From Oligoflexales bacterium (lineage in GTDB: Bacteria > Bdellovibrionota_B > Oligoflexia > Oligoflexales > Bog-1112): a stretch of DNA of 43,717 bases. This document shows positions 1 to 43,717 of this stretch, in pieces. The notes under the pieces are model-generated. The model saw only the letters and a list, made by a program, of their open reading frames with translations, was not told the origin of the DNA and did not search any database. Both the position numbers and the translations under genes were made by a program. The DNA is taken from positions 1-43,717 of the forward strand of contig JBGCDR010000095.1 in assembly GCA_045105515.1 (NCBI GenBank), read 5' to 3'. Position 1 is the first letter of the stretch; every line of letters starts with the position of its first letter.

Positions 1-33
1 CACTTGTCTTTCCGGTAACATGAAAATAAACAT
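1..33 (-). CDS. N-terminus of the putative transposase (MFIFMLPERQV...), partial
   Basis: GGGAGGG RBS at 40-46 (minus strand), ATG at 33, frame open to the window edge, about 100 bp inside the terminal repeat. Too short to assign a family. Confidence 0.5.
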   Translation of the reverse strand, partial: MFIFMLPERQV

Positions 34-133
34 ATCAAGCCCTCCCAGAATTACGTTTGGGATCAGCTTATCAATATTTACATAATAATCATATAAAATA
101 ATAATATTAGCTGGTTAAAAAATTAGACAACTC
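1..133 (-). mobile_element. Left (5') end of a putative insertion sequence, running off the window
   Basis: 123-136 TTAGACAACTCTAA is the exact reverse complement of 43580-43593 TTAGAGTTGTCTAA. The sensor gene reads into this repeat and stops shortly after. An RBS and ATG lie inside, pointing off the window. Confidence 0.7.
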
Positions 134-607
134 TAATAAAGTTTTTAAACCTTGAGTAACAAAAAAATACACAACCTTGTCAAATAACCTATTGTACATA
201 TAAGATTTTGTAACATGTACATCTAAAATCCCCGCAAAGTCACCATCTATGGTTTTCAATTCAAACTTTCTGCTCTCAACAAATTTATGAGATTCATTAG
301 AATCTTTTCTTTTCTGGTAGACTATCTTGCCTCTTTCAGTGATACTAACCTTGGTAACATCATGAAAGTTAAGTACTCCATTTAGCTGCTGATTAATTTG
401 ACTCTTGTCTATATCCCAAATAGCCCCTGCTAGACTTGTTACATAGCTAGATTGAATCTGCTGATATATTTTTTTAAGATCATTTAATTCGTTGGTATAA
501 TCGATATAAAAAGACACAGATGTAAAAATAGTAGTACTCAAAGTACTAGTCAGTAGCACATAGAGAATCAACTTACTTGCAATTGATTTTTTAACAGAAA
601 TTTTCAA
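134..607 (-). pseudogene. Membrane sensor (TM-periplasmic domain-TM; kinase/cyclase-type N-terminus) truncated by the IS
   Basis: TM1, a periplasmic domain with a W-D-x-D motif, then the start of TM2 (VYFFVTQGLKTLL). The last residues ELSNFLTS are read from the IS terminal repeat. No cytoplasmic output domain follows. Confidence 0.7.
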
Positions 608-881
608 GTTTTTACCTAAATAATTTAGAAAAGACTCAAGCGTTTAAAATTCCCCAACGATACTGAATATCGACAGAATTTATCGATCATCAAGTTTTGT
701 CGCAGGAGAATACTGTAGCATTATATTTTTCTTGGTTTTTCTTAAACAATTTCAGGTAATTATTGAGACAAGGGCAACATCTATACATTTAGCTTTTTTA
801 TTCATTAAGTTTATAAGGAAGGGTTATTGATATATTTTGGAGTGATAAAAACCAAAAGCACGATCTATGTTATTCGCGACA

Positions 882-1349
882 CTAAAGTTGGTGGTCGTAT
901 GCATAATTCCAAAAATCAAATCGTTCCATACACATGTTGACCACTTTGATCAAATGTTCGGGATTAATCGGTTTATATATAATCGCAGCTGCACCTTCAC
1001 GTAAACAAGTTGTAAACACTGGCATTTCAACATGTCCGGTAACAAAAATAACTTGGGTTGATCGGCTTTGGTCCCATGCTTTTCTAGCAATATCATAACC
1101 ACTATGATCTGGAATATTCAAATCAGTAACAACAATATGAAATTCTTCATTTTCTAAATGTTCTAAGGCTTCTTTTCCTGATGTGGTTGAAACTAGATTG
1201 AGATCATTCTTAAATTGTCGGGAAATTACAGAATCAATTATATCGCAAATCCCTGGTTCGTCATCGATAATAAGAAGTGAGTAAGGTCTTTCAAGCATCA
1301 AAGCTGCTCCATTTTCATCTGATATTTTACGTGACTGCCCTGGGATCAT
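882..1349 (-). CDS. Single-domain response regulator receiver protein (true start may be ~1298)
   Basis: LLIIDDE, VVTDLNIPD, FVTGH and YKP receiver motifs. Confidence 0.88.
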   Translation of the reverse strand: MIPGQSRKISDENGAALMLERPYSLLIIDDEPGICDIIDSVISRQFKNDLNLVSTTSGKEALEHLENEEFHIVVTDLNIPDHSGYDIARKAWDQSRSTQVIFVTGHVEMPVFTTCLREGAAAIIYKPINPEHLIKVVNMCMERFDFWNYAYDHQL

Positions 1350-1381
1350 ACTATCTTTGAAGTAAAGAACATGTCAAATAA

Positions 1382-1408
1382 TGATCGATTTAGTCTTTCT
1401 CATTTTGA
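1382..1408 (-). promoter_or_regulatory. Weak sigma-28 (FliA)-like promoter
   Basis: TCAA-N15-ATCGATCA on the minus strand, upstream of 882..1349. Confidence 0.25.
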
Positions 1409-1550
1409 TAAATTTTGAACCTAAATTCTAGGCTCGTTTCATGGCTGGAAAAAATTCACACACAATATTGATTTTTATATTAGAGTATAGATTGTAGAAT
1501 ATCCAATAGTCATCGTTATGATGAAATATTTTAGTTTAAGGAATCAATAG

Positions 1551-1922
1551 ATGACCAACAAACTAAAGATACTCGCGGTAGATGATGATTCGCTCGTCAC
1601 TGAGCTAATTGCTAGTTTTCTTGACAAAGAATACGATGTGGAAATGGCAAACAATGGTGACGAAGGATTTTCTAAGTTTGTCCAAAATAATCACGACATT
1701 ATTCTCATTGATCTAATCATGCCTGGACTTGATGGCGTCGGCCTAATTAAAAAAATACAAAAAACAGGAATGCAAACTAGCATTATCATTGTTTCTGGCG
1801 CTGACCCAATAACAAAGAGGAAGATAAGCCGCCAAAATGTTTCCGGCATCCTCGACAAACCTTTTACCCGCAAGTCTCTGTCGAAAGCCATCGAGAAGGC
1901 CATCTCACTGCGTAATGAATAA
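1551..1922 (+). CDS. CheY-like single-domain response regulator
   Basis: ILAVDDD, LIDLIMPGLDG, IVSG and DKPF motifs; AAGGAA RBS. Confidence 0.92.
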   Translation: MTNKLKILAVDDDSLVTELIASFLDKEYDVEMANNGDEGFSKFVQNNHDIILIDLIMPGLDGVGLIKKIQKTGMQTSIIIVSGADPITKRKISRQNVSGILDKPFTRKSLSKAIEKAISLRNE

Positions 1923-2000
1923 ACAGACTTTTGGTGAACTGACCCTCGTACTGTGTAAATTATCTTTTTATTTCTGCTGTCTAACGGTATAATAGCATAG

Positions 2001-2585
2001 ATGAAGCGTTATACTTTGAACCCCGAACTCTTACATGCAGCTTATTCTCAAGGCTACTTTCCTATGCCAGATGGTGACTCTGGTGAGATCCTTTGGTTTA
2101 GACCAGATCCAAGGGCAATCATACCGCTCAATGGCTTTCACACCTCTCGGTCATTACGGCGCACAATCAATAGGTCGGTTTTTAAAATTACCTATAATCA
2201 AGCTTTTACGCAAGTTATGCAAGGCTGTGCTGAACACCCTGAAACCTGGATTAACGACGAATTTTTAGATGTTTATGCTCAGATGCACAAGCTTGGTTTA
2301 GCCCACTCTGTAGAAGTTTGGTTCGAGCAAGAGTTAGTGGGGGGAACTTATGGGGTTTGTCTTGGAGGAGCATTTTTTGCAGAATCAAAGTTTCATCGAA
2401 AAACAAACGCTTCCAAGGTAGCTTTGTACTACCTAGTAAAACATATGTTTGAGAAGGGTTTAACACTTCTAGAATGCCAATTCTTAACCCCTCACCTTAA
2501 AAGCCTCGGTGCAATAGAAGTTTCAGATTATGAATACTTGAAGCTTTTGAAAACTGCACTCAAAATAGACGTCAGTTTTACCTAA
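2001..2585 (+). CDS. aat: Leucyl/phenylalanyl-tRNA--protein transferase
   Basis: AYSQGYFPM, WFRPDPRAIIP, ETWI, AHSVEVW, LVGGTYGV, FFAESKF, NASKVAL and HLKSLGA motifs. Confidence 0.95.
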   Translation: MKRYTLNPELLHAAYSQGYFPMPDGDSGEILWFRPDPRAIIPLNGFHTSRSLRRTINRSVFKITYNQAFTQVMQGCAEHPETWINDEFLDVYAQMHKLGLAHSVEVWFEQELVGGTYGVCLGGAFFAESKFHRKTNASKVALYYLVKHMFEKGLTLLECQFLTPHLKSLGAIEVSDYEYLKLLKTALKIDVSFT

Positions 2586-2604
2586 AATATTTTAATATAC
2601 CTAA

Positions 2605-3549
2605 TCAAACTTTAGAGTAAATTGGTATAGATTTTTTCTCAGATTTAAAGCAACTAGCCTGGCTTTCATAAGTTCCTGATTGACTAACCATGCATCTAAA
2701 AACTGAATCTGCCTCTGAATCTCGATAAAAATTCACTTGCCCCTTAGCATCATCTGATGATTTTTGCCAATCGGAACAGACTCTAAAATCATCTCTATCT
2801 AACCACTCCCAAGCAAATTTTTTCAATGCCTCAGACTCAGCAAATTGCTCATAGGAATTGGAAAGGCTACAAAATCCGCGGTATCTTTTTAGCAGATTGG
2901 TATTAAACTGATCCTTGACCAATAAGGACTCGGCTTCAGCATTGCTTAAGTGTCCCCAAACTCGCATTGAAGGAAGATCCATCAATGTAGGCGCATACTT
3001 ATGTCCGCCAATATGTGATGACTTCCAGACATCGATGGGCAATTTTTTATCTATAGTAAATCGATTCATATGATTAAAAAGATCTAAACCGAATTTCCCA
3101 CAGCAACGATCTCTTTCTCCATGGCAGCAAATCATCACCGCTCTTTTCTTCCTAAAAGCATCACTTTGATAGGTAATTCCATTGTCAAATATATCTGGAA
3201 GCAAATGGGTAAGAAAAGATTCAACTTTATTTAAAGCAATTTCATAAGAAAAGAAGGAGTAAGCACACTTATCTCCAGGTTTACTATAAAGGATAAATAG
3301 ATGTGACGCTTCCTTATTGGGCTTACTTTCTCTACACATTGAATTTAGACTAATTGGCACCTTATATTGACGCATTAGCTTTTTCAGCAAGACGTCAACG
3401 CCCTCGGGAAAGCCAGGAGTTCCGATAACATTTGAATTCCATGGTTGAGCAAACTCTATAAATATTTGACAGGGCTTGTACCCAGCCGTACCTATGATAG
3501 AAGGAGTATGATTTTTAGTCAGTAGAGAACAGTATTGATTTTCGTTCAT
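2605..3549 (-). CDS. Sucrase/ferredoxin-like (thioredoxin-fold 2Fe-2S) protein
   Basis: CCHGERDRCCGKFG and WKSSHIGGHKYAPT motifs; N-terminal GTA...E..QPW; C-terminal ASC. Confidence 0.88.
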   Translation of the reverse strand: MNENQYCSLLTKNHTPSIIGTAGYKPCQIFIEFAQPWNSNVIGTPGFPEGVDVLLKKLMRQYKVPISLNSMCRESKPNKEASHLFILYSKPGDKCAYSFFSYEIALNKVESFLTHLLPDIFDNGITYQSDAFRKKRAVMICCHGERDRCCGKFGLDLFNHMNRFTIDKKLPIDVWKSSHIGGHKYAPTLMDLPSMRVWGHLSNAEAESLLVKDQFNTNLLKRYRGFCSLSNSYEQFAESEALKKFAWEWLDRDDFRVCSDWQKSSDDAKGQVNFYRDSEADSVFRCMVSQSGTYESQASCFKSEKKSIPIYSKV

Positions 3550-3681
3550 TATTATTCCAAGCAGCGAAAAAGAGGTTTCTTATATCTCTATTCTATTTCA
3601 TTGAAACCATATAATAATCCAGCATCTGTAGTAAAGAATATTTTATCGACCAAGAAAAAACATTACCGAAATAATGAATTT

Positions 3682-3738
3682 ATTATGCATAATATTTTAT
3701 ACATAATCTTTTACAATGTATAAAATATTATGCATAAT
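3682..3738. repeat. Perfect 23-bp inverted repeat with an 11-bp spacer
   Basis: ATTATGCATAATATTTTATACAT (3682-3704) and ATGTATAAAATATTATGCATAAT (3716-3738). Each arm contains the 12-bp palindrome ATTATGCATAAT. Confidence 0.9.
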
Positions 3739-3858
3739 TTATAATATTAATAATAAAAATATATAAATAAATTTGCCTTATATTAATTTTCATCTTATAC
3801 CTTGCTCTGTTAATAAAGTTTTCTAACTAAACTAAATTCAAAAACTGGAGTTTAAAAG

Positions 3859-4791
3859 ATGAACAAAATTTTTAAAAATCTAGTTGTATCATCGGTGTAC
3901 GCTGGTCTTCTTTTTTCAGGATTATCACAAGGTAAATCAATAAAAAATAGATATGGGGTTACTCAAGGAGGAAAGGTTCCACAATCCCAGCTTAACGGTA
4001 TATCGCATGAGATCAAATCGACCCTTGGGCACATGGATCAGTCACATTATGAAGATATCGTGGCAAATCCAGAGTTAGCAGTCAATGATGAGGAAAGATT
4101 AGCAGCTCTTTCTGCTCGAGAGATCTTTATACTTGTTGACCGGAGCGGTTCGATGAACGCTCCTGATGAAAATCCTGCAGGCATGAGAAGCCATCAAGGC
4201 TGGACTCGTTGGGATTCTGCGAGAGTAGCTGCAGAAAGTATATCAGAACTTGCTATTGCCCTGGATGCTGATAACAAAATCGACATTATGCTTTGGGATG
4301 GAGATAAGTATGGACGACTCAATCATAAATACGAAACCATGACTGATGTTGGACAAATCGGCAGCTTTTTTATCAACAACCCTCCTCAAAGAGGCAGTAC
4401 CCCTCTAACTGAAGCTCTTGAAAAAGTATATCAAGATCGTTTGAAGCCCTTATTACAAAGAAACGAACCTTTTACTGTAGTTGTTTTGACAGATGGTGCT
4501 CCGAATAACCGCAATACTGCTAAACATTTCTTTAAAAATGTCATAAAGGAAAACAACCTAGAGGTTTCTGGTCATGAAACGCTTGCAGCATTTTCATTCG
4601 TACGCATGGGAGATGATGAAGGCGCCATGGCATTTCTAGAGGATCTAGATGATAACCTTATCAGCCAACTTCAAGTCAATGTGGATATTGTCGACACTAA
4701 GGAAGATAATTTCCTCTTTGGGACCGGAAAATTCCAAGGACAAGAAGGTGTTGGACCTCTTGCTGTGTTTTGGGATGCTCTTTACGACTAA
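3859..4791 (+). CDS. Secreted von Willebrand factor A (vWA) domain protein
   Basis: Signal-peptide-like N-terminus; MIDAS motif DRSGSM, STP, VLTDG; GGAG RBS. Confidence 0.85.
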   Translation: MNKIFKNLVVSSVYAGLLFSGLSQGKSIKNRYGVTQGGKVPQSQLNGISHEIKSTLGHMDQSHYEDIVANPELAVNDEERLAALSAREIFILVDRSGSMNAPDENPAGMRSHQGWTRWDSARVAAESISELAIALDADNKIDIMLWDGDKYGRLNHKYETMTDVGQIGSFFINNPPQRGSTPLTEALEKVYQDRLKPLLQRNEPFTVVVLTDGAPNNRNTAKHFFKNVIKENNLEVSGHETLAAFSFVRMGDDEGAMAFLEDLDDNLISQLQVNVDIVDTKEDNFLFGTGKFQGQEGVGPLAVFWDALYD

Positions 4792-4823
4792 GCCTTTTTC
4801 TGACACAACTGGCGAGCTAGAGT

Positions 4824-5827
4824 TTAGTCTTGGTAATAGTAGTCGTACTTGCTCAATAGCTCGCTGGTAAATTTCCAAGCTTCTTCGTGACTAATAAAGT
4901 TCCCCTTGGGAAAGACAACTTTAATATATATATTCTTAGGAAATTTTACCTTCAATCGATCAAGATATGACATAAGTCTAACCTTATCAATTTCTTCTGA
5001 CTGCTTATTATCTGGTTTTCGTAGCTTTATCGTCGCTATATTTTCTTGGCGAATGTAAGTAATTTCAACAATTTTTTTACCCTTGGAGCTACACGAGCAG
5101 GGCGTATTAAACGTTCATACTTTTTTCGGAGACTAGCATACTTGCTCTTATGTCTTAGTTGTTCTTCTTGAAATTCATCTATTTGAATCGTCATAGACTC
5201 AATGTTCTGCATTAATTGAATGACTTCTTGATCCTTTTCTTGGTTTTTCGACTGAGAAAGAACTAACTGCTTATTTAGACCAGAAATTTTTATTAGTGAG
5301 TTCTCTTGGTTCTGCTTACTTTCTTGATAGGCATTTTGCAATTCTTGACTAAGATTTTGTGCCTGCTGAAGGCTTATTTGCGATTCCCGTAATCTTTTAT
5401 CAAGGACAAGATTGATTTGCCTTTGTTCTCCGAGATCACGCTCATGTTTTTCAAGACTATGATTAAGATTTGCAAGCAGCTGTATTTTGCTATCTAATTG
5501 CCTTTCTTGCTCATCTTTCTCTGATTGCAAGTTGATAATCTGCATCTGCAGGTATGAGAGCTTACTTTCTTTATCTGAAAGGCGAGTTACTAAGTTAGCA
5601 TTACGTTTTGCTGATTCTTCAGCTTCAACATTTAGGCGTTGTTCAACTTCTAAGGCTTTTTGGAGCTGCTCAACTAAATCCCAGTTTGAGATAACCAGGA
5701 CCACCATAGTGAGCATAAAAATCATTGCAATCACTGACATCATGTCAGCAAAAGAAGGCCAGATACTATGATCAGAGTTTGAGCCTCCAGAATTCAAGCG
5801 TAAATCGGTAAATCCTTGATCTGCCAT
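4824..5827 (-). pseudogene. MotB/ExbD-like membrane-anchored coiled-coil protein, frameshifted near 5091 (333 aa if restored)
   Basis: N-terminal IWPSFADMMSVIAMIF TM with the conserved Asp, then a long coiled coil. Removing a duplicated GT (CGT-GT-AGC, 5091-5092) joins ...RPAR to an open frame SSKGKKIVEITY...SHEEAWKFTSELLSKYDYYYQD* ending at 4824. Confidence 0.75.
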
Positions 5828-5835
5828 TTTTCTCC

Positions 5836-6789
5836 CTACAAGCGAAACCCTTGTTTCATGGTTTGATCAATTTTTTTCAGACCTGAAGAGATTTCCTCCC
5901 AGTCTCGCAAGTGACCTTTGATGACAGATTCTAGAGCCCGGCTAGCATCACCAATACTAGATTGAGTGCTACTCATTCCAGTTACCATGGCCTCAAGCTT
6001 TTTACCTAAGCTAGTTAAGCGAGCAGCCATTTGTTCTTCAGTTGAGGAAAACCTCGGAACCAGAGATGTGGCCGTAACTCTTTCAACTTGCTGAACCACA
6101 TGAGTTTGGCAATCGGATAGTTTCCCATAAAAATATACAAAAAAAACATAGGCAAACATCGCAGTCATGGTAGTAGATAAAGCAGATGACATACCACTGA
6201 TGACCGTTCCCATACCAGAAGTGTCTGTGAGAGACTGAAGCAGATCAGAGGCTCCTGAAAGAGCAATTTCAAGTGAAATTATCGTCCCGAGCATTCCAGT
6301 AAGGATTAATGTATTATGAACATACCGTGGATAGGATGCTAAGGTACTTTGCTGTGCGACTAGAACAGAGGCTAAACTTCCATGACTTATTTGATAATTT
6401 TTCTCCCACATAGTTCGCAGCATACTGTAGCGCACACCAATCATAGAGTCTGGATGGACAAACTCGTCTAAATTTTCTTTGTCCTGGCGAATATTTCCGA
6501 TAAAGGTAGCAATGTTTTTTTCTTCAAAGCGATACTTAAATAAAAGAACCATGACCTGTACAATGCCGGAAAGAAAAAGTACGACAATACTGGCATTTAA
6601 AATCACCCCTACATGGGTCCACTGCTCTACATAGTATAATTTCAGAAGTAGCCGATAATTCCACCCTATCACTACTCCAGAGAGGATGATTGCAACAATC
6701 ATCCGATAAATAACTGATTGGCTGTATTTGCCATTTTCCACAAAACTACCCCTATCCTGATCACGTTGTTCTCGAACCTGTTTAGGCAT
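5836..6789 (-). CDS. MotA/TolQ/ExbB proton-channel family protein (start reassigned to 6789)
   Basis: LILTGMLGTIISL and GMSSALSTTMTA TM helices; lies directly upstream of the MotB-like gene. The ORF-track extension to 7032 overlaps HU and its terminator. Confidence 0.8.
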   Translation of the reverse strand: MPKQVREQRDQDRGSFVENGKYSQSVIYRMIVAIILSGVVIGWNYRLLLKLYYVEQWTHVGVILNASIVVLFLSGIVQVMVLLFKYRFEEKNIATFIGNIRQDKENLDEFVHPDSMIGVRYSMLRTMWEKNYQISHGSLASVLVAQQSTLASYPRYVHNTLILTGMLGTIISLEIALSGASDLLQSLTDTSGMGTVISGMSSALSTTMTAMFAYVFFVYFYGKLSDCQTHVVQQVERVTATSLVPRFSSTEEQMAARLTSLGKKLEAMVTGMSSTQSSIGDASRALESVIKGHLRDWEEISSGLKKIDQTMKQGFRL

Positions 6790-6884
6790 AGCACCAACAA
6801 ACAGAATAACAGTATTTTTAAAGGGGTAAAACGAGATAAAAAATGAAATATATAAATAATGGCATCTGCGGCTTAATAAAAGGC

Positions 6885-6908
6885 AAAAAAAAGAGGCTAG
6901 GTAGCCTC
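6885..6908 (-). terminator. Rho-independent terminator of the HU gene
   Basis: GAGGCT-ACCT-AGCCTC hairpin followed by T8 on the minus strand, just after the stop codon. Confidence 0.8.
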
Positions 6909-6916
6909 GGCAAGTA

Positions 6917-7198
6917 TCATTTTTTCTTTTGAACAATTTCCTTGAGTTGGCTAGCAGCCTTGAAAGTAGGCACCCACTTTGCAGGAATCTTAATCTCTTC
7001 CCCAGTCTGAGGATTACGGCCAGTTCTTGCATTTCTTTTAGTACGAGAGAATGAACCTAGGCCAGCAAGCTTAACGCCCTCTTCAGTTTTGATGCCAGTA
7101 TGAATTCCTTCAATCATCGCATCTAGCCATCGAGCTGCTTCGGTTTTAGAAGTTTCCATAGTCTCAGCTAAATGTTCGGCGAATTCTGTTTTGTTCAT
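6917..7198 (-). CDS. hup: HU family DNA-binding protein
   Basis: MNKTEF...GLGSF...RNARTGRNPQTGEEIKIPA...PTFKA; TAAGGAA RBS. Confidence 0.95.
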   Translation of the reverse strand: MNKTEFAEHLAETMETSKTEAARWLDAMIEGIHTGIKTEEGVKLAGLGSFSRTKRNARTGRNPQTGEEIKIPAKWVPTFKAASQLKEIVQKKK

Positions 7199-7395
7199 TT
7201 TTAAATTCCTTATCTTACTACCATAAGCTATTGCTACTACTCAGATTATACAATGGGTTGATCTTTGCAAGCACCAGCTAATGATTATTTAGATAAATTT
7301 AACTGCCTGATGATTTTGTGCCCAGGAAGAATCAGGAGCTGCCGTTGATTTCAAGAGGTATAATCCACTGTTTTTTACTAATTATTATGAGAAAT

Positions 7396-9231
7396 TTATT
7401 TCGGTCGGATCCTTGCCGGGTTAGCAAATAAGCTGGGAGAAAAGGCTAGAATCGGTAAAAATATAAACGGCAGTAAAACTAGGCCCACAGTATAGCCCCA
7501 ATTTTTATTGAAGACTTTGCTTAAATCATGGAAAACCATCACTTGGAATATTAATGCGATAAACGAGCAAAAATCACTCATTTTGAACCCTGCTAAGTTA
7601 AAAGGTAGCCCCAAGCTTTCCAAGATTAAAAAAAACATCGGAGCAAGAAGAATTGCAGACCACCACTGAGGGCGGCCAATTATACGCAAAAAAGTAAACA
7701 AATTAATAAAAGGCACGATTGCCAAGAATCCGCGTTCATCACATTTTTGAAAAATTCGCCAAGCGCATATCAAAAAGAATATTAAAAAGATAGCAGCCAT
7801 TGTGTAGATGGTTCGAAGAGCTTTGTTAACTTCATTTTTCACATGAAGCGATGCCATTTTACTTAAGACCGGCTTCCGAGAACCTCCTTGATCAGTTAGA
7901 ATTGCAGGCTTAATTATCTTGCCTTCACCTGCCTTATATTTGAAACGTTTTATGTGTTTTAATCTTGCAATTGTTTTACGGTCTTTAAACGGATTACCAT
8001 AGATAAAAAGTACTTTTAATGATCTGAATTTTACCAAAGAGCTTATTTTCTCAATTCGATTTTCTTGCAACTCTAAATGAAAAAGCCTAGAAGCTGTTAA
8101 AATCGGGGTCATATCTACAATCTTATTTTTCCCTAGCTTCAAAACCTGCATTTTTCGTGGAAAATCTACCTTTTCTAATGATGAAATGCTATTTTTTTCG
8201 AGATTTAAAAATATGAGAGAATTCAAGCTACCTACGAAACGCACCCGTTTGATTCTATTGTTTCCAAGGTCAAGTGCTCTTAATTTTTTGAGATTTTTAA
8301 GAGCTGAAACTTTTTCCAGGTAATTATTATTTAAGTTGAGGTGTGAAAGATTCCTCATATACTGAAGTCCATCAATATTAGATATTGAATTATTGTCTAA
8401 CTTAAGGTAGGTCAAACTCCGAAGAGCAGCAATAGGCCTTATGTCCTTAATAGAGTTTCCGCTGGCTTTTAAGGTTTTTAACTTTTTTAGATTAGCCAAG
8501 TATGCTAGATGCTTAGTCCCTACTTTTTCAATATTTAGGCTAGTTAATTGGGATAAATTAGCTACGAATGAAATATTAGAGAGTGGGTTCTCACCAATAT
8601 CGAGCACCTTCAGGTTCTTGAGTTTCCTTATTGGCAATTTCGATCTGAATTTATTTCTAAAAATCAGAAGAGTATGCAGTTTTTCTAGCTTTGCTAACGC
8701 CGATCCATTTGCCACTTTATTTTCAGACAAGTCTAAATACTGCAGTAAACTTAGATTTTTCAAAGGAGAGATATTTTCGATTCGATTGTGACTGAGAACG
8801 AGCTTTTTCAGTCCTCTCATCTTTGAAAGTTCAGAAATATCATTTATACGATTTTTTTCGAGATTAAGTATTTGAATATTCCTCATCCTGGCAAGAAATT
8901 CGAGATTAGTTATATTATTTTTACTAAAATCCAAAGAAGTGAAATGGTTGAAGAAGCCTAGTGGAGCTAGACTCTTTATCTTCTTCCCTTGCAAAGATAG
9001 AGAAGATGTCGAACTAATTTTATTGTATAAGCTCTGACAATTAGTAGCTCTGAATTTTTTCTTTAGTTGTTTGACAGTATGTCCAATATCATTTTTACTG
9101 CTTTGGCACATTTTTACGAAATTTTTGTTTTGAGAAAAGCCTTGAAAAGCATACAAGAAGAGGCCCAACACGAACAATGTCTTGAGGATTTTAGATTCAG
9201 CTAATTGCCAATTAGCATCGGATCTAAGCAT
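7396..9231 (-). CDS. Internalin-like leucine-rich repeat protein with a C-terminal multi-TM (DUF5684-like) membrane domain
   Basis: About 15 22-aa LxxLxLxxNxIxxIxxL repeats; N-terminal signal and Cys cap; C-terminal WRIFQK...AIVPFIN...GYTVGLVLLPFIFLPILAF. Confidence 0.88.
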   Translation of the reverse strand: MLRSDANWQLAESKILKTLFVLGLFLYAFQGFSQNKNFVKMCQSSKNDIGHTVKQLKKKFRATNCQSLYNKISSTSSLSLQGKKIKSLAPLGFFNHFTSLDFSKNNITNLEFLARMRNIQILNLEKNRINDISELSKMRGLKKLVLSHNRIENISPLKNLSLLQYLDLSENKVANGSALAKLEKLHTLLIFRNKFRSKLPIRKLKNLKVLDIGENPLSNISFVANLSQLTSLNIEKVGTKHLAYLANLKKLKTLKASGNSIKDIRPIAALRSLTYLKLDNNSISNIDGLQYMRNLSHLNLNNNYLEKVSALKNLKKLRALDLGNNRIKRVRFVGSLNSLIFLNLEKNSISSLEKVDFPRKMQVLKLGKNKIVDMTPILTASRLFHLELQENRIEKISSLVKFRSLKVLFIYGNPFKDRKTIARLKHIKRFKYKAGEGKIIKPAILTDQGGSRKPVLSKMASLHVKNEVNKALRTIYTMAAIFLIFFLICAWRIFQKCDERGFLAIVPFINLFTFLRIIGRPQWWSAILLAPMFFLILESLGLPFNLAGFKMSDFCSFIALIFQVMVFHDLSKVFNKNWGYTVGLVLLPFIFLPILAFSPSLFANPARIRPK

Positions 9232-10913
9232 TATTTGGTATAGTCCCCATCATAAAAGTAACATTTTCCAAACAATTCACATGTAACATCTCTGTCTTTT
9301 GTATTAATTGGGAAACAATCATAGTCTACTCGTACCTGCCACCGAAGAAAACCTACACCAGCCCCAGCAGCAGCAGCTAAAGCGATAGCCCAACCAACAA
9401 AAGGAATAGCTTTTGTCGCTTGGATACCGATCGAGATTCCTATCAATATTCCGTCAAGAATGTGTCCTTGCGTTTTCACTTCGCCAGTTGTCTCACCAAA
9501 AACTAAGTCTGCCATGCCGACAACACCTGAAACAATACGTGTTGCACGAGGACCAAAATTACCCAAGAAAAGTGAAGCACCAATTGCTGTTCCACACAAA
9601 GCATTCCAACCTGGGTTTCTTGAATCTATCGCTCCCCTAAAAAAACTCTCTTTGGTAGCGAGACAGGGTAGCGTTTTGCCTTCGCGATAAAATCTTGTAG
9701 GAACGTATCCCTTTATCCTCGATTTACCATCATCTATCATTTTCACAAACGAATACAAAAACAAGCAAGATGTGCCCTCTCCTGGTATTCTCTCAGTTGT
9801 CGCTGCTCCTGTACAGCTTAGATCAACTTCTTGAAGCCAGCCTGAATTCGGACAGGTCAATACTCGCTTCAAATTATTGTCGTCATCTACGGCGCCATGT
9901 GTTGCTGCAGTTAAGGGCAGGCTAGGAAGTCTTGCTGAGTTTAATTTACTTAAAACTCTACAGACGGGGTTCCCTTGCTCGTTACGCGCAACAAGGACTG
10001 AACCAGCAGGACAATTCTGAGATACATTGTGGCACAAAACACCTTTTTCATTACTTCGGCCCGGTATCGGTGAATAAGGAAATCGACACTCGCAATTAAT
10101 ACTCCCATCACTTTCGTATCCAGCAATGAAGGCTCCAACATTACACTCATAGTCAACAAGAGTATGCCGAGGGAGTGAAATGGATTCAGGTTTTTTTGGA
10201 AAAGTTCCAAGACGAAAATCTGTTTTTCCTGTATCTAGGGCACACTCCTGGTTAAATCTTCTATGAATCAATTGGTAAAAAAACTCGAGATCTTCTGCTC
10301 TGGTACAAGTACTTGCATCGTCGCTACAATATGGATTAACATAAACAACTGCTTCAAAGGGAAAACAGGGAGATAATGCACCTGTTTCTCCTCGCAGATT
10401 GTATCCAACTTTTTTGCTACTTTCACCAGAAATTAAACAGCTTGGATGACTACTTTCAGGATTATCATCTGGGCAGTTTTTCGCTTGTCCACCGTTGGGG
10501 GGTCTATCCGTTTTTTCGGATGGATATTGAAAATCTTTCGGAGCTTTTAGGGGTAGCTGAGTCAAATTATAATATCCATCAGCATCGGTAGTGATATTTT
10601 CTGTCCGCCTACAGGTTTGGCCTCTTAAATCATCGCCATTAAGACAGTTATGGAGGAGCGCATGGCCGTCGGAATAATTTTTATTGTCAGCCTGTAACTT
10701 AATAATCTGTGGATTAGTTATAAAACTAATAAGTGTTTTTGCAAGCTCATCACGTGAGGTTTGCATACTATTTTTCTTGAGGATTGATCTTGTGTTATCT
10801 TCAGAAAGGCTTGATAGTCCAACAAGTGTCAAAATTCCGGTAACGATAAACATCGCCATCACAAGTGCTGAACCTTTTTCTTTCTCCTTGTTTTTAATCC
10901 AATTTAAGCGCAC
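9231..10913 (-). CDS. PilX/GspK-like Cys-rich minor pilin-like protein with hydrophobic C-terminal inserts (likely GTG start at 10913)
   Basis: KEKG|SALVMAMFIV class III-like signal lacking Glu5; shares Cys motifs with the two upstream pilins; AAGG RBS before the GTG. Confidence 0.7.
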   Translation of the reverse strand: MRLNWIKNKEKEKGSALVMAMFIVTGILTLVGLSSLSEDNTRSILKKNSMQTSRDELAKTLISFITNPQIIKLQADNKNYSDGHALLHNCLNGDDLRGQTCRRTENITTDADGYYNLTQLPLKAPKDFQYPSEKTDRPPNGGQAKNCPDDNPESSHPSCLISGESSKKVGYNLRGETGALSPCFPFEAVVYVNPYCSDDASTCTRAEDLEFFYQLIHRRFNQECALDTGKTDFRLGTFPKKPESISLPRHTLVDYECNVGAFIAGYESDGSINCECRFPYSPIPGRSNEKGVLCHNVSQNCPAGSVLVARNEQGNPVCRVLSKLNSARLPSLPLTAATHGAVDDDNNLKRVLTCPNSGWLQEVDLSCTGAATTERIPGEGTSCLFLYSFVKMIDDGKSRIKGYVPTRFYREGKTLPCLATKESFFRGAIDSRNPGWNALCGTAIGASLFLGNFGPRATRIVSGVVGMADLVFGETTGEVKTQGHILDGILIGISIGIQATKAIPFVGWAIALAAAAGAGVGFLRWQVRVDYDCFPINTKDRDVTCELFGKCYFYDGDYTK

Positions 10914-10942
10914 GTTAGTTCCTTTCGCTTCCTTAAGTACCT

Positions 10943-12160
10943 TTATCGTTCTTTGCAGCACTTAATAATGAACTTGCATTCAAGGCGACAGGTTTCCTCA
11001 AAAGACAAGATATCTTCATTTGCTACCTGGTTAGTGGTAGTGCACGTACAGTTTCCAAAATCTCCATCAGCATCATAAGAAGGGTCACCTCTCACCTCAG
11101 TCAGCCACCCATTAGGCTTGCAATTAAAGTCAAACCCAGTTACAGATTTATCCCAGCATAAGACTGGTTGGCAGATCTTGTCACCTTGAATAGTAGTCCC
11201 CATATAACGTTCATCTGGACCACATTGATGATTTTCAAGGATGCATGGCCCGTCACCAAGTGCAGATGGTGCTTGTCTATAAGGAGGCAAACACTTGCAG
11301 TTAGGATTACTATCCTTTATGAAAATCAATGTTTGATTTTTAGGACAGTTACCAATGTAGTCAGAATACCGACCCAGTTGAGCAACATCTATGGGAGTAG
11401 CATGATCAGTTGAATGCTCATCTGTAGAAGCTTGGCCGTTTAACCAAAAAGTATCATCTCTCGGAATATTAGGCAGTTGTCGCCGAAACTTAGTTTTCCC
11501 TCGCTGGTCTTTCTTATGAACATGAGTAACTTGATAACGGACATTAATCGTTTGCGCTCTATGACAGTTAGCTGCTAAAGGTATGGTGTAGCTATCAGAT
11601 TGAACACCCTCACGGATTTGATTGGCACCTCTTGGACAGGTAGCCCAGAAATAAGTTTTGACATTTATAATACATTTTGGATCTCTTGAATTACAACCAC
11701 GTTTGCCAGTAATATCGTACCAGAGCTCATTTTTTCCCCCAGATATTCGCCGTCTCTCAGCATTGTAATTATCAAGATCTTTGGGTGGTACGTACAAATC
11801 AAATTCCACCTGTTTTTCAGGGTCAATTGCATCGCAAAAAGTCAAATTTGTGTCAGATCCTCGTATTTTATTCAGTCGGTAATCATTATCCGACCCTAAT
11901 TCCCGCGTCCAAACACAGTTTGCTAATTCTCGATTTGAAGCTTGAGCTGCACTAAATGCAATGGCTTCAGGGTTTTGACTTACTTTATCCAAGCGTTTAG
12001 CAATAGTTCTCATTACTTGGAGAAACTGTATTTCTCTTAAATTTTTTCGTGATTGATTATAATAGGTAAAACCAAGAGTGGTCACGATGGATAAAACTCC
12101 TATAGAGACCATCAATTCTACGAGGGTAATTCCTTTTTGATTGTTTTTATTAAAAGTCAT
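10943..12160 (-). CDS. Prepilin-type N-terminal cleavage/methylation protein, Cys-rich
   Basis: NQKG|ITLVELMVSIGVL. Confidence 0.88.
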   Translation of the reverse strand: MTFNKNNQKGITLVELMVSIGVLSIVTTLGFTYYNQSRKNLREIQFLQVMRTIAKRLDKVSQNPEAIAFSAAQASNRELANCVWTRELGSDNDYRLNKIRGSDTNLTFCDAIDPEKQVEFDLYVPPKDLDNYNAERRRISGGKNELWYDITGKRGCNSRDPKCIINVKTYFWATCPRGANQIREGVQSDSYTIPLAANCHRAQTINVRYQVTHVHKKDQRGKTKFRRQLPNIPRDDTFWLNGQASTDEHSTDHATPIDVAQLGRYSDYIGNCPKNQTLIFIKDSNPNCKCLPPYRQAPSALGDGPCILENHQCGPDERYMGTTIQGDKICQPVLCWDKSVTGFDFNCKPNGWLTEVRGDPSYDADGDFGNCTCTTTNQVANEDILSFEETCRLECKFIIKCCKER

Positions 12161-12172
12161 CTTAAACTACCT

Positions 12173-13462
12173 TTACCCCCCAGAGCCTTGCCAATTTGGT
12201 TGACAACAATACATCTCTTTCCTGTAACAATCAAAATATCCAATACCGACCGCGTCAGTTTCGATATCAACACCAGCTGTAAGATCGAAATTTCTCTTAT
12301 AATGGTCCCACGATATCTTGCAAGTACGTTCCTGGTCTCCTAAATAATGACAGGTAAAATCACATTCTACGTTAGTGATTTGAGAAATCCAGTGCGAAGC
12401 AGAACATTTATCATAAATCTCCATTTTACGGCAGTTGAAAGCTTCTTGCTCACCTACACAAATCAGCTCTTTTCGGCCTTTACCACCAGCATTTATATCG
12501 ACATCTCTGCCCCCTCGCAAATCCACATCCCTAATCCCTCGTAAATATTCATTTGAACCACAAGCTAACTCTTCCGCAGTGAGAATCCTACAAACTGGTA
12601 CCGTTAATCCTGTTCTTGGGTCCTTTTTCTTCTCCACTTGGATAAAAGGATAAACACACTCACATTTGGCTTTTCCAGTTTCATCAAATCCCGCTAAAGT
12701 TGCGTAGAAACCTTTATTTTCAGGGTTAAAGTCGTCTACGCCTTTTATCCCGCTACCACATTCACTGAATTTTTGTGGACCAACTATTTGGATCATAGAC
12801 ATTGAGGTATACCTCCTGACCTTGGGATAAGGAGGTAGCTTCCGTCCGAGAGAAAGAATAGCTTTATCTTCTGTATCTACTTGTCTCACTTGGTAAGAAA
12901 AAAATACTTGAGTGGCTCCGTTCTCACAATTAGGATTTGCTGGGTCATCAGGGCAGCTTACATAAAAATCTGATTCGGCTGCAAACACGCAATTATCTTC
13001 ACCTTCATTACAAGCTTTTCCATTAATATCATAGAAAACCTCTCCTCCATTTTCAGGATTGGTTATCGCTTTACCACTAGTCCCTGAAGAATTGGTCACT
13101 TTGTACAAGCCAAAAGTATGATGCTGGGGATTTAAAGGGTTGACTATACTTTTTTTAAGGACGTCACTACAATTCGATCCAGGTTTGCTAGGTAATTCTA
13201 TCCCCAGGACACAAGCTGCCAAAGAAGGGTTCTTATCATGCCTTGAGACACTGAAAAAAATATCAGCTGGAGACTTTAAGCTGTTTTTTATGACTATTGC
13301 AATACGCTTTTGGATATCCCGTAATCGATTCTTACGCTTACTTTTTGAAACCTTCCCAAAATAAGCGTTAGATGCAGCCATGGCTATGGCTAGTACTGAT
13401 AAGGCGACAAGGACTTCTACCATTGATACACCTATTTGCGATTTTTTTCTTCCTAAGCTCAT
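12173..13462 (-). CDS. Prepilin-type N-terminal cleavage/methylation protein, Cys-rich (start at 13462 or 13501)
   Basis: KKSQIG|VSMVEVLVALSVLAI; paralogous to 10943..12160 (FYDINGKAC vs WYDITGKRGC). Confidence 0.85.
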   Translation of the reverse strand: MSLGRKKSQIGVSMVEVLVALSVLAIAMAASNAYFGKVSKSKRKNRLRDIQKRIAIVIKNSLKSPADIFFSVSRHDKNPSLAACVLGIELPSKPGSNCSDVLKKSIVNPLNPQHHTFGLYKVTNSSGTSGKAITNPENGGEVFYDINGKACNEGEDNCVFAAESDFYVSCPDDPANPNCENGATQVFFSYQVRQVDTEDKAILSLGRKLPPYPKVRRYTSMSMIQIVGPQKFSECGSGIKGVDDFNPENKGFYATLAGFDETGKAKCECVYPFIQVEKKKDPRTGLTVPVCRILTAEELACGSNEYLRGIRDVDLRGGRDVDINAGGKGRKELICVGEQEAFNCRKMEIYDKCSASHWISQITNVECDFTCHYLGDQERTCKISWDHYKRNFDLTAGVDIETDAVGIGYFDCYRKEMYCCQPNWQGSGG

Positions 13463-13513
13463 CTTATTTAAGTACCCAGAAATAAAACCTAAACTTTTCA
13501 CCTCGACACTTAC

Positions 13514-13540
13514 ATATCGGCTAGAAGGAAAAATTTCTTA
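13514..13540 (-). promoter_or_regulatory. Sigma-28 (FliA)-like promoter of the pilin operon
   Basis: TAAG-N15-GCCGATAT vs consensus TAAA-N15-GCCGATAA. Confidence 0.55.
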
Positions 13541-13752
13541 AGTAGTCATGCAAGGCTTTGAATAAAATGGATTTTATACCTAAATAACAGTAAGTTACAT
13601 ATTATCTACAAATCTATGGTGCCTCGGTTTTCTAAATATTGTCCCTTTATTGCACTTTAATTACCCGTATAATAAGTTAGGGATTTCATTCTCTGTTTTT
13701 AAAGTAAAATACCGTAATATATTTTGTATACTTACCCCCACCAAGGAAAACA

Positions 13753-15192
13753 ATGAATTTAGAGAGTTTAAACAGGCACTTTCAAGACTTGCCCACGTTT
13801 CATGACCACTGTAGTCTTAGGTATGTGCAAAAAAACTGTCACAGTCTGCAGGTAAGGCGTCACACCCTTCAGCCGGTACACTATGAAATCGACTCAGGTT
13901 ATATGATCTCTGTCCATAAGAACGGAGGGTATGGGTATGCAGCATCTTGTGATCTGAGGCCTAGTTCCTTAAAAAAAACCTATCAATTGGCATTAAAAAG
14001 AGCCGAGTACTCTTCTAACTTATCCATATTTGATTTTTCCAAAATAAGGCCCGCAAATTCCAAAGGTATTTATAAAACTTCCCTGCATAAGCTATGGAGT
14101 GAAATAAGTTTCACAGAAAAAGTGAACCTTTTAAAATTGCTCAACGAGAAGCTCAAAGCTGATTCCAAGGTTGTTGAATGGTCAGCTTCACTTTTTGATC
14201 TTAATGAAAAACATATTTTTCTTAATAGCTCAGGAGCACAGTGCGAGCAAAATTTTCAATTTTTTATTCCAAACCTAGAAGTCTATGCAAATGATGGAGC
14301 AGATACGGTATACCGTAGTTTAAAGGGTCGAGGCTTCGCTAAGCAACGTGGTTTGGAACTTCTGAATGATTATGACTTAGCAAGCATAGCTGAAGAGATC
14401 GCCCAGGATGCTCTTGAGCTTTTGGCTGCCCCAAATTGTCCCAATCAAAAAACCAGCATCCTCCTCGATAGTGACCAAATGATGTTACAAATTCATGAAT
14501 CCATAGGACACCCCCTAGAATTAGATCGAATCCTAGGAGATGAGAGAAATTATGCTGGCACTAGTTTTGTGAACTTGGAAATGTTTGGAACTTTTCAATA
14601 TGGCTCCCATCTATTAAATATTAGCTTTGATCCCGACCCAACTGACGAAATTGCTAGTTATGGGTTTGACGATGAAGGTTATAAAACAAAGAAAACGTAT
14701 CTGATAGAAAAAGGAATTTTAAAGAACCCATTGGGAAGTCATCTATCAGCTTACCGCACTAAGCAGGACACAGGCTTAGCAAATGCAAGAGCCTGCAGCT
14801 GGAATAGACCACCTATTGATAGAATGGCTAATATAAATCTTGAGGCAGGGGAATCAAGCCTTGACAATTTAGTTGCAAATATAGAGCAAGGTGTATTTAT
14901 GAAGTCCAACTCTTCATGGTCTATTGATGACTCTCGCAATAAATTTCAATTTGGCTGCGAATGGGGTAGACTTATCGAAAATGGGAAATTGGGAACAGTC
15001 GTCAAAAAGCCGAACTACCGTGGATTATCTCAAAGTTTTTGGAGAAATTTAATTGCGGTCGGTAACCAGGAGACAATGGAAACTCTTGGAACCATTTATT
15101 GTGGAAAAGGAGAGCCTAATCAAGCAATTCGAGTCGGCCATGCATCTCCAGCTTGTGTTTTTAAAGATATAGAAGTGTTTGGAGGAGTTTAA
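13753..15192 (+). CDS. tldD: TldD family metalloprotease
   Basis: IHESIGHPLELDRILGDE (HExxxH), YGFDDEG, PIDRMAN and CGKGEP motifs. Confidence 0.92.
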   Translation: MNLESLNRHFQDLPTFHDHCSLRYVQKNCHSLQVRRHTLQPVHYEIDSGYMISVHKNGGYGYAASCDLRPSSLKKTYQLALKRAEYSSNLSIFDFSKIRPANSKGIYKTSLHKLWSEISFTEKVNLLKLLNEKLKADSKVVEWSASLFDLNEKHIFLNSSGAQCEQNFQFFIPNLEVYANDGADTVYRSLKGRGFAKQRGLELLNDYDLASIAEEIAQDALELLAAPNCPNQKTSILLDSDQMMLQIHESIGHPLELDRILGDERNYAGTSFVNLEMFGTFQYGSHLLNISFDPDPTDEIASYGFDDEGYKTKKTYLIEKGILKNPLGSHLSAYRTKQDTGLANARACSWNRPPIDRMANINLEAGESSLDNLVANIEQGVFMKSNSSWSIDDSRNKFQFGCEWGRLIENGKLGTVVKKPNYRGLSQSFWRNLIAVGNQETMETLGTIYCGKGEPNQAIRVGHASPACVFKDIEVFGGV

Positions 15193-15195
15193 GGC

Positions 15196-16515
15196 ATGCA
15201 AGATTACTTTTATAAGATTTCAGATAACTTGTTCAAACAATTGGTTGCACAAGAGATCCTGCTCCTTAACCTCCAAGGTGAGGAATCGGACTTTACTCGT
15301 TTTAATCAAAGTAAAATTAGACAATCAGGGCTTGTTTTTCAGGAATTTTTAAGTATTGAACTGCTTAAGGGAAACAAACATGCGAGCGGTAGTTTAACTC
15401 TGTCTAAGGACCTGCAAGAAGATTTGCAATGTATTAAATCTATGCTAGGTTCCTTGCGAGATCTTATTAAGGAAGTTCCTGATGATCCACACCTACTCTT
15501 CAATACTAAATTACAAAATAGTGAGTACTTAGGTGAAGCCACTGAATACGAGAGTGAGCACATCATTGCTGAAATATGTAAAAATGCTTGTAAGCAAGAT
15601 TTAGTTGGATTTTTAGCTTGTGGAAGAATCCACCAAGGCTTCGCAAACTCTTTGGGACAAAAAAACTGGTTCGAAGCTGATTGCTTCAATTTTGACTGGA
15701 GCCTTTATCACCGAGCAGACAAAGCTGTAAAAAGCCAATTTGCTGGAACGAAATGGGACCAAAACAAATTTAGCCAAATTTTGTCCCAAAACCAAAATCA
15801 TCTTGCAAACCTAAAGCCGCAAGCTAAAACCATTAAACCTGGTTCTTACCGGGTCTATCTTGCCCCAGCTGCCCATGCTGAGATTATTAGCTTATTAACT
15901 TGGGGAGGATTTAGTCATAAAGCTCTCGCAACAAAGACTTCTCCCTTGCAAAAGTTATTTGAAAAGAAGGCCACTTTCTCACCTAAATTTGGCCTATACC
16001 AGGATAACACTCATTCCATGGCTCCCAATTTTGACAGCATGGGCTATGTCTATACTCAGGACTGCGGGATCATTAAGGCTGGTAATTTCTCTCATGCCTT
16101 GATTTCTCCCAGAACTGCTAAAGAATTTGATCTCGTTCCTAACAATCCTGGATCAGAAACTCCTAAAAACATAGTATTGGAAGGAGCTACATTAGAGCCC
16201 GAAGCTATCTTAGAAAAGCTTGATACAGGAATCTATATTAGCAACTTGTGGTACTTAAATTATTCGGACCATAGCAACGCCCGCATAACTGGTATGACTC
16301 GCTTTGCTTGCTTTTGGGTTGAAAACGGTGAGATCAAAGCTCCTATAGAAGTCATGCGTTTTGATGTAAGTGTTTACGATATCTTTGGCAAGGGGCTCAT
16401 TGACTTGTGCTCGGAAAGTGAACTGCTATTAAGCAATTCGAGCTATCACAAGCGGAATACATCTTCATTGAACTTACCGGGAGCTTTGATCAATGATTTC
16501 ATGCTGACTCTATGA
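15196..16515 (+). CDS. tldE: TldE/PmbA family protein (non-catalytic partner)
   Basis: 3 bp after tldD; TRFNQS, PGSYRVYLAP, LWYLNYSD and ITGMTRFACFWVENGEI motifs; no HExxxH. Confidence 0.85.
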   Translation: MQDYFYKISDNLFKQLVAQEILLLNLQGEESDFTRFNQSKIRQSGLVFQEFLSIELLKGNKHASGSLTLSKDLQEDLQCIKSMLGSLRDLIKEVPDDPHLLFNTKLQNSEYLGEATEYESEHIIAEICKNACKQDLVGFLACGRIHQGFANSLGQKNWFEADCFNFDWSLYHRADKAVKSQFAGTKWDQNKFSQILSQNQNHLANLKPQAKTIKPGSYRVYLAPAAHAEIISLLTWGGFSHKALATKTSPLQKLFEKKATFSPKFGLYQDNTHSMAPNFDSMGYVYTQDCGIIKAGNFSHALISPRTAKEFDLVPNNPGSETPKNIVLEGATLEPEAILEKLDTGIYISNLWYLNYSDHSNARITGMTRFACFWVENGEIKAPIEVMRFDVSVYDIFGKGLIDLCSESELLLSNSSYHKRNTSSLNLPGALINDFMLTL

Positions 16516-16529
16516 ACCTGCTTGTAGCT

Positions 16530-17198
16530 TTAGATTAAAAGAACAGATAGTTGGATGCCAAAGGTGGCTGGCGTCTTGTCTTTCTCATTCTTACTGAAAA
16601 AATTCTCATACCGGCCTGCCAGCTCTAGATGGGTGTTGGAGGTCCGAAAAAACCTAATACCAAGCAGCATGGCACCTGCAAAGCCAGAAGTAGTCTCAAT
16701 TTTTTTTCCAGCTGCATAGGCAAGACCAAGTTCTGCTCCGAGCATAGGAGTCACATCACCTGCAAATGGCATATAAGCTCCACCTAAACTGACACTGGAG
16801 GTATGAAACTCCCCATCCTCTGCAACATTTGCTCCCACACGAATTCGGACTTCAGCATATTCCGAAACCTCTCGGTGGTTTGTAGCGGCAAAAGAGTACA
16901 TCATTACGTTGGAACCAAGCTGGTATGCATAGTAAGGACCTAAGCCATATCCCCACAAATTAAGGGAGGACCTACGACGTTTAAGCTCAGTAATTTGGGA
17001 AGAAGCAATTCTACCTACTTGTAAATCATTCTGTGCTCTCAGCCTTCCTTGCTGGTAGCTAAGCACATGAGAGTCAGCAGTATATTTTTCAGCAATATCG
17101 GAGCCAGAACGGGTACTAGCCAATGCTTGGCTAGTAAATATCACAGCTGCAGAAAATATGAGTGGTAGTCTTTTTTTTAAGTAAGCTGATGGGCGCAT
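16530..17198 (-). CDS. Putative small outer-membrane beta-barrel protein
   Basis: Signal peptide (ALA|S); alternating amphipathic strands; C-terminal FGIQLSVLL. Confidence 0.6.
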   Translation of the reverse strand: MRPSAYLKKRLPLIFSAAVIFTSQALASTRSGSDIAEKYTADSHVLSYQQGRLRAQNDLQVGRIASSQITELKRRRSSLNLWGYGLGPYYAYQLGSNVMMYSFAATNHREVSEYAEVRIRVGANVAEDGEFHTSSVSLGGAYMPFAGDVTPMLGAELGLAYAAGKKIETTSGFAGAMLLGIRFFRTSNTHLELAGRYENFFSKNEKDKTPATFGIQLSVLLI

Positions 17199-17649
17199 AG
17201 AAGCCTCTTTTTCTTCGAAAAAAGCAGAAAGATAATTGGCCAAGACAAGAACCGCTTTTTGAATGCAGCGGGCAAGCGTGGCACCGTCTTTATATATATT
17301 GGATAACTAAAAGTCTTTCAAGTTTCTTAGCGCCTCCGAACCATACTTCACATTTGGATCAATAGCCCAAAATCGAAATTTTAAAGGGCTTGGACATGGC
17401 ATCATACACAGTCCTGAAAGACAGCATAGACTCCGACTTTTGTAATATTGTAAGCTAAGTCTTGTTAATACTATAGATTAGTATGTTATGTTTGAAAAAA
17501 TATAAAGATTAGTAAAGTTTTTATTAAGATAGTATGAAAATACCAATTCAAGATAGAATACAATTGAACTTTTTCTGTCTTATTCTATATTTGATCTATA
17601 GCTATGATCTCCGCAATTTATACTCCAACCCGCATATGAGGACACTGCA

Positions 17650-17865
17650 ATGCACAGCTTGTTTAGTAAAAATGAGATCGATTGGGAACAAATTGCTGCA
17701 GCATTCGGCAACTTGCTAGAATTTACCAAGGCCCAAATTGAAAAAGCTTTGATGTGGATGTGCGAGAACCCAGATAAAGTGGTTCTACTTTTGTTTGCGG
17801 TAAACAAGGCTTATCGAGGAGATTTAAGCTCGCTTGCTGATATTGGAAACATCATCATGGCCTAA
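17650..17865 (+). CDS. Small hypothetical protein (71 aa)
   Basis: GAGGA RBS 7 nt before the ATG; amphipathic helical composition; fills an intergenic gap. Confidence 0.5.
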   Translation: MHSLFSKNEIDWEQIAAAFGNLLEFTKAQIEKALMWMCENPDKVVLLLFAVNKAYRGDLSSLADIGNIIMA

Positions 17866-18194
17866 ATACCAACTTGCAAAGCTTTAGCAACTCCAGTTCA
17901 TCATCACTGCTAATTTTTTTAAAGTAATTTGCCATTTTAAAAATATTTCTTATAAAAGCGCCCAATGTATGGAATCCTTAAATTGTTCTAAAAATCCACT
18001 ACTGATTCTTAGAACCACAATGGCTGGATTATTATTTAATAATTATAATCTCTTATGTTGTACATTTTTACCAAATGCGTACCTTTTCTATTAGTTTTTA
18101 ATGGTAAAAGATTTGTAAAAACCAATTTGCCCCTAGCAATATCATCGAGTTTTGTTTTTCATAAACATTGGAGGAAAATTAATCTCATGGGAAT

Positions 18195-18923
18195 TTGATG
18201 ATGGGTATTATTTTTAGGTTTTACTTTTTACTTTTGTTTAAACTGTTTGTGAGAATTATATACCGATTTGATCAGGTTTGGATTAGTCCAAAGCCAGAGC
18301 AATTCAAAGATACTAAACTTTTCGTACTGCTCAACCATACCAGCCTTTTTGAGCCTCTATTGATTGGCGCATTTCCCAACTCACTCCTGTGGCAAATGGC
18401 TAAAAGATTTGTTTACCCGGTAGCCGATAAAACTTTCCGTCGCCCCTTCGTTGGCTTTCTTTTTCGTTTATTTGCACCACAAACGGTCTCTCTTACCAGA
18501 AATAGAGACAACAGCTGGGAACACTTTGTTGGTTTAGCAAAATCGAAGAACAGCTTCATAGGCATTGCCCCTGAAGGTAGGATGAAACGCCTTAATGGAT
18601 TAGATAAACATGGTATGCCCATGAATATTAAGAGCGGGGTGGCAGACATCATTAATATGCTTGACTGTGGTAAAATGCTTGTTCTGTATAGCGGCGGACT
18701 CCATCATATCCAAAGTCCTGGCTCTGGTATTCCAAAACTATTTAAAAAAGTTCATTTAAAGTTTGAGATTTTTGATATAAACCAATATAAAGAGACCATG
18801 ATTAATTCAAGTAACGAAAATCGATTCGGCAAAGCGATTATTTTAGACTTGGAGCTGCGTCGCGATTTGAATTGTGTCCCTGAGGCTGAGTGTGAAGGAA
18901 AGTTAGCCGTTAAAATAGTTTGA
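18195..18923 (+). CDS. PlsC-like lysophospholipid acyltransferase
   Basis: NHTSLFE (block I, HxxxxE variant) and IAPEGR (block III). Confidence 0.8.
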   Translation: MMMGIIFRFYFLLLFKLFVRIIYRFDQVWISPKPEQFKDTKLFVLLNHTSLFEPLLIGAFPNSLLWQMAKRFVYPVADKTFRRPFVGFLFRLFAPQTVSLTRNRDNSWEHFVGLAKSKNSFIGIAPEGRMKRLNGLDKHGMPMNIKSGVADIINMLDCGKMLVLYSGGLHHIQSPGSGIPKLFKKVHLKFEIFDINQYKETMINSSNENRFGKAIILDLELRRDLNCVPEAECEGKLAVKIV

Positions 18924-19165
18924 TATGAGGGAAATTATGGTTGCACCTATTCTGTCTCAAATCTAATGAACTTAAAAAATTTACATCATTTTAATTGCTT
19001 ATCTAGTCTTGATGGTTTCCCTATTTAGCCTATCAGGATGATTTTATATCATTCCAGACTCCAATTTTCTTTTGCTAGGCACTGCTTTACTAAATCTAGG
19101 CAAACACCCTTATCGCCGACCGAGAGAAGCTCGTTTTTCCTAGTCATAATCCACATGATTTTATA

Positions 19166-19197
19166 GTGTACCTCGTATACTTGTACACAAGGTACAC
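19166..19197. promoter_or_regulatory. Candidate LexA operator (32-bp imperfect palindrome)
   Basis: GTGTACCTCGTATAC-TT-GTACACAAGGTACAC; arms 13/15 complementary; ends 2 bp before the lexA RBS AGGAG. Confidence 0.65.
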
Positions 19198-19210
19198 CTA
19201 GGAGTCACGT

Positions 19211-19852
19211 ATGGAAGAACTTACAGCCAGACAAAAGCAAGTATTCGACCTTATTAATAAGTACCTCGACGAGGGCGAAGCCTTCCCTTCTCTGCGTGAA
19301 ATCGCTGATGGACTTGGGGCACGCAACAAATCTGGCATGGTAGGACATCTTAAGGCACTCGAACGCAAGGGGTATATCCGCAAGCAGCAACGCAACGGCT
19401 ATTATGCTCTAGCCTCCCACTCAGCCCCGGTTTTTGGCCTCTATGAGGAGCATAGCTTGTTAAGCTTCCCCTTAGTTGCAGACATTCCTGCTGGGACTCC
19501 TTTAAATACCTACGAACAGTCCGATGAACACCTTATTTTTAGCCCTGACTATTTTGGGGGAGGCAGCCTCAAAGCTGTGAGCATTTCAGGCGACAGTATG
19601 GCTGGTGACCATATCAGCGATGGCGATATAGCCATTATCAAGCTCCAGAAGGATGTATCCTCACAAGACATTGTGGTCGTACGCGTAGACCGCGACGAAG
19701 TGACCTTAAAACGAGTCCGCTACCACGACGACTTGGTCGACCTCATTCCGTCCAATCCCCGCTATCAAGTCAAAAGTGTGCCAGCTGAAAGTGTTGAAAT
19801 AGTCGGTAAGCTCGTGGGTATTGTACGCAGAAGTCCTTCACTTAAAAAATAA
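19211..19852 (+). CDS. lexA: SOS repressor LexA
   Basis: LTARQ, PSLREIA and HLKALERKGYI wHTH motifs; IPAG cleavage site; catalytic GDSM Ser and VTLKR Lys. Confidence 0.95.
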   Translation: MEELTARQKQVFDLINKYLDEGEAFPSLREIADGLGARNKSGMVGHLKALERKGYIRKQQRNGYYALASHSAPVFGLYEEHSLLSFPLVADIPAGTPLNTYEQSDEHLIFSPDYFGGGSLKAVSISGDSMAGDHISDGDIAIIKLQKDVSSQDIVVVRVDRDEVTLKRVRYHDDLVDLIPSNPRYQVKSVPAESVEIVGKLVGIVRRSPSLKK

Positions 19853-19859
19853 AACAGGT

Positions 19860-20492
19860 ATGGGTCCGGATAAACAAACTCAAATTGCAAACTTAAAGCG
19901 TCGGCTCAACGACAACTGTAGTGCTAAGAGTGCAGCACAACGCCTCAGTAGCGGAACACCTCAGTTAGACCAAGCACTAGGGGGAGGTTTTGCCTTAGGA
20001 AGCCTATGTGAGTGGGGTATGCCACCTGGTAAGCAAGCACGGCAGCTGCTCATAAAACTTCTAGCTCACAACCAAGCACTCTGCCTATGGGTCTACCCGG
20101 ATCAAGACGATAGCCGAGTCTACCCTCCAGCTTGGGCGGCAAGGGGGGTTAATTTAAACCAGACTTATTTTGCGAAAAGCAGTTCTCCTTTGACAGAGTT
20201 GAGGCCTGCTTTTCTCGAACAAGTTTTCACTATCATTGTGATTGATAGCTTTTGCTGTCACGGTAAAGACGAATTAGCCTTTCTCAGCCGACAAGCTAGA
20301 GCCCTATCTGCGATCATATTCCTCCTGCGCCCTTATCTGCTAAGCCATACAAAAGGAAATCCATTCGCAAAAAATCGTTTAAATAGCTGGCTCAACTACC
20401 GCAATAGCACCTTCCATATTCACCTGTTGCGAGGGCACAGCCCGAAGAGCTTAAAAGTCCCCGCAGCTAAGAGGTCCTGTGAGCATGCATAA
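19860..20492 (+). CDS. imuA: ImuA-like (RecA-fold, degenerate Walker A) mutasome protein
   Basis: LSSGTPQLDQALGGG..LGSLCEW, VYPPAWAARGV and IVID motifs; sits between lexA and the imuB-like gene; ATG at 19860. Confidence 0.8.
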   Translation: MGPDKQTQIANLKRRLNDNCSAKSAAQRLSSGTPQLDQALGGGFALGSLCEWGMPPGKQARQLLIKLLAHNQALCLWVYPDQDDSRVYPPAWAARGVNLNQTYFAKSSSPLTELRPAFLEQVFTIIVIDSFCCHGKDELAFLSRQARALSAIIFLLRPYLLSHTKGNPFAKNRLNSWLNYRNSTFHIHLLRGHSPKSLKVPAAKRSCEHA

Positions 20493-21984
20493 GTCACCAC
20501 TCATCACCTTAAAGGCCTACGAAAAATCAAGAGACATTCCTAATTTTTTGGGAATTCATAGTACAGTAAGACAAAAACTTCCTGCTTATCTTTTTCAAGC
20601 ACTCAGCCCACATGTTATGGAATGGGAGCGAGGGATATGGATTTTCGACCTGAGATTCACCAAAAAGTTTTGGCAAACCCAAGCACGAATCCAAGGCATC
20701 TCAGGCCCAGCAATGATCGAACAAGTACTCGATGAGGATGATTGGCAGTACATAGGAATCTTTGCCAAACACCCCTGGCAGCTAGTTTACATGCTCACCG
20801 AAATTAAAGAACAAGCAAGCCCAGATAAGCGAGAGCTCATCCACCTTCAAGGCCCCTTCGGCCAATCACTACTCAAACAAGCTGGCTGGCCTGCATGGTT
20901 CGCAGCCTGCAAAACCCTATGCGCACATTGGGAAACAAAAGGCTCCAGACAATTTAAGGAGGATAGACTTGCAAGCAAGATCAGGCTCCTGCAAGCATCC
21001 ATGGATCGCCTAGGTGTTAAGGGCCCCAATCAACTACCAAGAAGCACCTTTGAGTCTATGAAGCGTCGTTTTGGCAGAAGCTTCGCAACTCTATGGGAAT
21101 GGAGCCTTTTAGAAGCAAGCCCAAACAAAAAACAAGCCCAAGGGCTATTCACCGCAGAGGAAGAGCAAGGCTTTGACTTCCCCTGGATCTTGTCAAAACC
21201 TCCTAAGACCCCAAAGGTTAAGCGTCACTTAGAAGACAGTCTGGTAGAGTGGGAGCATATAGAGCCTTTGCTTAAAGATGACTTTGACCGTCTTTGTCAG
21301 CATGAAGCCTGGAGTGAGGATGAAAGAGTTTGCAGCTTAACTTGGCTTATACAACTTTTTCACGGCAAGATCATCTGCCTGAACGTGAATTTTCGCAACC
21401 CGCATTCCCTGCATGGAGAGTATGGCGTACAGGATACTGCGACCCAGCAAGCCAGGTATGCCTACGAGTCCATGAGTCTGAAGCAAAAAGATCGCGAGGA
21501 CGACCTTGACCTCCCCGATGAAATTCCCTTAGTTTCATGGGAGCTTACTATAAAAGAAAAAATTGTAATTCCCCCTAAGCTAAGACGGCTCTTCAAGCAC
21601 TTTGAAGACCATAAGCACCCGAGCAATAAACTACTAAATTTAGAAAACAAACTGCACACTCCACTAGAGAGCTACAAACTCTTTGCCAGCTTTGATCCTA
21701 TGCAAGCTTTTATTCCCAAAGAGTCTGAACAGGAGGGTTGTGAGCAAGATAAAATCTGGAGTATTGCTGCTTCAGAACGTCCTCTCTACTTTTACGAACA
21801 AGCACAAATATTGCTACCGTCAAAGCACAGCTTCAAGTTTTTAGAGAGGACGAGCAAAAGCTGGTGGCAAGAAGGCAAGTTAGAAGACCGAGACTATTAC
21901 CTGGCTTTGGAACACAAGCAGCAGGTAGCTTATTGGGCCTTCAGAGTGCGAGAACAATGGTATAAGCATGGCATCTTCTCTTGA
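20479..21984 (+). CDS. imuB: Divergent ImuB-like inactive Y-family polymerase
   Basis: Synteny; LSPHV, RLGV..., RRFG; ImuB-type C-terminus RPL...ER....WW.....RDYY...W.F.....WY.HG.F. Confidence 0.72.
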   Translation: MSMHKSPLITLKAYEKSRDIPNFLGIHSTVRQKLPAYLFQALSPHVMEWERGIWIFDLRFTKKFWQTQARIQGISGPAMIEQVLDEDDWQYIGIFAKHPWQLVYMLTEIKEQASPDKRELIHLQGPFGQSLLKQAGWPAWFAACKTLCAHWETKGSRQFKEDRLASKIRLLQASMDRLGVKGPNQLPRSTFESMKRRFGRSFATLWEWSLLEASPNKKQAQGLFTAEEEQGFDFPWILSKPPKTPKVKRHLEDSLVEWEHIEPLLKDDFDRLCQHEAWSEDERVCSLTWLIQLFHGKIICLNVNFRNPHSLHGEYGVQDTATQQARYAYESMSLKQKDREDDLDLPDEIPLVSWELTIKEKIVIPPKLRRLFKHFEDHKHPSNKLLNLENKLHTPLESYKLFASFDPMQAFIPKESEQEGCEQDKIWSIAASERPLYFYEQAQILLPSKHSFKFLERTSKSWWQEGKLEDRDYYLALEHKQQVAYWAFRVREQWYKHGIFS

Positions 21985-24900
21985 AAAGTACGGTTGGCAT
22001 GAATGGCTGTGTAAGACAAACTTTTCTTTTTTGACAGGGGCGTCTCACCCACACGAACTGATTACGCGTGCAACAAAGGAACACTATGCCTCCTTATGCA
22101 TCAATGATTTTGATGGTGCTTACGGTTTAGCTCGCTGTTTTCTTGAGCACAAACGCATTTTAAGCACGAGCCAAACTCAGAATCCCAAACTACATTGTGG
22201 AGCCGAGATTCACCTTAGCAAGGACCACCATTTACCCATCCTGCTACAAGAGACTTTGGTTCTTGTAGTACAGACTTGGCAGGGTTATGCGAATCTATGT
22301 CATATTTTAACCAGGGCGCATAAAGATGGAAAAAATGATGCTTACATTAGCCTCGTAGAACTACTAACAAGTAATGTCGAGGGCCTTGTTGCCATCCAGC
22401 CTATGCGTGGGCTTATGCGTAGGGGGGCGACAACTGCAGCACACTTCGCAGCAATCCGGGATCATTTTAAACAGCGCTTTTACTTTGCTATTAGTCGCCA
22501 CCTGCACCCTGCAGAGGACTCATGGATTCAAGGAACGGTAGAACTGGCCAAAGAACTAGATACAGTATGCTTGTTAAGCCAGGATGCTTTCTTTCATCAC
22601 AGCAGTCGTGCCCATCTAAGTGACCTACTCCACAGCATTCGCCATAACCTTTGCTTAAGTGATGCGAGTAAACATCACTTTCCCAACCAAGAGCGCTACC
22701 TCCATAGCCTCCAGTCCCTCGAAGCTCGTTTTGCCGCTTTACCCTGTTACGAAAACTCATTACAGGCGTCTTATGAGCTTGCAAACACCTGTAACTTCCA
22801 ACTTTCTTCACTCCGTTATCACTACCCCCAAGAGATGATCCCTGAGGGCCACACTGCCCATAGCTTTCTGGAAACACTTACTTGGAAAGAAGCGAAAAAA
22901 AAGTTTGTCATAGTCGACTCAAAGCTCAGCACCCGGCTCACCTACGAGTTGAAGCTGATTGCAAAAATGAACTTTGCCGACTATTTCTTAACAGTATGGG
23001 ATATTGTCCACTGGGCTCGCTCCCAAGATATCCTCTGCCAAGGACGAGGCTCAGCTGCTAACTCAGCAGTCTGTTTTATCCTCGGTATCACAAGTGTCAA
23101 TCCCAGTAACTTCGATATGCTGTTTGAACGCTTTATCAGTTCCGAGCGTGGTGACCCTCCCGACATCGACGTAGACTTTGAGCATGAACGCAGGGAAGAA
23201 GTCATCCGCTACGTCTATGAACGCTATGGCAGAGACAAAGCGGCCATGGTTGCAAATGTGATCACCTTTCGCCGTAAGGGTGCATTACGTGCCGTAGGTA
23301 AAGCGCTGGGGATAGATGAAGGGACCATAAGCCTGTGCGCAAAGCTTTGCAAGAGCAAGATGTTAAGAGGCGGTGATGCTAAAGCCGTCATTGCGGAAGC
23401 ACGTAAAGAGATTGACGACAAGCGGCTAAACCCGATCACCTGGGACTTATGGGCTAGCCTAACAGAAGAATTAAGAGGTTTTCCTCGTCACCTCGGTATT
23501 CACTCTGGTGGGTTTATGATTTCTGCTATGCCTTTAAACCAGCTCGTTCCCAGGGAGCCAGCAAGCATGGAAGGGCGAACTGTCATCCAATGGTGCAAGG
23601 ATGACATTGAAGGCCTTGGATTCTTTAAGATCGACCTTTTATGCCTCGGTATGCTGACGGCAGTCCGCAAGGCATTCTCATATATTGAAGGCTCTTATGG
23701 AACTTTTTTAGAGCTCAGCAGCATTCCCCACAATGACTCTGCCACTTACAACATGATCCAGCAGGCTGAAACAGTAGGTACCTTTCAAATCGAATCACGC
23801 GCACAGATGACCATGCTTCCACGCCTCAGACCACGCTGCTTTTATGATCTGGTCATCGAGGTGGCTATCATCCGCCCCGGCCCCATTCAAGGTAAGGTTA
23901 TCAACCCCTACCTTAAGCGTCGGGGTGGCCTTGAAGCTGTATCCTACCCAGATCCTGTTCTCAAACCAATCCTGGCGAGAACACTGGGAGTTGCCATATT
24001 TCAAGAGCAAGCAATGCGTATTGCTGTCGAAGTGGGAAACTTTACCCCAGGTGAAGCTAATGAATTGCGCAAGAGCATAGGGGCTTGGAACGTCAAAGAC
24101 TTGTCACGTAATTTAAGCCCCTATCTAAAGAAATTATCAGAGGGTATGCGCCAAAATAATTATGACGAAGGATTCATCGCGCAAATACTTGGACAGATGC
24201 AAGGCTTCTCAGACTATGGTTTTCCCGAATCCCACGCAGTTTCATTTGCCTTAATCGCCTACGCGTCCAGCTATCTAAAATGCCACTATCCAGCAGCATT
24301 TTTTACAGCAGTGCTTAATTCGCAACCAATGGGTTTTTATTCCCCTCACTCACTGATCCAGACAGCAAAGAGAGATGGGGTCACGGTTCTTCCTATCTGC
24401 GTAAATGACTCACACTGGGACCATAAATTGGAGCTTTTACCTGCAAATCTAAAGCAGATAGAGCCCTGCTATGGAATCCGTCTGGGGCTTCGTTTAGTAC
24501 GCTCTTTACGCAAACAAGGGGCCTTACAACTAGTTAAAAATCGAAACCAAGAGCCCTTTGAAAATATGCAGGCATTTTTACAAAAAACACGGCTCGTACG
24601 CTCTGACCTCACTGCACTGGCTGCTGCTAATGCCTTTCAAGTATTTGGCCTATCACGTTTTGATGCAATTTGGATTTCGGAAGCTGCTCCCTTTCATCCT
24701 ATTCTTGAGGAAGAGGAAGATGCACTTAACTGGCCTGTGGAAGACCCCGTAGGACAAATGGAACGAGATTTTGCAGCCACAGGAACTTCTTTAGGGCCTC
24801 ATCCCACCACTATTTTTACACAAGGCTATTGGTCATATAAGCCTAAACTCACCAATATTCACTCTGCTGGGGACTTGCAGGCAAGCAAAAAAGGAAGCAA

Positions 24901-25237
24901 GGTCAGTGTATTTGGAATGATCCTTGTAAAGCAAGCTCCTCCTTCTGCCAAAGGCATGGTCTTTATTACCATAGAAGATGCAAGTGGCTTTATAAATCTG
25001 GTTTTTACCCCACAGTGTTATGAAAAGTATTATCAGGAAATTGAGACTGCCTTTTTCTTATGTGCCGATGGCATCCTGCAAAAAGCAGGTGAATATCGTT
25101 CCATCATGGTAGACAAAGTTCATACCCGCATAAAACCTAAAGCACAGGTGCAAAGTTTATTTGGAGACGAAGAGTATCAGGAGCAAACGGTACAAAAGGA
25201 AATCAAAGATTTGTTTGAACCTAGGAATTATTTTTAA
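21968..25237 (+). CDS. dnaE2: Error-prone DNA polymerase III alpha DnaE2 (ImuC)
   Basis: TNFSFLTGASHP PHP domain, GRGSAANS, PPDIDVDFEH, GFPRHLGIHSGG, FQIESRAQ and GFPESHA motifs; OB fold. Confidence 0.97.
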   Translation: MASSLEKYGWHEWLCKTNFSFLTGASHPHELITRATKEHYASLCINDFDGAYGLARCFLEHKRILSTSQTQNPKLHCGAEIHLSKDHHLPILLQETLVLVVQTWQGYANLCHILTRAHKDGKNDAYISLVELLTSNVEGLVAIQPMRGLMRRGATTAAHFAAIRDHFKQRFYFAISRHLHPAEDSWIQGTVELAKELDTVCLLSQDAFFHHSSRAHLSDLLHSIRHNLCLSDASKHHFPNQERYLHSLQSLEARFAALPCYENSLQASYELANTCNFQLSSLRYHYPQEMIPEGHTAHSFLETLTWKEAKKKFVIVDSKLSTRLTYELKLIAKMNFADYFLTVWDIVHWARSQDILCQGRGSAANSAVCFILGITSVNPSNFDMLFERFISSERGDPPDIDVDFEHERREEVIRYVYERYGRDKAAMVANVITFRRKGALRAVGKALGIDEGTISLCAKLCKSKMLRGGDAKAVIAEARKEIDDKRLNPITWDLWASLTEELRGFPRHLGIHSGGFMISAMPLNQLVPREPASMEGRTVIQWCKDDIEGLGFFKIDLLCLGMLTAVRKAFSYIEGSYGTFLELSSIPHNDSATYNMIQQAETVGTFQIESRAQMTMLPRLRPRCFYDLVIEVAIIRPGPIQGKVINPYLKRRGGLEAVSYPDPVLKPILARTLGVAIFQEQAMRIAVEVGNFTPGEANELRKSIGAWNVKDLSRNLSPYLKKLSEGMRQNNYDEGFIAQILGQMQGFSDYGFPESHAVSFALIAYASSYLKCHYPAAFFTAVLNSQPMGFYSPHSLIQTAKRDGVTVLPICVNDSHWDHKLELLPANLKQIEPCYGIRLGLRLVRSLRKQGALQLVKNRNQEPFENMQAFLQKTRLVRSDLTALAAANAFQVFGLSRFDAIWISEAAPFHPILEEEEDALNWPVEDPVGQMERDFAATGTSLGPHPTTIFTQGYWSYKPKLTNIHSAGDLQASKKGSKVSVFGMILVKQAPPSAKGMVFITIEDASGFINLVFTPQCYEKYYQEIETAFFLCADGILQKAGEYRSIMVDKVHTRIKPKAQVQSLFGDEEYQEQTVQKEIKDLFEPRNYF

Positions 25238-25303
25238 CCAATGAAAAGTTTGGTTCGGCTGAAAGAAGGTTTGCATATAGCAAAACCTTGAACCAATGAA
25301 AAG
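25236..25303. repeat. 13-bp direct repeat flanking a hairpin between convergent genes (possible terminator)
   Basis: AACCAATGAAAAG at 25236-25248 and 25291-25303; AAGGTTTGC-ATATA-GCAAAACCTT lies between them. Confidence 0.6.
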
Positions 25304-25314
25304 GAAACCACGTG

Positions 25315-26085
25315 CTATTTGGTTCTCTCAAGAGCCCATTCCGGTAATTCAGGCATCAAGAGATACCCTAACTGTTCCATAACTTTATCGCTGTAAGTAA
25401 GGGCTTTGTATCTTTTATTCATTGGAGGTGTTCCCCATTCGTAAGCGAGCACTTGGTATCTTGAAATGTCTTCATCTATCATAGGAATTTCTGATACCCA
25501 AGGTGCACCTACTAGCTCAAGATTCTTCTTAGACTTCATTTTATATAAAGCCTGAGCTTTATCCATGGCTAGTGTAACGTGCATTAAGTTGAGGATATTT
25601 TGCTCTTTAAAGTCAATAATAAACTGGCTTAAATCTTCTTTTGCAAGTTTATATACTTCTTTTGTAATAGCATTTTCCTTTTCATACCCTTCTAAGTGAT
25701 CCCATTTACTCTTATCTACATTCTTTTTTGCACTTTCAGTATGAATATCAACCCCTCTTCTAAAAAGAGCGAAACATAGACCTCTACGGGAATTTAGATT
25801 GTATAAATAGTCCTGTGATTCATCCTCTTCATCATAATCCCTGAATTCAAGAGCCCATTTTGTCGCCCATTCATAAACATCTTCTCCCTCGACTGATTTA
25901 TTAAGATAGTTAATAGCACCGCTTACATCAGGATTTCCCTTATAGAGAGATTGTAATTCCTCAGTGCTTTTAGCCTCCTTAACTCTTTTAAAAGCATCCG
26001 TAAGATCCAATTTTTTAGCCAATGAAACACCACTAATTAGTGGAATTACTAATACTGATGCAACTAAAAATTTTTTAAATATCAT
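25315..26085 (-). CDS. Hypothetical secreted protein
   Basis: 256-aa ORF with a Sec signal (SLA|KK); no family recognised. Confidence 0.75.
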   Translation of the reverse strand: MIFKKFLVASVLVIPLISGVSLAKKLDLTDAFKRVKEAKSTEELQSLYKGNPDVSGAINYLNKSVEGEDVYEWATKWALEFRDYDEEDESQDYLYNLNSRRGLCFALFRRGVDIHTESAKKNVDKSKWDHLEGYEKENAITKEVYKLAKEDLSQFIIDFKEQNILNLMHVTLAMDKAQALYKMKSKKNLELVGAPWVSEIPMIDEDISRYQVLAYEWGTPPMNKRYKALTYSDKVMEQLGYLLMPELPEWALERTK

Positions 26086-26619
26086 GGCAGGTCACTTTCT
26101 TAGAAAAAAATGTTTTCAACATCCAGCATTGTTAAGACAGTAAAAATGTGCAAATCTCAGCTGGCCCTTAAAATATCTGTCTGTCTATCAAACAGGATTT
26201 AAGATGTAAAGCTTATAGAACCACATTTAAATACGTAATAGATATAAAATAAATGAGGTTATTACTCCACCCTTGAAACAACTGAGACTCATGAAAAGCA
26301 CCTTAGGACTAAGTTTCAAGCCCAATGGATTGCCAATATTGTTCTCACTCAAAACAGAATTAAAGCTATTGATAGAATGTCAATATTTATCAAAAAACCT
26401 AAATTTTTTTGCCTTGAAATTGGAAAATAGTTTCAGGATAATTTCAAAGTATATTCTATAAAGATAATAAAAAAGGTAAATAATTACCCTAGAATCTGCG
26501 AAAAACTCGTTGGGATTAAATTCTACTGCGTTGCATTGTTTATAAGTAACTTCCTTCTCTTGGCAAATTAAGCATTCTCAATATCTTAACTCGTTCCTAA
26601 TTCACTAAGAGGAGTTCAA

Positions 26620-26724
26620 ATGCTAAAAATCATCACTCTATATCCAGATGATGACGATCCGAATTGCCAATTTCTAGGCTACTATAACAATAGACAAGAA
26701 AACATACTCATACTATCTCAATAA
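26620..26724 (+). CDS. Possible 34-aa small protein or gene remnant
   Basis: AAGAGGAG RBS 5 nt before the ATG; MLKIITLYPDDDDPNCQFLGYYNNRQENILILSQ*. Confidence 0.3.
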   Translation: MLKIITLYPDDDDPNCQFLGYYNNRQENILILSQ

Positions 26725-26750
26725 AAAAGCAGTAAAAAAAAGTATCGAAT

Positions 26751-27833
26751 TTAACTTATAGGGAATTTAAGAAAAAAAGTTGAACCTTGCCCAACTTGCG
26801 ATTCAATACCCACCTTACCTCCATGCTTTTCAATGATGGATTTTACAATAGCTAATCCGACCCCAGTGCCTTCTTTCTCTATATTAAATCGCTCAAAAAT
26901 ACGAAATGCTCTGTCCTTGTCAGAGTCTTTAAATCCTTCTGCATTATCTTTTATATAGACAACCATTTGGTTTTTCTCTTCATAAGACCCAATCTCGATC
27001 TTGGGTTTGCGCCCTTCAGGACAATACTTCAAGGCGTTTAAAATTAAGTTAAGAAATACCTGTTGCATCTTATCGTAATCACATTTCAAAGTAGGAAGCT
27101 GTCCAATATTAACCGAAGCATTTTCATTTTCAACAATCTGTGAGTTATTATTAACAATAGTATTTAATAAATTAGTAATATCGACCTCTTCTAGATCAAG
27201 ATCACGATGCGAGATCCGAGAAATGTTTAACAGACCTTTCAGCATAGACTCCATGGACCTCACATTTGCCTCTATCCTTTCTAAATAGTGTTTTGTTTTT
27301 ACATCAAGGTTGTTATTTGATCTTAGAATCCTTGATACGAAACCACCAATTGATACAATAGGAGACTTTAAATCGTGGGAAACAGTGTAAAGGAAGGTTT
27401 CTAGATCTTCTTTCTTTGCTAAAACTCTTTTTGCTAACTTAACTTGCTGGGAGAGGTCAATTACAGATACTGCTATGATTCTAGAGCTACCTGTAACTAT
27501 GGGAGTTAGACCAACTTCAACGGGAAACGTCGAACCATTTAATCTCATTCCTTTTAGCTCGCGCCCTTGACCCATAGGGCGTTTTGATGGATTCTGCAGG
27601 TATGCGTTACGTAATTTCACATGCTCTATTGCATGGGCATCAGGAACCAATTTTTCTATCTTTTGTCCAGAAAGGACACCTTCTGAATAGTCAAACATTG
27701 TTTCCAATGCATGATTTGCTTTTAAAATTCTCCCATCCGAGTCAACAAGCATCATTCCGCAAGGAGAAGCATCAAAAGCATGCTGATAAATAGTTTCATC
27801 CAAAGAATTTACAGCCGTTTTTTTTGGATTCAA
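26751..27833 (-). CDS. PAS-domain sensor histidine kinase
   Basis: PAS (RPMGQGREL..GSTFPVEVGL), H-box VSHDLKSP, N-box NALKY, GTGVGL. Confidence 0.93.
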   Translation of the reverse strand: MNPKKTAVNSLDETIYQHAFDASPCGMMLVDSDGRILKANHALETMFDYSEGVLSGQKIEKLVPDAHAIEHVKLRNAYLQNPSKRPMGQGRELKGMRLNGSTFPVEVGLTPIVTGSSRIIAVSVIDLSQQVKLAKRVLAKKEDLETFLYTVSHDLKSPIVSIGGFVSRILRSNNNLDVKTKHYLERIEANVRSMESMLKGLLNISRISHRDLDLEEVDITNLLNTIVNNNSQIVENENASVNIGQLPTLKCDYDKMQQVFLNLILNALKYCPEGRKPKIEIGSYEEKNQMVVYIKDNAEGFKDSDKDRAFRIFERFNIEKEGTGVGLAIVKSIIEKHGGKVGIESQVGQGSTFFLKFPIS

Positions 27834-27841
27834 TTGGTTCC

Positions 27842-28957
27842 TTATCCAGCTCTCTTGAGCTTGAGTAAATTTTCGTGCACCCGACCATCAAGTTGAAGCA
27901 TAAAAGTTGCCCCTTCTCCCACTCGACCCTCAGCTCTCAATTTTCCACCATGAGATTCCACAATCTTTTTACAAATTGCGAGCCCAAGACCAGTACCTTC
28001 GTGGGAAGTTAAGGTGCTCTCAAGCCTATGCATTGGCATAAAGATCTCATCCTTTTGCGAAGGCTTAAAACCAAGTCCATTGTCAGATAGCTCCAAAGTA
28101 AGATCATTGCCGCGGGCCTTTGTACTAATAATCACTACAGACTGACGTTCAAGACTACGGTACTTTATCGAATTACCAATTAAGTTAACGAAAACCTGTT
28201 TAATTTGCGAACGACACGCTCGAATAAAAGGAAGATCATGCCTCTCAATTTGTGTACCTGAATCTTTCAATTGAAGGCTTAAGTAGGATTCCACTTCCTC
28301 CATCAACTCATTTAAAGAGAATACTGTTTCTTCTTCTGCTACGTCTCCTAGAGTAGCGTACCTAAGTAAGTCTTCAACCAGGCTATTCATATTATCAGCA
28401 AGCTGACCCAAGGTAGTATGGATCTCATCAACCGATGAACTTACCTCTTCATCCTGCAGCAACTCTAAATATCCGATAAAACCATTCAGGGGTGTTTTTA
28501 GGTCGTGAGCTACTGTTCGAGAAAAGGTGCTCAAGGATTCATTCTTGATTTGTAGCTCTCTTTCCAAACTCTTGCGTTCACATGCAAAGAGAATCAACTT
28601 ACCTAGATCCTCATGCATAATCCTATCTTTGGATAAATAATCTTGTGCTCCCAAGTGAACAAGCTTCAAACCCATATTTTCATCTACGAGGGACGTCAAA
28701 ACGATGATCGCTGTCGATGGTTGCAGCCTGATAGCAGCTTCCAATGTAGACTCTGGAGTCAAACTATCCGGAAGAATAAGATCAAGTAAAATGCAGTCAA
28801 ATTCAATATTTGATGCAATCTTGCCTAAATCAGCAATAGATTGAACCTTAGTAATATTATCTTGACTTATCGAGTTATTAATCAACTCTTCACATGTCAA
28901 TTCCTGATGATCTTCATTGTCTTCCACAAGAAGGATTCGAAGATTTTTTCTATCCAT
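27842..28957 (-). CDS. Hybrid receiver-histidine kinase
   Basis: LLVEDN, LLDLILPD, GAQDYLSK, then VAHDLKTP, NSIKY, GTGLGL; AGGAGG RBS before ATG 28957. Confidence 0.93.
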   Translation of the reverse strand: MDRKNLRILLVEDNEDHQELTCEELINNSISQDNITKVQSIADLGKIASNIEFDCILLDLILPDSLTPESTLEAAIRLQPSTAIIVLTSLVDENMGLKLVHLGAQDYLSKDRIMHEDLGKLILFACERKSLERELQIKNESLSTFSRTVAHDLKTPLNGFIGYLELLQDEEVSSSVDEIHTTLGQLADNMNSLVEDLLRYATLGDVAEEETVFSLNELMEEVESYLSLQLKDSGTQIERHDLPFIRACRSQIKQVFVNLIGNSIKYRSLERQSVVIISTKARGNDLTLELSDNGLGFKPSQKDEIFMPMHRLESTLTSHEGTGLGLAICKKIVESHGGKLRAEGRVGEGATFMLQLDGRVHENLLKLKRAG

Positions 28958-29420
28958 CAGTTCCTCCTTTTGGAGAGCGATCATCAAGGAGCTTAGGAGT
29001 CGTATTCCATTTGGACCAAAAATTAACTAGATCAGTGACCATAGTTGAAAGATCATCAAACTCCATCGGCTTGACTAGATAAGCATTGGCGTGATGCAGG
29101 TATGCATCCCTAATATCACGCTGAGAAGGTGAGGTTGACAACATAATTATAGGGATTGCAGCTAAATTATTGTCACACCTTACAGCCTTTAAAACTTCTA
29201 TCCCAGACAATTTTGGTAACTTTAGGTCCATTAAGACAATATCTGGTTTCAAAAGACCTGAAGATGGTCTATTTCCTGTTAAATAATTGACCGCATCTTC
29301 ACCATTATCCAGCCGTTCCACAGATTCAGCAATACCCAAGTCTTCAATGGTGGAGATAAGGAGTTCGGCGTGATCATCATCATCTTCAACAATTAGAAAA
29401 TTAAGCAGCTTTTGTGCCAT
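28950..29420 (-). CDS. Single-domain response regulator (Rcp1/RcpA-like)
   Basis: LIVEDDDD, LMDLKLPKLSG, IPIIMLSTS, ANAYLVKP, FW..WN motifs. Confidence 0.92.
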   Translation of the reverse strand: MAQKLLNFLIVEDDDDHAELLISTIEDLGIAESVERLDNGEDAVNYLTGNRPSSGLLKPDIVLMDLKLPKLSGIEVLKAVRCDNNLAAIPIIMLSTSPSQRDIRDAYLHHANAYLVKPMEFDDLSTMVTDLVNFWSKWNTTPKLLDDRSPKGGTDG

Positions 29421-31200
29421 GTGCATCCTCATTTCTTGGAAATTCAAAGTGAAAAGTACTACCCTGGCCCAAGTCTGAATTTATCCAGACTTTTCCACCG
29501 TGAAACTTCATAATTTTTTGAACAATTGCAAGACCAACACCAGTACCTTCAATGTTAGATTCAAGGCGTTGGAAAAGCTCAAAGATCTTATCGTGGTATT
29601 TTTCATCAATGCCAGGACCGTTGTCCCTAAACCGAAGAATATCACCTTTTAAGCTCTTGACCATATCTATCTCAAGACAAGGCTTACTCGAGTGCCCAGG
29701 TACGTACTTAATAGCATTGTTAATAACGTTTTCAATAATTTGAAATAGTCGTGATTCATTAGCGTACAAGGTCGGCAATTTAGGAGCAATTTTAACCGTT
29801 AAACCAACATCATTGAGCTTGGATTGTAAGCTATCAATTACCTCAGAAATACAGCTATTCGTATCGAGCCATTCCTTATCAAGATCAACACGACCAACCC
29901 GGCTTAACTCCAGAAGATCATCAATAAGTTGTTTCATACGCGAGTTCGCTTTTCTTAACTTAGGCAGCTTTGAAATTGCTTTTTTAAAATCACCTTTATT
30001 TGCAAGTTTATCGATCATCCCAATGAATCCAGTGCTAGTGACAAGGGGTGTCTTTAAATCATGGGAAACAGTGTAAACAAACTGGTCAAGTTCATCGTTT
30101 GAACGCTCTAATGCCGACCTACTCGACTCTAGCTTTTGGGTTAACTCTTGTTGCTCAAGGAGAAGGTTCTCAGCTTCTACATTTTTCTTTCTGAGCACTT
30201 CCGCTGCTTTGGCCATTACCCCAATCTCATCCTTACGACCGAGGGAAGGAATTCGCTCATCTTTAGAGCCTTTGGATAGCTTTTCAAGAACCTCAGTAAT
30301 TTTCAAGATCGGATTAGATATGCTACGCCCAACCATCCACGAAAACCCTAAACCAACTATGATAAGCACAAGAGAGAAAAAAATTAGAAAATTTTTTGCA
30401 TTTTCAGCTATAGATTGCAAGCTAGTTGCGGCATTCTTAGCTTGCATAGAATAATTTAAGCCTAATTTTTCAGTTAAATAAGTAAACTCATAAGTCTGCC
30501 CACCTAGCACAACACTTACAAGATAAAGGTAACTTCTAATCGCCTGAGTAGTACGAATAGCAGCATCCCTAAATTTTACAAGATCGCTCCTAGTAGATAC
30601 AGAGATCTCAGCCTTTGCAATAGATAATTGTTCATCAAAAGATTGCACTCCCTTATTAAAAGCAGGATAATTTAGATTATGAATGTAGGAATAAACTGCT
30701 GATTCCAAAATATTTACAAGATCTACTATGGAATGCCCAAGGTTTAGGGTCAAAATTTTCTTCCTAATGTTGGGAAGAGTATCTTCCATCAATAATTCCT
30801 GTAAATCACGTTCTTCAAAAATTTTATCTATAGCAGGTTTGTAATTTTCAATAGTACTTTGAAGGCGTACAATAGTTCTAGCCTCCGAGTTTGATGCTGA
30901 ATTTTTTAAATACTGCAATTGCTGATCGATCTCAGTTAATCTATCCCCAATCGACACTTTTGCAGATGGCAGGCCAGAATGAATATAAACTTCCACAGCA
31001 TGACTCAATTTGGAAACTTGAAGAGAAAGTTCCTTAGTAACCCTCGCCCTTATTCTTTTTTCTCTTAATACCTTGATTCCGGTGATGGTCGTCTCTGAAG
31101 TCCAATAGCTAACGGCGCTAAGTGTCGTCAAGCCGGTTAGAACAATTGCAAAACCCGTAAATATACGTATAGATATTTTATAGTCAGAAAATTTCTTCAT
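29401..31200 (-). CDS. Membrane HAMP-domain sensor histidine kinase
   Basis: Two TMs around a helical periplasmic domain, HAMP (RKDEIGVMA), VSHDLKTP, NAIKY, GTGVGL. Confidence 0.93.
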   Translation of the reverse strand: MKKFSDYKISIRIFTGFAIVLTGLTTLSAVSYWTSETTITGIKVLREKRIRARVTKELSLQVSKLSHAVEVYIHSGLPSAKVSIGDRLTEIDQQLQYLKNSASNSEARTIVRLQSTIENYKPAIDKIFEERDLQELLMEDTLPNIRKKILTLNLGHSIVDLVNILESAVYSYIHNLNYPAFNKGVQSFDEQLSIAKAEISVSTRSDLVKFRDAAIRTTQAIRSYLYLVSVVLGGQTYEFTYLTEKLGLNYSMQAKNAATSLQSIAENAKNFLIFFSLVLIIVGLGFSWMVGRSISNPILKITEVLEKLSKGSKDERIPSLGRKDEIGVMAKAAEVLRKKNVEAENLLLEQQELTQKLESSRSALERSNDELDQFVYTVSHDLKTPLVTSTGFIGMIDKLANKGDFKKAISKLPKLRKANSRMKQLIDDLLELSRVGRVDLDKEWLDTNSCISEVIDSLQSKLNDVGLTVKIAPKLPTLYANESRLFQIIENVINNAIKYVPGHSSKPCLEIDMVKSLKGDILRFRDNGPGIDEKYHDKIFELFQRLESNIEGTGVGLAIVQKIMKFHGGKVWINSDLGQGSTFHFEFPRNEDAHGTKAA

Positions 31201-31201
31201 A

Positions 31202-32461
31202 CTATGTTAACAGAAGCTCCTTCCATTTTCTTAAGGTATATTCGTACCGAGGCATAACAGTGTTCCACACTGCAATATTGCTAAATCGTTTTCTATATGA
31301 GCCTCCCGTCCGACTTGAACCTGCTTTTACGGATATTTTACCGTCTGTTCCCTTGAGATCATTCTTAGCAGGTTTCCCATCGTACCAGTAATCCCACTCA
31401 TCCTGTGACAATTGATTTTTGGAAAGGTGTGGGGTTGAGATATAGTAGCCTTGCCTAGCGATAAAAGCTCCTGCCCAACCCGAGAGCCACCAGTTCATAA
31501 ACTCATAGGCAGCATCACGATTTCGCCCTGCCGAAGCAGAGGATAGACACATAACTCCATGCCAGGCTCGGTAGCCTTCTTTTGGTGCAGCATAGATACA
31601 GGGAATGCCTTTGCCATTTAGGGAGGAGACCCCAGGAGAGAACATGCTCTGAACAGCGACTCCATCTTCACTCATAAACTCAACTGATTGGGGAACTGAA
31701 TTCCAGAATCCTCTAAAATGTCCCTGCTGTTTAAACTCCAAGAGAATAGAGAATAGACGATCGATTTCAACTTTGGACATATCACCAATATTTTCAAATT
31801 CCATCAGCCCCTGTGCCTGAGCTGCAAGAGCCGCATCAAATATCCCAATAGTTGGAGCATTAACTAGAGAAACTTTTCCTCGATACCGCTTGTCTAAAAG
31901 CCAGCCCCAGGACTCCGTCTTATATGGCTCTGCCATGGGAATAATCTGCGAGTTGTATCCTAGAGAATCTGCATTGTGAACATAAGGCATAAAGCTAATC
32001 TGCTGGGATATCTGAGAACTAAGCTTTCCATTTTTATTAACATAGAGAAGTTTGTAAGGTGCATCACCTGCACCTATTTTGGCGTTTTTAGTCAAGCTCC
32101 CAGTCTTGGTAAGGTTATTTATGTCATCCCAATAGCGAATCCTGCTGACATCAATCGCTTGAATAGCACCAGCTTGCCACAATATCTGGAGGCTGTTTGA
32201 CCACTGTTCATATAGATCAAATGACTCTGGATGAGTGGAAGCCTGATGAAGAACTTGAGCACTTCCTCCCGGGGAAAAATTAATACTGATACCCAAGTCT
32301 GCTTCTGCCTGTTTCCGAATCTCCTCTTGAAGAGTAACATGGGTTCCTAGAACCCTAATGGAGAACTTCTTGCGGGCAAAAACCACAGGAGCATGGGTAA
32401 TTAAGCCTGAGCCTAGAGCTAGCTTACTGGTTTGGTTTAAGAATGTTCTTCGTGATTGCAT
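31202..32461 (-). CDS. Tat-exported periplasmic solute-binding protein (PotD/PotF-like)
   Basis: SRRTFL twin-arginine signal; SWGWLLD..YRGKV, PKEGYRAW and AYEFMNW motifs. Confidence 0.85.
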   Translation of the reverse strand: MQSRRTFLNQTSKLALGSGLITHAPVVFARKKFSIRVLGTHVTLQEEIRKQAEADLGISINFSPGGSAQVLHQASTHPESFDLYEQWSNSLQILWQAGAIQAIDVSRIRYWDDINNLTKTGSLTKNAKIGAGDAPYKLLYVNKNGKLSSQISQQISFMPYVHNADSLGYNSQIIPMAEPYKTESWGWLLDKRYRGKVSLVNAPTIGIFDAALAAQAQGLMEFENIGDMSKVEIDRLFSILLEFKQQGHFRGFWNSVPQSVEFMSEDGVAVQSMFSPGVSSLNGKGIPCIYAAPKEGYRAWHGVMCLSSASAGRNRDAAYEFMNWWLSGWAGAFIARQGYYISTPHLSKNQLSQDEWDYWYDGKPAKNDLKGTDGKISVKAGSSRTGGSYRKRFSNIAVWNTVMPRYEYTLRKWKELLLT

Positions 32462-32509
32462 CAGAAAACCACCCCTTTGAAATAATTCAAAATTGCGGGC
32501 CTTATTTTA

Positions 32510-32536
32510 CTATCGATATTCTATGAAGAAACTTTA
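32510..32536 (-). promoter_or_regulatory. Sigma-28 (FliA)-like promoter
   Basis: TAAAGTTT-N11-ATCGATAG upstream of the binding protein/kinase operon. Confidence 0.55.
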
Positions 32537-32675
32537 TAGGAATAATAGTGATTAGTTTGAAATAAATACAAAAAAATCACTACTATTAGTTAGATTTGTA
32601 AGTAGAGTATTTTCCTTAAGCTAATGACATAGAGTAACCAATTTCTTTGCTCACATCGTAATTAACATCAATGGG

Positions 32676-33680
32676 TTAGCGGCCAATGTTAGGCCAACCA
32701 CCTGAGAAAGAGAGGAATAAGTCAGATTTCAGTTGCTTAATATAAGCAGCTTCAACGGCTTTCAAGAGTTGTTCGCTTGGCCTTCCATTGTCTACAAACT
32801 TTTGACTCCATGACCTATAATTGTGATGCTCATCAACAATAGCATCATCAGAAAGCTGCTTTCTTTGCAAGGTCGACTCATATACTATCCGAACAATTAG
32901 CTCCTTAAAAATCACCATGCTTATACTTGTGGCTCTTACAATGTGCTCATTATACAGCAAGGGATCTAGATGTTCCGTTTCATGTCTTAGAAAATAATTT
33001 ACTTCGCTTCGTGACAATTCAGGGCACTGCTCATACAAGCCATCGGTTTCCCAAATAGTAGCTTGTCCATAGGGAAACCTAAAGCTTTTCTTTACTCCAA
33101 ATACTGGCACCTCCCACTTATTGACATCTTCTAAAAATCCTTGCGTTGGATCAACAATCCATCCCCTCCCTCCAACCCTAAAGACAGCTGCCACATGCCC
33201 TGGCTCGATAATGAAGGAATCACCTACCAGTCTTTTTCTATCTACCGCTATTTGTCCGATTGCATCCACACCCCATATTGCTGCTATATTCACAAGAAAA
33301 GCGGACCTATGAGCACAAGTATCAGCTCCTATAAGTGGGATTAGTTTCCCATTCAATTTTTTAAGTCGATTCTTATCAAAAAAATCACTTTCATCACCCT
33401 CATTAAAGGACATAAAAAATTTTCTAAACCTGGATAGCATACGATTAATTTTTCTGTCTTTTAATGATTGTTCAAAATCATCAAAAACAAAACTTGATAG
33501 CTTGTTAAAATCAGAAAAATCTTCTCGAGCTAGAGGATCAGTTTGTTCCAATTGATGGTTAAAGCGATCTATATTTTTTTTCCTTAAAGGACTAGAAGAA
33601 GCTTCTACTATACTTGAGTAGCTACTTAAAAGGACTAAAAGAGTAAATATTACTATAATATTACAGCAGTCTGCTTTCAT
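32676..33680 (-). CDS. Secreted protein with a putative transglutaminase/papain-like Cys-His-Asp triad
   Basis: Signal peptide; DTCAHRSAFL, PGHVAAVF and WIVDPTQG motifs. Confidence 0.65.
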   Translation of the reverse strand: MKADCCNIIVIFTLLVLLSSYSSIVEASSSPLRKKNIDRFNHQLEQTDPLAREDFSDFNKLSSFVFDDFEQSLKDRKINRMLSRFRKFFMSFNEGDESDFFDKNRLKKLNGKLIPLIGADTCAHRSAFLVNIAAIWGVDAIGQIAVDRKRLVGDSFIIEPGHVAAVFRVGGRGWIVDPTQGFLEDVNKWEVPVFGVKKSFRFPYGQATIWETDGLYEQCPELSRSEVNYFLRHETEHLDPLLYNEHIVRATSISMVIFKELIVRIVYESTLQRKQLSDDAIVDEHHNYRSWSQKFVDNGRPSEQLLKAVEAAYIKQLKSDLFLSFSGGWPNIGR

Positions 33681-33989
33681 TGATTTTACCCGTTTTATAG
33701 CTTAGTTTGCTAAATAGCAACAAATAGCTCAGTTTATTTAAGCTGATATCAAATTTATGTTAAAAACAGCGAGGCTATAATAATTTAAAATAGAAACCAA
33801 TTCTACTTTTTAATGCTGCAAGAGAGTACGGATTGGTTTTAGATTATCCAAAAAATCAAAATATCTGGGCAATTATCAACCAATCTAATGTAATTTCACA
33901 AATTATTTCGTAATGTTTAGGTGCAAAGTCTGAGCTGCCTGTACAATATTTTTAAACCTGCAATAAACTGCTGGTTTTTTCTTTTTCTT

Positions 33990-34556
33990 TCATTGCCTCG
34001 TAAGAGCGGCATCAGTTGAATGGAGTTCAATCCATTCATCGCTCTTAACTTCATAGCAAGATCCTAAGCTACATTTACGCGGTTTGCTTGCGTTTCTTTC
34101 GCAATGATCAAGGCTATTTTCCTGAGCTTTGTCAAGCGAGAGTCCAAAACCGAAAAACCATGAGTCATAAAAACCAGCTTCACTGTTACATTCAAACTCT
34201 CCTCGATTCCAGTTCTGAATAACCCAACTAAAAATATTGCGACCACTGACATTCTCAAGATGAAACTGAATCCATCTATGACTTCGAACCTGGAGACAAG
34301 TCAAAGGCTTACATGTTTTTGGCCTTTTACTTTCCGAAAGACAAATATCCATTGCAGATTCGGCTGATTTTTGCCTCTCTTGATTCCAAGAATAATACCA
34401 AGTTTCTTTATTAAATCTTGATGATTTTATAATACACTCATGTCTGGGTTTATCCCAATGGTCCTCAATATACTCACTCCAATGAAAGGAGTTTGCATAA
34501 GATGTCTGACAGACCATTAAAATAAGTAGGTTTAATAAAACACCATTGAATTTCAT
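33990..34556 (-). CDS. Secreted Cys-rich protein with two internal repeats (DUF4189-like)
   Basis: GGAGG RBS before ATG 34556; signal SYA|N; two copies of EC....W....A...(A/S)..(D)C...(S)K.P..C...C. Confidence 0.7.
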   Translation of the reverse strand: MKFNGVLLNLLILMVCQTSYANSFHWSEYIEDHWDKPRHECIIKSSRFNKETWYYSWNQERQKSAESAMDICLSESKRPKTCKPLTCLQVRSHRWIQFHLENVSGRNIFSWVIQNWNRGEFECNSEAGFYDSWFFGFGLSLDKAQENSLDHCERNASKPRKCSLGSCYEVKSDEWIELHSTDAALTRQ

Positions 34557-35311
34557 GTGTCCTCCAAAAGAATTGTGACCCGTATTAAAACAGAAAGATT
34601 CAAGTGTAACATATTTCTTAATACCCATATATTTAGATAGTTATTCTTCCATATTCAAACTCCTTATTGAATATTTGACTAACAAATATCACCTTCCATT
34701 TTGCGGTATATTTGGAATCATTTGGAAATAGATAATTGAATAAAAGTCTATCGATTTTATAAATATGAAAACCCAAAAAAAATCTTTATATTTCCTAAAA
34801 CAAACATCATACAATTGAAATACTTTATTTTATAAATCTAGTGACCAGATTAAACATTCTCAGCGAGTACCACTATCTACAAATATCGATTTATCGTTTT
34901 TTAATCTAGATCAAATACCATCAAATATCAGTTTCAAAAAATTATATAAAAAAGTTTTAAAATATCATCATCCTAATCAAGCTCAATAAGACACTCAGCT
35001 CTACTTTACTGAATTTACTTATGTATTGCCTGTCATTTCGGCAAAGAACTCTTTTTTCATGCTAATTAACTAATTATTTTCAACAAAAATGAATATTTTT
35101 GGTTAAAAAAAATAGGCTGATATCACAAGGGAATTATATTTCTTGTGAAAACAGACAAAAAAATCATTGGACATTACTCAGGATTTTAAATTTTGTTTAA
35201 AGATTAAGTTAATAAATTAGAATCTGCTTTACAGAAATATTTTTCAAATGTTAGATGGATAATGATTTTTGATTTATTTTTTTTTATAAAAAAAATATTC
35301 GGGAGATAAAT

Positions 35312-35656
35312 ATGAGACCAGGTACGACGCTTGGAAAAATACCAATAATATTTTTGTTGATAAATTGTTGTTCGTGCATAAGTGGGATTCATTTGTTAGG
35401 AATTGATAAAGCAGGTGAGAAGGATCTGAAAGTAACGAAAAGCAAGTACTCGAAAAGAATAGGAGAAACTTTAGCAGATATTCATGACTCTGCTTTGGTA
35501 CCAGCAGATAAACTTTTCACCTCTAACGGCAACGAATGGAGAATTAAATGGTTCAATATAGGGATGGGAATTGAAGGAAAAGTAGGAATTGCAGGAGTCG
35601 CGACCTTGGCCGCAACTCCACGCATACGTCTATACTTTAGAAAAAAACAGAGATGA
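35312..35656 (+). CDS. Exported protein A, one helix-Trp-beta-hairpin module
   Basis: GGGAG RBS; hydrophobic, Cys-containing N-terminus; module WRIKWFNIGMGIEGKVGIAGVATLAATPRIRLYF. Confidence 0.72.
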   Translation: MRPGTTLGKIPIIFLLINCCSCISGIHLLGIDKAGEKDLKVTKSKYSKRIGETLADIHDSALVPADKLFTSNGNEWRIKWFNIGMGIEGKVGIAGVATLAATPRIRLYFRKKQR

Positions 35657-35671
35657 TAGGAGAATTTAAAC

Positions 35672-37039
35672 ATGTTTAAATTAAGATTAAAAAAATTGGT
35701 ATATGTGATTGTCCTATTTTTAGGTGTACCTTATTTTGGCACCATTCTCGCAAATCAAAGCCAATTTACTTCAGATGCTAGTATGCCAAAGAGCTGGTAT
35801 ATGCTGCCTGAGGACTTGAATAATAAAGATTATCTCGGAAATGAATGGGAAGACCCAGATAGCGATTTTGAAGAAGAAGTAGATGATCTTTTTGAAGCAC
35901 AAGGAGACTCATACGACAAGTTAATAGAGGAAAGCAGATATGCAAACAAATCGCTTAGTAACTGGGAACTTTGGGTGATTAGGTCCCAGCTCGCGATCTC
36001 AGCTGGTGGCTCCATTGGGGTGTTAGCCTTAAAAGGACAGGTGGCTACCGAAATTCGTTGGTTCAAAAAATCCACCATTAAATCCGAGAATGATAGGGCT
36101 TCATTAGAAGAATCAGCTGCTGCAAATTTTTCTTGGGATACACCCCAACCAGACATTGACAATACTCTAGAGAAGATCGCCACAACAGCATACCGCGCTG
36201 GCAAGGTCAGGAATAGAACACTGATGCTGAAAGGATTGAAAGATGGCGTAGAAAAAGCTAGGACAATGCTCCGTTCAGTTCCTGAGACCTCCATATATGC
36301 ATGGTCGCCTTACCGTTTTCGCTTGAGGTTTTCGTTCGCTGCATCGGGTCAGCCTATATCTTTTTTCGAAGTCGGCGGAACAGTGACTATTCGCTTCGAC
36401 TTCGAGGTAAAGCCTTCACATCTAAAATCAAACAAGAATAAAAACTATTCACCTCGTGACATATTAGCCGCTGAGTCTTTTGCCAGATTAGTTAGTTCTT
36501 TTAGCGAGGACATGGGAGTTTTCGTACAACGAGAACCATTTGGATCAAGTTGGAAAACAAAAAACTTTCAAATAATTATTGGTCAAGCGGCATCTGGGAG
36601 CGTAGGAGTAGCGAAACTAAAAGGAGTACTTTCTGGACGCCTATATTTTAAGAGAAATAGCGAAAAAAGTGAGAAAGTATTTATGAGAGATTTACCTGAG
36701 GGAGCAAGCTTTGACTACATTACTGACGAATTTAACAAAAACCTAGTCAATTATGCTAAGTCTAATCAAATTAAAAGCATTCCTGTTCAACTTGATGGCC
36801 CATTAACCAAATCAGGGACAATCTATAAGATCGATAGAAGACGCTTTAGAAAAGGCTTAGTAAAAGCTGAAAAAATGGCGAGGTTTTTCACCAAGAGAGC
36901 TTCTAAGAACAAACAAGAATACTGGAAACTCAAAGAGCTTCGCACTGAGTATAAGCTTTCGCTCGGAGGAAGCGTTGGAATTGCCAAGCTAACAGGCTTT
37001 GGTGAGGTAAGAGTCGAATACACAAATGTAAATTGGTAA
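35672..37039 (+). CDS. Exported protein B, four helix-Trp-beta-hairpin modules
   Basis: AGGAG RBS; signal peptide; repeats start at W98, W211, W294 and W418. Confidence 0.85.
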   Translation: MFKLRLKKLVYVIVLFLGVPYFGTILANQSQFTSDASMPKSWYMLPEDLNNKDYLGNEWEDPDSDFEEEVDDLFEAQGDSYDKLIEESRYANKSLSNWELWVIRSQLAISAGGSIGVLALKGQVATEIRWFKKSTIKSENDRASLEESAAANFSWDTPQPDIDNTLEKIATTAYRAGKVRNRTLMLKGLKDGVEKARTMLRSVPETSIYAWSPYRFRLRFSFAASGQPISFFEVGGTVTIRFDFEVKPSHLKSNKNKNYSPRDILAAESFARLVSSFSEDMGVFVQREPFGSSWKTKNFQIIIGQAASGSVGVAKLKGVLSGRLYFKRNSEKSEKVFMRDLPEGASFDYITDEFNKNLVNYAKSNQIKSIPVQLDGPLTKSGTIYKIDRRRFRKGLVKAEKMARFFTKRASKNKQEYWKLKELRTEYKLSLGGSVGIAKLTGFGEVRVEYTNVNW

Positions 37040-37060
37040 TTATTACCTTGGAAGGAAAAA

Positions 37061-37432
37061 ATGAATTTTCACAAGTCAATAGTAATTATACTACTTATGT
37101 TTTCACTGACTGAGTTAAGTTTCGCTGATAGCGACGATGATACTAGATCTAATTCTAGAAAAAAAATGAGGGCCTATTTTAGTGCTGTCTTTAGTACTAT
37201 GAAAGGACTTAATTCCAGACCATCTCACATGATGAGCGATATGGAATATTCTGAGGCAGATATACCAGATCTTGATTATTTTAAAGAAAAATCTGTATTT
37301 GACTTAAATCAGGATTGGTTTTTAAAAGCTTTTTTAATTAGAGTTCGTCCTTCTTTTGGCTTTGACTTGCCAGGAACATGGTCTCTTAAAATTGTTCCTG
37401 AGGCAGAGGTTTATTGGATGCAACCGAAGTGA
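37061..37432 (+). CDS. Exported protein C, one helix-Trp-beta-hairpin module
   Basis: AAGGA RBS; signal SFA|D; module WFLKAFLIRVRPSFGFDLPGTWSLKIVPEAEVYW. Confidence 0.78.
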   Translation: MNFHKSIVIILLMFSLTELSFADSDDDTRSNSRKKMRAYFSAVFSTMKGLNSRPSHMMSDMEYSEADIPDLDYFKEKSVFDLNQDWFLKAFLIRVRPSFGFDLPGTWSLKIVPEAEVYWMQPK

Positions 37433-37452
37433 AGTAATATTCATTCCTTACA

Positions 37453-40400
37453 CTATCTACCTTGATTTGAATTTTTAATTCCTTCATTGATGAGGATAGA
37501 TCCTCCTGAAATCAAGCTAGCTCCAACACCAAAATACAAAGCTCCAAGACCTTTGAATGCAGCCTTATTTATGTGAGTTGTATGCCTATTAATATTGATA
37601 ACTGGGCGCTTATATTGGGATCTTGCTAAAATAGGATTCATTCTTTGCGGCACAACTGTTGGAGCTTCCCCAATTTTTTTTGCTTCGGATCTAGCTGTTT
37701 CTAGATCTGTTAGCAGACTCTTGTTACGCACCTGAGCTTCATTTAACTCATTAGCAATCTTTTTATTTCTAGCCTGACTTTCTTCTAAACGAGTTTGTAA
37801 TTCCTCCCACCTTGAATTATTCATTTGTGACTTCTTCATTGAGGCTATATCAGATTTCGCTGCACCTAACTGTTCAGTAAGATCAATATTATGTTGCCTG
37901 AAAGTCGCTCTTTCTTGTTCTAAGCGTGTAACTTTAGCCCTAATATTTGAATCTTCCTTTTTCAATAAATTTATCCTCGTGTTCGCATCCTGAAGCTTTC
38001 CCTCAATATCATTGTATTTTCTCAATGTTGCCAATGACTTATTAAGTTCGGCTTGTAATTTCTGTATTTGTCTTTGCTTACCAATTGAATCCTTATTGGC
38101 TTGACTCAACTTATCATTCAAATCTTTTAAATCACGCTCAATTTCCAACTTTTCAACCTGCAAGGCCTTTTCTTTACTAGAGAATTCCCTTGCAGAAACC
38201 TGCATTTTTTCTTCTAAATCTGAAACTTTTTGCTTGAGTTGACCTTCTGCATCAGCTTTATTTTGAATTTGCTCCTTGAGCCGATTTATTTCACTTTTAG
38301 CTTTTTTCTCGCTGATCTGAAAATCAGTTTCCAAGCTTTGTATTTTCTTAGAAAGCAATATTGACTCCGCCTCACCGCTAGCAATCCTTTGTTGTAGCTT
38401 GCGATTGTCCTCTTCGGACTGTTCAAATTGAGCTGAACGTTTTCTGGCTGATTCAAGCTGCTTTCTAAAGCTCTCAATCTCTTTTTCATGCTGTAAATCC
38501 CTTTTATCAAACTCCCGGGATAATTGATCTAAGCTTTTCTGACGGAGCGCTATATCATCCTTTACTTGCCCTAACTCTTGTTCTTTAGTTTTAAGATCAG
38601 TGCGTATTTGAGTCGAAATTTGCCTTTCATCATCTAGATGTCCCTGAACTTTAGACATTTGTTCAATCTGATCTCTAAGGGCTTCAAGCTTATTCTGATT
38701 TCTAGACAACTCTTGGTTTAAAGCTACCACTTCACTAGATTTTGGCCTATTTTCAAGAGCGGTTTGTAAATCACTTATTGCAAGTTCTTTTGTCTCTAAA
38801 TTTTGCTCAAGTTGATTTTTTTCTTCCTGTGTCGGACTTTGACTTAATCGCTGATTCAGGCCATTGATCTTTGTCAGGAGCAATTGTATTTCCTTTAGCA
38901 TTCTGCTAGACTCTACATCTTTAAATTCAATTTCTATCGACTTAACAAAGTTTGAGCTTTCGGACTGTGCCTTTTTTAGTTGGGCAAACAAAAATCTAAT
39001 ATTCTCTCTAAATTCTGTGAGTTCTTGCAGATCTTCCCGCAACCTATTATTCTCTAATTCCAAAATAATTGCCTTTCGTAACTGTATATGAACTCTATCT
39101 AATTCTTCGTTTAGTTTTACCAAACGTCTGAGTTGGCTTTCTTGGACAGAATTTGAATTTCGGATAACTACCTTGCTTTTTTGAATTTCTTTACCAAGGT
39201 TTCTCTGAGTTTCTTGCAAAGATCTTATCTTATTATCACGGCTTGCTAAATCTGTTTCAAGCTTACTATTTAGATCATCCATAGCTTTATCGTGAATAGC
39301 AGTCAATTGATTTTGCTTAGCCTTCAGCTCTTCATTGCTAGACTGCAACTGTCGATTTACTTGCTCCAAACCTTCTTTTTCTCCACTGCTTAGCTCTGTT
39401 AAGTTTCTAAGCTTTGTCTCCAAGCCACGAGAGGTATCTTGTAAGTCTGTGTATTCATTTTGTAGTTTTTGATTAGCAATTTGTTTTTCCTGTAAATCTT
39501 TAAGATATTTATTTAATTGGTTAATTTCTTGCTCAGAAGCAAGCTTTCCAGTTTCCAGAGCGCTAATTTTCTTTTGTAATTCTTGTATATCTCTAGCATG
39601 TTGATTCTCTAGTGTAGACAAGGAATCTTTATAGATTTCATCTTTTCTTAAAAGTTGTTTTTGTAGTTCATCTAATAGGTCTACATTTGCAGTTTTGCTG
39701 TTTTTCTCTTCTAGGTTGGATCGATTTAAATCTTCAAGCTGTTCACTCAATACTTGCCTTTCAGCTACTAATTTCTCTAGTTGGTCTTGCATCATCAGTC
39801 TTTCACTTTCAACCAGAAAAACATCCCGCCAAATAGCCTCAGCATTGGCCTCTAAAGAAACCCCTCTTTTTCTTCTTTGAGTCATATAGTCAAGCATATC
39901 CCCTGAAATACCTGACCTTGAACGATCCATTTGTGACTGTTCTACAAGCAACTCTGCACTCTCTGGTTCTAAACTATAAGCATTAATCTTGCCCAAATAA
40001 TTGAAGAAGTCTGCCACTGATTTTTGTGCCACTTGTTGAGGTCTATCTGCCGTGCTGATGTAATTGCCTGCACGGAGATTAGACGCATGCACCACTCCCA
40101 CACCGGTAGAGGTAGCCTTAAAAAGAGCCACTACATTGCTACGCAAACCGAGAAGTCGTAAGGCTTCATCATTTGGCACCGGTTTACCTGCAAAAATTTC
40201 CAGAAAAGTTTTAAACTCACCAAGTTTAAATCCATCAACACTAAGATTGAACCCTTGTTTTGATAGTCCGGTCATATAATATTTAATTCTTGAATCTAAT
40301 TTTCCGATTTCGGCCTCTTGATAATTTTGAGGTATAGAGAAATTAAAACCATCGCGTTTGACCAAGACTTGCCGTTGTTCATCAGGAAGGCTATTGTAAT

Positions 40401-42297
40401 TATAATATAGTATTTTTTCAATTATATCGGGATCTTCTAATATTTTCTTGGCAATTTCAAGATCAAATATTCCTTTAAGGGACTGACGTTCAATAAGATC
40501 CAAATAGCCAATAGTTCCAAGGTCAATCATACCAATCTTTTTAACATCAGTCTTACTACCCTCTTCATGTAGCTCAATCCTGATATTTCCTTCATGCAAA
40601 TCTCCATGAAAATAGTTGCCAGAGAACATGCCTTGAAAGTGTATATCCATAAGCTTCTGCAAAGAATTCTGAATCTGAATTCTTTGATTTGAAGAAATAC
40701 GCGAATGGTTTTTTGGATCATTAAACCATTTTAAATCATAGCCTAAAGATTTTTCCTGAATATTAAACCGGGAAGCTATTTTTTCACGCTTTTCAAGGTC
40801 TGGGACTAGCTCTGAGCTTACAACAGCTGCATCTATAGTATTTCCTGATATAACAGTTATTTCACCTACTTTCTTATTATTTTGACGAAAAATTGTATTA
40901 TACGAACTAACTTTTTCTCCATTTTCCACCTCTGCTGCAAGGTCAGTTTCTGCTAGGAACTCATCTATTTCATCAACTTTTATCTGCCACTCATCTCGCA
41001 ATCTTCTCCTATACTCATCACCCATCCCAGCATCAAGCACATCGCGGGGGTAGCTAATTCCCTGACCGGCATCAATATTCTGAATTACAGCCAGATATTT
41101 ACCTTTATCATCTAAAAGACTGGCAATGACTTCATCAGGAACCCATTTTACGATTTTGTTTTCATGGTTTTCAAAAACAATCCCCAAGCTCCCTGCCTGC
41201 AAAACTCGTGAACCTTCACCTAAGATCTGTGGAATCAGTTTTCTAGCTCTTTCCAAAAACATTTCAGACTCACTAGGACTTAGATTTCTTGCTTGTGATT
41301 TCTTCAAAAAACCTTGTACATCTTCTTTTAAGGCAATTTTCATTGAATTAATGCGACTATATTCTTGTTGTATTTTTTTTATTATATAGGGACCAAATAC
41401 ACTACGATTCTCAACCATAGCTTCCATAAGTACTGAGAAAGGAATTTTTCTAGCCGCTTCTTTGCGAAAAATTTGCCCCTTCAAAAAAGCCAAACTATCA
41501 TCAGTTTTTATCTGGTCTTGAATGGTTTGATACAATGCTAGCTTTTGCTCATAGTTAAGCTCTTTACTATACCGTAGCAGTTCATCACGCAAGGTTCGCT
41601 TAATTGGTTTATACTCTGGTGAGGGATCATCTACCCTAAAACCATGATTTTGAAGAATATCAGAAGGATCAAAGTCACCGATGTTAAAACGGCTTTTAAA
41701 ATCTTCTAGATAACTATTTGGAATAGTATATTGAGCTTTTAGCAATTTTTCAAACTGATCTAAACTTGAGACCGAACCAAGCTTTTTAAAAAGGATTTTT
41801 ATGTTCTTAGGATTTTCATGATTTTGTTCTTTAGAAAGGCGGGTTACAACGTAATGTCCGTAGTTATCCTCTGGAATTATACCCTTTTCACTTACCAGCT
41901 CAATAGCCTTTTGTTTCAGGACTGCTAATGGGTTCAATTCTATCCAAAGCCGTTCTTGTACTTTTTCGATCTTGAATTTATTCAATCCTCCACGGCTATT
42001 AGAACTTAGATAATCAGTTGCTTTGAATAAAGAAGGAACTTGCTCAGCTTTATTTTTAGCGATATGCTCAGGCTTTATAAATGGATTTAAGCGGTCATTT
42101 TCAATACCATTAAGCAATTGTGAGTCTGGCGCTTCGGGATCTAAGCTAATTAAACGATCTAGTTGTTCAAGTGGACTCAAGTAAAAACCAAGCGAATTAC
42201 TAGAACGAATAGGGCGTTTAATCTCTTTAGTTTTACAAGAACTGGTGCCTATTAGTATCACTGGGACTAGCAATATTAAATACACGGTTTGCACCAT
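37453..42297 (-). CDS. Giant lipoprotein: UbiB/ABC1-like atypical kinase domain, ~700-aa coiled coil, C-terminal hydrophobic segment
   Basis: Lipobox-like TSSC; GPYIIKKIQ, QAGSLG, IVKW, ETDLAAEVEN, FHGDLHEGNI and MIDLG motifs; heptad-rich E/K/Q/L region. Confidence 0.8.
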   Translation of the reverse strand: MVQTVYLILLVPVILIGTSSCKTKEIKRPIRSSNSLGFYLSPLEQLDRLISLDPEAPDSQLLNGIENDRLNPFIKPEHIAKNKAEQVPSLFKATDYLSSNSRGGLNKFKIEKVQERLWIELNPLAVLKQKAIELVSEKGIIPEDNYGHYVVTRLSKEQNHENPKNIKILFKKLGSVSSLDQFEKLLKAQYTIPNSYLEDFKSRFNIGDFDPSDILQNHGFRVDDPSPEYKPIKRTLRDELLRYSKELNYEQKLALYQTIQDQIKTDDSLAFLKGQIFRKEAARKIPFSVLMEAMVENRSVFGPYIIKKIQQEYSRINSMKIALKEDVQGFLKKSQARNLSPSESEMFLERARKLIPQILGEGSRVLQAGSLGIVFENHENKIVKWVPDEVIASLLDDKGKYLAVIQNIDAGQGISYPRDVLDAGMGDEYRRRLRDEWQIKVDEIDEFLAETDLAAEVENGEKVSSYNTIFRQNNKKVGEITVISGNTIDAAVVSSELVPDLEKREKIASRFNIQEKSLGYDLKWFNDPKNHSRISSNQRIQIQNSLQKLMDIHFQGMFSGNYFHGDLHEGNIRIELHEEGSKTDVKKIGMIDLGTIGYLDLIERQSLKGIFDLEIAKKILEDPDIIEKILYYNYNSLPDEQRQVLVKRDGFNFSIPQNYQEAEIGKLDSRIKYYMTGLSKQGFNLSVDGFKLGEFKTFLEIFAGKPVPNDEALRLLGLRSNVVALFKATSTGVGVVHASNLRAGNYISTADRPQQVAQKSVADFFNYLGKINAYSLEPESAELLVEQSQMDRSRSGISGDMLDYMTQRRKRGVSLEANAEAIWRDVFLVESERLMMQDQLEKLVAERQVLSEQLEDLNRSNLEEKNSKTANVDLLDELQKQLLRKDEIYKDSLSTLENQHARDIQELQKKISALETGKLASEQEINQLNKYLKDLQEKQIANQKLQNEYTDLQDTSRGLETKLRNLTELSSGEKEGLEQVNRQLQSSNEELKAKQNQLTAIHDKAMDDLNSKLETDLASRDNKIRSLQETQRNLGKEIQKSKVVIRNSNSVQESQLRRLVKLNEELDRVHIQLRKAIILELENNRLREDLQELTEFRENIRFLFAQLKKAQSESSNFVKSIEIEFKDVESSRMLKEIQLLLTKINGLNQRLSQSPTQEEKNQLEQNLETKELAISDLQTALENRPKSSEVVALNQELSRNQNKLEALRDQIEQMSKVQGHLDDERQISTQIRTDLKTKEQELGQVKDDIALRQKSLDQLSREFDKRDLQHEKEIESFRKQLESARKRSAQFEQSEEDNRKLQQRIASGEAESILLSKKIQSLETDFQISEKKAKSEINRLKEQIQNKADAEGQLKQKVSDLEEKMQVSAREFSSKEKALQVEKLEIERDLKDLNDKLSQANKDSIGKQRQIQKLQAELNKSLATLRKYNDIEGKLQDANTRINLLKKEDSNIRAKVTRLEQERATFRQHNIDLTEQLGAAKSDIASMKKSQMNNSRWEELQTRLEESQARNKKIANELNEAQVRNKSLLTDLETARSEAKKIGEAPTVVPQRMNPILARSQYKRPVININRHTTHINKAAFKGLGALYFGVGASLISGGSILINEGIKNSNQGR

Positions 42298-42318
42298 TTT
42301 CTTAATCCCTTATACAAG

Positions 42319-43431
42319 TTATCTTATACTTTTCTCAATTTTTGATTTGTTAGCCTTTAACCTAGCTCGACCTTTTTTTATGGCTTCAGTTTGCTGATAA
42401 TACAATTCCTTCAGACCTAGCAATAGACTATGCTTTTCCCGATCTTTGCTACTTGCAAGATTTAGTTCTTGAAAAGCATTACCAAGATTTTTTTCTAATT
42501 TCTTTTGTAGTTCTTTGCTAGTGCTCAAGGCTACTGCGTACTCATCATCTTCAGCTTGTACTAGTGATATACTTTTGGCGAATATTTTTGCAAAGTTGGT
42601 TTCATAGACTCCTTTAGCCATATAGGCAACTCCTGTAGCCGCCGAGATCGAACCTAAGCTTATCAAAGTGATTGCAGCTGGGGTCCAAACTTTGCTTTTT
42701 TCAGATTCTGAGCTTTCAGAGCTCTCTGTGGCTTCTTCACTGATTAGGTCTTGGTATACGCTACTGTAAATTAATTCACAGTTTAGCTCTTTTCCCATAT
42801 CCAATTGCTTTTGCACTGCTTGGACTAAAGCGTCTTGGGCAAAATTATGAGTGGCTATCATTTTATTGTAATATACCTCAATATTGTCAAAAAAATCATG
42901 GCAATTTTCCCTATTTTTCTCAATAATTTTTTCTCTTTCCTCAAGCAGTTCTTTTGTCTCTGTGTTTTTACTGGGATTCAGTCGAAATGCTGATACGGTA
43001 AACGGTCCACAGTTTCTATCCGAATTTTTAACTTTCTTGAAATTTACACAACTTGCAACAAAGACCTCTATTTTACCAGTTGGAGGGTTGATAAATTGAT
43101 GGGTAGTGAGATAAAAATCTTTAGGTTCACTTTTTAAGGGGTTACATTTATTCTCTTCAGAACTACACAGGTAAAAGCGATAAAAGTCCGCACCATTGGT
43201 TGGAAATAATTCGAAACTTATGCCAATATGCTCACCAATAGTAAATTCTTTAATTTCTTTGATCCTAGTTTTTAGAAAAGCAAGTTCTATTTTTTTCTCA
43301 TTTTCTCCTAAGGTTGGTCCAAGATTTCGAAAACCGTTGGGAGAAATGCCTACATGTTTTTTACAGGCGAGAAGACCTATCAAGATTAAGAAGATAATTT
43401 GTACCTTTAGTCTAAAAAACACAACTGGCAT
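42319..43431 (-). CDS. Hypothetical lipoprotein with a Cys-containing beta domain and a helical C-half carrying a hydrophobic segment
   Basis: Lipobox LLAC; AITLISLGSISAATGVAYM; ends 21 bp upstream of the kinase gene. Confidence 0.78.
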   Translation of the reverse strand: MPVVFFRLKVQIIFLILIGLLACKKHVGISPNGFRNLGPTLGENEKKIELAFLKTRIKEIKEFTIGEHIGISFELFPTNGADFYRFYLCSSEENKCNPLKSEPKDFYLTTHQFINPPTGKIEVFVASCVNFKKVKNSDRNCGPFTVSAFRLNPSKNTETKELLEEREKIIEKNRENCHDFFDNIEVYYNKMIATHNFAQDALVQAVQKQLDMGKELNCELIYSSVYQDLISEEATESSESSESEKSKVWTPAAITLISLGSISAATGVAYMAKGVYETNFAKIFAKSISLVQAEDDEYAVALSTSKELQKKLEKNLGNAFQELNLASSKDREKHSLLLGLKELYYQQTEAIKKGRARLKANKSKIEKSIR

Positions 43432-43519
43432 ATCCTTCTTAAATTAATAAACTTTTTCTACTTCATTTATATAGTATATAGATACTAATTGGTAAATTCA
43501 CAAGGGTTACCCCAGCTAG

Positions 43520-43546
43520 TCATCGGAAAAAAATACTGAAACTTTA
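43520..43546 (-). promoter_or_regulatory. Sigma-28 (FliA)-like promoter
   Basis: TAAAGTTT-N11-TCCGATGA vs consensus TAAAGTTT-N11-GCCGATAA. Confidence 0.65.
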
Positions 43547-43582
43547 TATTTTTATGAATTATATAAAACCCTAATAACATTA

Positions 43583-43717
43583 GAGTTGTCTAACAATTGA
43601 TAAAACCCTTTGGTAGCTTAATTTATGTTATTTTATAGTTCCAAAGACCTGCTGCTGCGTAACCTATTTCATCACGAAGCTTATCAATTCTGACTCTTAA
43701 CTTTGAAGAAGCTGCGT
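43583..43717 (-). mobile_element. Right (3') end of the putative insertion sequence, running off the window
   Basis: Terminal repeat GAGTTGTCTAA preceded by TTA; matches the left window end; an ORF tail ends ~35 bp inside the terminus. Confidence 0.7.
43618..43717 (-). CDS. C-terminus of the putative transposase (...AASSKLRVRIDKLRDEIGYAAAGLWNYKNNIN*), partial
   Basis: Minus frame open from the window edge to TAA at 43618-43620, just inside the terminal repeat. Confidence 0.5.

What the first reader, a model, noticed from the sequence alone, without database searches (positions are those of the whole stretch)
35312..37432. Three-gene operon of exported proteins built from six copies (1+4+1) of one helix-Trp-beta-hairpin module: candidate heteromeric beta-barrel or pore system
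Seen: three tightly linked genes (15 and 21 bp gaps), each with an RBS and a signal-like N-terminus. All share a ~65-aa module: an amphipathic helix, a Trp, then two ~15-residue alternating strands joined by a Gly-rich turn. The copies are A WRIKWFNIGMGIEGKVGIAGVATLAATPRIRLYF; B1 WELWVIRSQLAISAGGSIGVLALKGQVATEIRWF; B2 WSPYRFRLRFSFAASGQPISFFEVGGTVTIRFDF; B3 WKTKNFQIIIGQAASGSVGVAKLKGVLSGRLYF; B4 WKLKELRTEYKLSLGGSVGIAKLTGFGEVRVEY; C WFLKAFLIRVRPSFGFDLPGTWSLKIVPEAEVYW. B itself looks like a duplicated two-module unit. By eye the module resembles the helix-plus-long-hairpin Trypco/Pepco protease-co-occurring domains of conflict systems, but those are cytoplasmic and protease-linked, while these are exported and have no adjacent trypsin or caspase. 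Inference: six hairpins (12 strands) per A:B:C set could close a barrel or oligomerise into an outer-membrane channel or secreted beta-pore toxin. I recognise no described system with this layout.
Basis: partly seen in the sequence, partly recalled or inferred. Interest (0 to 1): 0.75.

Follow-up and report, generated by a model that had tools for sequence, protein, structure and literature searches.

The report
Exported tandem Pepco-like barrel-module operon
Three linked genes of a probable Bdellovibrionota bacterium encode exported proteins built from repeated copies of the Pepco helix-hairpin module, a module recently shown to form pore-making beta-barrels in anti-phage defence, here without the usual protease partner.

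Summary
The three ORFs, their 15- and 21-bp gaps, RBS-like sites and signal-like N-termini are real. A is probably a lipoprotein (invariant Cys22).

Profile comparison confirms five of the six claimed module copies. The four B modules align in all 6 pairings (94-97%). A aligns with B1 and B3 (91%). C is unproven: window C is not significant, and its Oligoflexales orthologue matches only weakly. The "duplicated two-module unit" is not supported.

A, B and C hit no Pfam family. But B belongs to a family of 426 clusters, and of the 90 members I scanned, 55 match Pfam Pepco, 38 above the curated cut-off, at all four module positions.

A 2025 preprint shows that Pepco forms 9-10-mer beta-barrel pores gated by a protease. 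Here the modules are exported, fused four in a row, lack long C-terminal tails and have no trypsin or caspase neighbour.

Every relative with a taxon name is Bdellovibrionota, and gene order is kept in the one related locus I could fetch.

My reading is an envelope-located heteromeric Pepco-type barrel or pore. Co-assembly could not be tested. This is a new variant of a known kind.

The parts
35312..35656 (+). Gene A, 114 aa: small exported single-module protein, probable lipoprotein
   Evidence: ORF. RBS-like GGGAG upstream. 4 orthologues plus the window's own entry, and one more in L001.
35312..35377 (+). A signal peptide ending at the invariant Cys22 (lipobox-like S-C-x-S-G)
   Evidence: S21, C22, S24 and G25 are invariant in 6 of 6 orthologues. 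The -3 position is not the canonical Leu, so the lipoprotein call is an inference.
35450..35647 (+). A module (residues 47-112): helix region, Trp76, long hairpin
   Evidence: hhalign against B1 P 91%, E 1e-6, 65 columns; against B3 P 91%, E 1.2e-6. Pooled B-module HMM 26-27 bits, 0 of 2000 shuffles.
35672..37039 (+). Gene B, 455 aa: exported protein with four tandem Pepco-like modules
   Evidence: ORF. AF2 pLDDT 87.2, pTM 0.87. Family of 426 clusters. Pepco in 55 of 90 scanned members.
35672..35752 (+). B signal peptide (residues 1-27)
   Evidence: Hydrophobic 12-residue window with mean KD 2.68 after a basic n-region. 83 of 90 family members pass the same heuristic.
35783..35815 (+). Conserved motif at the start of mature B (consensus LPxxWYxLPE), function unknown
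   Evidence: P39, W42 and E47 are invariant or >=90% conserved in the 90-sequence alignment. The motif follows the signal peptide in most members. Block pLDDT 93.
35855..36070 (+). Module B1 (residues 62-133): helix 64-90, hairpin 98-132
   Evidence: DSSP of the AF2 model. hhalign against B2, B3 and B4 P 96.7-96.8%.
36143..36409 (+). Module B2 (residues 158-246): helices 159-175 and 182-200, hairpin 211-245
   Evidence: P 94-97%.
36452..36655 (+). Module B3 (residues 261-328): helix 261-286, hairpin 294-328
   Evidence: The only pairwise BLAST hit to A: 38% identity over 39 aa, E 1.7e-4.
36659..36823 (+). Insert between B3 and B4 (residues 330-384): small strand-helix-strand-strand unit; its last strand (380-388) runs on into the start of module B4
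   Evidence: DSSP E346-351, H356-364, E369-374, E380-388. Not part of the repeat.
36824..37027 (+). Module B4 (residues 385-452): helix 389-411, hairpin 418-452; only 5 residues follow the conserved aromatic (Tyr450) that ends the hairpin
37061..37432 (+). Gene C, 123 aa: exported small protein; possible very divergent module
   Evidence: ORF. RBS-like site. 2 orthologues plus the window's own entry, and one more in L001.
37316..37417 (+). C Trp-hairpin candidate (residues 86-119) with conserved prolines in place of the Gly-rich turn
   Evidence: W86, P97, G100, P104, G105 and P113 are invariant in 4 of 4 sequences. Not significant against the B modules in the window copy; the L001 orthologue aligns weakly and colinearly.

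Best explanation
The operon encodes an envelope-located, hetero-oligomeric assembly of Pepco-superfamily helix-hairpin modules.

Shown:
- All three proteins carry Sec-type signal sequences.
- B is four covalently linked Pepco-like modules.
- A is a single module of the same kind, with a conserved lipoprotein-type Cys.
- The A-B-C gene order is conserved in the one related locus I could fetch.

Inferred by analogy with the characterised Streptomyces Pepco:
- After export, the long hairpins pair edge to edge into a beta-barrel wall. One face of the strands is hydrophobic and the other charged, and the amphipathic helices lie at the membrane interface. The result is a membrane pore or channel.
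- A probably tethers or nucleates the assembly on a membrane.
- C is probably a divergent terminal or capping unit.
- The terminal modules lack the roughly 20-residue inhibitory tail of defence Pepco, and no trypsin or caspase is nearby. So control would come from export to another compartment rather than from proteolytic licensing.

Which membrane is targeted is open. I lean slightly to the producer's own outer membrane or periplasmic face, because of the lipid anchors, over a prey membrane.
For: - Family link to Pepco: 55 of 90 B-family members match PF24393 at E<=0.01, and 38 of 90 reach the 27-bit cut-off (9 of 20, 29 of 69, window B 0).
- By approximate position, the best stretches fall in module 1 (6), module 2 (13), module 3 (20) and module 4 (16).
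- These members are full-length homologues of window B (E 1e-31 to 1e-228).
- A close relative, P0005 (45% identical by BLASTP), itself hits Pepco at E 7.7e-4.
- Internal repeats and A.
- Four helix-plus-hairpin units in a confident model.
- Export: 83 of 90; invariant Cys in A.
- Tails of 5, 5 and 4 residues after the last aromatic of A, B4 and C.
- Strand faces are split into hydrophobic and charged for several strands, as described for the SsPepco model.
- Pepco forms SDS-resistant 9-10-mer barrels and pores.
- The same A-B-C order occurs in an Oligoflexales MAG. B and C homologues share a longest-contig length of 20199, and A and B homologues share 2006, which suggests co-location.
Against: - None of A, B or C matches Pepco or Trypco directly, nor do the A orthologues. 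The link is transitive.
- No test of co-assembly was possible.
- The monomer model of B is compact and confident (pTM 0.87), so the four hairpins may be satisfied within one chain, with no need of partners or a membrane.
- C is not demonstrably a module.
- Only some strands alternate significantly.
- Foldseek finds no pore-former or OMP resembling B.
- Whether the wider family also has A- and C-like neighbours is unknown.
Confidence: 0.5

Rival explanations
1. Predation or competition weapon: the same exported Pepco-type barrel, delivered from the predator's surface into a prey cell's membrane to permeabilise it.
For: - Every relative with a taxon name is Bdellovibrionota: 4 named clusters among 20 looked up, plus the Oligoflexales locus.
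- Tail-less Pepco is toxic to E. coli.
- Predator proteins entering prey inner membranes is a known theme (PopA paper, PMC12228718).
Against: - The lipid anchor on A, and on about 14 of 90 B-family members, argues for retention rather than release.
- No secretion-system genes lie next to the operon.
- Not all Bdellovibrionota or Oligoflexia are known predators (recalled).
- There are no expression data.
Confidence: 0.2
2. Not a pore: B is a soluble or lipid-tethered periplasmic alpha/beta repeat protein whose four hairpins form one intramolecular sheet, acting as a scaffold, binding protein or envelope stabiliser. A and C are accessory paralogues or chaperone-like partners.
For: - High-confidence compact monomer model (pTM 0.87).
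- Weak or absent alternation in half of the strands.
- No OMP or pore-former hit by sequence or fold.
Against: - Homology to a module whose characterised member forms barrels.
- Conservation of two extra small partners in the same operon.
- 37 of 90 family members end in an aromatic residue, as barrel proteins often do.
Confidence: 0.22
3. Protease-gated defence or death effector like canonical Pepco, with the protease encoded nearby but unrecognised, for example the exported 334-aa protein at 32676-33680.
For: - Atlas feature hits for that neighbour are all transglutaminase-like clusters (0.88-0.89; 10 of 10 best hits with a family share one clan).
- Kaur et al. note rare transglutaminase-like peptidases in such systems (PMC7159879, passage).
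Against: - Atlas scores below 0.9 are only leads. Pfam, NCBIfam and PDB searches give nothing.
- That gene is divergent and separated from the operon by another gene.
- A, B4 and C have no long C-terminal tail to remove.
- No PADLOC match, and no STAND or sensor gene is adjacent.
Confidence: 0.05

Closest known systems
Pepco (Pfam PF24393), as characterised for Streptomyces subrutilus SsPepco (Evans et al. 2025, bioRxiv 10.1101/2025.11.14.688446)
   Same: - Helix followed by a long beta-hairpin of similar size.
- HMM-level homology for the B family.
- Hydrophobic and charged strand faces.
- Expected side-by-side hairpin assembly.
   Different: - SsPepco is a single 117-aa cytoplasmic protein that forms homo-9/10-mers. 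It sits next to a trypsin-like Avs4 and is gated by removal of a 2-kDa C-terminal tail after Ile97.
- Here there are four fused modules plus separate small partners, all exported, one lipid-anchored.
- Here the tails are 4-5 residues, and no trypsin, caspase or STAND gene is adjacent.
Trypco1 / Trypco2 (Kaur et al. 2020, eLife, PMC7159879)
   Same: - 9 of 90 B-family members match Trypco1 at E<=0.01, 2 of them above its 24.6-bit cut-off.
- The preprint treats these names as the same kind of protein as Pepco.
   Different: Trypco1/2 are defined by co-occurrence with trypsin-like peptidases in vWA-MoxR/VMAP conflict systems. None of that context is present here.
Composite beta-barrels built from several chains or repeats: TolC, trimeric autotransporters, bicomponent leukocidins (recalled, not tested)
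   Same: The idea of a barrel wall contributed by several hairpin-bearing units, some on different polypeptides.
   Different: No sequence or fold similarity was found. The module type is different.
PopA of Bdellovibrio bacteriovorus (PMC12228718)
   Same: An oligomeric, unconventional envelope beta-protein of predatory bacteria, reported to enter prey inner membrane.
   Different: PopA is a 16-stranded single-chain barrel that forms pentamers. It is unrelated: the profile search of PDB sequences with the B family gave no significant hit.

Membership tests
Pepco (PF24393) / Trypco superfamily | Direct match of the window's proteins to the Pfam model at or above the gathering score | tested here: not met
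   A, B and C have 0 families at E<=1. The 6 A orthologues give no Pepco hit.
Pepco (PF24393) / Trypco superfamily | Homology through full-length relatives that do match the model | tested here: met
   - 55 of 90 members at E<=0.01, and 38 of 90 at >=27 bits.
- Matches fall in all four module positions.
- The relatives are E 1e-31 or better to the B profile.
Pepco (PF24393) / Trypco superfamily | Architecture: N-terminal (amphipathic) helix plus one long beta-hairpin per unit | tested here: met
   AF2 DSSP of B shows four such units. 3 of 5 helices are significantly amphipathic.
Pepco (PF24393) / Trypco superfamily | Neighbouring trypsin-like or caspase-like protease, often fused to a sensor | tested here: not met
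   No such domain in any ORF of 100 aa or more in the window. There is only an unverified transglutaminase-like lead two genes upstream.
Pepco (PF24393) / Trypco superfamily | Charged, Pro-rich C-terminal tail of about 20 residues, removed after a conserved Ile, to activate | tested here: not met
   Only 5, 5 and 4 residues follow the last aromatic of the hairpin in A, B4 and C. The boundary is judged from the model and alignments.
Pepco (PF24393) / Trypco superfamily | Cytoplasmic protein (no signal peptide) | tested here: not met
   Signal-like N-termini in A, B and C and in 83 of 90 family members.
Pepco (PF24393) / Trypco superfamily | Self-assembly into a denaturation-resistant 9-10-mer barrel; membrane permeabilisation | not testable with these tools
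Needs biochemistry.
Classical BAM-dependent outer-membrane beta-barrel proteins | Single-chain closed barrel, match to an OMP family, and a C-terminal beta-signal ending in an aromatic residue | tested here: inconclusive
   - No OMP family in Pfam or NCBIfam, and no OMP fold hit.
- B ends in Trp, and 37 of 90 relatives end in F, W or Y against 8.6% background.
Known beta-pore-forming toxins (aerolysin, haemolysin/leukocidin, MACPF/CDC) | Sequence or fold similarity to a family member | tested here: not met
   - Pfam: none.
- PDB profile search: best E 0.25.
- Foldseek PDB: best E 0.036, TM <=0.15 in the rows shown.

The most novel reading that the evidence does not exclude
A phylum-wide (Bdellovibrionota) class of protease-independent, Sec-exported Pepco barrels. 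Four hairpin modules are fused in one chain and completed by a lipoprotein module and a proline-bearing cap. They self-assemble without BAM into a heteromeric membrane pore. This would be either the predator's long-sought prey-membrane pore or a new kind of outer-membrane channel, and a living example of a beta-barrel wall built by concatenating hairpin repeats.
Probability: 0.2. Interest if true: 0.85.

Novelty: new variant of a known kind. Interest (0 to 1): 0.66.

Why it matters
Pepco was shown to be a pre-assembled beta-barrel toxin of anti-phage systems only in late 2025. An exported, tandem-fused, heteromeric version with no protease would matter in four ways.

- It would show the same module reused outside immunity, in the cell envelope of a phylum rich in bacterial predators.
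- It would show an alternative safety mechanism, compartment instead of cleavage.
- It would offer a natural concatemer for dissecting how hairpin number sets barrel size.
- It would bear on the idea (recalled: Remmert et al. 2010) that membrane barrels arose by amplification of beta-hairpins.

If it acts on prey membranes, it would be a candidate for the poorly defined step in which predators breach or permeabilise prey.

Tried and rejected
- **Complex prediction** of B+A+C was answered "not available".
- **AlphaFold2 of C alone** (4-sequence alignment) gave pLDDT 43.5 and no hairpin, which is uninformative.
- **Foldseek of the B model** found nothing at E<=0.001 against PDB or BFVD. The GFP-like rows have TM 0.06-0.12 and mean nothing.
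- **PDB profile search:** best E 0.25.
- **ESM Atlas for B:** scores 0.82-0.83 and TM <=0.24, no lead.
- **Other libraries:** plasmid tblastn found no match. PADLOC gave 0 families for the 8 proteins scanned: A, B, C, three Pepco-positive relatives and two neighbours.
- **Promoter and terminator scan:** 8 and 2 sites against 11.5 and 1.8 expected, so no signal.
- **Two-module duplication:** rejected.
- **Leptospira origin:** I considered it early, from a weak LIC10729 hit and the LRR genes. I dropped it once the relatives proved to be Bdellovibrionota.
- **Wider gene neighbourhoods:** I could not examine them for the 426 clusters.
- **Hits not seen or left out:** only the best 150 of the 426 hits were listed. 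I aligned 87 of those, leaving out 63 that were fragments or two-stretch matches (including the truncated P0002). I added P0001 and P0005 plus the window protein.
Full report
**What is there**

Three ORFs lie head to tail on the + strand: A 35312-35656 (114 aa), B 35672-37039 (455 aa) and C 37061-37432 (123 aa). The gaps are 15 and 21 bp. Purine-rich RBS-like sites lie 6-10 nt before each start. Consensus promoter and terminator scans show no more sites than shuffles do, so the single-operon reading rests on spacing and on conserved order.

All three proteins begin with a basic stretch followed by a hydrophobic stretch. In A, Ser21-Cys22-x-Ser24-Gly25 is invariant in 6 of 6 orthologues. That suggests lipoprotein processing, although position -3 is not canonical (inference). 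The 111-aa database version of C starts at an internal Met that would remove the signal. The RBS and the orthologues favour the 123-aa start.

**The repeat**

Pairwise BLAST among the three window proteins finds only A(73-111) against B(291-328), 38% identity, E 1.7e-4. By eye the repeat is suggestive, but by pairwise statistics it is weak. Profiles settle most of it.

- Using a 90-sequence alignment of the B family (A2), I cut four sub-alignments by residue number: 62-133, 158-246, 261-328 and 385-452.
- All six pairs align at 94-97% probability, E 1.2e-10 to 1.4e-7, over 42-67 columns.
- The A family (6 sequences) aligns with B1 (91%, E 1e-6, 65 columns) and B3 (91%, E 1.2e-6). It aligns less well with B4 (E 5e-4) and B2 (E 0.022).
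- A pooled HMM built from the 360 B modules alone scores all six A orthologues at 20.7-27.7 bits. 0 of 2000 shuffles of mature A reach its score.

C is different.

- Against B1-B4 it gives E 0.002-0.23, and against A E 0.1.
- Against the pooled HMM the window's C scores 1.5 bits, and 128 of 2000 shuffles do as well.
- The Oligoflexales orthologue of C scores 8.5 bits (0 of 2000 shuffles). It aligns colinearly from the Trp to the terminal aromatic pair.
- C keeps the Trp and two strands of the right length, but it has invariant prolines where the other modules have the Gly-rich turn.
- Folding C alone failed (pLDDT 43.5, 4 sequences).

So 1+4 copies are confirmed and the sixth is plausible but unproven.

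The suggestion that B is a duplicated two-module unit is not supported. The B1~B3 plus B2~B4 pairing scores best in only 21 of 90 proteins, against 37 and 32 for the alternatives.

**Structure**

AlphaFold2 of B with the 90-sequence alignment is confident (mean pLDDT 87.2, pTM 0.87). It gives four units of helix followed by a long hairpin:

- H64-90 with E102-132
- H159-200 with E211-245
- H261-286 with E294-328
- H389-411 with E418-452

There is also a small strand-helix-strand-strand insert at 346-388. The tool does not return coordinates, so I cannot say whether the four hairpins form one open sheet.

Three of five helices are significantly amphipathic. Clear hydrophobic/charged alternation shows in B2 (both strands) and in the second strands of A and C. 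Nothing in the PDB or BFVD resembles the whole model.

**What family**

A, B and C match nothing in Pfam or NCBIfam at E<=1. The word-indexed search found only 5 relatives of B. The exhaustive HMMER search with their profile found much more: 426 clusters at E<=1e-3, with 359 at <=1e-10 and 157 at <=1e-30. Most of the 150 listed are 420-480 aa and match end to end.

I scanned 90 of them against Pfam (the window protein, 87 of the 150 listed, and two).

- 55 match Pepco (PF24393) at E<=0.01, best 1.8e-14. 9 match Trypco1.
- Per-protein tables show 38 of 90 at or above the 27-bit curated cut-off.
- By approximate position, the best stretches fall in module 1 (6), module 2 (13), module 3 (20) and module 4 (16).
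- They cover profile positions of roughly 30-105 of 112.
- One close relative of the window protein (P0005, 45% identical by BLASTP) reaches E 7.7e-4 in module 4.

**What Pepco is**

Kaur et al. 2020 (PMC7159879; passages read) named Trypco1 and Trypco2 as genes that co-occur with trypsin-like peptidases in conflict systems.

Evans et al. 2025 (bioRxiv 10.1101/2025.11.14.688446; abstract, passages and all of section 8 read) report the following:

- Pepco is "also called Trypco1 and Trypco2".
- It is a 117-aa protein that constitutively forms heat- and SDS-resistant nonameric or decameric beta-barrels.
- Their AlphaFold2-multimer structural models show a charged lumen, a hydrophobic exterior and amphipathic helices at the base.
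- It becomes a pore-forming toxin when an adjacent Avs4 trypsin-like protease removes a 2-kDa C-terminal tail after Ile97.
- A construct ending exactly at Ile97 kills E. coli.

Their supplements could not be read here.

**How this locus differs**

- *Export.* 83 of 90 family members pass a signal-peptide heuristic, and about 14 of 90 have a lipobox-like site. A conserved LPxxWYxLPE motif follows the signal.
- *Fusion.* Four modules sit in one chain, with separate one-module partners.
- *No long tail.* Only 5, 5 and 4 residues follow the last aromatic residue of A, B4 and C.
- *No trypsin, caspase, STAND or other defence gene nearby*.
- *Taxonomy.* Every relative with a taxon name is Bdellovibrionota. 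That covers Bdellovibrionia, Bdellovibrionaceae/Bdellovibrionales and Bdellovibrionota MAGs in 4 named clusters of the 20 looked up, plus the only hit among 185,579 species genomes, an Oligoflexales MAG.
- *Conserved order.* That Oligoflexales locus has the same A-B-C order (112, 446 and 114 aa), next to an IS-type transposase fragment.

**Mechanism**

I think the likeliest reading is an envelope-located heteromeric Pepco-type barrel. In this reading, the proteins are exported unfolded and the hairpins pair edge to edge. A tethers the assembly to a membrane. C, with prolines in its strands, may terminate or cap the sheet. Safety comes from compartment rather than from proteolysis.

Arithmetic speculation only: two B chains plus two A chains would give 10 hairpins, the size of the SsPepco decamer.

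Which membrane is targeted is open. The lipid anchors and a frequent C-terminal aromatic residue (37 of 90) lean towards the producer's own outer membrane. The phylum and the toxicity of tail-less Pepco keep a prey-directed role alive. The PopA paper (PMC12228718; abstract and passages) recalls that a predator outer-membrane protein is reported to enter prey inner membrane; Tudor & Karp 1994 and Barel et al. 2005 were seen only in its reference list.

The main rival is that B's compact, confident monomer is a self-sufficient periplasmic repeat protein and no pore at all.

**Novelty**

My searches were Pepco/Trypco1, Trypco variants, Pepco with beta-barrel, signal peptide and tandem, and Bdellovibrio with pore-forming. 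None found a paper describing exported, tandem or Bdellovibrionota Pepco proteins. I rate this a new variant of a known kind.

Noticed in passing
window 32676-33680 (-): Exported 334-aa protein two genes upstream of A, on the opposite strand. By eye it has a Cys...His...Asp arrangement. All the Atlas feature hits with a family are transglutaminase-like clusters (0.88-0.89, below the 0.9 bar), and the structure rows include arylamine N-acetyltransferase and Transglut_core (TM 0.31-0.35). Pfam, NCBIfam and PDB give nothing significant. This is a possible thiol peptidase near a Pepco-type operon, as an unverified lead.
   Followed up: partly
window 37453-42297 (-): 1614-aa protein convergent on C, 20 bp after its stop. 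It has a lipoprotein-like N-terminus, a weak kinase-like stretch (APH, E 0.17, residues 514-601), about 700 residues with SMC-like coiled-coil matches, and a Gly-rich hydrophobic C-terminus. Any link to the operon is unknown.
   Followed up: partly
window 33990-34628 (-): Exported 212-aa protein made of two similar Cys-containing halves, with a weak DUF4189 match (E 0.0066, below cut-off).
   Followed up: no
window 35783-35815 (B residues 38-48) and the B family: A strongly conserved LPxxWYxLPE motif directly after the signal peptide in most of the 90 family members. The model is confident there. Its function is unknown: perhaps a sorting or docking element.
   Followed up: partly
B family C-termini (alignment A2): 37 of 90 members end in F, W or Y (31 in Phe) against 8.6% aromatic background, many with a F-x-N-x-N-F type ending. 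This is reminiscent of an outer-membrane-protein C-terminal signal, but it is not universal.
   Followed up: partly
window 19211-25237 (+): LexA (S24 peptidase plus LexA DNA-binding domain), followed by three ORFs that end with a DnaE-type polymerase of 1089 aa. This looks like a LexA-ImuA-ImuB-DnaE2 SOS mutagenesis cassette; the names for the two middle ORFs are recalled, not tested.
   Followed up: no
window 7396-13501 (-): A 611-aa leucine-rich-repeat protein with a C-terminal DUF5684, next to two large proteins carrying N-terminal prepilin-type methylation motifs.
   Followed up: no
L001 2655-3188 (-): In the Oligoflexales MAG the A-B-C operon is followed by a fragment that looks like an IS256-type transposase (family name recalled, not tested). 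The contig is only 3188 bp, so the operon may sit near mobile DNA there.
   Followed up: no
P0025 (B-family member), residues 262-296: 1 of 90 members gives a weak match to the Pfam Amphi-Trp domain (E 0.0051) over the helix-Trp part of module 3.
   Followed up: no
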